Shown piece after piece: positions 1 through 41,533 of a DNA stretch of 41,533 nucleotides. Positions within the stretch are counted from its first letter, which is position 1, and every line of letters begins with the position of its first letter. A program made the position numbers and the translations under genes. The DNA comes from a virus. The stretch lies in the IMG/VR virus record IMGVR_UViG_3300045988_141214, positions 1 through 41,533 of that record, one strand, 5' to 3'. A model generated the notes under the pieces. That model had not been told where the DNA came from and did no database searches. It worked only from the letters and a program-made list of their open reading frames with translations.

Positions 1-84
1 TGCTACGTGCATATGCTAGCCGCATTGCTACGTGCATATGCTAGCCGCATTGCTAGACGCATATGCTAGCCGCATTGCTAATAG
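1..84 (+). repeat. Tandem 25-bp direct repeats (unit CATATGCTAGCCGCATTGCTACGTG); left part of an array that continues at 41480-41533
   Basis: Read directly: partial unit at 1-9, full units at 10-34, 35-59 and 60-84. The last two units diverge in their final 4-5 nt. Each unit carries the palindromes GCATATGC and GCTAGC. Confidence 0.95.
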
Positions 85-114
85 CATGACCACGAGGCAT
101 GAAAAAAGGGCGGG

Positions 115-537
115 TCAGCCCTGATCGGCCTCCCCGCCCACATCCCTCTTCGACCAGCGCGCCTCCGCTGCCTTCTGGGCGCGCTCGCATCTCCGCTTGT
201 ACCCTTCGACTCCATCGTTCACGACGAAGCACCCGAGGTATTCGCGCTTCCCGTCATTCACGATCTCGCAAAGCCCCTCGGCCCTCAGGTCGGAGACGAA
301 CGCCATGCACTCCTTGATGGAGTCGAAGCCGAGCCTGCGGGCCAGCAGCGTCCAGCCGCGCTCACCCGTCACGTTGAGCATATAGAACGGCTCACTGGCC
401 TGCTGTGAGGCGCAGGCGCACACGAGCCGGAGCACGCGCCCCAGCCCCTCGTCTCCATAGTCGTAGGCGATGCCGTCGAGCGACTGGTCAAACGTTATGG
501 GGAGGTTCACGTACCGGAGCTTAACGTCACCTGCCAT
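115..537 (-). CDS. DUF4373/DnaD-like replication-associated protein (tentative)
   Basis: 140-aa ORF. The N-terminal pattern (YVNLPITFDQSLDGIAYDYGDEGLGRVLRL...) resembles the Lin1244/DUF4373 N-terminal domain. It is the last gene of the early operon and abuts the iteron array. Confidence 0.5.
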   Translation of the reverse strand: MAGDVKLRYVNLPITFDQSLDGIAYDYGDEGLGRVLRLVCACASQQASEPFYMLNVTGERGWTLLARRLGFDSIKECMAFVSDLRAEGLCEIVNDGKREYLGCFVVNDGVEGYKRRCERAQKAAEARWSKRDVGGEADQG

Positions 538-709
538 CTACGATCCTCCCCACCGGACGGAACGTGAAGTCGGTCACGACGTAGGACCCCGCGCTCGCCT
601 CGGTAACGCGCAGGCGGTTGCCCGCGTACTTCACCCCGATGCTCCGGCGCTGTAGGAGGGCCACGAGACGGAGCAGGTCGGCCCTCGAGATCATGTAGTT
701 GTCGGCCAT
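527..709 (-). CDS. hypothetical protein
   Basis: 60-aa ORF tightly packed in the leftward operon, with overlapping start and stop codons. Confidence 0.45.
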   Translation of the reverse strand: MADNYMISRADLLRLVALLQRRSIGVKYAGNRLRVTEASAGSYVVTDFTFRPVGRIVDGR

Positions 710-951
710 CAGCCGAGCACCTCCCTTATCTCACCGACCATCTGCTCGAAGGCGTGGAAGCGCCCGAGGTCGGTGCCTCCCATGGGGTCCTCGCGCCAGC
801 TCTCGAGGATGGTCGATGCTTTGTCGTGGTACTTGTCCGCGATGCTGGAGACTGCCCCCAGCTTCGCCTTGATTACCGCCAGCTCGCACTCCAGCTCGCG
901 GTTGCGCTCTATGAGGGCGTGGTTGTCTTGTATGACCTGATCGTTAAGCAT
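709..951 (-). CDS. hypothetical coiled-coil protein
   Basis: 80-aa ORF with heptad-like, charged composition and a stop/start junction with its neighbours. Confidence 0.5.
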   Translation of the reverse strand: MLNDQVIQDNHALIERNRELECELAVIKAKLGAVSSIADKYHDKASTILESWREDPMGGTDLGRFHAFEQMVGEIREVLG

Positions 952-1255
952 CGTGGATCACCCTCGCCCCGCAGTTCGGGCAGAAGTTGAACCACCTGCC
1001 GCTCTCGTGCTCGCGCTTCGCGCCGCACTCGGAGCAGATGCAGCCCCACGTGCATTGACCGTCATCCCATCTCGTATCACGCATGCGGCACGTCCGCACC
1101 CCTGCATCCACCATATCCGCCAGCAAGAGCACGGCGTCACCACGCGTCGAGACGCCCAAGCATCGCATGAGCGCGGGCCAGTTGAGGTCTGGCAGCGAGG
1201 CAATCGCGCGCAGGCGGCGGGCGCACTTCCTGCGGGCATATTCGTTGATTGTCAT
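944..1255 (-). CDS. Zn-ribbon protein (C-terminal CSECG...FCPNCGARV)
   Basis: 103-aa ORF with two CxxC pairs at the C-terminus. The FCPNCGARV tail is shared with the next gene. Confidence 0.55.
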   Translation of the reverse strand: MTINEYARRKCARRLRAIASLPDLNWPALMRCLGVSTRGDAVLLLADMVDAGVRTCRMRDTRWDDGQCTWGCICSECGAKREHESGRWFNFCPNCGARVIHDA

Positions 1256-1725
1256 TCCTCCACCACCCTCGCGCCGCAGTTCGGGCAGAACTTAATCAGC
1301 GGCGCAATGGCGTCTACTTCATAAGTTCCGTCTTCGAGAATGTAGTAATCCGCATTTGCTGCCTCATGCGTTCCAAACAGCACGTGGCAGTTAGAGCACA
1401 TGAAACGCGCGTCCTTTTCAATCTCACGGATGAGCAGGCCGAAGCGTTCGTCCTTCGCGCTCTCCCTAGCTCTCCTTGACAGGATGTACTTTTCCCCTGC
1501 AAAAAACTCATTCAGTGAAAGCGGCTCGATACGGCACGTCCGCTCCTCCGGCTCTATGAGGTCGGCGATACGCTGGCAAAGTTGCTCCGTGAAAGTGTGG
1601 AAGTTGTTGCTCATTTTCGATACGTCCATGCCGCAGGCCTCGGCAACGTAGTTCGGCCAGTCCGATCCCGGAGCCATATCGCGCAATCTTGCTGCCGCCT
1701 CGCGGCGCTCGTCGTTAGTCGGCAT
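1252..1725 (-). CDS. Zn-ribbon protein (CSNC...FCPNCGARV), paralogous C-terminus to 944-1255
   Basis: 157-aa ORF with two CxxC pairs, an identical FCPNCGARV motif and a 4-nt overlap with the downstream gene. Confidence 0.6.
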   Translation of the reverse strand: MPTNDERREAAARLRDMAPGSDWPNYVAEACGMDVSKMSNNFHTFTEQLCQRIADLIEPEERTCRIEPLSLNEFFAGEKYILSRRARESAKDERFGLLIREIEKDARFMCSNCHVLFGTHEAANADYYILEDGTYEVDAIAPLIKFCPNCGARVVEE

Positions 1726-1885
1726 GCTCGATTCTCCTTCCGCAATAGGGGCAGAAGGTGAAATCGTCCGCCCACACCTGCTCCCATGATTTGCCGCATT
1801 TGGAGCACTCGTAGACCTTGACGGTCCCGCGCGTCCTCACGGTGTCGGTCAGCTCGGCCTCGCACGTCTCATCGTCAGTCGGCAT
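1715..1885 (-). CDS. small Zn-ribbon protein (56 aa, below ORF-track cutoff)
   Basis: Hand translation gives MPTDDETCEAELTDTVRTRGTVKVYECSKCGKSWEQVWADDFTFCPYCGRRIEHAD. The ATG is at 1885 and the TAA at 1717-1715. It fills the gap between 1725 and 1875. The CxxC...CxxC ribbon is related to the neighbouring genes. Confidence 0.55.
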   Translation of the reverse strand: MPTDDETCEAELTDTVRTRGTVKVYECSKCGKSWEQVWADDFTFCPYCGRRIEHAD

Positions 1886-2135
1886 GGCAATCACCGTCCT
1901 CTTCGCGCCACCCGGCGCACTTCTCGTACGCCAGCCCGATCTCTCCCATCAGGAATGCCTTGTGCACATCCGTGATGGCCTCGTACAGGGCGTCCGCCAC
2001 CGCGCAGTAGTCCCCGCGCGCGAGCAGGAGGCTTGCGCGGTTGATCTCATCGAACGCCTTCTCTCGGTATATGCGGAAATCGGCCTTGTACGCCCTCGCC
2101 GCGCTCCGCATCGCAAGGTCACTCATCGCACTCAC
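1875..2135 (-). CDS. hypothetical protein
   Basis: 86-aa ORF with operon packing. Confidence 0.5.
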   Translation of the reverse strand: MSAMSDLAMRSAARAYKADFRIYREKAFDEINRASLLLARGDYCAVADALYEAITDVHKAFLMGEIGLAYEKCAGWREEDGDCHAD

Positions 2136-2346
2136 CGTCCCTCCGGTTCCACGAGGAGACAGCGTTCTCCCGCTTCAGCAGGACTTCCGGCCCCGTGGCG
2201 CCGCACTGCCCGCAATACACGTGCCACGTCGGGATGGAGCCGTCCGGCTCGCCGTTGACGTAGCGGTCGATGCCCCCGGCATCCTCAATGGAGAGGTTTC
2301 GAGAGTGCCCGCAGAACGGGCAGGGCTTGAGCTTCTCCATGGTCAT
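2119..2346 (-). CDS. lar: Lar-family restriction alleviation protein
   Basis: 75-aa ORF with the family hallmarks LKPCPFCG ... YCGQCGATGP ... AVSSWNRR. Confidence 0.7.
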   Translation of the reverse strand: MTMEKLKPCPFCGHSRNLSIEDAGGIDRYVNGEPDGSIPTWHVYCGQCGATGPEVLLKRENAVSSWNRRDGECDE

Positions 2347-2558
2347 ACCTCCTTGTAATGTTTTTTCCTGTTGCCGCGCTCGAAGTGGCGGCAGTCCCCG
2401 CCGTCATCGGGTGCGACCGCCATGACCTTGGTCGGGCACTGCATGCAGGCGCACAGCGGGTAGCCCTCGGGGACGGCCTTGACGTACTCGCGGATGAACC
2501 TGACGCGTTCCGGCCATGGCGCGAGGTGGATGCAGTCGGCGCAGCGCCTATCCGTCAT
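2343..2558 (-). CDS. Cys-rich hypothetical protein
   Basis: 71-aa ORF with 7 Cys residues (CADC, CACMQC, C) and a 4-nt overlap with lar. Confidence 0.5.
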   Translation of the reverse strand: MTDRRCADCIHLAPWPERVRFIREYVKAVPEGYPLCACMQCPTKVMAVAPDDGGDCRHFERGNRKKHYKEV

Positions 2559-2718
2559 AGCGCCACCTCTCCAAGTCCATCGCCACCAGCAGGCTGAACA
2601 TGGCGAGGACCAACATGTAGGTCGCCCTCTGCTCGTAGCCGCCTAAGTGCATCACGCACGCGGCGAGCGAGTTGACGATGGCCATGATGCGCATGAGAAC
2701 TTCTATGAACCTACTCAT
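2548..2718 (-). CDS. small membrane protein (56 aa, below ORF-track cutoff)
   Basis: Hand translation gives MSRFIEVLMRIMAIVNSLAACVMHLGGYEQRATYMLVLAMFSLLVAMDLERWRYDG. It has two hydrophobic segments and overlaps both neighbours by 8-11 nt. Confidence 0.45.
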   Translation of the reverse strand: MSRFIEVLMRIMAIVNSLAACVMHLGGYEQRATYMLVLAMFSLLVAMDLERWRYDG

Positions 2719-2998
2719 ACCGCCCCCTACTGCGGTTCCTCTCCTCGCATCGCGCGAGGTACGGCGTCAAGTCGGTCACGCCGAGCGATGCGGCAAGGTT
2801 GCAGGACGCCTGGATGGTGTCGGCGATCTCGTCCAGCACATTCGCCGTCGCGTAGCCGATGTGCGTCACGTCGCGCGGGTCTCGCTGCTTGAACGCCTCC
2901 ACCACCTCGGCGGCCTCCTCGAGCACCTTGAGCGCCTGGGGCTTGGTAGGCGCGGCGCTCGGGAACGTTCGGACGCTGGTCAGTTTCACTCGGGTCAT
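2711..2998 (-). CDS. MazG-like nucleotide pyrophosphohydrolase
   Basis: 95-aa ORF. KVLEEAAEVVEA ... DEIADTIQASCNLAASLG matches the MazG EExxE/DExxD helix pattern. Confidence 0.6.
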   Translation of the reverse strand: MTRVKLTSVRTFPSAAPTKPQALKVLEEAAEVVEAFKQRDPRDVTHIGYATANVLDEIADTIQASCNLAASLGVTDLTPYLARCEERNRSRGRYE

Positions 2999-3498
2999 TC
3001 GGATACCTCCTCAATCAGAAAGTCGATGCATTGCCTGCATTTGCGCAGGTCCTCGGTACCGTTCTTGCGGGGCCAGCGCCACAGGTACTTGAACGCGCAG
3101 CCCCACCAGTAGAAGGCCATCGGGGACAGCTCGTTGCCGTCCATCACGGCCTTGAGCGCGTCCTTGGCCTCGATGCCGCCCGATGAGTAGTGGGCGGGGT
3201 GGGAAACGGCGTCGGGCTTCGCAGTTGATTTCGCAGCTATGTCGCAGTCTTGTCGCACCTCGCCGATTGACTCACCCTGCTTACGGAGCATTTCCGTGAC
3301 TTTGAGCGCCCGCCCGAGCCTGCGCCCGTGCGTCGCCTCGTATCCGTAAGGGATTCCGAGAGCGAATATTCCGCACTCGTCGGTCACGTGCTTCGCCCCG
3401 ATGCCGAATATGCAAGACGGGCTGTTCCCGTCGATGCCGTCGGCGTCGAAGTTCTTACATGCCTCGCACCGGTAATCGCCCACTCCTAACATCGCCAT
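2995..3498 (-). CDS. DUF3310 (SaV-like) domain protein
   Basis: 167-aa ORF. The C-terminal HPAHY...IEAKDA...FKYLWRWPRKNGTEDLRKC pattern is typical of DUF3310. Confidence 0.6.
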   Translation of the reverse strand: MAMLGVGDYRCEACKNFDADGIDGNSPSCIFGIGAKHVTDECGIFALGIPYGYEATHGRRLGRALKVTEMLRKQGESIGEVRQDCDIAAKSTAKPDAVSHPAHYSSGGIEAKDALKAVMDGNELSPMAFYWWGCAFKYLWRWPRKNGTEDLRKCRQCIDFLIEEVSE

Positions 3499-3499
3499 G

Positions 3500-3832
3500 T
3501 CATTCCTCCTCGAACTCTTTCAGCCCCAGCTCGACCTTGCACTTGTCGGCGTAGGCCTGAATCTTCTTCTCGTAGAACTCGACGCGGTTCCTAGGGGTGC
3601 GGTGCATCCACTTAGCCTTGAATCGGGCCACCGCGTCGCGGTAATGCTCCTCGCCAGTGTCGCCCGACAGCCAGAAGTCGAGGCTCTGGGCGAGTCCGCC
3701 GTAGCCGCACACGGAGAACTCTCCGCCGCAGAACAGGTCGTGGTACAGCTCGTCCAGCTCGTGGTCATGCCACTTTCCGTCGGCCTCCTGGAGGTTCGGC
3801 CATGTGTAGTCGAAAAGGACTCCGCCGCTCAT
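3500..3832 (-). CDS. hypothetical protein
   Basis: 110-aa ORF with operon packing. Confidence 0.55.
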   Translation of the reverse strand: MSGGVLFDYTWPNLQEADGKWHDHELDELYHDLFCGGEFSVCGYGGLAQSLDFWLSGDTGEEHYRDAVARFKAKWMHRTPRNRVEFYEKKIQAYADKCKVELGLKEFEEE

Positions 3833-4023
3833 TCGCCCTCACCCCACTCCACGGTCACGGTAACAACGTCCCCGATGCGAGGGGTGCGTGTGGCTGGCAT
3901 GTCGAACGTCAATTCCGATCCGCAGCACCTCGCCGTCACCTCGACCATCACAGGGGTTGCATCGGGGCCGTATATGGTTGAATCGGTTCGCATAACGATG
4001 AACCCTAAGTTCTCGTACCTCAT
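3829..4023 (-). CDS. hypothetical protein
   Basis: 64-aa ORF with 4-nt overlaps on both sides. Confidence 0.5.
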   Translation of the reverse strand: MRYENLGFIVMRTDSTIYGPDATPVMVEVTARCCGSELTFDMPATRTPRIGDVVTVTVEWGEGE

Positions 4024-4856
4024 TCGGCCACCTCCACTCCAGCAAGCGCCTTGGCACGGCGGATGATGTCGTGGGCCTTGTACACGGCGCAGTTGCCCTG
4101 CTCATAGGCTGGGCATCCCTCGCCCTCATCGCACGGCCTATCATAGAAGCCGAAGTACTCGCAGAAATTCTTCGCGGTGTCCTCCTCAAGCCGCTCCCAG
4201 CTGTCGGGGCGGGTGTGAGTGAGGTATTCGCCCTTCAATCCGGTCGAGCGTTCGAAGTGGAACTCGAGCAGTACTTCCCCCCATCTGTTGATGTGCTTAA
4301 CCTCATGCGGCTCGTCGGGTGTGTCGGTGACCGCCGGTATGATCCACACCGTGTCGCCCTCGTGGATGGGAACGCCGTCGGCGTCCAGCACGGGACAGGC
4401 ATGGGTGAGGCGATTCGCGTCCATGCAGAACGCATCGCAACCGTCCTGCCGCAAATCGACGCATCTGGTTGACGGATGGACAGCCGTCACGATCCCGCTC
4501 TGGCCGTTGGGCTCGTACACCGTGTCGCCCACCTTGATCTCCACGCCGTCGGCGTCCAGCACCTTCGGCGCGGGGCGATTCACGCGCTCCCCGAGGCTGA
4601 GGTGCATATGATTGCCGTAGTTGTTCCAAATGGCGGCTGCGTTTTCGGCGATGTACACCTCGATGATTTCACCGCCAAGACCATCAACCCCATCACCGAT
4701 CATCACAGGCTCGCCGTCCTCGAAGCGCGGCCACATGTCGAGAATCTGGCGCTCGCGCTCGGAGGGCACCTGCTTGCTCGTGCTTGCCGCCTCGGCCATC
4801 GACTCGCACACTTTGCGGGACTTGGCCATGTTCCGCTCGTCGAACTCCCTTATCAT
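4020..4856 (-). CDS. hypothetical protein with internal VLDADGVxIxxGDTV repeats and a Cys-rich C-terminus
   Basis: 278-aa ORF. The repeats are at aa 96-113 and 155-171. The C-terminal part reads DSWERLEEDTAKNFCEYFG...C...C...C. Confidence 0.6.
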   Translation of the reverse strand: MIREFDERNMAKSRKVCESMAEAASTSKQVPSERERQILDMWPRFEDGEPVMIGDGVDGLGGEIIEVYIAENAAAIWNNYGNHMHLSLGERVNRPAPKVLDADGVEIKVGDTVYEPNGQSGIVTAVHPSTRCVDLRQDGCDAFCMDANRLTHACPVLDADGVPIHEGDTVWIIPAVTDTPDEPHEVKHINRWGEVLLEFHFERSTGLKGEYLTHTRPDSWERLEEDTAKNFCEYFGFYDRPCDEGEGCPAYEQGNCAVYKAHDIIRRAKALAGVEVAE

Positions 4857-5203
4857 TCGCCTCTCCTTTTCCTAATCCTCTTGAACCGCTCGTCTCCCAG
4901 CGCGCGCATGTCCAGCACCTTGCGCTGGCAGGCCCATTCGGAGCGCCCCATCAGCTCCGACGCCTCGCGCATCGTCATGCGCTGCCGAAGCTCGGCGAGG
5001 CGGTCTATCTCCTGGGTTGTCCACACGCGGCATCCCTTGGTGAGCCCCAGCTCGCGCGCATGGACCACGGTCGCCGAGACGGTGCGGCCCAGCACCTTTG
5101 CGATACGCTCGACCGGGGCCTTGCCGTACGCCTCGCGCAGCACGTCATCCTGCACCTCGGTCCAAGGCCTTCGGTTGTGGGTCAGCGGCCATGTCGCCTC
5201 CAT
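4853..5203 (-). CDS. Myb/SANT-like HTH repeat protein
   Basis: The start is trimmed to the ATG at 5203 (TGATG overlap with the upstream stop), because the track's N-terminal extension is Arg/Gly-rich shadow. Two W[TS]xx[EQ][DE]...R...L repeats are present (RPWTEVQDDVL..., RVWTTQEIDRL...). Confidence 0.55.
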   Translation of the reverse strand: MEATWPLTHNRRPWTEVQDDVLREAYGKAPVERIAKVLGRTVSATVVHARELGLTKGCRVWTTQEIDRLAELRQRMTMREASELMGRSEWACQRKVLDMRALGDERFKRIRKRRGE

Positions 5204-5454
5204 CAGTACTCCTTCCAGTACGCGCAGGAGTCCACCTGCATGTCCACGCGGGCGTCCTCTATGTAGTCCACGACACACAGCCACGAGTCGAAGTCCTGCG
5301 GCTCGCTCTTTAGCTTCACGTCGCAGATGCCCATGTCGCAGCACTCCTCCAGGCAATGGCGGCACCACATGCAAACGCGGTCGCGGTCGGGCTCGCCGTG
5401 GGCAGCGTCCACCTGTTCCGCCGTCACGTTGTCGGGCAGGTTGAAATCACCCAT
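5203..5454 (-). CDS. Cys-rich hypothetical protein
   Basis: 83-aa ORF with an acidic composition and 7 Cys residues. Confidence 0.5.
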   Translation of the reverse strand: MGDFNLPDNVTAEQVDAAHGEPDRDRVCMWCRHCLEECCDMGICDVKLKSEPQDFDSWLCVVDYIEDARVDMQVDSCAYWKEY

Positions 5455-5773
5455 GCGAACCCCTCCTGAGCCCTGGCCTGATCGCAGTTCCGAGGGCCTT
5501 CAAGTGCCTCCTTCGGGCCACGACAGCGCCGTTGGCCCTTTTCAGGGAAGCGGCTATCACGTCGTCTGTGACAATGCCGCTCATGCGCGTAAGGGCGCGG
5601 TCGTCATCTGCGGTCCACGGGCGCTCGCGCCTGACGCCCAGCATCGAGGCCCTGTTGCGCACACCGGCGACAGAGCGGCCAAGCGCGACGGCTATCTTCT
5701 TGGTTGGGACGGACTCGTATGTGCGGCGAATGATCTCATCCTCCACGGACGACCATTTCTGACCGACCTTCAC
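5447..5773 (-). CDS. Myb/SANT-like HTH repeat protein (paralogue of 4853-5203)
   Basis: 108-aa ORF with a GTG start. Repeats are QKWSSVEDEII...RNRASMLGV and RPWTADDDRAL...RRRHLKAL. Confidence 0.55.
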   Translation of the reverse strand: MKVGQKWSSVEDEIIRRTYESVPTKKIAVALGRSVAGVRNRASMLGVRRERPWTADDDRALTRMSGIVTDDVIAASLKRANGAVVARRRHLKALGTAIRPGLRRGSHG

Positions 5774-5931
5774 TCAGTCGCCTCCCTTTTCTCTAACAAG
5801 GCGTCGAGGTTGGCCTGAAAAAGCTCGCACTGGCCTGTCGCCAGCGCGAGCTCATCCGCAAGCTCCCCGCATTTCTTCTTGTAGTACTCAAGCTCACCGA
5901 GCACGTACTGCTCGCAAGTGCGGGCCTCCAT
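5770..5931 (-). CDS. small coiled-coil protein (53 aa, below cutoff)
   Basis: MEARTCEQYVLGELEYYKKKCGELADELALATGQCELFQANLDALLEKREATE. The ATG overlaps the TAA of the restored mIHF frame. This is the only coding-looking part of the track ORF 5770-6540. Confidence 0.45.
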   Translation of the reverse strand: MEARTCEQYVLGELEYYKKKCGELADELALATGQCELFQANLDALLEKREATE

Positions 5932-6238
5932 TACTCGCCGAACTTGTCGATGAGGGCCTTGTACTGGCGGGCACCGAGACCTGCGAGCGGGCGCTCTTGG
6001 CGATGCCGATCTTGTCCATGAGCTTATCGGCGCTGTTCTTGCCCATGCCGGGAAGGGCGGCGATGACGTCGCGGACGCGCATGCGCTGCAAGCCATCGTC
6101 GTCCAGGACAGACTTGAGCGAGCGTTCGCCGTGTTTGAGCTGCTGCTTTGTCTCGGCGTAGCGGATTCGGGCATCCATGGCCTTGCGCTGGAACTTGGCG
6201 AGGTCTTCGGCGGTCTGGGTCGGGGGCGTATTAGGCAT
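5931..6238 (-). pseudogene. mIHF-like (actinobacterial integration host factor) gene interrupted by a 1-nt frame break near 5987
   Basis: The frame starting at 6238 gives ...LKHGERSLKSVLDDDGLQRMRVRDVIAALPGMGKNSADKLMDKIGIAKSAR and then junk. The -1 frame continues with LAGLGARQYKALIDKFGE and a TAA at 5933-5931. Joined, the two pieces reproduce the conserved mIHF C-terminus (...RRLRGLGxRQxKALLEKFG). Confidence 0.7.
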
Positions 6239-6410
6239 GATGCACTACCTTCTTTCGCTTGGGCTTGTTCATGGCGTACCAGGCCTTTCCGTATTCCGCC
6301 TTGCATGAGCGGCACATGGCCTGGTATCCGTCCTTGCTGTTCTTCTTCTTGTGGAACTCGGATATGGGCAGCAACTTTCCGCACTACCCGCATCGCTTCA
6401 CCTCTGGCAC
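6231..6410 (-). pseudogene. CxxC...CxxC Zn-ribbon protein with an in-frame TAG inside the first CxxC
   Basis: Hand translation from the GTG at 6410 gives VPEVKRCG*CGKLLPISEFHKKKNSKDGYQAMCRSCKAEYGKAWYAMNKPKRKKVVHHA. The TAG is at 6386-6384 and the TAA at 6233-6231. The motif CxxCGxxLPxSEF...SKDGYQxxCRxC is a recurrent phage Zn-ribbon module. Confidence 0.6.
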
Positions 6411-6421
6411 GACTTGCCCCC

Positions 6422-6844
6422 CTAGAACGGAATGTCTTCGGGATACAGGTCGGGCGTCTGAGACGGCGCCTGACACTGCGGTGCCGCCTGCTGATACTGC
6501 TGTTGGGGCTGCCCGCCGTCCTGACGGGACATGAACTCAAGCTCCTCGGCGATGACCTCGAGCTTGCTGCGGCGCTGGCCGTCCTTCTCCCACTGGGAGT
6601 ATCGGAGCTTGCCCTCTATTGCGACCTTGGACCCCTTGTGCAGATACTGGGCCAGCTTCTCCGCACGGGTGCCGAACATGGTGCAGGAGACCCAGTTTGG
6701 TCGGTCGGTCCAGGTGCCGTCCTGCTGCTTCACACGGTCGTTCACAGCCACCTGAAAACTCAGAACGGCCATGCCACCCGACGTGGCGCGCAGCTCGGGC
6801 TCGGTGCCGAGATTGCCGCTGATATTCACACGATTGATGCTCAT
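6422..6844 (-). CDS. ssb: single-stranded DNA-binding protein
   Basis: 140-aa ORF with an OB-fold N-terminus (NRVNISGNLGTEPELR...), a Q/P-rich linker and the canonical acidic tip ...EDIPF followed by a stop. Confidence 0.9.
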   Translation of the reverse strand: MSINRVNISGNLGTEPELRATSGGMAVLSFQVAVNDRVKQQDGTWTDRPNWVSCTMFGTRAEKLAQYLHKGSKVAIEGKLRYSQWEKDGQRRSKLEVIAEELEFMSRQDGGQPQQQYQQAAPQCQAPSQTPDLYPEDIPF

Positions 6845-7047
6845 TTGTTCCTCTCTCTATGGAGCTTGATAACGGACCTCATGTAGCCCTCTACGTCCCT
6901 CGCCTGCACTTCGGTGAGGTCCTTGAGGCGATCTACGCCCGCATAAAGGAGGAGGAGGCGCTTGGCCCCCTCCCTGTCCTTGCCGACGGCCCCGGTGAAC
7001 TCGTCGGCCATCGCCTGTATCTCGCTGAAATCGACGCCGCTAGGCAT
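6841..7047 (-). CDS. hypothetical protein
   Basis: 68-aa ORF lying between recT and ssb. Confidence 0.5.
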   Translation of the reverse strand: MPSGVDFSEIQAMADEFTGAVGKDREGAKRLLLLYAGVDRLKDLTEVQARDVEGYMRSVIKLHRERNK

Positions 7048-7876
7048 CGACGACCTCGCCCGTCTCGGGGTTCACGTTATCGGGGACCTCGATGACCTCG
7101 GCATCGTCCGCCGTGTCCTCGTAGCCGAAGATGCGCTGACCGTCCTCGGTATAAACCTCGGGCGTGGTCTCGTCCTGGCTGACGGCCTTGGCCACCTCGA
7201 CCGAGCGGGGCAGCAAGCCACGGTTGAACGCACGGCGGATGACAGTCTTCTCGGCCATGGCCTCGTAGTCGGTCTTCCACGGGCCGAAGCTCTGGGCCTT
7301 CGAGCGGGCCTTGATCGCATCGACCTCGTTCTTGCTCATGGCGAGGAACACGCTTCCGCCGTCCTTCATGTGGGCGGACAGGTAGACGAGCTTCAGGTTG
7401 GCCTCTCCGTGAGGAGCCTCAAGGTTCGGGCGGTAGTGGAAGTGCAGACCGCCCTCGTCCTCGTAGTAGTCGAAGTCGTCGCCCTCGTAGACGCACTGGG
7501 TGCGGATGGTGGACACCAGGCCGCTGCGCTTGACCAGCTCCAACATGCCGTTCTTGCCGAGCTGGAACTGGGCGAGCATCTTGCCGCTCTTGTCCTTGTA
7601 CGGCAGGATGTAGGCGTTGCCGAGGCCGTCAACGGCGCTAGGCTCGAGGCCCAGGGACGCGCAGCGCAGGCAGCAGCTCAGGAAGCTGCTCATATCGCAC
7701 TCTGCGAGCTTCGGGGTCTGGTTGCGGGCGCTGATCGCCATCTGCACCAGGCGCTCCGAGGTGAAGCCCTTCGGCATGACCGACTGGAACGTCGGGGCAA
7801 GCTTCTGCATGTAGTCCTTGAACGAGTCCTTCTTGCCGTTGGCGAGTTCGCCGCTGGCCTTGGAGATTGCTCCCAT
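7040..7876 (-). CDS. recT: RecT-family single-strand annealing recombinase
   Basis: 278-aa ORF with RecT-like core motifs (...CASLGLEP...AYILPY...QFQLGKNGMLEL...). It is paired with an upstream exonuclease gene. Confidence 0.85.
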   Translation of the reverse strand: MGAISKASGELANGKKDSFKDYMQKLAPTFQSVMPKGFTSERLVQMAISARNQTPKLAECDMSSFLSCCLRCASLGLEPSAVDGLGNAYILPYKDKSGKMLAQFQLGKNGMLELVKRSGLVSTIRTQCVYEGDDFDYYEDEGGLHFHYRPNLEAPHGEANLKLVYLSAHMKDGGSVFLAMSKNEVDAIKARSKAQSFGPWKTDYEAMAEKTVIRRAFNRGLLPRSVEVAKAVSQDETTPEVYTEDGQRIFGYEDTADDAEVIEVPDNVNPETGEVVDA

Positions 7877-8848
7877 TTACTTCTTCCTTTCCTTGATTCT
7901 GATTCCTGAATTTGACGGCCTTTCGGCCATGTACTGCTCGTACAGGTCGAGGTGGTCCTCCTTGAACCGCTTGGAGTCGAACGTCTTGCTGGTCCCTCGC
8001 GGCCATGTCACAACGTAATCGGGACACATGACGCCCTTGCGGTCGCCTATGAGCTGCTTGAGGGCGTTGCCCGCCTTTTCGAGCCTTTCTTTGGCCGCGT
8101 CCGCCGTCTCCTTGTAGTAGATGTAGTCGGCGACCTCGCGCGGCATGTCGTCGCAAACCCAAACCTCGCCGTCGCTCGTCTGGTGGCGCTTGAGCAGGGC
8201 CTCGGCCTCGCCCGGAGAGCCGTCAACTGGAGGCTCCTCGCCCGTCTGCACGCGCTGCCAGAACTCGTCCACGGAGCTCTCGACGGCGCGAATGTCGTCC
8301 TCGTCGCGCATGAGGCGGTATTCGCGGTAGTCCTGCCCGCCGATGAGTACGGCCACGTCGGCGAAGGCGCGGCCCGTCACGGACAGGTAGTGGGCGACCT
8401 GCGTCTGGTAGAACAGCGGAACGCCGTCGTCCCACTTGTCCTCGCTGCGCTGGCCAGCCGTCTTGATCTCGAGGACGCCCCAGCCCAGCTCGGGGTCCTT
8501 CACCTCGTAGTCCAGCGACGCCTGAGCCCAGGGCCGCTCGATGGACTGGCACACGGCGTTGAGCCTGCGCACCTCTCGGTCCGGGTGGTTCTCGGCGTAA
8601 TGCTCGCCGACCACGGGCTCTAGGATATTGCCCCAGATAACTGCGGGTTTGTCCGATATGTCGGGGGCTTCGATGAGGCCTGACTTCTCTGCCCAGACCT
8701 CGTATGCGCCACGGTACGGAGAAAGCCCCATGATCGCCGCCACGTCAGACCCGCCGACGCCCTTCCGGCGCTGCTCAAGCCATGCCTCGCGGTCCCCATC
8801 GGGGGTCCTCACGAGCGTGAACAGCGACCCCTCTCCCTTAACTGCCAT
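7877..8848 (-). CDS. YqaJ-like (PD-(D/E)xK) recombination exonuclease
   Basis: 323-aa ORF with GVGGSDVAAIMGLSPY..., GNILEP and LEIKT motifs typical of YqaJ viral recombinase exonucleases. Confidence 0.85.
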   Translation of the reverse strand: MAVKGEGSLFTLVRTPDGDREAWLEQRRKGVGGSDVAAIMGLSPYRGAYEVWAEKSGLIEAPDISDKPAVIWGNILEPVVGEHYAENHPDREVRRLNAVCQSIERPWAQASLDYEVKDPELGWGVLEIKTAGQRSEDKWDDGVPLFYQTQVAHYLSVTGRAFADVAVLIGGQDYREYRLMRDEDDIRAVESSVDEFWQRVQTGEEPPVDGSPGEAEALLKRHQTSDGEVWVCDDMPREVADYIYYKETADAAKERLEKAGNALKQLIGDRKGVMCPDYVVTWPRGTSKTFDSKRFKEDHLDLYEQYMAERPSNSGIRIKERKK

Positions 8849-9320
8849 CTTCCACCATCCTCGTGATACGGACCTTTACGCCGGGGTTCTGCTTGTCAGG
8901 CTCTCCGCGCTTGCAATGCAGCGCGATGTGGAACGGGTCGTCGTCGAAGAACGCGCCGACGCCGTTGGAGTGGATGATTCGGCCACCGCGCGGGTGCGGG
9001 CGGCACAGCGCGTCGAGGATGTACTTGGCACCCGCGAAAACGTTGTCGTCGTCTCGACGCTTGTCGGGTTCGATGAAGGTCAGCTCGACGAAGCACAGGC
9101 GCTCGTCCGCGACCCAGCCCGCCTCCTTCATGGCCTCGAGGGCGTACTTGGCGACGTGGCGCTCGTTCTCATGCTTGCGCTTGTTCGCCAGATGGACGTT
9201 GCCGCGCGACTGGCGGACGATCTCGTTGAGGCCGTCCATCCCCTGCTTGCGCCCGTTCTTTGCGACGCGATTGGTCGGGATGAAGAACTCGAGGCGGTCG
9301 ATCAGTTCTCTGCGAGCCAT
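8838..9320 (-). CDS. rusA: RusA-family Holliday junction resolvase
   Basis: 160-aa ORF. DKRRDDDNVFAGAKYILDAL matches the RusA D-x-DN...K.ilDal catalytic motif. Confidence 0.6.
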   Translation of the reverse strand: MARRELIDRLEFFIPTNRVAKNGRKQGMDGLNEIVRQSRGNVHLANKRKHENERHVAKYALEAMKEAGWVADERLCFVELTFIEPDKRRDDDNVFAGAKYILDALCRPHPRGGRIIHSNGVGAFFDDDPFHIALHCKRGEPDKQNPGVKVRITRMVEDGS

Positions 9321-9616
9321 CGGTCCACCTCATCCACCTTTATCCGCGCGCCGCGCTCCTGACAAGCCGGGATGATGAACGCCAGGCGCCCAGCCTTGTG
9401 TTCCTCGCGCAAGGTCTTTACATCGACACCGAGGTACTTTGCCGTGTCGCTGACGTTGTAGGTCATGCGCGGCGGGAGACCCGCCTGCATTGCGAACGCC
9501 AGTGCGCGACTGCCGCAGGGCATTGGCTGCTCGGCCATGCGCTTCTTGAAGTTGGCGATAACCTCGTCGAGCTCGTCTATGAGCTGGGCGGTTGGGTCCT
9601 TAGCTGCGAGTTGCAT
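9302..9616 (-). CDS. excisionase/MerR-like HTH DNA-binding protein
   Basis: 104-aa ORF. The C-terminal YNVSDTAKYLGVDVKTLREEHKAGRL...IKVDEVDRWL fits the HTH_17/Xis pattern. Confidence 0.5.
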   Translation of the reverse strand: MQLAAKDPTAQLIDELDEVIANFKKRMAEQPMPCGSRALAFAMQAGLPPRMTYNVSDTAKYLGVDVKTLREEHKAGRLAFIIPACQERGARIKVDEVDRWLAEN

Positions 9617-9995
9617 CCCTGCGCCTCCTTTCTGCTTCTATGTGGTTGTGTACTGCTGTTGATAGCGGAATCAGATTTGCAACGTCATTTGTGCCGCCCT
9701 GCGACAGCGGAATCACGTGGTGTATGCCACCGTTTCCACGCATAACCCAACGGCCATTGACTTTGTCCGCTATTCGTACTCCGCTCACGGCGCAGCATCC
9801 GTCCATAGCCTCCAGGACGGTCTGGCGCGCCTGTTGGTATTGCCTGGAGGAGTAGCCCGTCCTCCACGGGTTGTCGGCCTTGCGACTGCGCTCCTGCTCC
9901 TTGCTGCGCCGCCAATTCGATTTGGATGGCGAGCACGGGCACCTCTGGCCCTTCTGGTGGAGCTTCCCGCAACGGGGGCACATGACCTTGACCAT
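9600..9995 (-). CDS. HNH endonuclease
   Basis: The start is trimmed to the ATG at 9995 (MVKVMCPRCGK...). The HNH core is GGIHHVIPLSQGGTNDVANLIPLSTAVHNHIE. The upstream 107 codons of the track ORF are Arg/Gly shadow. Confidence 0.8.
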   Translation of the reverse strand: MVKVMCPRCGKLHQKGQRCPCSPSKSNWRRSKEQERSRKADNPWRTGYSSRQYQQARQTVLEAMDGCCAVSGVRIADKVNGRWVMRGNGGIHHVIPLSQGGTNDVANLIPLSTAVHNHIEAERRRRDATRS

Positions 9996-10354
9996 CACGC
10001 GCCCCCGGTGTTCTTGCGATGCTTTGCGTTGTCGTAGTCCCTCTGGGCGGCTCTCTCCGCCGCCCTCTCGCGCATGGCGTCGGCCTTGCGTCTCTCCCAG
10101 CAGACCTGGCACATGCCGTAGCGGCCCGCCTTGTTGTCGCGCACGAAGTACGTCCCGCAGATCGGGCACACCTTCATGGGTTTGCGGTCGAGGGATATGT
10201 GCAGTCGAGCCGCCTTCACCCTCACGCTCAGCGGTGTGCGCTTGAGGACATGGGCGATGAGGTGCGAGCCATCGGCCCTGTGAGCCGACAGGTAGCGCAC
10301 CTCTGCGTCCGTCCACCTGCGCTTTTCATCCTGTGAAACACCGTTGAGTTTCAT
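9995..10354 (-). CDS. Myb/SANT-like plus Zn-ribbon protein (first gene after an intergenic gap)
   Basis: The start is trimmed to the ATG at 10354. An in-frame GTG at 10369 with GGAGG 4 nt upstream is an alternative start. Motifs are RRWTDAEVRYL...VRVKAARLHISL, then CPICG...CQVC. Confidence 0.55.
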   Translation of the reverse strand: MKLNGVSQDEKRRWTDAEVRYLSAHRADGSHLIAHVLKRTPLSVRVKAARLHISLDRKPMKVCPICGTYFVRDNKAGRYGMCQVCWERRKADAMRERAAERAAQRDYDNAKHRKNTGGA

Positions 10355-10463
10355 TTCAGAATCGGACACAAAACCTCCACATACGCTTGGGGTATAATGC
10401 ACCTGCCTTTCTGGTTGATTGGCTGTCCCCTTCTGCTGTTGGTCCGGCGGAGGGGACTTTTGT

Positions 10464-11432
10464 TTACTTGCCGACGATGGGTTGCGAGCCCTCGGGCACA
10501 ACGACGAGATTGCCGTTCTTGCCGATGCTCTTGAGCGCGTCGATGTAGCGCTGCTCGAGCACCTCGGGCGTGAGCGACTGGGTCATGATGGCGTTGGCGT
10601 CGGCCTCGCCCTGGGCCTCGATCTTCTTCGTCTCGGCCTCGACCTTCGCGGTCTCCTGCGCGTTCAGCGCCTTCTGCTTGGCCACCTCCGCGCTCTGGGC
10701 GTCCGCGTAGGCGCTCGTGATGGACTTCGCGTAACGGATGTCCTGCACCTGCACCTGCTCCACGATGACGCCCTTGCCCTTCCATTGCTCGGCGAGGGCG
10801 GCCTGCACCGCGTCGGTGAACTTGGCGCGGTCGGTGAGGAGGGTCAGCGTGTCGTACTTGCCAGCAACCTCGCGGGCCGTGGCTCGCAGGTCGTTGGAGA
10901 CGTAGTTGGTGACGAACGCCTCCTGGGTGCCGTACTCGGCGTAAAGGTCCTCCACCTTATCGGAGTCGAGGCTGTAGATGACCTGGATGTCGATGTTGGC
11001 CTTGGTGCCGGAGGCGTCGTTGATGGACACCTCGGCCCCCTCGTAGGAGCCTCCGTCGTAGGCGTACTCGGAGTCCTTGAAGAAGTTGATCTGGCGGTTG
11101 CGGATGTCCCAGCCAATCGCGTCCTGCCAAGGTGCCTTGAGGTGGAGTCCCGCCTCGGAGGTATGCCCGGCGATGGAGCCGCCGAAGTTACGCAGCACCA
11201 CGGCCTCGCCGATGTCCTGCGCGTAGAAGCTGCCAAGGGCGATCACGACGCCGCCGAGGACGAAGGGGATGATGGCTGCGGGAACTGGATAGCGTCGGAA
11301 GTCGATGCTGACCCGCAGCCTGTCTTCCTCGTCGGCCTTCTTGTTGGCGCGCTTCATGGCGACGGCTGCGATGCCGCCCATGAGGCCGAGGCCCGCGCCG
11401 ATGATGAGTCGAATCATGTTTCTCCTTTTCAT
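10464..11432 (-). CDS. SPFH/Band-7 (prohibitin/HflKC-like) membrane protein
   Basis: 322-aa ORF with two N-terminal hydrophobic segments, then an SPFH-like core (AVVLRNFGG...GLHLKAPWQD...) and an Ala/Gln/Glu-rich coiled coil. Confidence 0.75.
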   Translation of the reverse strand: MKRRNMIRLIIGAGLGLMGGIAAVAMKRANKKADEEDRLRVSIDFRRYPVPAAIIPFVLGGVVIALGSFYAQDIGEAVVLRNFGGSIAGHTSEAGLHLKAPWQDAIGWDIRNRQINFFKDSEYAYDGGSYEGAEVSINDASGTKANIDIQVIYSLDSDKVEDLYAEYGTQEAFVTNYVSNDLRATAREVAGKYDTLTLLTDRAKFTDAVQAALAEQWKGKGVIVEQVQVQDIRYAKSITSAYADAQSAEVAKQKALNAQETAKVEAETKKIEAQGEADANAIMTQSLTPEVLEQRYIDALKSIGKNGNLVVVPEGSQPIVGK

Positions 11433-11438
11433 AGGTAT

Positions 11439-11515
11439 TGGTGCGCGCGGGCGGGCTTGAACCGCCGACCTACGGTTTAGGAGACCGTCGCTCTATCCGA
11501 CTGAGCTACGCGCGC
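11439..11515 (-). tRNA. tRNA-Arg (anticodon CCT), CCA encoded
   Basis: The reverse complement is GCGCGCGTAGCTCAGTCGGATAGAGCGACGGTCTCCTAAACCGTAGGTCGGCGGTTCAAGCCCGCCCGCGCGCACCA. It folds into a 7-bp acceptor stem, a D-arm GCTC/GAGC, an anticodon stem ACGGT/ACCGT with loop CTCCTAA, and a T-arm GGCGG/CCGCC with loop TTCAAGC. Length is 77 nt. Confidence 0.9.
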
Positions 11516-11883
11516 ATTGCTCTTGCCGCCCATTCCGCTTCCGCTTTTCGCGTGGACGGCTGCGCTATCACGCCATTTCTCAGGGGCCGCGTGAGGCCCC
11601 ATCGATATTCGGTTCTCAAAGTTCTCGCGGTCGCCCGCATGGACGCGACTGGTTGACATGCCGACACATTGCTTTTGATGTATCTCCAGACGCGCCCATG
11701 CAAACGGCCTGCCATGCGGTGCGCTCCGTCCCGTCATCGTGAAATGGGCAGTTGGGTAAGGAGGCACTATCGGAGCGCACCGCGTAGAAGGCCGAGCCCC
11801 GCGCTCGGACGGCACCGGTGTTAGCCATACTTCTCGTGTTCAGAAGTTCGGCACCGCCCGGGCGCGGGGCTCATGGGATTGGG

Positions 11884-12195
11884 TTATTTCAGTAGGATGT
11901 CGAGGAGTTGTTCGTACAACTTATCCACGTCAACTGGACGGACGTCATCTTTGACTTCCGCAAGCGCCTTCTCGCGCTCGTCTTCATCGACGAGGCCGAC
12001 GATCGCCTCGCATACGGCAATGAGATTGAACGCACTTTTAGCGAGCTTCAAGCGGTGCTCTGGGGACTTGAGATCATCTTTGGCCTCGTGGAAAAACAGG
12101 TTTGAGGCAACGATTGAATAGGTGCGCGTGAGCACGAAGTGCAGGTCGATGAAGTCCCTGCCATCGAACTTGTTCTGCTCGAAGTACTTTTCCAT
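11884..12195 (-). CDS. hypothetical helical protein (low-GC moron-like gene)
   Basis: 103-aa ORF, visibly AT-richer than its surroundings, with no recognisable motif. Confidence 0.5.
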   Translation of the reverse strand: MEKYFEQNKFDGRDFIDLHFVLTRTYSIVASNLFFHEAKDDLKSPEHRLKLAKSAFNLIAVCEAIVGLVDEDEREKALAEVKDDVRPVDVDKLYEQLLDILLK

Positions 12196-12217
12196 TTGGT
12201 TCTCCTTTCGGTGGCCG

Positions 12218-12964
12218 CTACGCCTTGCAGTAGCGGTCGATGAAGTAGCGTTGGCCTTTACCCGTGGCCTTGGGGGTGCGGTTGACGGTCACATGGCCAT
12301 CGGAGTGGGTAACCGCCGTCTCCTTGATTCGGAACAGGCCGCGCTCCATCGCCATCTGCGTGGGGACGTTGTAGTTGGAGCCGGTCTTGCCGAGGAACCC
12401 GTCGCGGCGCAACCACTCGAACAGGCGGTTCTGGCCAACATGGACGCCGTTCTGGCGCATCATCTTGGCGAGCTCGCCGATGAGGCAGGTGCCATCGGAC
12501 GCGGCAACGGCATCGGCGAACAGCGCCTTGGGGCGGAGCTCCGCGATCTCACGCTGCTGGCGGTCCATGGTGTCCTTGGCGAGCATGAGAGCGCGGGCCA
12601 TGATCTGCTCGGGGGTCTCGTCAGCACGGGCTGTCATGTAGCCGCCCTGCTTGCGGATGGACGGGAGCACTTCGTGAGTGACCCAACGCTGGAACGCCTT
12701 CGCCTCGGGCTTGCGGGACTTCATCACGAACTTGTAGAAGCCGGGCTCAGAGACGATGAGCGGAGCCTTTCCGCCCTTCTTGGGGCCAATCTCCGTAATA
12801 GGGAGATTGCGAACTTCATCGGAATCGAGGCCGTCCTTCACGTGGTTGGTGGCAATACCGAGCGCATCGCACACGTCCTTGGCAACGAACCACGGCTCAC
12901 CGTTGTTGTCTGCAACGCGGATGGTCCCGAACTAGTCGTTGGTAAACTTCTGAATATCGTTCAT
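12218..12964 (-). pseudogene. Bro-N / KilAC-domain phage antirepressor with an in-frame TAG at codon 11
   Basis: GGAGGAAAAC precedes the ATG at 12964. Translation gives MNDIQKFTND*FGTIRVADNNGEPWFVAKDVCDALGI... and continues in frame into the track ORF 12218-12874. The TAG is at 12934-12932. Bro-N motifs (EPWFVAKDVCDALG, KPEAKAFQRWVTHEVLPSIRKQGGY) span the stop. The C-terminal half is KilAC-like. Confidence 0.75.
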
Positions 12965-12984
12965 GTTTTCCTCCTTTCGTCTAA

Positions 12985-13221
12985 CTAGTTACGTTTAATG
13001 TAATCGTCGCCGCAAATAAAAAAGACGACTGCCTGGCGAATAATATCCTTAGAGGTGTCGGACAGCGCTTCGTAAAGCGCTTTGAGCTCCGACAAGCGGA
13101 AGTTGCCAGGGTTCGTCTCTTTCTGCTGGTAGGTCACTCGTGAGACCTCACAAATCTCGCCAGCGCTCTCCAAGGTAATGTCAGAGGCGCGGCGGGCGGC
13201 TCGAAAATTGTTTTCAGCCAT
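12985..13221 (-). CDS. Cro-like XRE-family HTH regulator
   Basis: 78-aa ORF. ITLESAGEICEVSRVTYQQKE fits the HTH_3 pattern. It is divergent from the CI-like repressor gene and has GGGAGGG 4-5 nt upstream of the ATG. Confidence 0.7.
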   Translation of the reverse strand: MAENNFRAARRASDITLESAGEICEVSRVTYQQKETNPGNFRLSELKALYEALSDTSKDIIRQAVVFFICGDDYIKRN

Positions 13222-13336
13222 TAACCCTCCCTTCTGTTTTACTCCATGGTATCCCTCATTACGTTAAATGCAATAGTCAATTTGAGAAAATCTTTTTTCG
13301 TAATGTATAATTGAGTCCAACGTAAAGGAGGTCAAC
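13222..13336. promoter_or_regulatory. Divergent lysis/lysogeny switch region between the cro-like and cI-like genes
   Basis: AT-rich 115-bp intergenic region. A rightward promoter reads TTGAGA (13282-13287), an 18-nt spacer, then TATAAT (13306-13311), with AAGGAGG 6 nt before the ATG at 13337. The 12-mer TTACGTTAAATG (13259-13270) recurs with one mismatch at 12989-13000. Confidence 0.65.
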
Positions 13337-14008
13337 ATGGGAATCCCCGAGAACATCGACACTCTCCTGGTCAAGTTCGACCTAAAGCCCGAAGGCCTTG
13401 CGAAGATCGCTGGAGTTACAACAGCAACGATCTCACGTTGGAGAACAGGAAATACCGAGAACATCCGCAGGGCCAACTTGGATAAGATCTGCAAGGCTCT
13501 TGAACTCACGCCAGACGATATTCTCTCGTCCACCGCTGGACTCGCCGCACAGGAACATGGGTATGCTGGCGGCTCCATCAATACGATCCCGTTTAAGTCC
13601 TCCTCTGCCATGGTTCCCGTACGCGTCCTCGGTCGCACTCATGCAGGTGAACGTATGGACGAGGATGAATCCGATTACGAGGCAGAGTTCCCGCAGTCCG
13701 TCGTGGCCCGCCATCCAAACTGCTTCGCACTCACGGTCGAGGGCGACTGCATGAACCGCCGCTACCACAATGGCGATCACATCCTCGTTGACCCCGACAT
13801 GGAGCCGCGCAACGGGTCAGCCGTGGTCGCCGAGTTTTCCGATGGCCGCAGCGTTGTCCGCAGCTACCTGCGCGGCAGCTCCACACTTGTCCTCGCCCCG
13901 GACAGCTACCTCGAAGGATACGAGGACATAATCATCGCCATGGACGACGAGCCAGTTAAGCTGCTGGGCGTCGTGTTCTGGAACCAGGCAGGGAAAGAAA
14001 CAGAATAG
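13337..14008 (+). CDS. CI-like repressor (XRE HTH plus S24/LexA-type autopeptidase domain)
   Basis: 223-aa ORF. The N-terminal HTH is LAKIAGVTTATISRWRTG. The C-terminal S24-like region is FALTVEGDCMNRRYHNGDHILVDP...VVAEF...V. Confidence 0.85.
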   Translation: MGIPENIDTLLVKFDLKPEGLAKIAGVTTATISRWRTGNTENIRRANLDKICKALELTPDDILSSTAGLAAQEHGYAGGSINTIPFKSSSAMVPVRVLGRTHAGERMDEDESDYEAEFPQSVVARHPNCFALTVEGDCMNRRYHNGDHILVDPDMEPRNGSAVVAEFSDGRSVVRSYLRGSSTLVLAPDSYLEGYEDIIIAMDDEPVKLLGVVFWNQAGKETE

Positions 14009-14017
14009 GAGGAAGTC

Positions 14018-14497
14018 ATGTTTAAGAAAGCCACGTCTGCTGTAACAGTGTGCGCCATGGCACTCGCCTTGATTGGCTGCGGAGGTGCGCAATTGGACCG
14101 CGAGGTTGAGATTGGGAAGATGAACTTCAAAGCCCCAAGCAGCTATATCGAAGATGGTGAAGCTGACTATCTTTCGTTCACAGACAGCAAAGATGATACG
14201 CAATTCTTTTTCGTGCGGCTAAATAGCAACCCTAGCGCAACGATTGAGGATATCAAAGATTCAACAATCGAAGCCTATCAGCCGCTATATGGCTTTATCG
14301 CAAATGAAAAACAGCTGGATGTTATAGATGGACATGAGTGCATCGTTGTCGAGTGCTCTTGGCCTGACAACCACGATGGCATCAAGCCGCCTCTGACGTT
14401 TGCCTATATGTCTGGTTCAGAAGGCGTCTATTCGATTCTGTGCCAGAACGAATCCATAACGGCAGAAGATATTGTTAAGACGGCTTCGTTCGACTAA
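14018..14497 (+). CDS. lipoprotein (lipobox LIGC), lysogeny-module moron
   Basis: 159-aa ORF. The signal peptide MFKKATSAVTVCAMALALIGC|GG has a lipobox. GC content is low. It lies between the repressor and integrase genes. Confidence 0.7.
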   Translation: MFKKATSAVTVCAMALALIGCGGAQLDREVEIGKMNFKAPSSYIEDGEADYLSFTDSKDDTQFFFVRLNSNPSATIEDIKDSTIEAYQPLYGFIANEKQLDVIDGHECIVVECSWPDNHDGIKPPLTFAYMSGSEGVYSILCQNESITAEDIVKTASFD

Positions 14498-14512
14498 CCG
14501 CGCCTAAAAGCA

Positions 14513-14554
14513 AGCCCCGCTCCCCCACAGTTTGGCGACCTGGGAAGCGGGGCT
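14513..14554 (+). terminator. hairpin downstream of the lipoprotein gene (weak terminator candidate)
   Basis: AGCCCCGCT (14513-14521) pairs with AGCGGGGCT (14546-14554), a 9-bp stem. The loop is 24 nt and there is no U-tract. Confidence 0.25.
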
Positions 14555-14594
14555 AGAGGGCCAACCACACACACGGTATGGAGGCGTATATATT

Positions 14595-15797
14595 ATGCCA
14601 CGGAAAACGCGCGCCTCATGGGGCAGCAACAAACCCGCCCGCCGCAAGGGATACCGCACCCTGCGCTACTGGGCGGACCTGCACGACGGGCGCGGTTACA
14701 TGCGCCATACGATGACGGTGGAGGGAAGCAAGCGCGACGGGGACCGCAAGCTCGCTGAGCTGCGATTGCTCCATGGCGAGGACAAGCCGGTGCCGACCAT
14801 AGAACAGGCCTGGGATTCATGGATTCTGCCCGAATACAACGCGATGCACCAGAGCTACCTCGAGAACCCGCGCCCGAGCAAGCGCGGAAGCCGAGAGAGC
14901 GTGAAGACGAGCACGTACGACCAGGTTATGTCCACATGGAGGGTCCACGTCGGCCCGCGTTGGGGCGACGTATATGCGGACGCCGTAAAATACAGCGACA
15001 TTCAGGAATGGCTCGACGGTATGACGGAGCAGGTCGGGAAACGCGCGCTATCGCAGCTGTCGCTCATACTGGACAAGTGCATGATTAACGAGTTTATCGA
15101 CAAGAACGTCGCGTCATACAAGTACCGCATGCCGACCAAGGCGAAGAAGCATGACGACGGCGGCGTGTGGTCGCTCGAGGAAATTCATTCGGAGATCCTG
15201 CCCGCAGTTAAGGGCAGGCCATGTGAGGCGGCTGTCATTCTATCGGCGATAGCCGGATGCAGGACGGGAGAGGCAGCCGCGCCGATGCTGTCCGAGGTGT
15301 ACAAGATGGAAGTAAACGGCATGACCTTCGCTTGCGCCGACATACCCAGGCAGGTGGACAACGAGGGAATCATATCGAGCGAGAACGACCTAAAGAACGT
15401 GTGGAGCCCGAGGTCCGTCGTAGTTCCTCCGCCGTGGAGCATACGTCTGCTCGAGATCAGGGACGAACTTGAGGCGAACGGGCTGCAATGGCTCAGCGAC
15501 AAGGGAACTTGTGAGCCGATGAGTCAGAGGACGATTCGCCGAGACTTCAACAAGTGCTTGAAGAAGGCCGAAGTGGAGCCACGTCAGTTCCGCGCGCTTC
15601 GCCGCTCCTGGCGTACATGGATCTCGAGCAAGGGAATCAACGACAAGATTCTCGAGAAGATGATGGGCCATTCTGACGGCACGACAACGGGCCGCTACTA
15701 CCTCAAAGCGGACGCAAAAATCATCGTTGAAGAGATGGCGAGAGCGCACGATTGGGGTGAGTTGGCGACCCGTTTAAATGACATTAGGGACAAATAG
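14595..15797 (+). CDS. int: tyrosine integrase
   Basis: The ATG at 14595 has GGAGG 10 nt upstream; the track start at 14532 is a TTG. The C-terminal catalytic region reads ...FRALRRSWRTWISS...MMGHSDGTTTGRYYL (R, H..R, H, Y pattern). It is adjacent to the repressor module. Confidence 0.85.
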   Translation: MPRKTRASWGSNKPARRKGYRTLRYWADLHDGRGYMRHTMTVEGSKRDGDRKLAELRLLHGEDKPVPTIEQAWDSWILPEYNAMHQSYLENPRPSKRGSRESVKTSTYDQVMSTWRVHVGPRWGDVYADAVKYSDIQEWLDGMTEQVGKRALSQLSLILDKCMINEFIDKNVASYKYRMPTKAKKHDDGGVWSLEEIHSEILPAVKGRPCEAAVILSAIAGCRTGEAAAPMLSEVYKMEVNGMTFACADIPRQVDNEGIISSENDLKNVWSPRSVVVPPPWSIRLLEIRDELEANGLQWLSDKGTCEPMSQRTIRRDFNKCLKKAEVEPRQFRALRRSWRTWISSKGINDKILEKMMGHSDGTTTGRYYLKADAKIIVEEMARAHDWGELATRLNDIRDK

Positions 15798-15978
15798 GGA
15801 CACAGAGCGTTTATGCAAGCCTTCTACCAGCGGAAATGCTGATATGACTAGATCTCCATGTTTTGAAAGATAAGCAACTGTAAACCTCCTAAGAGTCTGT
15901 AGCTCGGGTTATACATTCTAACAGACCGATAAGATTCACAAGAACATACATTAGGGACACACTTGGGACACAGAAGCG
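15781..15978 (+). repeat. Candidate attP: two ~30-bp imperfect direct repeats flanking an AT-rich 138-bp segment
   Basis: ACATTAGGGACAAATAGGGACACAGAGCG (15781-15809, overlapping the int stop) and ACATTAGGGACACACTTGGGACACAGAAGCG (15948-15978). Together they carry four (T/A)GGGACA submotifs. Confidence 0.5.
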
Positions 15979-16015
15979 CCCCGCCACGAGGGGCACCGAG
16001 ACCAAGGAGCAACCC

Positions 16016-16174
16016 ATGACCATACCCGAGATGACCGAGGCCATAGAGGGCGCGTCCGCCGTCCTGTCCGACATGTCCGCAGAGCATCCAGACCCCAGGC
16101 TCGCGCTCGTGATCGCCGCGCTCGGGGCCTGCGCGGAATCGCTCGACCGCTTGTGGGAGAACGAGAGCCGTTAA
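16016..16174 (+). CDS. small hypothetical protein (52 aa, below cutoff)
   Basis: AAGGAG lies 6 nt upstream of the ATG at 16016. Translation gives MTIPEMTEAIEGASAVLSDMSAEHPDPRLALVIAALGACAESLDRLWENESR. A hairpin follows. Confidence 0.45.
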   Translation: MTIPEMTEAIEGASAVLSDMSAEHPDPRLALVIAALGACAESLDRLWENESR

Positions 16175-16184
16175 ACGGAAAAGC

Positions 16185-16215
16185 CCCCTCCACCACCATG
16201 ACGGCAGTGGAGGGG
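16185..16215. terminator. hairpin between convergent genes (bidirectional terminator candidate)
   Basis: CCCCTCCAC (16185-16193) pairs with GTGGAGGGG (16207-16215), a 9-bp stem with a 13-nt loop. It sits between the + ORF ending at 16174 and the - lysis genes ending at 16221. Confidence 0.45.
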
Positions 16216-16220
16216 CAACC

Positions 16221-16298
16221 TTACTTGAGACGGGCTATCAGGTAGCTCGCCAGCGCGACGGCGCACAGCGAGCAGATGATGATGACGCCGCCCGCCAT
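16221..16298 (-). CDS. 25-aa single-TM peptide at the end of the lysis cassette
   Basis: MAGGVIIICSLCAVALASYLIARLK. Its ATG overlaps the endolysin TGA (TGATG), and GAGGG lies 9 nt upstream. Confidence 0.35.
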   Translation of the reverse strand: MAGGVIIICSLCAVALASYLIARLK

Positions 16299-17254
16299 CA
16301 GAAGCGGCCCTCGTTGAGCGCGCGCTGCATGGCCTTGACGGTCAGGGAGCCCGCGTCGAGCTTGCCGTCCTCCACCTTCGCGCCGCTCTCGGCCTTGAAG
16401 TGGCGGATCATGGCGTTGATGGTGTCGGGGCCGATGAAGCCATCGACGGGGACACCGCAGGCGCGCTGGATCGCGCCGATGGTCTGCGAGCCCGGCTGCT
16501 CGCCCCAGGGCGCGGAGAACTCCCAGCCGCCCGTGCAGGCCTTTAGGCGGTGCTTGTGCTGCGGGTTCTGGCGGGAAATCTTGCCGTCCTTGAACGGGCA
16601 GCCGAGCACCTCCTGGATGCGGCGCGTGGTGGCCTCGCCCCAGTAGCCGTCCACGGCAAGGCCATGCGGCTCGGGCGCGGGCTGCGGGGCGGGCGCGGGC
16701 TGGGGTGCCGGGGCGGGCGCGGGCTGGGGTGCCGGGGCGGACGCGCCGATGCCGAAGCAGGCGAGGATGCCCTTTGCGAGCTCGTCCATCTGCGTCTCGA
16801 ACTTGGCGGCGTCCCCTGCGTCGGAGATGAAGCCGCACTCAACCAAGCGGTAGTTCACGCCAGCGCGGGCGGCTCGGTTGACGTTGGCGAGGTCGGAGCG
16901 ACCGACGATGGTCTTGGAGCGACCTGGGAAGAACCCGCCGATGAACGCCGCCAGGGCGTTGTCTACGGCGTCGGGGCTGAAGCCGTCCTTGATGATGACG
17001 TGGCCGCCCTTGGCACCCGCGCCCGCGCTGTCCATGTGCAGCTCGATGACGGGGACGCCCTTGGGGCAGTGGCCGCGACCGATGCCGTTGTCCTTGTACC
17101 AGTTGCGGGAAGTGTCGCCGACCTGCACCTCGGAGCCGCCGAGGGCCTGCATGCGGGCGGCGAGCTTGCGGACCTGGTCCGCCTCGCGGAAGCCGTTGGC
17201 GCATGCGCCGGGGTCGCCAGCGCCGTGGCCGCAGATCACGAATACCTTAGCCAT
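16298..17254 (-). CDS. endolysin: N-acetylmuramoyl-L-alanine amidase (Amidase_3-like) plus PAPQ linker plus two PG-binding-like repeats
   Basis: 318-aa ORF. The N-terminal domain has VFVICGHGAGDPGA...ELHMDS...ECGFISD. The C-terminus has two xVDGxxGxxT motifs (LAVDGYWGEATTRRIQ, VPVDGFIGPDTINAMI). Confidence 0.85.
   Translation of the reverse strand: MAKVFVICGHGAGDPGACANGFREADQVRKLAARMQALGGSEVQVGDTSRNWYKDNGIGRGHCPKGVPVIELHMDSAGAGAKGGHVIIKDGFSPDAVDNALAAFIGGFFPGRSKTIVGRSDLANVNRAARAGVNYRLVECGFISDAGDAAKFETQMDELAKGILACFGIGASAPAPQPAPAPAPQPAPAPQPAPEPHGLAVDGYWGEATTRRIQEVLGCPFKDGKISRQNPQHKHRLKACTGGWEFSAPWGEQPGSQTIGAIQRACGVPVDGFIGPDTINAMIRHFKAESGAKVEDGKLDAGSLTVKAMQRALNEGRF
16673..16738. repeat. GC-rich tandem repeat encoding the endolysin Pro/Ala/Gln linker
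   Basis: The 24-bp unit GGGCGCGGGCTGGGGTGCCGGGGC occurs at 16691-16714 and 16715-16738, preceded by an 18-bp partial copy at 16673-16690. Confidence 0.9.
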
Positions 17255-17546
17255 TGTTGGCCTCCTTGTTGACGTTGCCCTTGAGCTCGGTGCGCTCGAG
17301 GGCGGACTTGCTGTCGGAGATGCCGCTGGTGGTCGGGTCGGTGATGCAGGCCCAGACGGACGTGAGCATCGAGACGACCACGACGGGGTTGCAGAGCGCG
17401 GCGGCGATGGTGGAGCCGAGGGCTGCCCACGTGGTCATGTCGGACCACTCAGCGCCCATGCCGACGATGAGCGGCATTACGACGGCGCAGGCGAGCTGCG
17501 CGAGAAAGACGGGGTTCTTGAAGCGGACCTTCCAGTTGATTTGCAT
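17247..17546 (-). CDS. holin, phi-LC3 / Phage_holin_1 family
   Basis: 99-aa ORF. The N-terminus MQINWKVRFKNPVFLAQLACAVVMPL is the family signature (INWKVR.KN..F). It has several TM segments and lies immediately upstream of the endolysin. Confidence 0.85.
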   Translation of the reverse strand: MQINWKVRFKNPVFLAQLACAVVMPLIVGMGAEWSDMTTWAALGSTIAAALCNPVVVVSMLTSVWACITDPTTSGISDSKSALERTELKGNVNKEANNG

Positions 17547-17556
17547 TCGGTTCTCC

Positions 17557-17898
17557 TTAGATGTCGTCTGGCGCGTCCACGTGGGCGCGCATGATCTCCT
17601 CCCAGAGCTGGGTGCCGGTCCCGTTGCCGCCGAGGCTGTGGTAGGCCTGGTACACGGACGTGGCCTGCTCCTTGATGCGGACGGGGCACGGCCCGCCCGA
17701 CACGACGTAATCGCGGTGGTAGTCGATGAGCTGCTGGCGCAGCAGCGCCCTCATGCCCATCTCCATCGCGTCGTCGTGCGCCCTGCGGTCGCTCCGCTCG
17801 TCGCGCTCGCGGCGCATCTGCGAGCCGAGCCACCCGACGAGGGCGGCGAGCACTGCGGTGACGAGGTAGTTGGCGGCGGTGCCGATCAAGTTGTCCAT
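17557..17898 (-). CDS. lysis-module membrane protein (N-terminal TM)
   Basis: 113-aa ORF with the TM segment NYLVTAVLAALVGWLG followed by a charged helix. GGAGGTGA is the RBS. It is the first gene of the lysis cassette. Confidence 0.55.
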   Translation of the reverse strand: MDNLIGTAANYLVTAVLAALVGWLGSQMRRERDERSDRRAHDDAMEMGMRALLRQQLIDYHRDYVVSGGPCPVRIKEQATSVYQAYHSLGGNGTGTQLWEEIMRAHVDAPDDI

Positions 17899-18013
17899 TG
17901 GCGTAAATCACCTCCCGCCTTCTCCTAGGCGCGATGAAACGACCGCCCTCCCCCGCTACGGGCGCGAGGTCGCGGCATGAAGAAGCGGCCCCCGAGGGAG
18001 CCGCCGTACGCGG

Positions 18014-18067
18014 AAAATCCCAGACCGTTCCGCCCTGAAATGCGGGGATACGGTCTGGGATTTTTTT
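18014..18067 (+). terminator. strong intrinsic-terminator-like hairpin just upstream of the recombinase gene
   Basis: ATCCCAGACCGT (18017-18028) pairs with ACGGTCTGGGAT (18050-18061), a 12-bp stem with an inner CCGC/GCGG extension. It is followed by T7 (18061-18067) on the + strand and preceded by A4, so the - strand reads it with a T4 tract. Confidence 0.6.
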
Positions 18068-18085
18068 CGTTGAAAGGACTATGAG

Positions 18086-18967
18086 ATGCTGTTTGAAACC
18101 GCCATCGAGATGTACATGGCCGACCGCGCCAAGCGCCTTCGCGCCACCACACTCGAGGGCTACGAGAGCGCCATCCGCAAGCACATCGCCCCGGCGTGGA
18201 CGGGGCGCGAGGTCGAGTCGATCACGCACGAGGAGCTGCAATCGTGGGTGGACTCCATCGAGCTTCCCGGCGCGGCCGACAAGGCATTCAAGACCTTCCG
18301 CCAGATCTACCGCTGGACGATCCGCAAGCACCAGCTGCGCATCTGGGACGTGACGCAGGGCATCGAGCTGCCGAAGCACAGACCGGAGAAGCGCGCCCGC
18401 ATGACCCCGGAGGAGCTGCGCGAGATGCTGCGCGCCATCGAGGGGACCGTCGTGGAGGCGGTCGGCATCGCCATCGCGGCGCTCGGCCTACGGCCCTCGG
18501 AGGGAGCGGGGCTCGACTGGTCGGACATCGACTGGCGCACGGGGTGGACGCACATCCAGCGCGGCGCGCACACGGTTAAGGGCGGCGCCGTCGTGGAGTA
18601 CGCGTGCAAGACGGAGCTGTCCGACAGATGGCTCAAGCTGCCGCGATGGGCGCTCGCTCAGCTCCGCAGACTGCGAGGAAACCGCAGGTCGGGCAGGCTG
18701 CGCGGGGAACTCTCCCCGAAGTGCATCTACTCGCGCCTCAAGCGCATATTCGTGCGGATCGGCCTGCCGGAGATCTCGGTGCAGGCCCTGCGGCACACGT
18801 GGGCGACCATCGCCATCGAGGCCGGGGCGGCGCTCGCGGACGTGGCGGTCGCGCTCGGCCACACGAGCGTGGAGATGTGCAGGCGCCACTACCTGCTGAG
18901 CACGAGGGCGGTGGTTGAGCGAGCGCAGGCCGCCTTCTCGGGGGCGGTGGTTCCGCTGTTGGCGTGA
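18086..18967 (+). CDS. XerC/D-like tyrosine recombinase; candidate shufflon invertase
   Basis: 293-aa ORF with an N-terminal SAM-like domain. The catalytic pattern is GLRPSEG (R), ALRHTWAT (H-x-x-R type box) and LGHTSVEMCRRHY (H...Y). Its TGA is immediately followed by the first recombination-site repeat. Confidence 0.85.
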   Translation: MLFETAIEMYMADRAKRLRATTLEGYESAIRKHIAPAWTGREVESITHEELQSWVDSIELPGAADKAFKTFRQIYRWTIRKHQLRIWDVTQGIELPKHRPEKRARMTPEELREMLRAIEGTVVEAVGIAIAALGLRPSEGAGLDWSDIDWRTGWTHIQRGAHTVKGGAVVEYACKTELSDRWLKLPRWALAQLRRLRGNRRSGRLRGELSPKCIYSRLKRIFVRIGLPEISVQALRHTWATIAIEAGAALADVAVALGHTSVEMCRRHYLLSTRAVVERAQAAFSGAVVPLLA

Positions 18968-18980
18968 TTCCGTAGACCAG
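18968..18980 (+). repeat. recombination-site repeat 1 (TTCCGTAGACCAG)
   Basis: It is identical over 13 nt to site 4 and shares the 7-nt core TTCCGTA with sites 2, 3 and 5. Confidence 0.8.
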
Positions 18981-19118
18981 ATGCCGTTGAAGAACGACAG
19001 CATCAAGAAGTTGGTGTTCCAGATTTACAAGTCAGGGAGCACAAGCTATTTCCAAGCCGGTGCCAGCCTCCCAGAAGGCGGGACGAAAACAATCAACATC
19101 GACACTTGGACGAATTAG
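18969..19118 (+). other. silent tail-fibre tip cassette A (49 codons plus TAG)
   Basis: From TCC GTA the frame reads SVDQMPLKNDSIKKLVFQIYKSGSTSYFQAGASLPEGGTKTINIDTWTN*. It has no start codon or RBS of its own. Confidence 0.7.
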
Positions 19119-19120
19119 TC

Positions 19121-19131
19121 TTCCGTATCCC
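19121..19131 (+). repeat. recombination-site repeat 2 (TTCCGTATCCC)
   Basis: It is an 11-nt identity with site 3 and with the reverse complement of 20037-20047. It starts 2 nt after the cassette A TAG (19116-19118); the in-frame TCC GTA codons start 3 nt after it. Confidence 0.8.
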
Positions 19132-19313
19132 TTTCCGCGCGGCGCGAGGGGGCGGCCGATGCGTTCGTGGGGGCCAACAAGACCGCCGGGCACTGCGTTG
19201 ACGTTATGGCGCAAAGCTCGCTCGGCAGATACATCCTGTTCGCGACCGTCGACTCACTCGAGCTGTGGGACGGGGCTAAGAACACGAAAGTTTGGCGCCT
19301 CAACACTAAATAG
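19122..19313 (+). other. silent tail-fibre tip cassette B (63 codons plus TAG)
   Basis: SVSLSARREGAADAFVGANKTAGHCVDVMAQSSLGRYILFATVDSLELWDGAKNTKVWRLNTK*. It has no start codon or RBS. Confidence 0.7.
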
Positions 19314-19315
19314 CC

Positions 19316-19326
19316 TTCCGTATCCC
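19316..19326 (+). repeat. recombination-site repeat 3 (TTCCGTATCCC)
   Basis: It is identical to site 2 and starts 2 nt after the cassette B TAG (19311-19313); the in-frame TCC GTA codons start 3 nt after it. Confidence 0.8.
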
Positions 19327-19511
19327 GACTGTCTTTCGACGGCATCAATGGCGTCGAGTTTGTCAACGCACTTCGCTCCGGCTATCCGGGCATAGCATTT
19401 CAGATCGCGGATGGTAAGACGTATCTGCTCTACACGACGGCGGACGGTCTTGTCCTCTACGATCGCAATGAGGCAAGAGCGGTCGGCAGCATCCAGTGGA
19501 ACAAGGCCTAG
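19317..19511 (+). other. silent tail-fibre tip cassette C (64 codons plus TAG)
   Basis: SVSRLSFDGINGVEFVNALRSGYPGIAFQIADGKTYLLYTTADGLVLYDRNEARAVGSIQWNKA*. It resembles cassette B (G[KR]xY[IL]L[FY]xTxDxLxL[YW]D). Confidence 0.7.
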
Positions 19512-19513
19512 CT

Positions 19514-19526
19514 TTCCGTAGACCAG
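19514..19526 (+). repeat. recombination-site repeat 4 (TTCCGTAGACCAG)
   Basis: It is identical to site 1 and starts 2 nt after the cassette C TAG (19509-19511); the in-frame TCC GTA codons start 3 nt after it. Confidence 0.8.
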
Positions 19527-19760
19527 CTCCCCTTCGTTGCAAGATACGGTTCCCAAAGCTCTCTGGACGACCTCAAATACGGGCTGGTACCCTTCGACAG
19601 CAGTACGCCGGGCGCCACCTCTTCGCAGTACGGCATCGTGCTCGCGTATATGACCGAATCCGAGGCATGGGTCTACCAGGTGGCGTTCTCGACAAACGGC
19701 AAGGTCCACAAGCGCCGCAAGATCAACGCGGCTGGCTGGACGGAATGGGAGCTGCTATAG
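19515..19760 (+). other. silent tail-fibre tip cassette D (81 codons plus TAG)
   Basis: SVDQLPFVARYGSQSSLDDLKYGLVPFDSSTPGATSSQYGIVLAYMTESEAWVYQVAFSTNGKVHKRRKINAAGWTEWELL*. It resembles the expressed tip (S[DS]QYG...; W near the C-terminus). It lies tail-to-tail with the expressed gene end at 19780. Confidence 0.7.
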
Positions 19761-19779
19761 GAGGCTTCCGGTCTCGACG

Positions 19780-20310
19780 CTACTCCTTTATCCACGAGCC
19801 GCCCGACAGCTTCCAAGACGCGAACCCCCTGGAATAACCGAACTCGATGAAGGCGCCGTATTGGTCAGAGTGCTTGTACGCGATTCCGCACATCGCCTGG
19901 CCATTCGAATCGGCCACGGTCCACAGGATTGTGGGCGTGAACGTCTTGATGGAGGGCCACGTCCTCGTGAGCATCAGGTCCGTGGTCTCCGATTGGGACT
20001 GCCAGAGCGCCCGCTTCGATTCGATATTTCCGATTTGGGATACGGAATCCCGGAGCGCATTGACTGCGGCGGTCAGGTCGGCCACGCCCTGCTCGAGTCG
20101 GTTCAGCTCGGCCGCCGTGACGGGGGTGCCGCCGCCGCTGCCGTCATTCCACGTCTTCTTGGCGAAGCTCACGGCACTCGCGAGCGTGCCGGCGGTGTAG
20201 CCCAGCTCCGGGATGACGGTCGGCACGTCCATGAGGCCAGGGGCCTCGGGCACGACGGACATTCCGGGGTCGATCTCGGGGGTCTGCTCGATGATGGTCT
20301 CTTCTGCCAT
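19780..20310 (-). CDS. tail fibre / receptor-binding tip protein carrying the expressed variable C-terminus
   Basis: The start is trimmed to the ATG at 20310, with AGGAGA 7 nt upstream. The 176-aa product has a constant part ...GTPVTAAELNRLEQGVADLTAAVNALRDSV, and the switch point lies at the inverted site. Confidence 0.75.
   Translation of the reverse strand: MAEETIIEQTPEIDPGMSVVPEAPGLMDVPTVIPELGYTAGTLASAVSFAKKTWNDGSGGGTPVTAAELNRLEQGVADLTAAVNALRDSVSQIGNIESKRALWQSQSETTDLMLTRTWPSIKTFTPTILWTVADSNGQAMCGIAYKHSDQYGAFIEFGYSRGFASWKLSGGSWIKE
20037..20051 (-). repeat. recombination-site repeat 5, inverted, inside the expressed fibre gene (GGGATTCCGTATCCC on the - strand)
   Basis: The + strand reads gggatacggaatccc. 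The - strand encodes R-D-S-V-S-Q in the fibre frame. TCC GTA (Ser-Val) is in the same codon phase as in all four cassettes. Confidence 0.85.
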
Positions 20311-20324
20311 TTTCGGTCTCCTGT

Positions 20325-20936
20325 CTAGACGGTGAACTTGCTCCACTCGCCCGTGGGTGCGGGGAACGTCGTGGATTGCGGGTAGGTCGTCGCGGACGGG
20401 TACAGCGCCGCGCCCTGCTTGGCGGAGTCCCAGCGGTTGATGCTCCTGACCGCCGTTCCCGCCGTCTCCACCCACATGCCGCCGTCCACGCGGTCGGCGT
20501 AGGGCGGCTCGGACTGCTGGATGAAGTAGGGCTTGGTCAGGCGCGCTGCGGCGTTGGCCTGGGCCGCCGCCGCTTTGGCCGCGTTCGCCTGCGTGTTCGC
20601 GTTTGCAGCGTTGGCGTTCGCGGACTGCGCGGCAGACGATGCCGAGAGCGCGGCGGTGTTCGCGGCCTTTGTTGCGGCGTCGCGCTCGGCGTCCTTGGCT
20701 GCGCGCTCAGCCTCATTTGATTGGCGGATTGCCTCGTTAGTGCCGCGCTCTAGCTCAGACTCCTTGCGCGCATTCTCGTTGGCGACGCGAGCCGCCTCGG
20801 CCTTGCCGTCCGCACCCGCGATCATGTACGTCTGTTTTCCGCCGTCGCTCTGGTTGACCTCGATGCCCCAGACCTCGCCGTCGAACGTCACGTCCGATGG
20901 CGCGCGCACGAGGAACTTGTCTTCAGAACCTGCCAT
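20325..20936 (-). CDS. tail fibre-like protein with an Ala/Asn-rich coiled coil
   Basis: The start is trimmed to the ATG at 20936, with GGAG 7 nt upstream; the track start at 20996 is a TTG. A central low-complexity A/N/Q coiled coil is typical of fibre shafts. Confidence 0.6.
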   Translation of the reverse strand: MAGSEDKFLVRAPSDVTFDGEVWGIEVNQSDGGKQTYMIAGADGKAEAARVANENARKESELERGTNEAIRQSNEAERAAKDAERDAATKAANTAALSASSAAQSANANAANANTQANAAKAAAAQANAAARLTKPYFIQQSEPPYADRVDGGMWVETAGTAVRSINRWDSAKQGAALYPSATTYPQSTTFPAPTGEWSKFTV

Positions 20937-20985
20937 CAAATGCTCCAATCTCGTTGTGAGCGAATGGTATTGCCGGGTTCCCCCG

Positions 20986-21273
20986 CTACCTGGCAAGCAC
21001 CCCTATCGCCAGCGGCTTGTGCATGTAGGTATCGACGACCACGACGTCGCCGACGCGCACGCCTGCGCAAGCCGTCGTCATGGGAACGCCGTTTAGCCTC
21101 ATCGGGATAGCCGACGAGCCTCCGTCAACATCGACCGTTCCTCCATGGACGGCCTTTACGACCATGCGGTCGCGCCTGAACGCCGCGTCCTGGCGGGACC
21201 GCATGTCAGACAGCGCGCTCCTACGGCCCATCTCCCTGAACGCCGCTAGCTCCCTCGGGCTGATTTCGCTCAT
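20986..21273 (-). CDS. hypothetical tail-associated protein
   Basis: 95-aa ORF packed between minor tail genes. Confidence 0.5.
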   Translation of the reverse strand: MSEISPRELAAFREMGRRSALSDMRSRQDAAFRRDRMVVKAVHGGTVDVDGGSSAIPMRLNGVPMTTACAGVRVGDVVVVDTYMHKPLAIGVLAR

Positions 21274-22386
21274 TTACGACCTCCTCCTGAACACGCGCAC
21301 CTCCGAATCGACGGCGCAACCGCCGCCGAGCGTCAACGTCTGCGCCCTGACCTGGAATCTTCCTTGGACGCCTCCGGCCTCGTACGAGATGTCAACTGTG
21401 TCGTTCACCTTCACGGGGATGTACGGATGCCGTAAGCTGAGACGCCAGATGACCGACTGTGCCGTGGACAGCAGGGTCTTGGCGCGCTTGTCCGCATAGG
21501 ACTGCATCTCGCCATCGTTCTTTCCTGGAGGAAGGTCCATGTACGAATAGCCGCGCGTGATGGTCCTGCCGCGCCTCACCGTCGAAAGCGGGCTGTCTGG
21601 GCTGCGGTCCCAGGCCTCCGACGCGATTACCTTGCCGTTCTCGTCGGGCCCGTAAATGACGACCACGTGGTTGGCCGCATTCGTGTAGTCGCGCTCCTCC
21701 TCGATAGCTGGGTCCAACCTAACGTTGGGGTCGCCCTGGGAGAACGACCAGGATGGCGCGATCTCGCCGGGGTCGCGGTACTTCTCGAAGACGACTCGGC
21801 CCATCGGGTCGGTGAACGCCGCGCGGAACCCTGCGAGGTCGAGCAGGTCGTTCACCATGTCGAGCTTCGTATCGCCTATTTCAGAGTTGTTCTGCTCCGC
21901 GCCGATGCCGTAAGCCCTGGTGTCCGTGACCGTGTAGTCGCTGGGCTCAGCGACGACCGTTAGGCCGCACCCCTCGCACACGCGCTTCGCCACCGCAACC
22001 GCGTTCTCTCCCTTGGAGACTGTCACGGGGGCAGAGAATCGGTCGTCAAGCAGCTCTTGCAGACGACCGTACATGCGGACGCTAGCCGTCGAGTACCCCG
22101 CCCTGATGGAACGCCCAGGGACAACGGGGAGGAAGGTGCCGAGCACGACCTCCTCGGTCTCCCCTCCCGACCATTCAACGGTCATGTAGACCCTCACTAG
22201 GTCTGGGCCGAAATCTACCTCTCCGACCATGGGGAACTCGGCGCTCTCCTTGATGCGGGTGTCGTCGTTCCTCGTGACCACTCCGCCCTTGAAGGCGTTG
22301 AGGACGGCGGTCTCGAGCCCCGTCTTGCGGTCCACTCGCATGAAGCGGTAGCTCGTGTTCGTGAACCTCTCGCTCCACCTAGCCAT
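21274..22386 (-). CDS. minor tail protein (Tal / prophage-tail-endopeptidase-like position)
   Basis: 370-aa ORF, the second gene after the tape measure gene. The assignment rests mainly on position. Confidence 0.45.
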   Translation of the reverse strand: MARWSERFTNTSYRFMRVDRKTGLETAVLNAFKGGVVTRNDDTRIKESAEFPMVGEVDFGPDLVRVYMTVEWSGGETEEVVLGTFLPVVPGRSIRAGYSTASVRMYGRLQELLDDRFSAPVTVSKGENAVAVAKRVCEGCGLTVVAEPSDYTVTDTRAYGIGAEQNNSEIGDTKLDMVNDLLDLAGFRAAFTDPMGRVVFEKYRDPGEIAPSWSFSQGDPNVRLDPAIEEERDYTNAANHVVVIYGPDENGKVIASEAWDRSPDSPLSTVRRGRTITRGYSYMDLPPGKNDGEMQSYADKRAKTLLSTAQSVIWRLSLRHPYIPVKVNDTVDISYEAGGVQGRFQVRAQTLTLGGGCAVDSEVRVFRRRS

Positions 22387-24979
22387 TGCGCGGCCCCTCC
22401 CACATTGCCTCGGTGAGCGAGGCGCTCACGTTCCAAGCCGCATAGTTCTTTGCGGAGTATCCGAGCGTCCAGTCGGCCTTTACGCGGTGACGACCTCCCC
22501 AGTGGTCGCGGAACCAGCAGACGGCGTTGGAGCGGTCGCGCCTGATGGCGTCGATCTCCCTGTAGTCGTCCGCCGTTGTCACGATGTAGGAGTGCGAACC
22601 GCTCGCGCTCATGCTGCCGTCTGGGTAGAACGCGGGAAGCGAGGCGAAACCGGAACCGTCGATGAACTCGAACCACTCGCCGCCGAGCGATGTGGAGACG
22701 CTTGCATCGGCATCCAGGCCGAGCAGCAGCGCCCTGCCCGCGTCAACGCCGAAGTTGAACGCCTCGAAGCCGTCAGAATCGACGTGCGCGGTAATCTCAG
22801 CCGTGGTGGCGGTGCCTGCTGCGCTGTAGGCCGTTACGAGGTACGTGTAATCCACGTTCAGCGGCGGTAGGCGGTCGATGACCTCGTGGCCGCTCGGAAG
22901 ATCGTCGCTCAACATCTCCTGCGAGCCGTCTTCGAGTAGGCGCGCCACCGAAAGCCGCACGGTCGGCACGACGGTGCCGATTCCAGCAACGTTCGGGTTG
23001 CCCGTGTTCTTGAATCCGGCGCTGACCGGGATGTTGTCACGCGAGCCGTCCCAGTACTCTGGGCTGACGAGGAACCCGTTCGGCCCCATGACCCAGCCAG
23101 CCTCGCCCTGGAGAACCCTGACGTGCGCCGACATGTCGCTCGGATCGTTCACCACGTCGATGTGCGGGATGGCGGGCTCGGCGTAGTCGGTCCTGACGCG
23201 GCGACGGGCCTCAGCGGAGAGGGAGTAGCCGTCGAGCGCGACGAGCGAAATGGTGTAGTCCTTGAGGGTCTGCGGCAGGTAGGTGTCTACCGAGAAGGTG
23301 TACGAGCGTGCCGACACCGCGAGCATCGCCGAGTGGAGCACGTCGCCCGAGGCGGACAACAGCCTGATCTCCTGCGAGCTCACGCCCGATGAGGTCTCGA
23401 TGTCCCACTCAACCGTGAACGGGACGCCCTGCACCACCACGCCATCGACGGACGGGGTTGTGAAGAACGCCTGCGGCCTGTTCTCCGCGTGGATTGAGCT
23501 CTGCGGCGACCATGCGCCCCATGATTGGTCGAGGCCCTTGGTGCGGGCGCGCACGCGGTACTCGCCCTCCTTGTCGAGCTTGATGTCAGCGCGCGGTGCC
23601 GTTCCGACGTCAACTGTCGTGACGCTGCCAGCAGGGTCTGTCACCTCGACCTGGGCGGCGGTCTGGTCGGTGCCGTCAGGGTGGCTCCTGGTCCACTCGA
23701 CCATTACCGTGGCGGGGAGAGCGTACACGCTTGCGAACTCGCCGAGCGTCGGAGCGTTCGGCGGGACGATGGTGGTCACGCTGCCCGAGTAGGTGTATGC
23801 GGAGTACAGGTTGCCCCTGCGCGACCTCACCCTTGCCTTGACAGCGCCGCCGCCAGCGTCAACGTCTACGGACGCGCCCATGACGGCCTCGTTGCTCCAC
23901 GGGCCGTCGTTCACGGAGACCTGATAGCGGAAGTCCTCGGCATACCTGCTGCCGCTCTCGACAGTGATCCTGACCTTGGTTCCGCCGATCTTGCCGAGCC
24001 TGACGGACTTCGGTGCGGCGGGCGTGGTGTAGATGTAATCCTGCTGGGTGCTGTAGTCCGAGTAGAGGCCGTTGTACGCCCTCACGCGGTAGTCGTAGCG
24101 GTGGTTGCTGCTGATGCCGTTGTCGGTGTAGTTGGTGGTCCCAGAGCCGAGCGTGGCGATCTGCGTCCACCCGCCCTCGTCGGTGCGGCGCTCGAGCAGC
24201 ACGTTGACGTAGGTGTGCTCCGCGCGCTCGCCGAGCCTCCACCAGACCTTGGCCTGGGTGTCGGACGAGCGCGAGGCACCGCACCCGCTCGGCGCGGAGG
24301 GCGTCGTGTACACGTAGTCGGAGTGCGAGGCAGCGGTCCATCCCGCGTTGTTGGCGGCGTGGACGGCGTAGCGGTAGCGGTGGTTGGCGTACACGTCGTT
24401 GTCGGTGAAGCTCGTAGGGAGGTTGCCCTTCGCGTCGGGGTTCAGCACCTTCAGCTCACGCCAATCGCCGCCGTCAACGGTCCTCGTGACCTTGAGCTGC
24501 GTGTACTTCTTGACCACACCCTCGGGGTTGTTCTTCCACCTCATGCCGTTCTGGCGGTCGCTGTTGCGCCATGCGGTCATGTCGCTCGGGGACTTGGGCA
24601 CCTCGTACGGGATGGCGGGCGCGTTCTGCCACTCGTGGCAGCTCGTGGTGATGCCGACGCCTCCGTAGCCGTTCACCGTGCGGGACTCCGACCACGCCTC
24701 CACCTTGATGTCGCGGCCCGCGTCGCCCCTGGCGATGTCGCGCGTGCCGCTGACGTCGATGACGACCTGGCCACTGTAGGTGCAGGCGCCGTCCCACGGC
24801 CCGACCTCGTGCCCGTCGATTGAGACGTGGAGCCGGACGCCCCACAGGTACCAGTTGCCGAACTGGATGTTGCAGGACCAGTGGATGCGCGTCGTGGTCG
24901 CATCGATGTTCTCCTTCCAGCTCGCCAGGTTGATGGCGTAGAAGGTGGAGCCTCTCTTGATTGCAACGCCCTGTGCCAT
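22379..24979 (-). CDS. minor tail protein with fibronectin-III-like repeats (Dit-like C-terminal part)
   Basis: 866-aa ORF directly after the tape measure gene. It has repeated ~90-aa modules with W...Y.Y.V.A.N..G.S conservation (HRYRYAVHAANNAGW, HRYDYRVRAYNGLYS). Confidence 0.55.
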   Translation of the reverse strand: MAQGVAIKRGSTFYAINLASWKENIDATTTRIHWSCNIQFGNWYLWGVRLHVSIDGHEVGPWDGACTYSGQVVIDVSGTRDIARGDAGRDIKVEAWSESRTVNGYGGVGITTSCHEWQNAPAIPYEVPKSPSDMTAWRNSDRQNGMRWKNNPEGVVKKYTQLKVTRTVDGGDWRELKVLNPDAKGNLPTSFTDNDVYANHRYRYAVHAANNAGWTAASHSDYVYTTPSAPSGCGASRSSDTQAKVWWRLGERAEHTYVNVLLERRTDEGGWTQIATLGSGTTNYTDNGISSNHRYDYRVRAYNGLYSDYSTQQDYIYTTPAAPKSVRLGKIGGTKVRITVESGSRYAEDFRYQVSVNDGPWSNEAVMGASVDVDAGGGAVKARVRSRRGNLYSAYTYSGSVTTIVPPNAPTLGEFASVYALPATVMVEWTRSHPDGTDQTAAQVEVTDPAGSVTTVDVGTAPRADIKLDKEGEYRVRARTKGLDQSWGAWSPQSSIHAENRPQAFFTTPSVDGVVVQGVPFTVEWDIETSSGVSSQEIRLLSASGDVLHSAMLAVSARSYTFSVDTYLPQTLKDYTISLVALDGYSLSAEARRRVRTDYAEPAIPHIDVVNDPSDMSAHVRVLQGEAGWVMGPNGFLVSPEYWDGSRDNIPVSAGFKNTGNPNVAGIGTVVPTVRLSVARLLEDGSQEMLSDDLPSGHEVIDRLPPLNVDYTYLVTAYSAAGTATTAEITAHVDSDGFEAFNFGVDAGRALLLGLDADASVSTSLGGEWFEFIDGSGFASLPAFYPDGSMSASGSHSYIVTTADDYREIDAIRRDRSNAVCWFRDHWGGRHRVKADWTLGYSAKNYAAWNVSASLTEAMWEGPRNG

Positions 24980-27900
24980 TAGCGGACTCCCATCATGTTC
25001 ATGAGCTCTCTCTCGTGGAAAATGACCTCGACTGCCTCCATGACACGTGGCGTCATGGACTGGACCTGGGTGCCGTTGATGTTCAGCACGTAGGTGTTTC
25101 CTGTCCGCTGCGCAGTGCTTCCGCCGCGCATCGCGGCAACGGTCTCTTGGGCCACGACCTGCGCGAACGGGGTCACGTAATGGCGGTTAGTGAGCGGGAC
25201 TATCGCCTCGGCGCCCGCCTCGCCAGCGATGTGGCGCGTGATGTCGGTTGCGCGGGTTGCGATGCCGCCAGCCGCATGGAGGGCTATGCCTCCGCTAGCG
25301 TGCTTTGTGCGAAGGCCGTTCGCGCTGATGTTCAGGTTCTTGCTGAACAGGTTGCCGATTGCGTTGCCGAGGTCCCAGATGGAGTGACGCGCCGAGTCGA
25401 AGTTGCCCTTGGCCTCGACCTTCACCTCTTTGTCTTTTAGGTTGTTGATGGACTTCTTCGCGTCGTCGGTGGCCCTCTTGGCGGAACCGTCTGGTACGTT
25501 GCCGTGGGCCTGCACGTCTGCGTCCTTGTTCTCGAGATCGGTGCCGTTGTAGCTGTTGATCTTCTGGATCATCAGGCCGACGTCGCCGTTGCAGGACTTC
25601 CAGAGCTGGTCAAAATTTGCAGAGCCAATTTGGCGCATCTTGCTGGTGTCGGCACCGAGCGCAGCAAGGTTCTCCTGGAACGTGCCGACGCTCTGGCCCG
25701 AATCCTGAAGGCTCGTGGCAACCGCGATTGCGAAGTCCTGGTAGCAGAGCTCCTGCGCGGCAATGTCGTTCTTGACGCTCTCAGCGAGGTTGGAGGAGTT
25801 GAGCGCCATTGCAGCCATGGCTTCAGATGCCGACTGCGATGCGCTATCGACACCTACCTGCGCCTCCTCGACCGCTCCCTTCATCTGGATAACGGTGTTG
25901 CAGGCGTCCTCGTATGCCTTCTGCTCCTCCTGTGTTGCGGTCCTACCCGCAGCAGCGGCAGATTGAAGTCTCTGGTAGGCAAGCTCTTTTTCAGCAAGCG
26001 CCCTGTTGTAAGCATCGGTCGCTGATTTAAGCTCTATCTCCGCCTTGACCTGGGCCTCGATATAGCCCTGGACGACGTTTTGCAGCGCCTGCTTGCGGGC
26101 GTTCTCCTCCCATGCGCGGGCGTTCTCGAGAATCTTCTCGGTGCTCTTGCTGAGTGAGCCCCTGGCCGCGTCGGTGATGGATACGGAGTCTCCGGTGATC
26201 TTGTTATAGCCCTCGACGGCGAGCGACAACTTGCCTTGCTCGAGCGCCGTCAAGCTACCTTTGTTGCCGAGCTGTTCGATGGTTGCTACGTAGTTCTCGA
26301 GCGATTCCCTCGACACGGCGAACTGGCTCAACGTCTCCTGCGCCTTCGCGTTCATCTCGGAGACGCCTTCCACGGCCTCACGAGCGCCCTTGGCGACAGT
26401 TTCGTAAGACGTTGCGACGCCCTCGGCGGATGCGGTCAAGCCACCAGCAACGTCCGAGAACGTCTGGGAAGCCTTGGCAAGCTCCTCTTGGCGCTTGGCT
26501 GCGGCCTTCGCCCTTTCCTCACACTTTGCGAACGCGGCGGCGAGGAGACCGACCGACACGGCCACGGTGCCCGCGAGCATGATTCCAGGCAGCTGCATGG
26601 CCACGCTCTTCATGGCGAGTCCGAGTCCGTCAGCGCTCTTGGCGGCGGCTTTTGCCTCCGACGCGTTCTCTGCAAGCTTGGCGCTGTATGCCTCCATTGT
26701 CGCCTCGCTCAACTCCATTGAACGTTCGACGGCGCGCAGCGACGGCTCAAGCGACTTGATGCCTTCGGCGGCTTTCCTGGCCTCCTTGGTCGAGTTGCCG
26801 AACGCAGAGACGAGCTTCGCATTAGCCCTGTAGTCGTCAACAGCGGCGATCATGTCAAGGTTGTGCGACTTCGCCTTTGCGAGCAGGGATTGCTTCGCCT
26901 CGCCGGAGGTCATCATGGATGCAGCCATGGCAGCGTTCATGGCGTTCTCGGCCTTCTTGACCTTGCCAGCGGCGACGTGCATCTTGTCCCACGCCTCGAC
27001 GTACCTGTCCACGCCGCCAGCGGCCTTCACGGCGGCGTTCTTGGACAGACCGAGCGCGGAGATGAAGGACTTTGCGCTTCCGTAGGTGCGCAGGTTCGCG
27101 CCGTCCAGGTTCATCATCGCGTCAGTGAAAACGGCGAGATTGGACGTGGCCGAGCCGAAGCCCCTCATCAGACGGCCAGAGACGGACATGAGGGGTCCAG
27201 CGCCCGCCGCAAGTCCGGCCATGGCGATGATTGCCCGCTGACCGCCCTCATCCATGTCGGCGAAGGCCTGCGCCGCGTCGGCGACGCCCTGAATCATCGG
27301 GTCGAGCGCCTCAACCGCGTCAATGACCGCGTTGACGAGTGGGCGACCGACCGTGATGGCGATGGCGTTGAGCTTGTTCTTGAGGACTTCGATGCGCGAG
27401 GCCATCGACTCGTTCCTCTGGTCAACCTCCTTCTGCAACGCCGTGTTCTGCTCCCACGCGCTGGTGGAAAGCTCGAGGGCGCTGGAGAGGACGCTCTGCT
27501 TGTGCGTGACAGCCTCGGTCGAGCCAGCGAGGCGGCGCATGACGTCGGACTGGCGAATCTGGGTGAAGCCCAGCTCGCCCATGATGACGTTCATGTCCTC
27601 ACCGGCAGCGGTTGCGCCGCCGATGCCCTCGATGAGCGAGTTGAACGCCCCAGCGGCGTCCTCGCCCCACGCGCGCCTGAACTCCTCCGCGCTCATGTTG
27701 GCGCGGCTGGCGAACGCCTCAAGGTCGTCCCCGCCGTTGGCGACCGCCTTGCCGATGGACACGAAGATCTGCGACAACGCGGAGCCGCCCATCTCGGCCT
27801 TGATGCCGAGCGAGCTCATGGCACCAGCCATGCCGAGTATCTGGGCCTCGGACATGCCAGCCTGCGCACCGGCGGACGCGAAGCGCATCGCCATCTGCGA

Positions 27901-28530
27901 TACCTCGGACTCAGTGGTGGCCATGTTGTTGCCGATTGCGACGAGCGTGGAGCCGTAGTTGCTGAACTCGTCCTCTGCCATGCCGACGATGTTGGCGAAG
28001 CGGGCCATCTCCGTGGCGGCGGTCTCCGCGTTCATGTTCGTAGCGATGTCGAGGCCGCTGACGGTCTTGGCGAACGTCTCCAGCTTCCCGTTGCTGATGC
28101 CGAGCTGCGCGCCCAGGGCCTCGATGTTCAGGATGGTCTGCGCGTCCACGGGCTGCGTCTTGGACAGCTCGAGGGCGGACTTCGCCAGTTCCTCGAGCTC
28201 GGACTCGGTGAGGTCGGAGGTCTTGCGGACGTTTGCGAGGGCGGTGTCGAACTCGACGGCCATCTTGCCAGCGTAAGCGCCTCCAGCGACCATCGGCAGC
28301 GTCAGTCTCTTGGTCAGCTTGTCGCCGACCTTGGCCACCCGATCGCCCATGGACTCCCACTTGGCGCCGACCTTGGCGATGTTCGAGGTCATGGAGTTGG
28401 CGCTCTGGGCGGTCAGCTTCTCCATGCGGGACAGCTTGTTTCCGAGCCTGGATGCGCCGTCTATCGCCCTGTCGAAGCCGTTGCCGTTGAATACGGAGCT
28501 TACGGCGATTGTGATTGATGCTTTACCCAA
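24979..28530 (-). CDS. tail tape measure protein
   Basis: 1183-aa ORF, Ala/Gly/Met-rich and helical, positioned after the chaperone genes. It contains hydrophobic TM-like stretches. Confidence 0.9.
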   Translation of the reverse strand: MGKASITIAVSSVFNGNGFDRAIDGASRLGNKLSRMEKLTAQSANSMTSNIAKVGAKWESMGDRVAKVGDKLTKRLTLPMVAGGAYAGKMAVEFDTALANVRKTSDLTESELEELAKSALELSKTQPVDAQTILNIEALGAQLGISNGKLETFAKTVSGLDIATNMNAETAATEMARFANIVGMAEDEFSNYGSTLVAIGNNMATTESEVSQMAMRFASAGAQAGMSEAQILGMAGAMSSLGIKAEMGGSALSQIFVSIGKAVANGGDDLEAFASRANMSAEEFRRAWGEDAAGAFNSLIEGIGGATAAGEDMNVIMGELGFTQIRQSDVMRRLAGSTEAVTHKQSVLSSALELSTSAWEQNTALQKEVDQRNESMASRIEVLKNKLNAIAITVGRPLVNAVIDAVEALDPMIQGVADAAQAFADMDEGGQRAIIAMAGLAAGAGPLMSVSGRLMRGFGSATSNLAVFTDAMMNLDGANLRTYGSAKSFISALGLSKNAAVKAAGGVDRYVEAWDKMHVAAGKVKKAENAMNAAMAASMMTSGEAKQSLLAKAKSHNLDMIAAVDDYRANAKLVSAFGNSTKEARKAAEGIKSLEPSLRAVERSMELSEATMEAYSAKLAENASEAKAAAKSADGLGLAMKSVAMQLPGIMLAGTVAVSVGLLAAAFAKCEERAKAAAKRQEELAKASQTFSDVAGGLTASAEGVATSYETVAKGAREAVEGVSEMNAKAQETLSQFAVSRESLENYVATIEQLGNKGSLTALEQGKLSLAVEGYNKITGDSVSITDAARGSLSKSTEKILENARAWEENARKQALQNVVQGYIEAQVKAEIELKSATDAYNRALAEKELAYQRLQSAAAAGRTATQEEQKAYEDACNTVIQMKGAVEEAQVGVDSASQSASEAMAAMALNSSNLAESVKNDIAAQELCYQDFAIAVATSLQDSGQSVGTFQENLAALGADTSKMRQIGSANFDQLWKSCNGDVGLMIQKINSYNGTDLENKDADVQAHGNVPDGSAKRATDDAKKSINNLKDKEVKVEAKGNFDSARHSIWDLGNAIGNLFSKNLNISANGLRTKHASGGIALHAAGGIATRATDITRHIAGEAGAEAIVPLTNRHYVTPFAQVVAQETVAAMRGGSTAQRTGNTYVLNINGTQVQSMTPRVMEAVEVIFHERELMNMMGVR

Positions 28531-28957
28531 GGCTCAACAACCCCTCGTCGCAGGTCTTCTGCACGAGGTCGCTAACCTCGCGCACGATTTCTTCCTCGTC
28601 CTCGAGAAGCGCGCGAAGCAGGGCGCGCGGAGGTGCGCTGCCGAGCGGTACGCCAGCCCTGCGGCCAGCACGCTTGCCCTCGAGGATCACTGCGCCCGGA
28701 TTGGCGAACTCGATGACGCCGCCGCCTGGGTCTGTGGAGACGAACTTCACGCCGTTCGCGTAGGTGCGCAGGGCGAGCGACTTTGCGTAGGAGCCCGTGG
28801 GGTTAGCGCCCAGGCCGCCCGCGTACGCCTTCGCCTTCTCGTAGGTCGGTCGCACGAGCTCCTTGATGCCGCGCTTGAGCTCGGACGCCATCTCGGAGTC
28901 CACGGCCCTGAGTCCAGCTATCACGTTGTCGAGGTTCTGAACGCGGATTGAGAACAC
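28523..28957 (-). CDS. HK97 gp10-like tail component (tentative)
   Basis: 144-aa ORF. PTGSYAKSL ... GGVIEFANPG resembles the gp10-family DTGxLrxSi ... veyG pattern. It lies unusually between the G-T chaperone genes and the tape measure gene. Confidence 0.4.
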   Translation of the reverse strand: MFSIRVQNLDNVIAGLRAVDSEMASELKRGIKELVRPTYEKAKAYAGGLGANPTGSYAKSLALRTYANGVKFVSTDPGGGVIEFANPGAVILEGKRAGRRAGVPLGSAPPRALLRALLEDEEEIVREVSDLVQKTCDEGLLSLG

Positions 28958-28958
28958 G

Positions 28959-29530
28959 TCAGCCGACCCCTAACCGCCTCTTTGCTTCCTCGCGTTCCGC
29001 GCGGAGCCTGTCGCGCGCTCGGACGGCTGTCTCTCCCGGCTTCCTCCACTCGGGCTTTCCGTCCGCATCCCTTTCGCGTGACGCCGCTAGTTCGGCGTCG
29101 TATGTCATCTGCAAGAACAGGCGTGGCATGCCGAGGGCCATGTCGATTACCTCCGGCACCGACATGCCCCCGTACCTGCTCAGGGCTAGCAGTTCTCGCC
29201 AGAGGTATCCGTAGGGTTTGCGTCGGCCTCGGATACCTCCTCGTCCTCGTCCTCGTCTTCGGTCACGAGGTCGATGTCGATGTTGCACATGGCGCGGGCG
29301 ACCTTCATTTCATCGACCTTGTGCAGGTTGCCGATCTCGACGCCCTCGATACCAGCCTCCTCGCCTGCGATGAGACCAGCGAGGCAGGCCACCGTGGCGG
29401 AGTCGGGGTACTTGACTCCGTTGGAGCTCAGGGCGACGCGGGCGAGCATCGTGAAACCGTTGGCGTAGACGACCTCGCCGATGACCTCATCGCTGCCGGG
29501 CTTGGAGTAGACGAACTTTCCGTTTTTCAC
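28959..29530 (-). CDS. tail assembly chaperone G-T fusion made by a -1 programmed frameshift
   Basis: The -1 frame is open from the overlap region down to 28959 (…YGYLWRELLALSRYGGMSVPEVIDMALGMPRLF…). The slippery heptamer lies in the overlap. The first ~25 codons of the track ORF 28959-29288 are Arg-rich shadow. Confidence 0.7.
29186..29530 (-). CDS. tail assembly chaperone (gpG-like)
   Basis: 114-aa ORF with a GTG start and AAAGGAG 7 nt upstream. It has an acidic C-terminus and lies directly after the major tail gene. Confidence 0.7.
   Translation of the reverse strand: MKNGKFVYSKPGSDEVIGEVVYANGFTMLARVALSSNGVKYPDSATVACLAGLIAGEEAGIEGVEIGNLHKVDEMKVARAMCNIDIDLVTEDEDEDEEVSEADANPTDTSGENC
29213..29219 (-). 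other. -1 slippery heptamer A AAC CCT (X XXY YYZ)
   Basis: On the - strand the G frame reads GCA AAC CCT ACG. Slipping back 1 nt gives AAA CCC and then TAC GGA..., which is the T frame. Confidence 0.7.
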
Positions 29531-29598
29531 AGCGCGCTCCTTTCATCCGTTTGCGCTGCGGGAAATATCGGCCCTCCCTCCCCCGCCGACGCGGCATG

Positions 29599-29621
29599 AA
29601 AAAGGCCCCCTTTCGGGGGCC
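29599..29621 (-). terminator. rho-independent terminator after the major tail gene
   Basis: The - strand reads GGCCCCC GAAA GGGGGCC TTTTT, a 7-bp GC stem with a tetraloop and a T5 tract. Confidence 0.75.
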
Positions 29622-29644
29622 CTCCCATCCGCTGGGGCCGTCTG

Positions 29645-30700
29645 CTACTTGGATGCCTTGGGGGCATTGGCGGCGAACATGGCGGCGGCTGCGGCGCTGT
29701 CGTACGTCTCGACCTTGTTCACGACAGTGATGGTCACGGGGCTGGACTTCGCGTCGCGGACGATGGCGGAGTCGCATGTGAACTGGATCGTGGCCTCGTT
29801 GCCCTCGGGGTCGGCCTCGGGGAACTCGGCGCTGAAGGGAACGTGGTCGTACTTGATCTCGATATACTGCTTGGCGTCGGAGTCGAGGACGAACTTGGCG
29901 TACACGGAGCCGAAGACGACCTTGGAGGAGACGTCGGTGGCGGATTCGGAGCCGGTGAGCATCTTCTGGAACTGCTTGAAGTCGTCAGGGATGGTGGTCA
30001 CGCTCACGCCAGCGGCCAGCTGGCCGATGCCGATGTCGCGGGGCATGGCGCGACCGAGCGAGGACTGCGCTGCGGCGTTGTTCTCGATGGTGAAGGATGC
30101 CTCGGATACGAGGGCGACCTTCGGGTCGGCGCTGGCGGTGTCGAGCTTGAACTCGCAGTCCGTGGTGATGAACTGCCCGTCGTAGCAGGAAGCCTTGAGC
30201 GCGCCGGGAATCTCGGAGAGGCCGAACTTGGAGTCGATGCCCATGAGGGAGATCGCGGCGTCGAGGTAGTCGTTGCCGGAGGCGGTGATCTGGAGGTTGC
30301 CCACGCGGCAGCCGACCGTCTTGCCGATGCCCTTGTCGAGCTGGCCCCACAGGGTCAGGTACGGCAGGTCGGCGCCCATGGTGATGACGTGCTTGTGGTA
30401 GCCAGCGCCAGCGGTTGAATCGGGGCTGGACTTGATAGCGCCGAGGGCGGCGTAGAGGTACAGCGGGAACACGTCGGGATAGCACAGCGTGTTCACGGTC
30501 GGATTGGCCTCGATGGACTCGACGCGGGCGTTGGAGGCCGCACGGTTGCCGCAGGATACGGCGCGGGACGCAGTGCTCTTGGAGACGGCGTAGGGGGTGC
30601 CGCCAGTCAGGCCGTGCAGGTACTTGGGGGTCTCGGCTGCGGTGTCACGGTCGGTCTGCAAGGCGACAGCCGCGAACGCGATGGAGGGATTGACGGACAT
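29645..30700 (-). CDS. major tail protein
   Basis: 351-aa ORF upstream of the chaperones and followed by a strong terminator. The assignment rests on position and composition. Confidence 0.6.
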   Translation of the reverse strand: MSVNPSIAFAAVALQTDRDTAAETPKYLHGLTGGTPYAVSKSTASRAVSCGNRAASNARVESIEANPTVNTLCYPDVFPLYLYAALGAIKSSPDSTAGAGYHKHVITMGADLPYLTLWGQLDKGIGKTVGCRVGNLQITASGNDYLDAAISLMGIDSKFGLSEIPGALKASCYDGQFITTDCEFKLDTASADPKVALVSEASFTIENNAAAQSSLGRAMPRDIGIGQLAAGVSVTTIPDDFKQFQKMLTGSESATDVSSKVVFGSVYAKFVLDSDAKQYIEIKYDHVPFSAEFPEADPEGNEATIQFTCDSAIVRDAKSSPVTITVVNKVETYDSAAAAAMFAANAPKASK

Positions 30701-30710
30701 GTGAATCTCC

Positions 30711-31175
30711 TTAATTGATGGTTAGCGGGTCTATCTCCGCCTTGACGCGGACACCCAGGTCGATTGCCGCCAGGTAGAGGGCTCGGTCGTTCTCATAGGC
30801 GGTTCCGCCCTGCGAGACGAACGGCTCGGCATGGATGGCGAGGCCACCGAGCGTCCTGTCGGCTGCGATGGCGGCGATGAACCGCTCGGCCCAGCCGAGG
30901 ACCGTCTCAGACGCCTTGTCCACGCCCTTGCGCTTGGCCCAGGCCTGACAGGCGATGGAGAACTCGACGCGGTAGCATCCGCGCGCGCCCATGCCCATGG
31001 TCGTGGCCGTCGAACGGTCGCCGATGTTCACGGACTCGGGCAGCTCGCGGACGATGAACTCGAAGGGCTTTCCCGTGGTGGAGCCGCCGATGCTCACGAA
31101 CGGCCTGGGATCGCAGTCGGCGAGCGCCTTCTCGGCGACTTCCTCGACGTACTTGATGCACTCGGAGAACACCAC
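30711..31175 (-). CDS. head-tail joining / tail terminator-like protein (start uncertain)
   Basis: GTG at 31175 or 31172, just after the upstream TGA at 31182-31180. The longer track ORF start at 31262 would add an Arg/Ser-rich overlap. Confidence 0.45.
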   Translation of the reverse strand: MVFSECIKYVEEVAEKALADCDPRPFVSIGGSTTGKPFEFIVRELPESVNIGDRSTATTMGMGARGCYRVEFSIACQAWAKRKGVDKASETVLGWAERFIAAIAADRTLGGLAIHAEPFVSQGGTAYENDRALYLAAIDLGVRVKAEIDPLTIN

Positions 31176-31179
31176 GGGA

Positions 31180-31974
31180 TCACCCGACCAGCAGGCGTTT
31201 GACGCCGTAGCGGGAGATGACCGCGTTGACCTCAGGGAGCGAGGTCGCGGCACCGCCGACACCTGCGAGGACGTAGTTGACCACGCCCGCCTCGGTGCTC
31301 ATGGACGACGCGTTCTCGGGACCCGCCTTCGGGGCGAGGAAGTAGGACGCGAGGGCCACCACGGCGTCCCTCATCTCGGATGGCGTCGGGTTCAGGCCCA
31401 TGACGAGAGCCACCTCGGCGAACTCGCCGACAGGGACGCCGATGACGTCGAGCGACACCTCTGTTGCCTTGCGGACCGTGAGGATGCTGCCGTCCTGGCC
31501 AGTGGCCCGCACGGGGGCGATGATGTCGGTGGCCATGCGGCCATCCACGAACGGGACGCTCATGTTCGAGCAGTTCGGGCGGTCCACTACGCCGACTCGC
31601 ATGACTGGTTGCAGGAAGCGGCCAGCCTCGCGTTCGATGGTCTCGATGGCGCGGGAGCGGGCGGCGACAACAAGCTCGTCAACCAGCACGTCGTTCTCGT
31701 AGACGTCTGAGCGGTAGCCCTTGATGTCCTCGACGGTGCAGTAGCTCGAAGCCACAACGTCGAGCTGGGCGGAGACCTTCACGCCACTGAGTTCCCACTC
31801 GACCGTCAGCAGGTCGGGGCAGGACTTGAGGGCAACCTTGCCACCACTCCACGGCTCGGATGAGCCATCGGATGCGTAGTTGACGGTGGCGGCGGACGGC
31901 CCGCCCGCGAGCTCGAGTTCATCGAGCTCGACGAGCGAGCAGCGGAGCCTGGTATTTGGCTCGAGGCGGGTCAT
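31180..31974 (-). CDS. head-tail connector/adaptor-like protein
   Basis: 264-aa ORF. The central YCTVEDIKGY...ELVVAARSRAIETIEREAGRFLQP resembles gp6-type head-tail connector motifs. Its ATG overlaps the capsid gene TAA. Confidence 0.5.
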   Translation of the reverse strand: MTRLEPNTRLRCSLVELDELELAGGPSAATVNYASDGSSEPWSGGKVALKSCPDLLTVEWELSGVKVSAQLDVVASSYCTVEDIKGYRSDVYENDVLVDELVVAARSRAIETIEREAGRFLQPVMRVGVVDRPNCSNMSVPFVDGRMATDIIAPVRATGQDGSILTVRKATEVSLDVIGVPVGEFAEVALVMGLNPTPSEMRDAVVALASYFLAPKAGPENASSMSTEAGVVNYVLAGVGGAATSLPEVNAVISRYGVKRLLVG

Positions 31975-33215
31975 TAGGCCTTGGCCTTGGTGCGGGCCAT
32001 GGCAGCGGCGGCAGCGCCGGGCGTCAGCGTGAGGGCATCCTCGAGGTACACGAAAGACTTCGGACGCTGGACCGTGATGAGGTGCTCGCCCTCGGCCAGA
32101 AGCGTGTACTCGTTGCGGGTAAACTGGTCGTTAATGAAGCCGATGGACAGGGCATCAGCCTCGGAGGTGTACCAGGTGGCGGCGTTGGCGTTGAACATGA
32201 GAGCGCCGTACTTCGGGGTTTCGCCCGGATCGGTGACGAGGTTCACGTCCTCGATGATGGGCATGCCCCAGACCTTGCCATTGATGGTGATGAGCATGTA
32301 GCGCTGGTTGGCGTCCTTCATAAGGTCCAGGTGCTCGGTGACCATCGGGTGGACGCCGAGGTGGGTCGGCATCATGCCGGTGGCCATCCAGGACTTGGTC
32401 TTCATGCGGCGGAAGGAGTCAACGAGGGTGTCGCCAGCGGCGTTGGTGTACTTCTGGATGCCGGTCTTCTTGAGGATGCCCTTCTTGGTGGCGCCGTTGT
32501 CCAGGTTCAGGAGGGCGTCGGCCTCCTTGAGCTTAAGACCGTACATGAGGTCGTTCTTGATGATGGACTCGAGCTGGCCATAGTGGTAGGCGGTGTGCTT
32601 GGAGATGGGCATGTGGTGGGCCAGGGTGAACAGGCTGGCCTCGTCCTTGTCCCAGGCCTCATCGGACTCGGCCTTGACGGTGCCGGGGGTCCACTCGGCG
32701 GCGTTGTTGGTGAAGGACTTCGGGATCATGTACTCCATGTTGGAGTCGGTGGTGCCCTTGGAGATAACGTCGATGATGCCCATCGGCATCTCGATGATGT
32801 TGGACGGCAGGTTGTAGCTGGTCTTCTTGGGGTCGGCGAGCTTGTAGGTCGGGTCGGCAACGTTCATGACCTGCTCGTAGGTGAAGGCCATCTTCTCGCC
32901 ATACTTGTCCATGATGCCCTCGAAGCCATCGCGGGAGCCGAGGAAGGCGTTCACGAAGCTCTCTGCATCGACGGTCTTGGGCTGCGGGGCGGCTGCGATG
33001 ACAGGGACGCCGCCGTCGTTGCGCATCTTCTCCTCGGCGGCGAGGACGTCGGTCAGAATCTCGTTGAGTGCGTCCTTCTTACCCTGGAAGGTCTTGATGG
33101 CGTCGCGGTAAGCGACCTGCTCCTCGCCCTCGGAGGCGTTGAAGGAGTTCTCGGCGGACTTGATCTTCTGATCGAGGTCGAGAAGTTCGTTGTGGATTTC
33201 GATAGAGGATTTCAT
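31974..33215 (-). CDS. major capsid protein, HK97-like
   Basis: The start is trimmed to the ATG at 33215, with AAGGAG 7 nt upstream. The 413-aa product has an N-terminal coiled delta-like region and follows the prohead protease gene. Confidence 0.8.
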   Translation of the reverse strand: MKSSIEIHNELLDLDQKIKSAENSFNASEGEEQVAYRDAIKTFQGKKDALNEILTDVLAAEEKMRNDGGVPVIAAAPQPKTVDAESFVNAFLGSRDGFEGIMDKYGEKMAFTYEQVMNVADPTYKLADPKKTSYNLPSNIIEMPMGIIDVISKGTTDSNMEYMIPKSFTNNAAEWTPGTVKAESDEAWDKDEASLFTLAHHMPISKHTAYHYGQLESIIKNDLMYGLKLKEADALLNLDNGATKKGILKKTGIQKYTNAAGDTLVDSFRRMKTKSWMATGMMPTHLGVHPMVTEHLDLMKDANQRYMLITINGKVWGMPIIEDVNLVTDPGETPKYGALMFNANAATWYTSEADALSIGFINDQFTRNEYTLLAEGEHLITVQRPKSFVYLEDALTLTPGAAAAAMARTKAKA

Positions 33216-33232
33216 GTGCGCTCCTTCGCGCT

Positions 33233-33946
33233 CTAGCCCTCCACCTTTAGGAAGGCACCGTTCACGCACACGACGCGCGAAGCGGCCCCCGCCTCATCCA
33301 CCACGGCCTCCGTGGCAGGTTCGCCTGTGCTGGGGGGCATGGTCGGCTCTACCTCCCCCGCAGGCTCCTCGACCGCGTTTGCGATGCCCTCCGGGGCGTG
33401 TTTGAACTTGCCGAGCATCTTCTCGTCGATGCAGGCGGCGACGGGGTCCGCGTCGCTCATGCGGTCCGCGAACCCGCGCTCGACGGCCTCCTCGGCGGTG
33501 AACCAGGTCTCCTCGTCCATAAGGGCCTCCACCTCGGAGAGCTCCATGCCCGTCTTCTTGACGTACTGGGCGGAGATGGTGCCGCGCAGCTTGTCCAACA
33601 GGTCTGCGGTCTTGCGCATGTCGGAGGCCTCGCCACGGCAGCAGGTATAGGGGTTGTGGATCATGAGCAGCGCGGACGGGCCGATGACAACCTCGTCTGC
33701 GGTCAGCGCGAAGTAGGACGCTGCGGAGGCGGCAAGCCCCTCGATGGACGCGGTGGTGCGGCCCTTGTAGGCGCGCAGGGTCTCGGCCATGGTGTTGGCG
33801 TCGAACACGTCGCCGCCGCCCGAGTTGATGTGGACCGTCACGTCGTCTCCGCCAGCCTCCTTGAGCTGTGCTGCGAAGTCGGATGCGGTCGTGGCCGCGT
33901 CGTCCCAGAAGTCGCCGATGGGGCCGAAAACGTTAATGTCCTTCAT
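33233..33946 (-). CDS. ClpP-like (S14) prohead serine protease
   Basis: 237-aa ORF. INSGGGDVFDA...IEGLAASAASYF...LMIHNP matches the ClpP-family Ser/His region. Confidence 0.85.
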   Translation of the reverse strand: MKDINVFGPIGDFWDDAATTASDFAAQLKEAGGDDVTVHINSGGGDVFDANTMAETLRAYKGRTTASIEGLAASAASYFALTADEVVIGPSALLMIHNPYTCCRGEASDMRKTADLLDKLRGTISAQYVKKTGMELSEVEALMDEETWFTAEEAVERGFADRMSDADPVAACIDEKMLGKFKHAPEGIANAVEEPAGEVEPTMPPSTGEPATEAVVDEAGAASRVVCVNGAFLKVEG

Positions 33947-35408
33947 TTGCGACTATCTCCTCAATGTCGGCTTTGATGTCGTATTTGATGCGGGCCATGG
34001 TGCAGGCGTTGGCATACGGGGTCAGGACGCGCGTGGCGAAGTCCCTGAACTTCTCGGAGTCCCCGCCGTCCCTCAAACGCTCTGCGATGCGGGCGCGCAT
34101 GTCCTCGTGGATAGCGTTCAGAGCGCCGCCGTCCGGGTCCTCGCCCGAGCCGCCCGTGCCATGCCGGGCCTCGGAGGTCGGGTACACGGCCTCGCCACTA
34201 GCGGGGTCCACCGTCGCGTAGGCGGTCGGGCGCAGGAACAGCTCGCCTCCCTCGTAGGGGGGCATGTCCTCCTTTGCGCGGATGTCGTTGGGGCAGTAGA
34301 AGCCGCTGTAGAGGCCGATGCGGTAGCCCTCCATGCGGTCCTTGTAGTTGCCGCGTAGAAGGCCGTTGAGGTCGAACTGCACGTAGGCGTTCTCGATGCC
34401 CGCGTCCCACAGGACGCATGAGAACGCGCGCTCGATCTCTGCACACTCAGGCACGAGGGTCTTGTTGGCGAAGTTGAGGGCACCCTGCTCGATGTTGCTG
34501 TACGTCGCGTTGGACAGGTCGAAGACCTCCTGCGGCGGCACGGACAGGGTGCGGCAGGTCTGTTGCAGGATCCACTTCTCCTGCTCCACGAGGCTCATAT
34601 CGACCATCGTGTAGCCCGTGCTGTGGTACCTCATGCCACGGTCGAAGACGCGCAGCTTGCCAGCGTTGACGATGCCGGAGCCGTCGTCGAGCTGCTTCCT
34701 CAACAGATCCATGCCCTGCTCGTCCATCTTCTGGTCCGTCTCGAGCCAGCCGGGAAAGTGGTTGCCGTTGGTGATGAGCTTCGAGTAGAACTCCTCGATG
34801 TCGATGGACAACCCCAGCTCGCGGGCCGCAAGCTGGGCGAGGCTGACTCCCATGAGGCCATCGTCGTCGAGGATTGGGGACTTCACCCACACGATCTCGC
34901 GGGACAGGTAGTTGCCAGCTGGCGTGAACTTGTCACCAGCGTACTTGAAGACAACACCGCCATCGGGGGTCATGCGGACCTCAGGTTCGCCCGAGAGCGG
35001 CCAGATGGCGACGATACGAGGCCCGGACCACTCGACGCGGGCGAAGGCGTTGCCCTTGGCGTCCTTGGTCATGTCCATCCAGCGAAAGCCCTCCTGGGCC
35101 GTCATGAACGGGTTCCAACGGGTCCTGAGAAGCCTTGAGAGGTCCTTGGCGGTGTAGCCGCCAGCCTCGACCCTCACGCCGCCCTTGCGCTCGTAGACGT
35201 GGACGGGCAGGGACGCAAGCGGCCTCGCCTTGGCAAGCGCGCAAGCGCGGTAGGCGTTTCCGTAGTAGGCCTCGCGGTGGTTGCCGCGCTCGTAGCGAAT
35301 TACCTTGCCGCCCTCGCGGACCTCCATGAAGTCGATGTTGGGCCCGCCTGCGACTGGCACGGGAGAGGTTGGGTGGATTGCGTTATAGATTTTGTTCAAG
35401 AGTCCCAT
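33933..35408 (-). CDS. portal protein (HK97 family)
   Basis: 491-aa ORF with AAGGAG as RBS, lying between the terminase and protease genes. Portal-like motifs are present throughout. Confidence 0.85.
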   Translation of the reverse strand: MGLLNKIYNAIHPTSPVPVAGGPNIDFMEVREGGKVIRYERGNHREAYYGNAYRACALAKARPLASLPVHVYERKGGVRVEAGGYTAKDLSRLLRTRWNPFMTAQEGFRWMDMTKDAKGNAFARVEWSGPRIVAIWPLSGEPEVRMTPDGGVVFKYAGDKFTPAGNYLSREIVWVKSPILDDDGLMGVSLAQLAARELGLSIDIEEFYSKLITNGNHFPGWLETDQKMDEQGMDLLRKQLDDGSGIVNAGKLRVFDRGMRYHSTGYTMVDMSLVEQEKWILQQTCRTLSVPPQEVFDLSNATYSNIEQGALNFANKTLVPECAEIERAFSCVLWDAGIENAYVQFDLNGLLRGNYKDRMEGYRIGLYSGFYCPNDIRAKEDMPPYEGGELFLRPTAYATVDPASGEAVYPTSEARHGTGGSGEDPDGGALNAIHEDMRARIAERLRDGGDSEKFRDFATRVLTPYANACTMARIKYDIKADIEEIVANEGH

Positions 35409-35450
35409 GGCGCTCCTTAATCTCTACAGGCGGCATGGTCTCCCCGACGT

Positions 35451-35480
35451 CCCCCGCAGGAGAGGCGTCACCTGCGGGGG
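35451..35480. other. 10-bp GC hairpin between terL and the portal gene
   Basis: CCCCCGCAGG (35451-35460) pairs with CCTGCGGGGG (35471-35480), with a 10-nt loop and no U-tract. Confidence 0.4.
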
Positions 35481-35546
35481 ATCACTCGGGCGTGGGTGAA
35501 AGGAGGAAAAGCCCCACAGCGGAGATTGTCGGCTGGCACTCCCCCG

Positions 35547-37046
35547 CTACAGGTCGATACTCCACACACTGGGGGTCTCGTCCTCGTTGTTGTCATACGA
35601 GTACATGGCCATGGCCGCTGCGACGGCGGCGTCGATGCGCCTGGTTCCCTGGCCGTGGCGTCCCTTCTCGGAGGCCAGTCGGCGACCGTATGCCTTCGAT
35701 TCGCTGGATACCGCGTTGATGCAGTGCTGGGCGAGGACGGGGGTCTGCGACAGGGCCGCATGGCGCGTCGATATGGTGCGGGCCAGCAGCTCCGAGGCGG
35801 GGCACATGATGGACGGCTGCTGGGGCATCTCGACCAGCTCCATGCCGCGCTCGCGGTCCAGCCAGTTGACGAGGAACTGCATGCGGGCTGGGTCGGTGAC
35901 GATCATCGGGTTGCCGCGCTGCACGGCCAGCTGTTGCAGCACGTCGGCCACCTCGGTCAAGTCGTAGACCTCCATGGGGCCTGGTTTCTCCCAGCACCAC
36001 TCCTTGAAAGCCCATTCCTGCCCCGATGTGCGCTGGGCGGCGACGACAGCCAGGGTGTCGCCCCTCACAGCGCCGTCCACGCCGACGCAGAACCATTGGT
36101 CCATGTTCAGCTCACCGTCCTTGCGCGTGCAGGACTCGACGTCGGCTCGGCGCATGAAAGGCTCCTCAACCTCGTCCATAGGAGTTCGGTTCAGGTAATA
36201 ACGCTCGAAGCCCTTGCCGGGGCGTCCGTCGTCCATCTTGTCGGACTCGTACTGCTCCTCGAGCTCCTCCATGGTGATGCGGCCAGCCGCCGTAATCTTC
36301 TTCCAGCAGCTGCGGTCCTTCGGGTCGTCGCCGTCCGTGATGCCGAGCCAGCACACGAAGGCGTGCTTGTCGCGCTTGAGCTTGCCGTACAGCTCGAAAA
36401 GGAAGCCGTCGCGGCTCGCGCCTGCGGTGGTGATGCCGATGGTGAGCGCGTTCCAGATCTTCGCCTGACCGGAGACGCCAGCCTTCCACACGGCGTCGTC
36501 TCGCCAGACGTGAATCTCATCGCCGATGAGGACGTGGAAGTGCTTGCCCTGGAGCGCGGCCTCCTTGTACGGGTAAACGTGGATTTCCTGGCCCGTGGTG
36601 TCGTTCCTGATGACGTCCTTGTAGATGTGCCACGCCTCGGACAGCTGCCTGTTGACGCGGATGATGGTCTTGATGTAGTTCTGGACCATCACCGTGTTCT
36701 CCTTGGAGTCGGCGACGATGCCGTACTGGCCGTTGGGCAGCGGCTCCATGGTGGCGATGGTCAGCACCATGACGGCGGCGAGCTGCGATTTGCCGAAGCC
36801 TCGGTGGACGCCGACGAGGACGCGGCGGAAGCGGCGGCGGAACCTGCCCGTGCGCTTGTCGATGGTGCCCGTGCCGAAGATGGGACGCCAGATGTTCTTC
36901 ATCAGCCAGTCGGAGACCTCGTAGGGCTCTCCGCACAGCTCCGACTCGCCCGCGTAGGTGAGGAAGCCCTCGGCGAACAGCCTTGCCCGCTCTACCTGCC
37001 GCTCCCCTTCTGCGGACATGCGCCCGCACGGTGTCCTGTAACTCAT
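35547..37046 (-). CDS. terL: terminase large subunit
   Basis: 499-aa ORF with Walker-A-like VGVHRGFGKSQ, ATPase and nuclease halves, and a 4-nt overlap with terS. Confidence 0.85.
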   Translation of the reverse strand: MSYRTPCGRMSAEGERQVERARLFAEGFLTYAGESELCGEPYEVSDWLMKNIWRPIFGTGTIDKRTGRFRRRFRRVLVGVHRGFGKSQLAAVMVLTIATMEPLPNGQYGIVADSKENTVMVQNYIKTIIRVNRQLSEAWHIYKDVIRNDTTGQEIHVYPYKEAALQGKHFHVLIGDEIHVWRDDAVWKAGVSGQAKIWNALTIGITTAGASRDGFLFELYGKLKRDKHAFVCWLGITDGDDPKDRSCWKKITAAGRITMEELEEQYESDKMDDGRPGKGFERYYLNRTPMDEVEEPFMRRADVESCTRKDGELNMDQWFCVGVDGAVRGDTLAVVAAQRTSGQEWAFKEWCWEKPGPMEVYDLTEVADVLQQLAVQRGNPMIVTDPARMQFLVNWLDRERGMELVEMPQQPSIMCPASELLARTISTRHAALSQTPVLAQHCINAVSSESKAYGRRLASEKGRHGQGTRRIDAAVAAAMAMYSYDNNEDETPSVWSIDL

Positions 37047-37543
37047 CGTCCCCTCTTTTCCATGAGGGCGTCGATGGTCTCGGCGATGGATAGCGTTGCG
37101 GCCTTGCCAGCTGCTTGCGTGAGGCCCAGGCGGGCGCGGGCCATCGGGGATAGGCCCAGCTGGTCGGCCAGCTTCAGGCCCTCCGTCATGGCCTCACGCA
37201 TCTGCTTGAGATAGGGGTTCGGTATGAACTTCAGGTACTCACCCGTGTCGGGGTCTGGCTCCCCAACTGGGATCATCAGCTTCATCTGGCCGTCAGCGCC
37301 CATGACGCGGGCGCGGCACTGCTCGACCGTCTCGAAGTCCCACACCAGCTGCTCGATGAGCGGTATGTCGCGCTCCTCGTAGGCTATTCCAGAGCCGACG
37401 AGCGAGGACCACAGCTCGGCCATGTGCGGGTGGGCGAGGACGGTCTCGGGAGGTGTCAGGGAACTGGCCTCTACGGTCTCGGGGATGATTACCGCCTTGT
37501 CCTTGGTGCGCCTGATTGCGTGCGCGTCTGGCATGCGACCCAT
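37043..37543 (-). CDS. terS: terminase small subunit (P27 family)
   Basis: The start is trimmed to the ATG at 37543 (TAATG overlap). ...PYLKQMREAMTEGLKLADQLGLSPMARARLG is the P27-family signature. Confidence 0.75.
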   Translation of the reverse strand: MGRMPDAHAIRRTKDKAVIIPETVEASSLTPPETVLAHPHMAELWSSLVGSGIAYEERDIPLIEQLVWDFETVEQCRARVMGADGQMKLMIPVGEPDPDTGEYLKFIPNPYLKQMREAMTEGLKLADQLGLSPMARARLGLTQAAGKAATLSIAETIDALMEKRGR

Positions 37544-37857
37544 TACAGGCCCACTTCCGCCAGCACTTGCGCGAGGTTGGCGGCAAGCACCTCGCACAGC
37601 AGCCTGTACTCCTTCGGGCCGCACTGGGACATGGCGTCGAGCGTCGCAACGCCGCCCTTGATCTGGGACAGCGCAAGAACGAGGTGCTTGGACCCCAGGC
37701 TCTTGCCGCCCTCGACAACCTCCATGTTCAGCTCTGGCAGGGCTATCTTTGTTTTACGCGCCCGATAGTGCGCTTGCTTGCACTTCTGGCTGCAAAAGAC
37801 GGCCCTCTTGGTCTTAGACTCGAACTTCTGGCCGCACCAACCGCATTTCTTCTCCAT
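37543..37857 (-). CDS. Zn-finger protein upstream of the terminase genes
   Basis: 104-aa ORF. The N-terminus reads CGWCG...FCSQKCKQAHYR. It is the first gene of the late operon. Confidence 0.55.
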   Translation of the reverse strand: MEKKCGWCGQKFESKTKRAVFCSQKCKQAHYRARKTKIALPELNMEVVEGGKSLGSKHLVLALSQIKGGVATLDAMSQCGPKEYRLLCEVLAANLAQVLAEVGL

Positions 37858-38181
37858 GCGCCACCTCCGTGGCGGGCATGGTCACGCGGGTCTCCCCCGT
37901 TGCGTAACACGTTCAGTAACGGTTCCGTAACGCGGGTCTCATTTTTTCGTACCGGTAAAAAAATCAGGGGGCGCCGCTGGGTACGGGTGGCGGGGTTTCG
38001 TGAATTTACCCCCTCCCCCCCCTGGCCTCGCGGTCTGGGCAGTCGCCGCGCGCTCACGCCGCGCGCTCACGTCGCATGTATATACGCGCGCGCATACACG
38101 CGCGTTTTATCGCGCGCATATCCGCGCGGTCCCCTTGCTCGAAGCGCCTACGATCTGCCGAGGCGCGGCGCTCGCCTGTAT
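37858..38181. promoter_or_regulatory. structured non-coding region upstream of the late/packaging operon (cos/pac and/or late promoter candidate)
   Basis: ACGCGGGTCTC occurs twice (37884-37894, 37930-37940). There are three phased GTAAC motifs. An AT palindrome reads ATTTTTTCGTACCGGTAAAAAAAT (37941-37964). A C8 run lies at 38015-38022, within CCCCCTCCCCCCCC (38009-38022). The tandem GCCGCGCGCTCAC occurs twice (38045-38070). Alternating (CG)n/AT blocks run from 38076 to 38130. Confidence 0.5.
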
Positions 38182-38424
38182 CTAGTCGGCAGCGCGGCGC
38201 GGAGGCGTCACAGTGGCCACGACTGCGCCGGTCTCGCGGTCCACGATACAGACGTCGCATCCGGCCACGTCTGCCACGTCGGCCACGGTCGCAATCGATG
38301 GTGTGCGCTTCTTGGACTTGACGACTGACGCCCAAGACTTGGCGCGGCCAAGCTCAAGGCTCACGGCCTCCTGTGACTTGTCGCAGCGGTCAAGCATTGC
38401 GCCAATTAGCTCGTTTACCTGCAT
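38182..38424 (-). CDS. XRE-like HTH regulator
   Basis: 80-aa ORF. SQEAVSLELGRAKSWASVV is HTH-like. AAGGAGG is the RBS. It is divergent from the rightward gene block. Confidence 0.5.
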   Translation of the reverse strand: MQVNELIGAMLDRCDKSQEAVSLELGRAKSWASVVKSKKRTPSIATVADVADVAGCDVCIVDRETGAVVATVTPPRRAAD

Positions 38425-38449
38425 TTTTATACCTCCTTATAGTCAATCA

Positions 38450-38455
38450 ATTATA
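38450..38455 (-). promoter_or_regulatory. -10 box (TATAAT on the - strand) for the 38182-38424 regulator
   Basis: The - strand reads ...GTTAGAGGTTACAATCGCTGT TATAAT TGATTGACTATAAGGAGG.... The -35 position coincides with copy 1 of the 16-bp repeat. Confidence 0.4.
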
Positions 38456-38471
38456 ACAGCGATTGTAACCT

Positions 38472-38537
38472 CTAACGTTCGTTTGTGTAGGTTATATGCA
38501 GAACTCTAGTTGTCGTTAGTGCTAACGTTCGCTTGTG
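38472..38537 (+). repeat. two 16-bp direct repeats CTAACGTTCG(T/C)TTGTG (operator candidates)
   Basis: The copies lie at 38472-38487 and 38522-38537, match at 15 of 16 positions and are spaced 50 bp apart in a divergent intergenic region. Confidence 0.6.
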
Positions 38538-38580
38538 CAACACTGATGCCACGCAACGAGACGACGCAAGGAGGCATGAC

Positions 38581-39219
38581 ATGGCAGGGCACAGCAACCA
38601 CGCACAGAACGCCGCCGCATGGGCTGCAATGCGCGCCGAGCAGGCCGCTGCCATGGAACAGCGCCGCGCAGAGCGCGCAGCCGAGAAGGCAGCTCGCCGC
38701 GAGGCCAACCGGGCCGCGTGGTGGGGCCGTTACGGCCTCGAGGCCCCAGGCGCCGAGCAGGCCGCTCCGGTCGAGCAGGCCGCCGAGGCTCCCGAGGCGC
38801 TCGAGGTCCCCCGCTGCAAGGTCGACCAGGTGGCACCGGAGGAGTGGCACGTGACCACGTCCGACGGCACTGGCTACACGGTCGAGAACGCCGGATACAT
38901 CGTGACCATCGAGGGCGAGGCCTACACGGTCCCGACCCTGGACGCGGCGCGCGAGCTAGTCGAGCTTGCCGAGGAGACCAGGCGCGATGAGGCCGACGCG
39001 GTGGCCGTGTTCGTGGACGGCATGCGCCTCGAGTGCGGCCAGGTCGTCTACACAATCGAGCATGCGACGGCCTCCGAGGTGCGAGTGCGCACGGAGGCGG
39101 CGGGGGCGGTCAAGCGCCAGACGCTTAAGCTCCGCCGAGGGCCGCGCGGGCAGTTCGTCAAGCTGCACGCCAATAGCAAGGCCGAGAGGACCATCTATGC
39201 GGCGGACCTCGCCGCCTAA
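38581..39219 (+). CDS. hypothetical protein (Ala/Glu/Arg-rich N-terminus)
   Basis: The start is trimmed to the ATG at 38581, with AAGGAGG 9 nt upstream. The product is 212 aa. Confidence 0.55.
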   Translation: MAGHSNHAQNAAAWAAMRAEQAAAMEQRRAERAAEKAARREANRAAWWGRYGLEAPGAEQAAPVEQAAEAPEALEVPRCKVDQVAPEEWHVTTSDGTGYTVENAGYIVTIEGEAYTVPTLDAARELVELAEETRRDEADAVAVFVDGMRLECGQVVYTIEHATASEVRVRTEAAGAVKRQTLKLRRGPRGQFVKLHANSKAERTIYAADLAA

Positions 39220-39234
39220 CCGAAGGGAGAAGCC

Positions 39235-39459
39235 ATGCGTTACCAGCTTTATGAGCGCGGGCTGCTCAAGTCCGCAAGGGGCGCGACTGAGCGCGGGCCG
39301 CTCATGCAGTCCAACAACTTGACCGAAACGGTAGAAGCCTTGTGGGAGCTGTACGAGTGGGGCCTTACGGGCTTCGTGCTCGACACCAAGACAGGCAAGG
39401 CGACCGAAGCGCTGTACGAGCCTGACGAGGGCGAGAGCTTCGACTGGTTCGACCTGTAG
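39235..39459 (+). CDS. hypothetical protein
   Basis: 74-aa ORF with GGGAGAAGCC upstream. Confidence 0.5.
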   Translation: MRYQLYERGLLKSARGATERGPLMQSNNLTETVEALWELYEWGLTGFVLDTKTGKATEALYEPDEGESFDWFDL

Positions 39460-39529
39460 GAATTGTATTTAAACAAGCACGGCCCCGGAGCTGGAACCCC
39501 CGAGGCCGCAAGGTCAAGTCAGAAGGGAA

Positions 39530-39925
39530 ATGACCATGGACAAGAATATCATCATCGCCAAACTGCGCAACCGCAACGACCGCTCCCAGTGGGACAAGGG
39601 CGTTACCGCCCAGGCAATCGACATGCTCGAGGGCATGGAGCACGTCCACGACTTACCGCAAGGCTCCGAGCTCGAGACGCTTCTGCTCGACAACGCGGGC
39701 GACTGGTACCACTACTCGAACGGCAACGCCCTCATCTCCAACTACGACATTGCTCACCGCTATATGACGCCCTCTGAGCTCAAGCGCTACAACGCGCCCG
39801 GGCACGCCGCGAGCATGGGCTTCTGCGGCGAGTCGCTGCTTGAGCTTCAGGCCAGGGCTTGCAATCAGGCCTATATGCGCATCCGCAAGACCATCGGCCA
39901 GTACCGCTATCTGGAGGACCGCTAA
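39530..39925 (+). CDS. hypothetical protein
   Basis: 131-aa ORF with GAAGGGAAATGACC upstream. Confidence 0.55.
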   Translation: MTMDKNIIIAKLRNRNDRSQWDKGVTAQAIDMLEGMEHVHDLPQGSELETLLLDNAGDWYHYSNGNALISNYDIAHRYMTPSELKRYNAPGHAASMGFCGESLLELQARACNQAYMRIRKTIGQYRYLEDR

Positions 39926-40122
39926 TGCGCGCCCTGAAGCTCATCGCCCTGGCCGTCCTCATGCTCGCCATCTGCCACGCGACGTCCGAGATCCACGACG
40001 CCCGAGTCTCCGCAGACCTCGCCCGGATCCGGGAGCAGCGCGAGGCCCAGCGCCTCGAGGCCGTGCAGGCCATCCGCGAGACCGAAGACGTCGAACTCAA
40101 GCGCCTGGGCCTCACCGACTAG
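39925..40122 (+). CDS. small membrane/secreted protein
   Basis: The start is trimmed to the ATG at 39925 (TAATG overlap). MRALKLIALAVLMLAICHA... is followed by a charged helix. The product is 65 aa. Confidence 0.5.
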   Translation: MRALKLIALAVLMLAICHATSEIHDARVSADLARIREQREAQRLEAVQAIRETEDVELKRLGLTD

Positions 40123-40130
40123 AAACCGAA

Positions 40131-40155
40131 GGCGGGCGGCAGGCCGTCGCCCGCC
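40131..40155 (+). terminator. GC hairpin (weak terminator/attenuator candidate)
   Basis: GGCGGGCG pairs with CGCCCGCC, an 8-bp stem with a 9-nt loop and no U-tract. Confidence 0.25.
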
Positions 40156-40174
40156 CCATCAGAAAGGACCAACC

Positions 40175-40354
40175 ATGACCAAGACAAAGCGAGACGTTGA
40201 GTGCGAGGTCATCGACTACGTTTCCGTGAACTTCAGCCCAGACGAGTGGGACATCGAGTCAATCGTCGACGAGATCTGGCGCAGTGGCCACGAGTCAATC
40301 TCGGAGATGGACCAGGACGAGCTCACTGACCTGCTCATCAAGCACGAGCGCTAG
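40175..40354 (+). CDS. small acidic hypothetical protein (59 aa, below cutoff)
   Basis: MTKTKRDVECEVIDYVSVNFSPDEWDIESIVDEIWRSGHESISEMDQDELTDLLIKHER, with GAAAGGA upstream. The overlapping track ORFs 40284-40538 (+) and 40295-40555 (-) look like shadows. Confidence 0.5.
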   Translation: MTKTKRDVECEVIDYVSVNFSPDEWDIESIVDEIWRSGHESISEMDQDELTDLLIKHER

Positions 40355-40378
40355 ACCCCGCTCACCGAACCGAACCCC

Positions 40379-40409
40379 AGCGCGGCGGGAAATGTCCGCC
40401 CGCCGCGCT
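40379..40409 (+). terminator. GC hairpin (weak terminator/attenuator candidate)
   Basis: AGCGCGGCGGG pairs with CCCGCCGCGCT, an 11-bp stem with a 9-nt loop and no U-tract. Confidence 0.3.
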
Positions 40410-40432
40410 ATCATCATCCCAGGAGGTAAACC

Positions 40433-40834
40433 ATGTGCAACCACACAGGCATCAAGTCCCGAAAGCCGCGCTTCAACGTGGACGGCCTGCCAATCGAGAT
40501 CTTCGCCACCGACCAGCCAGGCGAGGCCTACGTCGTGACGGAGCCCGCCACGCACCCGGTCGGCTACCTATTCCGCCGATTCAACTCGTGCGAGATGACA
40601 TGCGACGCGATCGACGAGGACCTGACGCGAGCCGACCTGAAGGCCATGGAGCTGCTGTCTCCCGGCAAGGCCCCGAAGGTCGGCACAGACCTCGGCGACG
40701 CCCTCTGGGCCATGATGATGGGCCTGGTGGGAGCCTCGACCCTTGCGGGACGCCCGCTCGACGAGGGCTTCCACCACGACGAACCCAAGCCCAAGCACAA
40801 GGCGCGCACGAGCTCGAAGTCCATCCGTTACTAG
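40433..40834 (+). CDS. hypothetical protein
   Basis: 133-aa ORF with CAGGAGG 6 nt upstream. Confidence 0.55.
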   Translation: MCNHTGIKSRKPRFNVDGLPIEIFATDQPGEAYVVTEPATHPVGYLFRRFNSCEMTCDAIDEDLTRADLKAMELLSPGKAPKVGTDLGDALWAMMMGLVGASTLAGRPLDEGFHHDEPKPKHKARTSSKSIRY

Positions 40835-40852
40835 AGACAGGCAAGGAGACTA

Positions 40853-41050
40853 ATGCCCTCCCCCAAGTACAAGGCCGCCAACGGCAAACGGTACCTGATC
40901 GAGCCAGTCCCCGACATCCTCACGGGCGAGACCATCGGCTACCGCGCGAGCGGCCCAGACGGCCTAGAGTGCCCCGAGGAGGGCGACCCCGCTGTGGTTG
41001 TCCTCCACCCCACCGAAAAGGCCGTGAAGGCCTATCTGGACGCCATGTAG
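40853..41050 (+). CDS. hypothetical protein
   Basis: 65-aa ORF with AAGGAGA 5 nt upstream. Confidence 0.5.
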   Translation: MPSPKYKAANGKRYLIEPVPDILTGETIGYRASGPDGLECPEEGDPAVVVLHPTEKAVKAYLDAM

Positions 41051-41065
41051 GGCCAAACGAAAGAA

Positions 41066-41100
41066 CCCCCATCGGGACAGCCCGGTGGGGGTTTTGCTTT
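41066..41100 (+). terminator. rho-independent terminator ending the rightward gene block
   Basis: CCCCCATCGGG ACAG CCCGGTGGGGG forms an 11-bp stem with one G-U pair, followed by TTTTGCTTT. Confidence 0.75.
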
Positions 41101-41356
41101 AGAGGGAGAAGGGCCACGGCGCGTCCACTGCGGCCCCGTCGCTCCGAGCCGATCCCAACAGGAGCGGCGACGCCATGGGCAGCGAGCAACACTCGGGCGC
41201 ATGGCTCCATCATCGTATCACAGACGAACCAGAGCCCGATAAGGGCATGGGTAGGATCTGGGACACGTCGGTGACTGGCATGGCCTCCCCTTTCAGAGCC
41301 GAACCCGAGGACTCGAGACCACCCTACACTTCCTTGCAACCTCAACCAGACCTTAC

Positions 41357-41411
41357 TTGTCCACAGGTTATCAACAGGTTATCAACAATGTGCAGGTTAA
41401 GGTTTTCCACA
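41357..41411 (+). promoter_or_regulatory. cluster of four DnaA-box-like 9-mers
   Basis: TTGTCCACA (41357-41365), TTATCAACA (41368-41376 and 41379-41387) and TTTTCCACA (41403-41411). Each differs from TTATCCACA at one position and all have the same orientation. Confidence 0.6.
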
Positions 41412-41427
41412 ATGGGGGCCGTCTGCG

Positions 41428-41459
41428 CTCTTTGTTTCTTTGTTTGTTTCTTTGTTTCT
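41428..41459 (+). repeat. T-rich CTTTGTTT-type repeat tract (DNA-unwinding-element candidate)
   Basis: ctctttgtttctttgtttgtttctttgtttct lies between the DnaA-like boxes and the 25-bp array. Confidence 0.6.
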
Positions 41460-41479
41460 AATGTTTGGCATACACGACG

Positions 41480-41533
41480 CATATGCTAGCCGCATTGCTA
41501 CGTGCATATGCTAGCCGCATTGCTACGTGCATA
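41480..41533 (+). repeat. right part of the 25-bp tandem repeat array
   Basis: Full units at 41480-41504 and 41505-41529, then a partial CATA. nt 41496-41533 are identical to nt 1-38. Confidence 0.95.

Follow-up and report, generated by a model that had tools for sequence, protein, structure and literature searches.

The closest described relatives of the locus examined here are the Rin shufflons of Bifidobacterium and Eggerthella lenta prophages, in which inversion joins a constant N-terminus to alternative C-termini (PMC6109161, PMC8778435). In Bifidobacterium breve and Bifidobacterium longum prophages integrated at dnaJ2 (Mavrich et al. 2018, PMC6109161), the recombination site rix is TTCCCTAACCC, and inversion variants were seen at the read level, all of them at rix sites. 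In prophages of E. lenta clade 1 (Buttimer et al. 2022, PMC8778435), rin is followed by small tandem Rv genes; the 8-bp repeat ttccgtat flanks every Rv and also occurs, inverted, within Rc.

We examine a window of 41,533 nucleotides, positions 1 to 41,533 of an IMG/VR virus record. The phage genome encodes a holin, an endolysin, a tape-measure protein and an integrase in addition to the locus of interest. Our reading, in which we have considerable confidence, is that a temperate siphovirus, whose host is probably Collinsella, here carries a Rin-type shufflon, and that the shufflon works by inversion at rix. The type of recombinase, the sequence of the sites and the architecture match the published rin, rix, Rv and Rc, and support membership in that class rather than a new system. 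A preliminary description made from the sequence had proposed inversion between the site in the expressed gene and 4 others, giving a constant N-terminus alternative C-termini. That proposal is supported and is the published Rin mechanism; what the description missed is that the system had already been named and described. For Collinsella, we found no published description of such a shufflon.

The recombinase, the cassettes and the rix sites

The gene rin (18086..18967, + strand) encodes the predicted invertase, an armless tyrosine recombinase of Xer-like type with 293 aa, and ends GCG TGA abutting the first site. It had been called a tyrosine recombinase from its translation, and Pfam agrees with Phage_integrase at E = 6.9 × 10−15 (residues 105-270) and Phage_int_SAM_3 at E = 5.2 × 10−10 (residues 3-57), so that Rin has core-binding and catalytic domains only and no extra N-terminal domain. 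A profile search against the Rci and XerC families had been suggested; with NCBIfam, the matches are to XerA, XerD and XerC, all far under the family cut-offs, and no Rci-specific profile matches. The best PDB match is XerA 4a8e at 1.3 × 10−6. The catalytic Arg and Tyr, named beforehand as a point to check, are present together with the Lys, second Arg and His, and the whole set (R136, K175, R236, H259 and Y269) is invariant across 119 homologues. The His position of the HxxR motif is Q233 in Rin, Thr in most relatives and Arg in phage PMBT6. Rin has 22% identity to the phage's own integrase, over 132 aa only. That integrase (14532-15797, 400/421 aa) adjoins an S24-peptidase-type repressor gene, while the rin stop codon adjoins a rix site in every relative tabulated.

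A strong hairpin (18015..18068) separates the lysis genes from the start of rin; with an A-run on one side and a T-run on the other, it resembles a bidirectional terminator, and its RNA fold has −37.9 kcal/mol and z = −5.8 versus shuffles. Its long loop hid it from a simple terminator scan. The stem, CCCAGACCG/CGGTCTGGG, is kept upstream of rin in 2 divergent relatives (L019 and L028).

Downstream of rin on the + strand, 4 silent cassettes are encoded: Rv-A (18969..19118, 49 codons, SVDQMPLKND...TWTN*), Rv-B (19122..19313, 63 codons), Rv-C (19317..19511, 64 codons) and Rv-D (19515..19760, 81 codons). Each is open in phase, with a length that is a multiple of 3, no internal stop, a beginning that reads S-V-(S/D), and a TAG end. 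Facing them on the − strand is the gene that closes the tail module (20310..19780, 176 aa), composed of Rc, its N-terminal part of about 88 codons up to the core (20048..20310, ending ...AAVNALRD), and the currently expressed Rv-E (19780..20046, 88 codons, SVSQIGNIES...WIKE*). The coordinates first given for the recombinase, the 4 cassettes and the 5 sites were all correct, and the reading frames bear out that TTCCGTA stands at the head of A to D alike, in one codon phase, and that each ends in TAG. The remark that they have no start codon holds for the cassette heads, and no start is conserved in homologues (the A cassette of L016 reads SVSQLPVK), but an in-frame ATG occurs in A at 18981, and in-frame GTGs occur inside B and D.

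The + strand sites are rix1 (18968..18978, TTCCGTA GACC, with the end of rin, GGCGTGA, as its left arm), rix2 (19121..19131) and rix3 (19316..19326), both TTCCGTA TCCC, and rix4 (19514..19524, TTCCGTA GACC). On the − strand inside the expressed gene, rix5 (20037..20051, core 20047-20041) reads GGGA TTCCGTA TCCC, which is GGGATTCCGTATCCC, encoding R-D-S-V-S, with perfectly palindromic arms around an asymmetric core. The 5 sites thus have the form TTCCGTA(T/G)(C/A)CC, 4 in one orientation and one inverted, with the right arm GACC at sites 1 and 4 and TCCC at sites 2, 3 and 5. The GACC arms, like the Gln in the HxxR motif of Rin, weigh against our reading. The 11-mer TTCCGTAKMCC has 5 exact matches in the window, all inside 18968-20047, and 6 at one mismatch, where 100 shuffles averaged 1.35 and none reached 6. 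Since the bare 7-mer TTCCGTA has 4 further copies elsewhere in the window, the signal consists in how the sites cluster, in the codon phase they share and in their placement directly after stop codons. A sixth site, probably non-functional, is found at 19766..19776 on the + strand (TTCCGGT CTCG, core 19766-19772). It begins 5 nt past the stop of D, the spacing of the intact sites (consensus TAGCC|TTCCGTA), and keeps 5 of 7 core positions, with the right arm gone.

Across relatives, the sites tabulated were located by the 7-bp core itself. The junction GGCGTGA|TTCCGTA is identical in 6/6 distinct rin-proximal sites and CTCCGGGA|TTCCGTA in 11/11 Rc sites from relatives, while TCCC follows the core in 40/45 inner sites and the left arm varies by site class. 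When crossovers are mapped, the left arms remain with Rc (CTCCGGGA) or rin (GGCGTGA) and the right arms move with the cassettes; GACCAG, for instance, accompanies cassette A in L014 as it does in the window. The sites seen here span 11-15 bp and are built on an asymmetric core of 7 bp, in which the crossover would be located.

Compared with the E. lenta repeat, window sites 2, 3 and 5 match at 8 of 8 positions and sites 1 and 4, which read TTCCGTAG, at 7 of 8. The Bifidobacterium rix, an 11-bp asymmetric sequence upstream of each Rv, agrees with TTCCGTATCCC at 9 of 11 positions, and Bifidobacterium phage PMBT6 (MK932884) has 4 TTCCGTAACCC sites, agreeing at 10 of 11, in an unannotated homologous locus. 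The PMBT6 recombinase adjoining those sites has 34% identity to Rin over 290 aa, which is full length (E = 2 × 10−50); the homology of Rin to the described systems is judged by proxy, from this recombinase and the shared site only. With the Bifidobacterium system, our locus shares an armless Xer-like tyrosine invertase flanking the array, a constant Rc N-terminus with variable C-termini of a tail protein, receptor-binding there and putatively so here, and a location between the tail and lysis modules. With E. lenta, it shares mutually dissimilar Rv, a separate integrase and a host in class Coriobacteriia, although the host there is Eggerthella lenta and here probably Collinsella.

The differences are in size, content and one site. 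The Bifidobacterium Rc has 168 aa and its Rv 95-100 aa versus about 90 aa and 49-88 aa here, and there are 2-3 invertible partners versus 4. The E. lenta Rc is described as much larger, and many of its Rv have H-type lectin domains, whereas here Rc-Rv has 176 aa and heads without a Pfam domain. Past its 3′ end, the Bifidobacterium gene carries a further rix in direct orientation, permitting inversions that spare Rc, and in E. lenta the repeat occurs just past the Rc stop. In the corresponding segment here, 19761-19779, the sole trace of a site is the decayed TTCCGGT at 19766 on the opposite strand, and a second rix is likewise absent from the convergent junction of related arrays. Lacking it, Collinsella-type arrays always keep one convergent junction. 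We treat this as a variant feature and not as disqualifying. Inversion was demonstrated at the read level in Bifidobacterium; among the relatives of the phage studied here, it is seen in assembled sequences.

The constant part and its heads

Rc is directly preceded by another tail-module gene (20325..20936, 203 aa as called in public contigs), and the gene at that upstream position in the related locus L014 carries BppU_N. The Rc-Rv gene comes after the tape-measure (PhageMin_Tail) and distal-tail genes, and in relatives it follows a gene for a BppU_N protein. The name fibre tip given to it at first fits this position less well than receptor-binding or distal tail protein. Among 168 Rc homologues found, about 117 of the 120 listed keep Rc at about 55-90% identity as far as ...LRDSV and diverge beyond it. 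Rc residues 48-95 match the N-terminus of phrog_5711 at 2 × 10−10. AlphaFold models have a long helix, residues 66-92 in the P0005 fusion and 66-100 in Rc-E, which places the crossover codons (88-91) within or at the end of the helix.

The P0005 fusion, which has a C-type head, is modeled with a 5-strand beta head at pLDDT 76-85; head models at pLDDT 60-63 are of low confidence. Pfam detects no domain in any head, and Foldseek with the AlphaFold models gives no structural match below 10−2. A receptor-binding role for the heads is consequently suggested by gene position and by analogy with the literature.

Cassettes and rearrangements in relatives

Rv-A has homologues of 84-86% identity joined to Rc in P0037, P0039, P0080, P0084, L014 and L016, and Rv-C has one of 92% identity joined to Rc in P0005/L007. 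Rv-D is a distant member (26-31% identity) of a head family of about 80-93 aa fused to Rc in P0016, P0032, P0033, P0042 and others. Conversely, homologues of the expressed Rv-E, 86-90% identical, are found adjoining the end of rin (P0004) or on different N-termini (P0001 and P0002). In relatives, then, the cassettes serve as expressed C-termini, with breakpoints at the core. Rv-B and Rv-C belong to one large head family of about 63-73 aa, but pairwise BLAST among A to E has as its sole match 14 aa between B and C, and the 156 unique cassettes sort into 42 or more families that BLAST does not connect. Conservation of the cassettes, another point on which the preliminary description had asked for a comparison, is found: dN/dS is 0.07-0.19 for silent A, 0.15-0.32 for silent B, 0.22 for C, and 0.07-0.33 overall for silent A, B and C, so that the silent cassettes are under purifying selection.

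Related genomes have the same sites, and some have other cassette orders and orientations, as had also been looked for. L016, 97% identical over window positions 24311-20036, has Rc joined at the core to A and B in the Rc orientation, with A and B together 91% identical to the window. This flipped A-B block is the product expected of recombination between site 5 and site 1. L017 and L021 differ by the inversion of a tail-to-tail cassette pair. L028 and L029 are 2 long-read assemblies of one genome of about 2.03 Mb with a related prophage; the flanks are 99.98-100% identical, and what sets the assemblies apart is the inversion of a 1282-bp block, one breakpoint of which falls exactly on the Rc core. 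All orientable related arrays, 11 besides the window, have the form +...+ −...−, which is a prediction of inversion-only dynamics. Arrays in relatives reach 12 silent cassettes (L026).

Content changes as well as order. Rv-B is 95.6-97.1% identical in nucleotide sequence in L023 and L024, where the homology stops at the flanking rix sites and the cassette sits beside unrelated neighbors at different array positions. In L009, both flanks are 93-97% identical and the whole array between rix1 and rix5 is unrelated. L014 and L015 differ by a rix-bounded swap of 2 cassettes for one, with 100% identity on either side of it.

Mechanism and its rivals

In the proposed mechanism, Rin, Xer-like and with no arm-binding domain, would be the enzyme of inversion. 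It would synapse rix5 with any one of the 4 opposite sites (18968, 19121, 19316 or 19514), and strand exchange inside the common core TTCCGTA would invert the intervening DNA. Because the core is in one codon phase at every site (T TCC GTA, Ser-Val), each inversion should join the constant N-terminus of about 90 aa in frame to another C-terminal head of 49-88 aa, and the head expressed before would become a silent cassette. A, B, C and D would each be one inversion from the present state, and 48 arrangements would be reachable, all keeping the single convergent, tail-to-tail, junction. The result would be a phage population with several alternative receptor-binding heads, and these heads may determine host range.

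Two other groups of inversion systems were brought into the preliminary description. The shufflon of R64 and other IncI plasmids (Rci, sfx, pilV) likewise uses a tyrosine recombinase to invert segments between many short sites and swap a surface-recognition C-terminus. In its sfx sites, a 7-bp core is followed by a right arm that is conserved and preceded by a left arm that is not, and a similar pattern is found here, with a 7-bp core followed mostly by TCCC and a left arm differing by site class. Rci acts on the gene of a plasmid-borne adhesin of the conjugative pilus and the target here is a phage tail gene, and R64 segments are bounded by inverted sites, whereas here head-to-tail direct sites face one inverted site. 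The sfx consensus (GTGCCAATCCGGT...) has no match in the window with fewer than 3 mismatches and 7 at 3 mismatches versus 13.7 expected. The likeness in logic is a functional analogy only. Gin of Mu, Cin of P1, Min of p15B and Pin of e14 are likewise phage-encoded and exchange tail-fibre C-termini by site-specific inversion, altering host range, and Min is likewise a multi-segment shufflon. These are serine invertases, acting at 26-bp gix, cix or mix sites, where the crossover covers 2 bp and an enhancer depends on Fis. The comparison fails on recombinase class: a tyrosine recombinase (Pfam PF00589) is what lies next to the array here.

Whether the array still moves in this particular phage bears on an unlikely alternative, that it is a fossil shufflon with no useful switching rate, frozen as Rc-E, and that the differences among relatives are rare events on an evolutionary scale. 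Five contigs of the exact phage have identical Rin, Rc-E and upstream gene, and the region is 100% identical and collinear with the window. No alternative arrangement is found among those 5 contigs, and no exact sequence of the 4 predicted fusion proteins among about 15 billion proteins. Activity and a change of host range, which the preliminary description rightly marked as inference, keep that standing for this exact phage, given the single arrangement. Assemblies report the majority state only, so a single arrangement is weak negative evidence. Decay does occur in the family: L007 has rin truncated to 148 aa and only 2 cassettes, one core of L029 carries a 1-bp insertion, and the window itself has the site at 19766. 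Against a frozen array, rin is untruncated and keeps every one of the invariant catalytic residues, 5/5 cores are exact, 4/4 silent cassettes are open, and dN/dS is well under 1. The GACC-type site, which the window has at 2 of its positions, is a used junction in L014, the 2 assemblies of one strain (L028 and L029) differ in arrangement, and read-level variants are published for the Bifidobacterium system (PMC6109161). We infer from these that this phage still switches.

A reading to which we give much less credence is that the recombinase has some other purpose, as in dimer resolution or as a second integrase, and that the repeats and small open reading frames are unrelated small genes or remnants. 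The Xer-type, sub-threshold profile matches would suit it, as would the annotation of the PMBT6 homologue as integrase. It is made hardly credible by the separate integrase beside the repressor gene, by the rin stop adjoining rix in every relative, by cassettes that lack conserved starts, share the phase of the internal site and are fused to Rc elsewhere, and by site clustering far beyond chance. Less strained, yet still very improbable as the main account, is that cassette exchange between phages, by homologous or illegitimate recombination or by Rin deletion and insertion at rix, is the chief source of variation, with inversion lesser and the array a store of horizontally acquired modules. 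The traveling B cassette, the unrelated array between the matching flanks of L009 and the 2-for-one replacement in L014 and L015 all speak for exchange. It accounts for the content of the arrays and not for cassette orientation; flipped blocks with breakpoints at the core and the strict +...+ −...− form require inversion. Exchange and inversion are not mutually exclusive.

The locus and its recombinase

Re-reading sites, ORFs and phase across 18086-20310 bears out the preliminary description of this region. The rin gene, for the predicted invertase Rin, is a 293-codon ORF on the + strand (18086-18967) ending in GCG TGA, and this stop does, as had been said, abut the first recombination site (rix), whose TTCCGTA core begins at 18968. 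Three more + strand copies of the 7-mer are found at 19121, 19316 and 19514, each 2-3 nt past a TAG stop, and the silent cassettes A to D (49, 63, 64 and 81 codons) are open from T TCC GTA, read as Ser-Val, to the next TAG. A fifth copy is on the opposite strand at 20047-20041, inside GGGATTCCGTATCCC in a 176-codon gene (20310-19780, - strand), where it is read as R-D-S-V-S in the phase of the cassettes; the Ser-Val phase and closing TAG attributed to all four cassettes are both there. The constant N-terminal part of this gene is called Rc, the variable C-terminal cassettes, or heads, are called Rv, and the head now expressed is E. The fragments had also been said to lack a start codon, which fails for A, where an ATG stands in frame 12 nt after the core, but stands to the extent that this ATG is not kept in homologues. 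The 11-mer TTCCGTAKMCC has five exact matches in the window, all at the locus, and with one mismatch allowed it has 6 against 1.35 expected, a count reached in 0 of 100 shuffles. At sites 1 and 4 (18968 and 19514) GACC replaces TCCC as the right arm. A decayed sixth rix with TTCCGGT, TTCCGGTCTCG, is located at 19766-19776, 5 nt past the D stop, where D and the expressed cassette converge, and is probably a relic of a site or of a lost cassette.

A profile search of the recombinase ORF gives Pfam matches to Phage_integrase (6.9e-15) and to a SAM-like core-binding domain (5.2e-10) without an arm-binding extension, while the NCBIfam matches, to XerA/XerD/XerC as the suggested Xer type would have it, are all sub-threshold; the closest solved structure is XerA 4a8e. 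Rin homologues fall into at least 336 clusters, and 197 members belong to the one formed at 90% identity or more. R136, K175, R236, H259 and Y269 are invariant across 119 of these homologues when aligned, and the catalytic Tyr and Arg on which the recombinase call depends are thereby accounted for (R136, R236, Y269); the HxxR box varies at its His position, with Q in this Rin, T in most homologues, and R in the Bifidobacterium phage PMBT6. Rin and the phage's own integrase are unrelated in detail, sharing 22% identity over 132 aa.

The proposal that a recombinase swaps tail-protein C-termini here by inversion is supported, and the system already has a name. The Rin shufflon was described in Bifidobacterium prophages, with a tyrosine invertase (rin), an 11-bp rix TTCCCTAACCC, variable Rv cassettes and a constant Rc, and with read-level inversion variants every one of which is at rix sites (Mavrich et al. 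2018, PMC6109161). The same layout, with ttccgtat as an 8-bp repeat, is present in Eggerthella lenta clade 1 prophages (Buttimer et al. 2022, PMC8778435). Sites 2, 3 and 5 of the window are identical to this repeat, and sites 1 and 4 agree with it at 7 of its 8 positions. Because recombinase, site and architecture agree, the locus is best placed, on its sequence, in this already published family. It differs from both published systems in that arrays of its lineage have no second rix after the expressed gene, and in size, with 3 to 13 heads in the lineage against 3-5 in published Rin shufflons. One array (L026, ERZ773155 NODE-10550, 497-3688) packs 13 rix sites and heads into 3.2 kb, 2 in Rc orientation and 11 opposite.

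The best deposited-phage match to Rin, at 34% identity over the full length, is the "integrase" of PMBT6 (MK932884), a gene that sits inside the tail module. Adjoining it, in a locus at 4462-6858, are four unannotated TTCCGTAACCC sites, one on the + strand (5338) and three on the - strand (5761, 6052 and 6348), placed at the heads of small "hypothetical" genes, and the locus looks like a Rin shufflon not annotated in the record. The combination of an "integrase" call in a tail module and a run of small "hypothetical" ORFs beside it should be interpreted as a Rin shufflon, PMBT6 being an example where this was missed.

Heads and inversions among relatives

A protein search with the 176-aa product gives 168 matches. 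Of the 120 listed, about 117 have a common N-terminus as far as ...LRDSV, with identities of roughly 55-90%, before continuing into unrelated sequence, and their total lengths are 103-192 aa. Pooled with cassettes from related loci, these amount to 156 unique heads, which sort into at least 42 families without a BLAST link. Heads silent in the window are fused to Rc elsewhere, as homologues of A (84-86%) and of C (92%), and a homologue of the expressed E adjoins the end of rin in another genome. The silent cassettes A, B and C compared with their homologues have undisrupted frames and dN/dS of 0.07-0.33, the purifying selection that functional cassettes were expected to show.

Few related loci are available by direct search, namely 5 in IMG/VR with the Rin query and then 2, 2 and 6 with the Rc N-terminus in IMG/VR, GTDB genomes and JGI metagenomes, and those compared come mostly from ENA and Logan contigs. 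Other cassette orders and orientations, which the preliminary description had asked of related phages, are found in three comparisons. L016, a contig with 97% identity to window 24311-20036, has the A-B block in Rc orientation and fused to Rc at the core, as would be expected of recombination between sites 5 and 1. A tail-to-tail cassette pair is inverted between L017 and L021. The third comparison is of two polished long-read assemblies of one genome of about 2.03 Mb from two samples (L028 and L029), with flanks 99.98-100% identical and a 1282-bp cassette block inverted, one breakpoint being exactly at the Rc core. L029 (4267-6594) has a 1-bp insertion in the Rc core, TTCCGGTATCCC, a frameshift fusing Rc to junk sequence, and in L028 (4267-6557) a 201-bp cassette head is duplicated in inverted orientation as a partial cassette. 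Reading the pair as a clean inversion series fails, given the duplicated partial cassette and the frameshifted core. These anomalies may be real OFF or rearranged states, or they may be consensus artefacts of mixed-orientation reads, and we count the pair solely as evidence of heterogeneity.

For the exact phage, recovered from samples ERZ28600656 / SAMEA3951716, ERZ27270220 and ERR3021320, a single arrangement is on record in assembled contigs: the five contigs carrying Rin, Rc-E and the upstream 203-aa protein are all collinear with the window, with no alternative arrangement among them, and exact protein look-up finds none of the four predicted fusions nor the reciprocal ORF of rin tail and E. 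A nucleotide search of deposited phages with the locus yields nothing but a 75-bp Gordonia phage match. Several contigs end inside a shufflon, L018 (IMGVR_UViG_3300045988_154154) 5 nt past the Rc core, L025 (ERZ894223 NODE-1023) less than 60 nt from the core, and L015 and L016 within their own arrays, a pattern expected of assembly graphs branching at invertible junctions; assemblies may break or turn chimeric at such loci. A decayed relative (L007, SRR16555201_19093, 5001-6170) has Rc fixed to a cassette-C homologue, one more cassette in direct orientation, and rin truncated to 148 aa. Past its lysis genes are the bacterial isoprenoid/lipid genes Prenyltransf, CTP_transf_1 and DXP reductoisomerase, and therefore the prophage end is near.

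As to what the heads are, a Pfam search of them gives nothing meaningful, and in PHROGs the constant N-terminus is matched and no head is. The structures that AlphaFold predicts for an Rc-C homologue and for Rc-E have low confidence (pLDDT 63 and 60), and Foldseek with the head models finds nothing below E = 0.3 in PDB or E = 0.015 in BFVD, so TP901-1-like or H-type-lectin-like heads are neither confirmed nor excluded.

Site architecture and the exchange of cassettes

We aligned 62 distinct sites from 12 loci, all of which share the TTCCGTA core because they were searched for by it. In most inner sites a right arm of TCCC precedes an A or a G. The left arm is CTCCGGGA at every Rc site, making palindromic arms GGGA/TCCC that the Rc site alone among the site classes has; it is GGCGTGA at every rin-proximal site, and at inner sites it is TAGCC, made by the stop codon of the preceding cassette. 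Because left arms stay put and right arms move with the cassettes, strand exchange appears to be confined to the 7-bp core. In a model allowing only inversions between oppositely oriented sites, 48 arrangements are reachable from the present one, with A to D each a single step off, and every state would keep the cassettes on the Rc side in one orientation and those on the rin side in the other; all related arrays examined obey this rule. The sfx sites of R64 are asymmetric, and the inner rix sites recall them in this. Such asymmetry may be why deletion between directly repeated inner sites is disfavored. The palindromic arms found only at Rc offer a concrete handle on how an armless recombinase favors inversion over deletion, and together with cassette exchange this asymmetric architecture might lend the Rin system an interest beyond what its two brief published accounts suggest.

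Cassette B (19121-19326) is 95.6-97.1% identical in L024 (4988-4782) and L023 (991-786), with the homology stopping at the flanking rix, the other cassettes unrelated, and a different position in the array, and the Rc N-terminus of L023 is just 55% identical at the protein level. A near-identical cassette amid unrelated ones therefore indicates horizontal exchange of single cassettes. One phage 93-97% identical in both flanks carries a wholly different array, and L014 (4431-4941) and L015 (4431-4713), from different samples, are 100% identical on either side of a replacement bounded by two rix, with two cassettes in one and in the other a single unrelated cassette absent from the first array. 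Since inversion cannot alter the cassette content of an array, some exchange at or near rix sites must, on these alignments, take place. A tentative and rather doubtful extension is that the cassettes are mobile in the manner of an integron, with Rin, alone or with that of a co-resident phage, excising them between direct rix and inserting them at the rix of other arrays. This would account for cassettes 95-97% identical that end at rix, for differing arrays in near-identical phages, and for the replacements bounded by rix, and would yield a pool of at least 42 unrelated receptor-binding heads shared among phages whose Rc has diverged to about 55% identity.

Host and genome context

The sequences point to Collinsella, an abundant human-gut actinobacterium, as the host, because an uncultured Collinsella sp. 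contig of 136 kb carries a related prophage and C. intestinalis has one annotated Rc homologue, this species being the sole host name that cluster look-ups of homologues return. To our knowledge there is no cultured Collinsella phage, and a full-text literature search found no published account combining Collinsella, prophage and shufflon, the "Rin shufflon" papers found being without Collinsella. The kind of system is already published, and what the locus contributes is a new host and a broader sample of the system's diversity. Five interchangeable putative host-recognition heads, in a lineage with arrays of up to 13 drawn from dozens of unrelated families, bear on how gut phages track host-surface variation and on predicting host range from metagenomes.

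The window is a circularly closed phage contig, because its ends overlap by 38 bp within a 25-bp tandem repeat, inside which it was cut. This repeat, TGCTACGTGCATATGCTAGCCGCAT, has at least 5 copies spanning both ends (1-80 and 41479-41533) and could be iterons, an origin or a packaging region. An independent contig of the phage, of 41,611 bp, closes too, with its k-mer overlap falling inside cassette D. On the - strand the tape-measure protein (PhageMin_Tail) is followed by proteins of 866, 370, 95 and 203 aa and then by the 176-aa gene, and in one related phage the gene immediately preceding the Rc homologue carries BppU_N; from this order and neighbor, the variable gene is the last component of the distal tail. 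Beyond the array and rin are a 113-aa protein, a holin (Phage_holin_1), a 318-aa protein in the endolysin position, the integrase, and an S24-peptidase-type repressor.

A very stable hairpin (18015-18068; -37.9 kcal/mol, z = -5.8), bordered by A- and T-runs, is located 18 nt 5' of the rin start, between this gene and those for lysis. Its stem is kept in divergent relatives, and it may terminate the tail-operon transcript running antisense through the array and rin. A rix-like half-site in its loop, GGGATACGG, was considered as an autoregulatory site and set aside as chance, being absent from L019 and L028 though the stem is kept. Within the 318-aa gene in the endolysin position (16298-17254, - strand), a GC-rich tandem repeat at 16668-16745 encodes the Pro/Ala/Gln linker APAPQPAPAPAPQPAPAPQPAPEP.

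Follow-up and report, generated by a model that had tools for sequence, protein, structure and literature searches.

Five short repeats in a phage of probable Coriobacteriia type as likely crossover sites of a Rin-type shufflon

A 41,533-nt stretch of viral DNA, which as a whole is called the window here, carries five copies of a short asymmetric repeat next to a recombinase gene and inside a tail-fibre gene. What do these repeats do, and to which known system do they belong? We put at roughly 0.9 the probability that they serve as crossover (rix) sites for a Rin-type shufflon, carried by a complete temperate phage genome of about 41.5 kb and of Coriobacteriia type, where the host class is one that we infer. 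The Rin/rix shufflon is a system already known from phages of gut Actinobacteria, to which this locus adds one member and no new principle.

Repeats, recombinase and fibre gene in the window

The five sites that the first-pass annotation had described were all recovered in the window, at the same positions and with the same sequences (Table 1). The motif TTCCGTAKMCC has five exact matches, all within 1.1 kb, compared with 0.03 ± 0.17 expected (none of 100 shuffles reached five), which bears out the earlier view that the repeats exceed chance. When the whole 41,533-nt window was scanned for further copies, no exact match was found outside the shufflon locus, as had been reported before. On its own, the 7-mer TTCCGTA is also present at 6287, 27078, 35258 and 37923; about two copies are expected per whole window, and these four are compatible with chance. 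The copy at 6287 matches the 11-mer motif at 10 of 11 positions.

Sites 1 to 4 lie on the plus strand just downstream of the gene for a 293-aa tyrosine recombinase, each at the head of a silent in-frame cassette, while site 5 lies on the minus strand within a 176-aa tail-fibre gene. The TGA stop of the recombinase abuts the core of site 1. At sites 2 to 4, a TAG stop is found 2 nt 5' of the core (19116-19118, 19311-19313 and 19509-19511), exactly where the preceding cassette had been said to end.

Table 1. Features of the locus, with positions in the window and strand.
Feature	Position	Strand	Sequence	Description
rin	18086..18967	+		293-aa "armless" tyrosine recombinase (DNA invertase); TGA at 18965-18967 in the left arm of site 1
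rix site 1	18964-18980	+	gtgaTTCCGTAGACCAG	left arm GTGA, core TTCCGTA 18968-18974, right arm GACC(AG)
Cassette A, silent	18975..19118	+		would encode 48 C-terminal residues after ..DSV; open, in frame with Rc at the core
rix site 2	19117-19131	+	agtcTTCCGTATCCC	left arm AGTC (from the TAG of cassette A), core 19121-19127, right arm TCCC
Cassette B, silent	19128..19313	+		62 residues; in frame
rix site 3	19312-19326	+	agccTTCCGTATCCC	left arm AGCC, core 19316-19322, right arm TCCC
Cassette C, silent	19323..19511	+		63 residues; in frame with Rc at the core
rix site 4	19510-19526	+	agctTTCCGTAGACCAG	left arm AGCT, core 19514-19520, right arm GACC(AG)
Cassette D, silent	19521..19760	+		80 residues; in frame; convergent with expressed cassette E
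Cassette E, Rc-fused	19780..20040	-		current C-terminal part, 86 residues and stop; ORF and translation
rix site 5	20051-20037	-	GGGATTCCGTATCCC	expression site; full two-armed GGGA-TTCCGTA-TCCC inside the fibre gene, codons R-D-S-V-S
Rc	20048..20310	-		constant N-terminal part of the tail-fibre/receptor-binding protein, ~88 residues, ..TPVTAAELNRLEQGVADLTAAVNALRD; ORF with RBS

In identical contigs, Rc and cassette E together are called as a 176-aa gene, which has tail genes on one side (PHROG 1887 tail protein, 21274-22386) and the lysis cassette on the other. Fibre residues 48-95 match PHROG 5711, "head fiber protein" (E 2e-10); only this N-terminal motif was matched, and the cassette-encoded domains gave no informative Pfam or PHROGs match. 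In the frame that the core sets, each of the four silent cassettes is open, and so are 39 of 39 cassettes (45-97 aa, starting with SV) in six closely related arrays. Cassettes D and E converge with no site between them; with this one point of convergence the array conforms to the (+)^a(-)^b pattern seen in all related arrays. We also considered array orientation as a means of separating recombination of any inverted pair from recombination of the Rc site only, and found it uninformative, since both predict (+)^a(-)^b.

Rin is made up of the Pfam domains Phage_int_SAM_3 and Phage_integrase, that is, of a SAM-like and a catalytic part only. Its residues R136, K175, R236, H259 and Y269 do not vary among 121 family members. 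The canonical His of the HxxR box is missing from the family, so one cannot take its catalysis for granted by analogy with Cre or Xer. A tyrosine recombinase adjoins the cassettes at the related loci with conserved synteny, and the nearest species-representative genomes are those of Collinsella and Slackia, with a Rin identity of 57-60%; the host is therefore probably of another genus than Eggerthella. In addition, Rin and the gene at the corresponding position in Bifidobacterium phage PMBT6 share 34% identity over the full length (E 2e-50), and Rin is 35-40% identical to its homologues at 59 IMG/VR loci that carry the published rix TTCCCTAACCC; a query with the predicted full Bifidobacterium-type site GGGATTCCCTAACCC returned 59 loci with an adjoining Rin homologue. 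Homology to the Bifidobacterium Rin is thus judged from PMBT6 and these 59 IMG/VR loci, which stand in for the Bb423phi1 Rin itself. PMBT6 and ctl617 have a homologous Rin, an identically organised locus and TAGCT-TTCCGTA-ACCC sites.

A site model from related loci

Site statistics were drawn from 87 unique sites at 19 related loci, comprising 69 cassette (non-Rc) and 18 Rc sites. C at right-arm position +3 is invariant in these 87 retained sites, which were selected for it. The right arm is TCCC in 72 of them, ACCC in 10, GACC in two, and GGCC, TGCC and TCCA in one each. Both GACC arms come from this window (2/87 sites, 19 loci), and the cassette A homologue in a close relative (L028) has TCCCAG where the window has GACCAG. 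Consequently, the two exact right-arm classes reported earlier are true of the window and do not extend beyond it: the general right arm is, as far as these loci indicate, NNCC and mostly TCCC, with GACC a rare 2-nt variant. To the right of the core, information at the 69 cassette sites is confined to +1 to +4, with at most 0.4 bit at +5 to +14 (at most 0.9 bit at the 18 Rc sites), and an arm conserved over no more than 4 bp, shorter than is usual at the sites of tyrosine recombinases, weighs against the shufflon reading.

The left arms, which the first-pass annotation had taken to be unconserved, carry 1.3 bits each at -4 and -3, with a purine at -4 in 69 of 69 non-Rc sites and G at -3 in 59 of 69. 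At cassette sites the left arm is TAG-N2 or, adjoining rin, GTGA, the latter in all close relatives. TAG stands exactly at -5 to -3 in 48 of the 69 cassette sites, compared with a TAG baseline of 28%, and supplies the R-G at -4/-3. With its complete GGGA arm, the fibre-gene site has both arms in full in all relatives examined, except on one truncated contig. The left arms are thus under a weak but clear constraint. The asymmetry that the earlier description shared with sfx holds, the right arm being strong and the left one weak.

The arms are DNA-level signals: in the relatives, the fibre-gene site retains the GG of GGGA whether its codon stands for R, G or W, and L016 has GGGA in a non-coding context as well. 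The junction peptide DS(V/I/L)S is conserved among relatives, and the codon after TCC retains its first base across variants that encode Q, R, L, P or H. The GGGAT/ATCCC inverted repeat noted earlier at site 5 is present in the window. We considered a general site with a 5-bp spacer and these 5-bp arms, and rejected it because the arms lose complementarity at their fifth position in the ATCCGTA clade and in Bifidobacterium-type sites (…TTCCGTA-ACCC). The 5-bp palindrome is clade-specific, and the general feature is the 4-bp-armed GGGA-N7-(T/A)CCC.

The core is identical at all sites within each of the 19 loci and takes five forms between loci (TTCCGTA, TTCCATA, ATCCGTA, TTCCTTG and TTCCCTA), in keeping with the earlier assignment of TTCCGTA as the shared 7-bp core. 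Constancy within a locus combined with variation between loci marks precisely the stretch c1-c7, and positions -1 and +1 vary within the window. Such a pattern supports the view that the core behaves as expected of a strand-exchange spacer. Since the sites were first found through their core, we asked whether this identity could be circular: an arms-only scan of the related loci, with the pattern (TAGNN or NGGGA)-N7-[TA]CCC, returned just the locus-specific core, with no other core within a locus beyond a few singletons.

Rearranged cassettes and alternative readings

The close relatives compared belong to the same 90% Rin cluster (Rin protein 98-99% identical in L012, L017 and L021; rin DNA 93% identical in L028). 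The cassette A homologue, 86% identical, occupies slot 2 of L028. Cassette B has copies of 95-97% identity in L021 (6008-6214, slot 7, plus strand) and L023 (321-526, slot 1, plus strand) and an inverted one in L028 (7538-7328, 95.7%), and in these relatives its homology stops at the flanking sites. Similarly, L012 6420-6956 corresponds to L017 3243-2707 inverted (95.7% identity along 537 bp), and the matching stretch has a core at either end. Cassette family 8 differs between the silent and the Rc-fused state in L012 versus L017 and L023, and family 16 does so in L021 versus L028. Altogether, wherever cassettes are rearranged in relatives, the junctions fall at the repeats, which supports the first-pass reading of the repeats as crossover sites of a multiple-inversion system. 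Cassette sharing between phages could in part reflect inter-phage exchange rather than intramolecular inversion.

Nearer to the window, the three loci (L009-L011) fetched from the five contigs that encode an identical Rin are all colinear with it and include no inversion isomer, and the sole contig of P0001 breaks off about 230 bp after rin. An exact 27-mer across Rc and core had no match in IMG/VR. A blastn search with 17900-20500 had no match among 50,697 phage records, so among those records the locus has only protein-level relatives.

The shared arrangement of the three fetched loci is what one would expect if the shufflon were a fossil, its sites and cassettes left by past Rin recombination and no longer inverting here, for example because of a weak enzyme or of degenerate GACC arms at sites 1 and 4, which are unique to the window among the 87 sites. 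We regard this as unlikely: rin is intact with all family-invariant catalytic residues present, the five cores are perfect, all cassettes are open, and relatives of the same 90% cluster show differing isomers and cassette states. Moreover, consensus assemblies show the majority isomer alone, which makes identical contigs weak evidence. A more radical alternative dispenses with site-specific recombination and takes the repeat to be a coding motif, D-S-V-S-Q, of paralogous small fibre genes whose mosaicism arises by homologous recombination between phages. Core and arms do lie in coding sequence with a conserved junction peptide, and cassette sets differ wholesale between 95%-identical phages. 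Against this, synonymous positions are frozen within a locus (the GG and the base after TCC, described above), GGGA also occurs outside coding sequence, and TAG is placed before the cassette cores well above its baseline. Each cassette frame is open from the shared core and readable as an Rc fusion, the inversion breakpoints fall at 15-bp sites that are too short for RecA, and a dedicated recombinase always adjoins; we consider a pure coding motif very improbable.

Rin is labelled "integrase" in databases, which would suit a reading of the repeats as binding or attachment sites for phage integration. This is the least credible of the alternatives, given that a separate integrase of 400-421 aa, distinct from Rin, is encoded at 14532-15797 beside the lysis module, that the sites mark in-frame cassette boundaries in the structural region, and that Rin is XerD-sized with only its SAM-like and catalytic domains, as described for the Bifidobacterium Rin (PMC6109161). 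The remaining candidate is the R64/IncI type (Rci, sfx), to which the first-pass annotation had likened the locus. That shufflon combines a 7-bp core, a conserved right arm and a variable left arm with alternative adhesin-like C-termini (PMC11852207), and the present sites share the three site features; in addition, arrays of direct repeats as long as nine on the minus strand (L018) and eight on the plus strand (L021) persist, suggesting that deletion is disfavoured. In Rci, an extra C-terminal domain is thought to enforce inversion only, by recruiting a second monomer to the non-specific left arm. Only 24 residues follow the catalytic Tyr269 of Rin, which therefore lacks such a domain. No plasmid Rci or IncI match to Rin was found among 72,556 plasmids at E<=1e-3, in NCBIfam it comes closest to XerA, XerD and XerC, though far short of their cut-offs, and no sequence relationship to Rci is detectable beyond the tyrosine-recombinase fold. 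The conserved arm measures 4 bp rather than the 12 bp of sfx, the target is a phage fibre rather than PilV, and each Rin array has one symmetric site, unlike R64. Membership of the Rci family is accordingly hard to credit, even more so than the coding motif, and the likeness to sfx is better replaced by Rin/rix (PMC6109161, PMC8778435) as the proper reference.

Proposed mechanism and known systems

In the Rin-type shufflon proposed here, Rin would bind the short arms around the asymmetric 7-bp spacer TTCCGTA, with strand exchange inside the spacer. The four plus-strand sites would head promoterless cassettes, and exchange between one of them and the oppositely oriented fibre-gene site would invert the DNA between. 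The right arm would move with its cassette while the left arm stays behind, and the constant N-terminus (..LRDSV) would be fused in frame to another C-terminal tip of 48-86 residues. The outcome would be five alternative fibre proteins, presumably with different receptor or host specificities. The layout of the locus, the reading frames, the homology and catalytic residues of Rin, the covariation of the core and the rearranged or inverted cassettes of relatives, with their breakpoints at the sites, are observed; what we infer is that Rin is the enzyme, where exactly it cleaves, that the system is active in this phage today and that it affects host range. The fibre-gene site would act as a full site (GGGA-N7-TCCC) and the cassette sites as half-sites, whose weak left arm is provided by the previous TAG and 2 nt.

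A tentative extension, which we think clearly less likely to be right than wrong, is a two-tier design in which terminal or expression sites have full palindromic arms, GGGA-N7-(T/A)CCC, and internal sites are half-sites whose TAG mimics just the R-G of GGGA. With such a design, a 290-aa Xer-like enzyme could be restricted to inversion without the help of an Rci-like C-terminal domain, long direct-repeat arrays being shielded from deletion, and exchange could be biased towards productive Rc-by-cassette events. If true, it would answer the directionality question of Mavrich et al. and make Rin with 15-bp sites a compact shufflon tool that is mechanistically distinct from Rci.

If the locus works as proposed, the window phage can present five tail-fibre tips from one locus, which is relevant to how flexible phages of gut Actinobacteria are in their host range. 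The comparison yields a sharper site model (a 7-bp spacer that changes jointly at all sites of a locus, arms of 4 bp, an expression site that is symmetric, and half-sites embedded in stop codons), cassettes that form a shared mobile pool among related phages, and a Rin family without the canonical HxxR His. The site model leads to testable predictions on how a Xer-sized recombinase avoids deleting arrays of up to nine direct repeats, and could supply compact parts for synthetic DNA-shuffling devices.

Among known systems, Gin, Cin and Min of phages Mu, P1 and p15B likewise swap tail-fibre C-termini by phage-encoded inversion to alter host range, and Min is, like the window locus, a multi-segment shufflon; these are serine invertases with an enhancer and Fis, whereas the enzyme beside the cassettes in the window is a tyrosine recombinase. 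R64 shares with the window multiple inversion by a tyrosine recombinase that selects alternative C-termini. Its segments have sites at both ends, whereas Rin cassettes have a single 5' site, so that their arrays stay (+)^a(-)^b.

Closer still is the Rin/rix shufflon of Bifidobacterium breve and B. longum prophages, in which inversions at rix were seen in reads (Mavrich et al. 2018, PMC6109161). There, as in the window, rin is followed by rix-headed Rv cassettes and a convergent Rc gene, and Rin is a XerD-like armless tyrosine invertase, without an arm-type DNA-binding domain and separate from the integrase (PMC6109161). The 11-bp asymmetric rix of these prophages, TTCCCTAACCC (PMC6109161), differs from TTCCGTATCCC at two positions, with core TTCCCTA and arm ACCC compared with TTCCGTA and TCCC in the window, and the Rin genes of this type are 34-40% identical to that of the window. 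The window fibre is shorter (~88 constant and 48-86 variable residues versus 168 and 95-100), and the second, directly oriented rix that follows the 3' end of the full-length Bifidobacterium gene (PMC6109161) is absent, cassettes D and E simply converging.

The Rin shufflon of Eggerthella lenta clade-1 prophages (PMC8778435, 2022) belongs to the probable host class of the window phage, Coriobacteriia, and the likeness is one of published description rather than of sequence comparison. Like the window, it has a tyrosine recombinase beside small tandem Rv cassettes and a larger Rc gene, and its repeat is also inverted inside Rc (PMC8778435). Unlike these prophages, the window gave no H-type lectin match in its cassettes (Pfam search). 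Its 8-bp asymmetric repeat, ttccgtat (PMC8778435), is the window core extended by one base, the first of the common right arm, and to that description the present locus and its relatives add the arms, the symmetric Rc site, the TAG left arm and the covariation of the core, which it does not include and all of which are seen here.

Crossover sites and locus layout

The five repeats are crossover sites (rix) of a Rin-type shufflon, Rin being the 293-aa tyrosine recombinase encoded beside them. Their positions and sequences were confirmed in the window as the first-pass annotation gave them. The core TTCCGTA occurs nine times in the window against about two expected, and the 11-mer TTCCGTAKMCC occurs exactly five times (0.03 expected), all within 18968-20047, which agrees with the earlier failure to find further copies elsewhere. 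Allowing one mismatch adds a single window match at 6287, which is probably chance, with about two copies of the 7-mer expected per window. A TAG lies 2 nt 5' of cores 2-4, as reported, and core 1 is directly abutted by the TGA of rin.

Open frames of 138-170 residues result when the constant N-terminal fibre part (Rc, ending ..NALRDSV) is fused through the core with any of the four + strand segments. Together with the gene positions, these fusion frames give the layout: rin, four silent site-headed 3' cassettes (A-D), a convergent expressed cassette (E) and the fibre 5' part. Cassettes D and E converge on a 19-bp gap; a TTCCGGT within it could be the remnant of a decayed site or a chance match. 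Upstream of rin there are also holin and amidase lysin genes; the tail genes follow downstream, on the - strand.

Features of the window
Feature	Position	Strand	Description
Near-site	6287-6297	+	TTCCGTATTCC; 10/11 site match, distant from shufflon
tRNA-Arg	11439-11515	-	anticodon CCT, phage-borne
Second integrase	14532-15797		larger; upstream of rin
Endolysin	16298-17254	-	Amidase_3 + PG_binding_1, Pro/Ala-rich linker PAPQPAPAPAPQPAPAPQPAPEP
rin	18086-18967	+	Phage_int_SAM_3 + Phage_integrase; ends at site 1
Cassette B	19121-19327
TTCCGGT	19766-19772	+	5/7 core match, 5 nt past TAG of cassette D, without CC arm
Fibre gene	20310-19780	-	176 aa; contains site 5; N-terminal fibre motif PHROG 5711
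Terminal direct repeat	1-38 and 41496-41533		exact, 38 bp

Since the window carries a terminal repeat and contigs of 41.6-42.1 kb from the same phage begin and end elsewhere, it is probably an entire temperate phage genome assembled as a circle. Collinsella, Slackia and Atopobiaceae carry relatives of Rin, which together with the G+C content of 63% suggests a Coriobacteriia-type host. We note that the Rin-cluster relatives L027 and L028 have a GH25/CW_7/LysM lysin in place of the amidase type, and the lysis module is thus mosaic.

Anatomy of the site

Across 87 unique sites from 19 loci, the core is constant within a locus and differs between loci (TTCCGTA, TTCCATA, ATCCGTA, TTCCTTG or TTCCCTA); a scan by arms alone found no second core within any locus. 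Because the window's sites differ from one another at -1 and +1, the bases next to the core, the region required to match is the seven core positions c1-c7, supporting the proposed 7-bp spacer. Variation in the core is confined to c1, c5 and c7, which fall at codon positions 3, 1 and 3, so that the peptide (D/E)-S-(V/I/L) is kept.

The right arm is TCCC in 72 of the 87 sites, ACCC in 10 (Bifidobacterium-type), GACC in two, and GGCC, TGCC and TCCA in one each. All 87 retained sites have C at +3, for which they had been selected, and past +4 the cassette sites hold at most 0.4 bit of information. The two right-arm classes described earlier do both occur in the window, but the second, GACCAG, differs at two nucleotides from TCCCAG, the commonest 6-mer and the form found in the L028 homologue of cassette A.

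The asymmetry of the arms was correctly recognized. The left arms are not unconserved; they are degenerate, not free. Cassette sites have a purine at -4 (69/69) and mostly G at -3 (59/69), and TAG occupies -5 to -3 in 48 of 69, compared with 28% TAG among the window's long ORFs. The fibre-gene site has GGGA in every complete locus, and there the GG falls in a codon for R, G or W. The rin-proximal site of the two-site switches L005 and L016 also has GGGA, in non-coding DNA in L016. As GGGA is kept with a varying amino acid and in non-coding DNA, it is a signal at the DNA level, which makes GGGA-N7-(T/A)CCC the full site.

Cassette rearrangement among related phages

Three of the five contigs that encode the identical Rin were compared, and all three share the window's arrangement. 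Within the same 90% Rin cluster, L012, L017, L021, L023 (Rin protein 98-99% identical) and L028 (rin DNA 93%) do not, and their arrays differ between flanks 93-97% identical. Cassette B has 95-97% identical copies in L021 slot 7 and L023 slot 1 and an inverted copy in L028 (7538-7328), with homology starting at one core and stopping at the next; cassette A has its counterpart in L028 slot 2. A 537-bp segment bounded by cores, L012 6420-6956, lies exactly inverted in L017 (3243-2707, 95.7% identity).

Among the 39 cassettes catalogued in six arrays there are nine shared families, five of them in both orientations. Two of these five, families 8 and 16, are silent in one phage and Rc-fused in another; family 9 is Rc-fused in L012 and silent in L028 with orientation unchanged. 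Every array examined shows the pattern (+)^a(-)^b with a single convergence point, exactly the pattern that inversion between head-sited cassettes maintains. We infer shufflon activity in this phage, as well as the Rin cleavage points. Up to nine sites are directly repeated (L018), and therefore deletion between them must be infrequent or counter-selected; the half-site design of the cassette sites may help to prevent it.

Certain cassettes are diverged paralogues (e.g., L017 2511, SVSRNARIEGASYAAVGANKTSNH.., versus cassette B, SVSLSARREGAADAFVGANKTAGH..), and the pool appears to evolve via duplication and divergence besides exchange. Very large arrays occur in L028 (4883-7680, 12 sites), L018 (4310-6605, 10) and L021 (4883-6732, 9). 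The more distant L005 (6572/7253) and L016 (1685/2338), with Rin 51-54% identical, are simple switches in which both sites have the full palindromic-arm GGGA-TTCCATA-TCCC.

The recombinase and known systems

The family to which Rin belongs is large and unnamed, with members of ~290 aa (336 with E<=1e-10 among candidates examined). In an alignment of window Rin with 120 members, R136, K175, R236, H259 and Y269 are invariant, and the HxxR-box His (residue 233) has given way to T in 74 sequences, E in 29, Q in nine and other residues in the rest. NCBIfam matches are XerA, XerD and XerC only, all sub-threshold.

In the R64 sfx sites a 7-bp core separates a variable left arm from a right arm, both arms being 12 bp long, and their recombinase Rci has an additional C-terminal domain that has been associated with its restriction to inversion (PMC11852207). 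The analogy drawn earlier with sfx holds for how the system works but not for Rci family membership: Rin has only 24 residues after the catalytic Tyr, and IncI plasmid Rci gave no match to it at E<=1e-3.

Among annotated phage genes, those closest to rin are two "integrases", one from Bifidobacterium phage PMBT6 (34% identity, E 2e-50), the other from Siphoviridae ctl617; the loci of both are laid out like the window's, with TAGCT-TTCCGTA-ACCC sites and ctgtGGGA-TTCCGTA-ACCC at the fibre gene. A GGGA arm was predicted at the fibre-gene site of Bifidobacterium rix, and IMG/VR was searched for GGGATTCCCTAACCC. At least 120 loci were found, 59 adjoining a Rin homologue 35-40% identical to window Rin; TAG occupies -5 to -3 of the inner sites in 52/59, and GGGA predominates at both terminal sites, the search pattern biasing one site per locus towards GGGA. 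In Bifidobacterium prophages, Mavrich et al. (PMC6109161) described a system built from rin, Rc and Rv cassettes, in which the asymmetric rix is 11 bp long, TTCCCTAACCC, and prophage and virion reads showed inversions, and E. lenta clade-1 prophages carry the same system with the repeat ttccgtat (2022, PMC8778435). As such, the shufflon of this phage belongs to the already known Rin kind.
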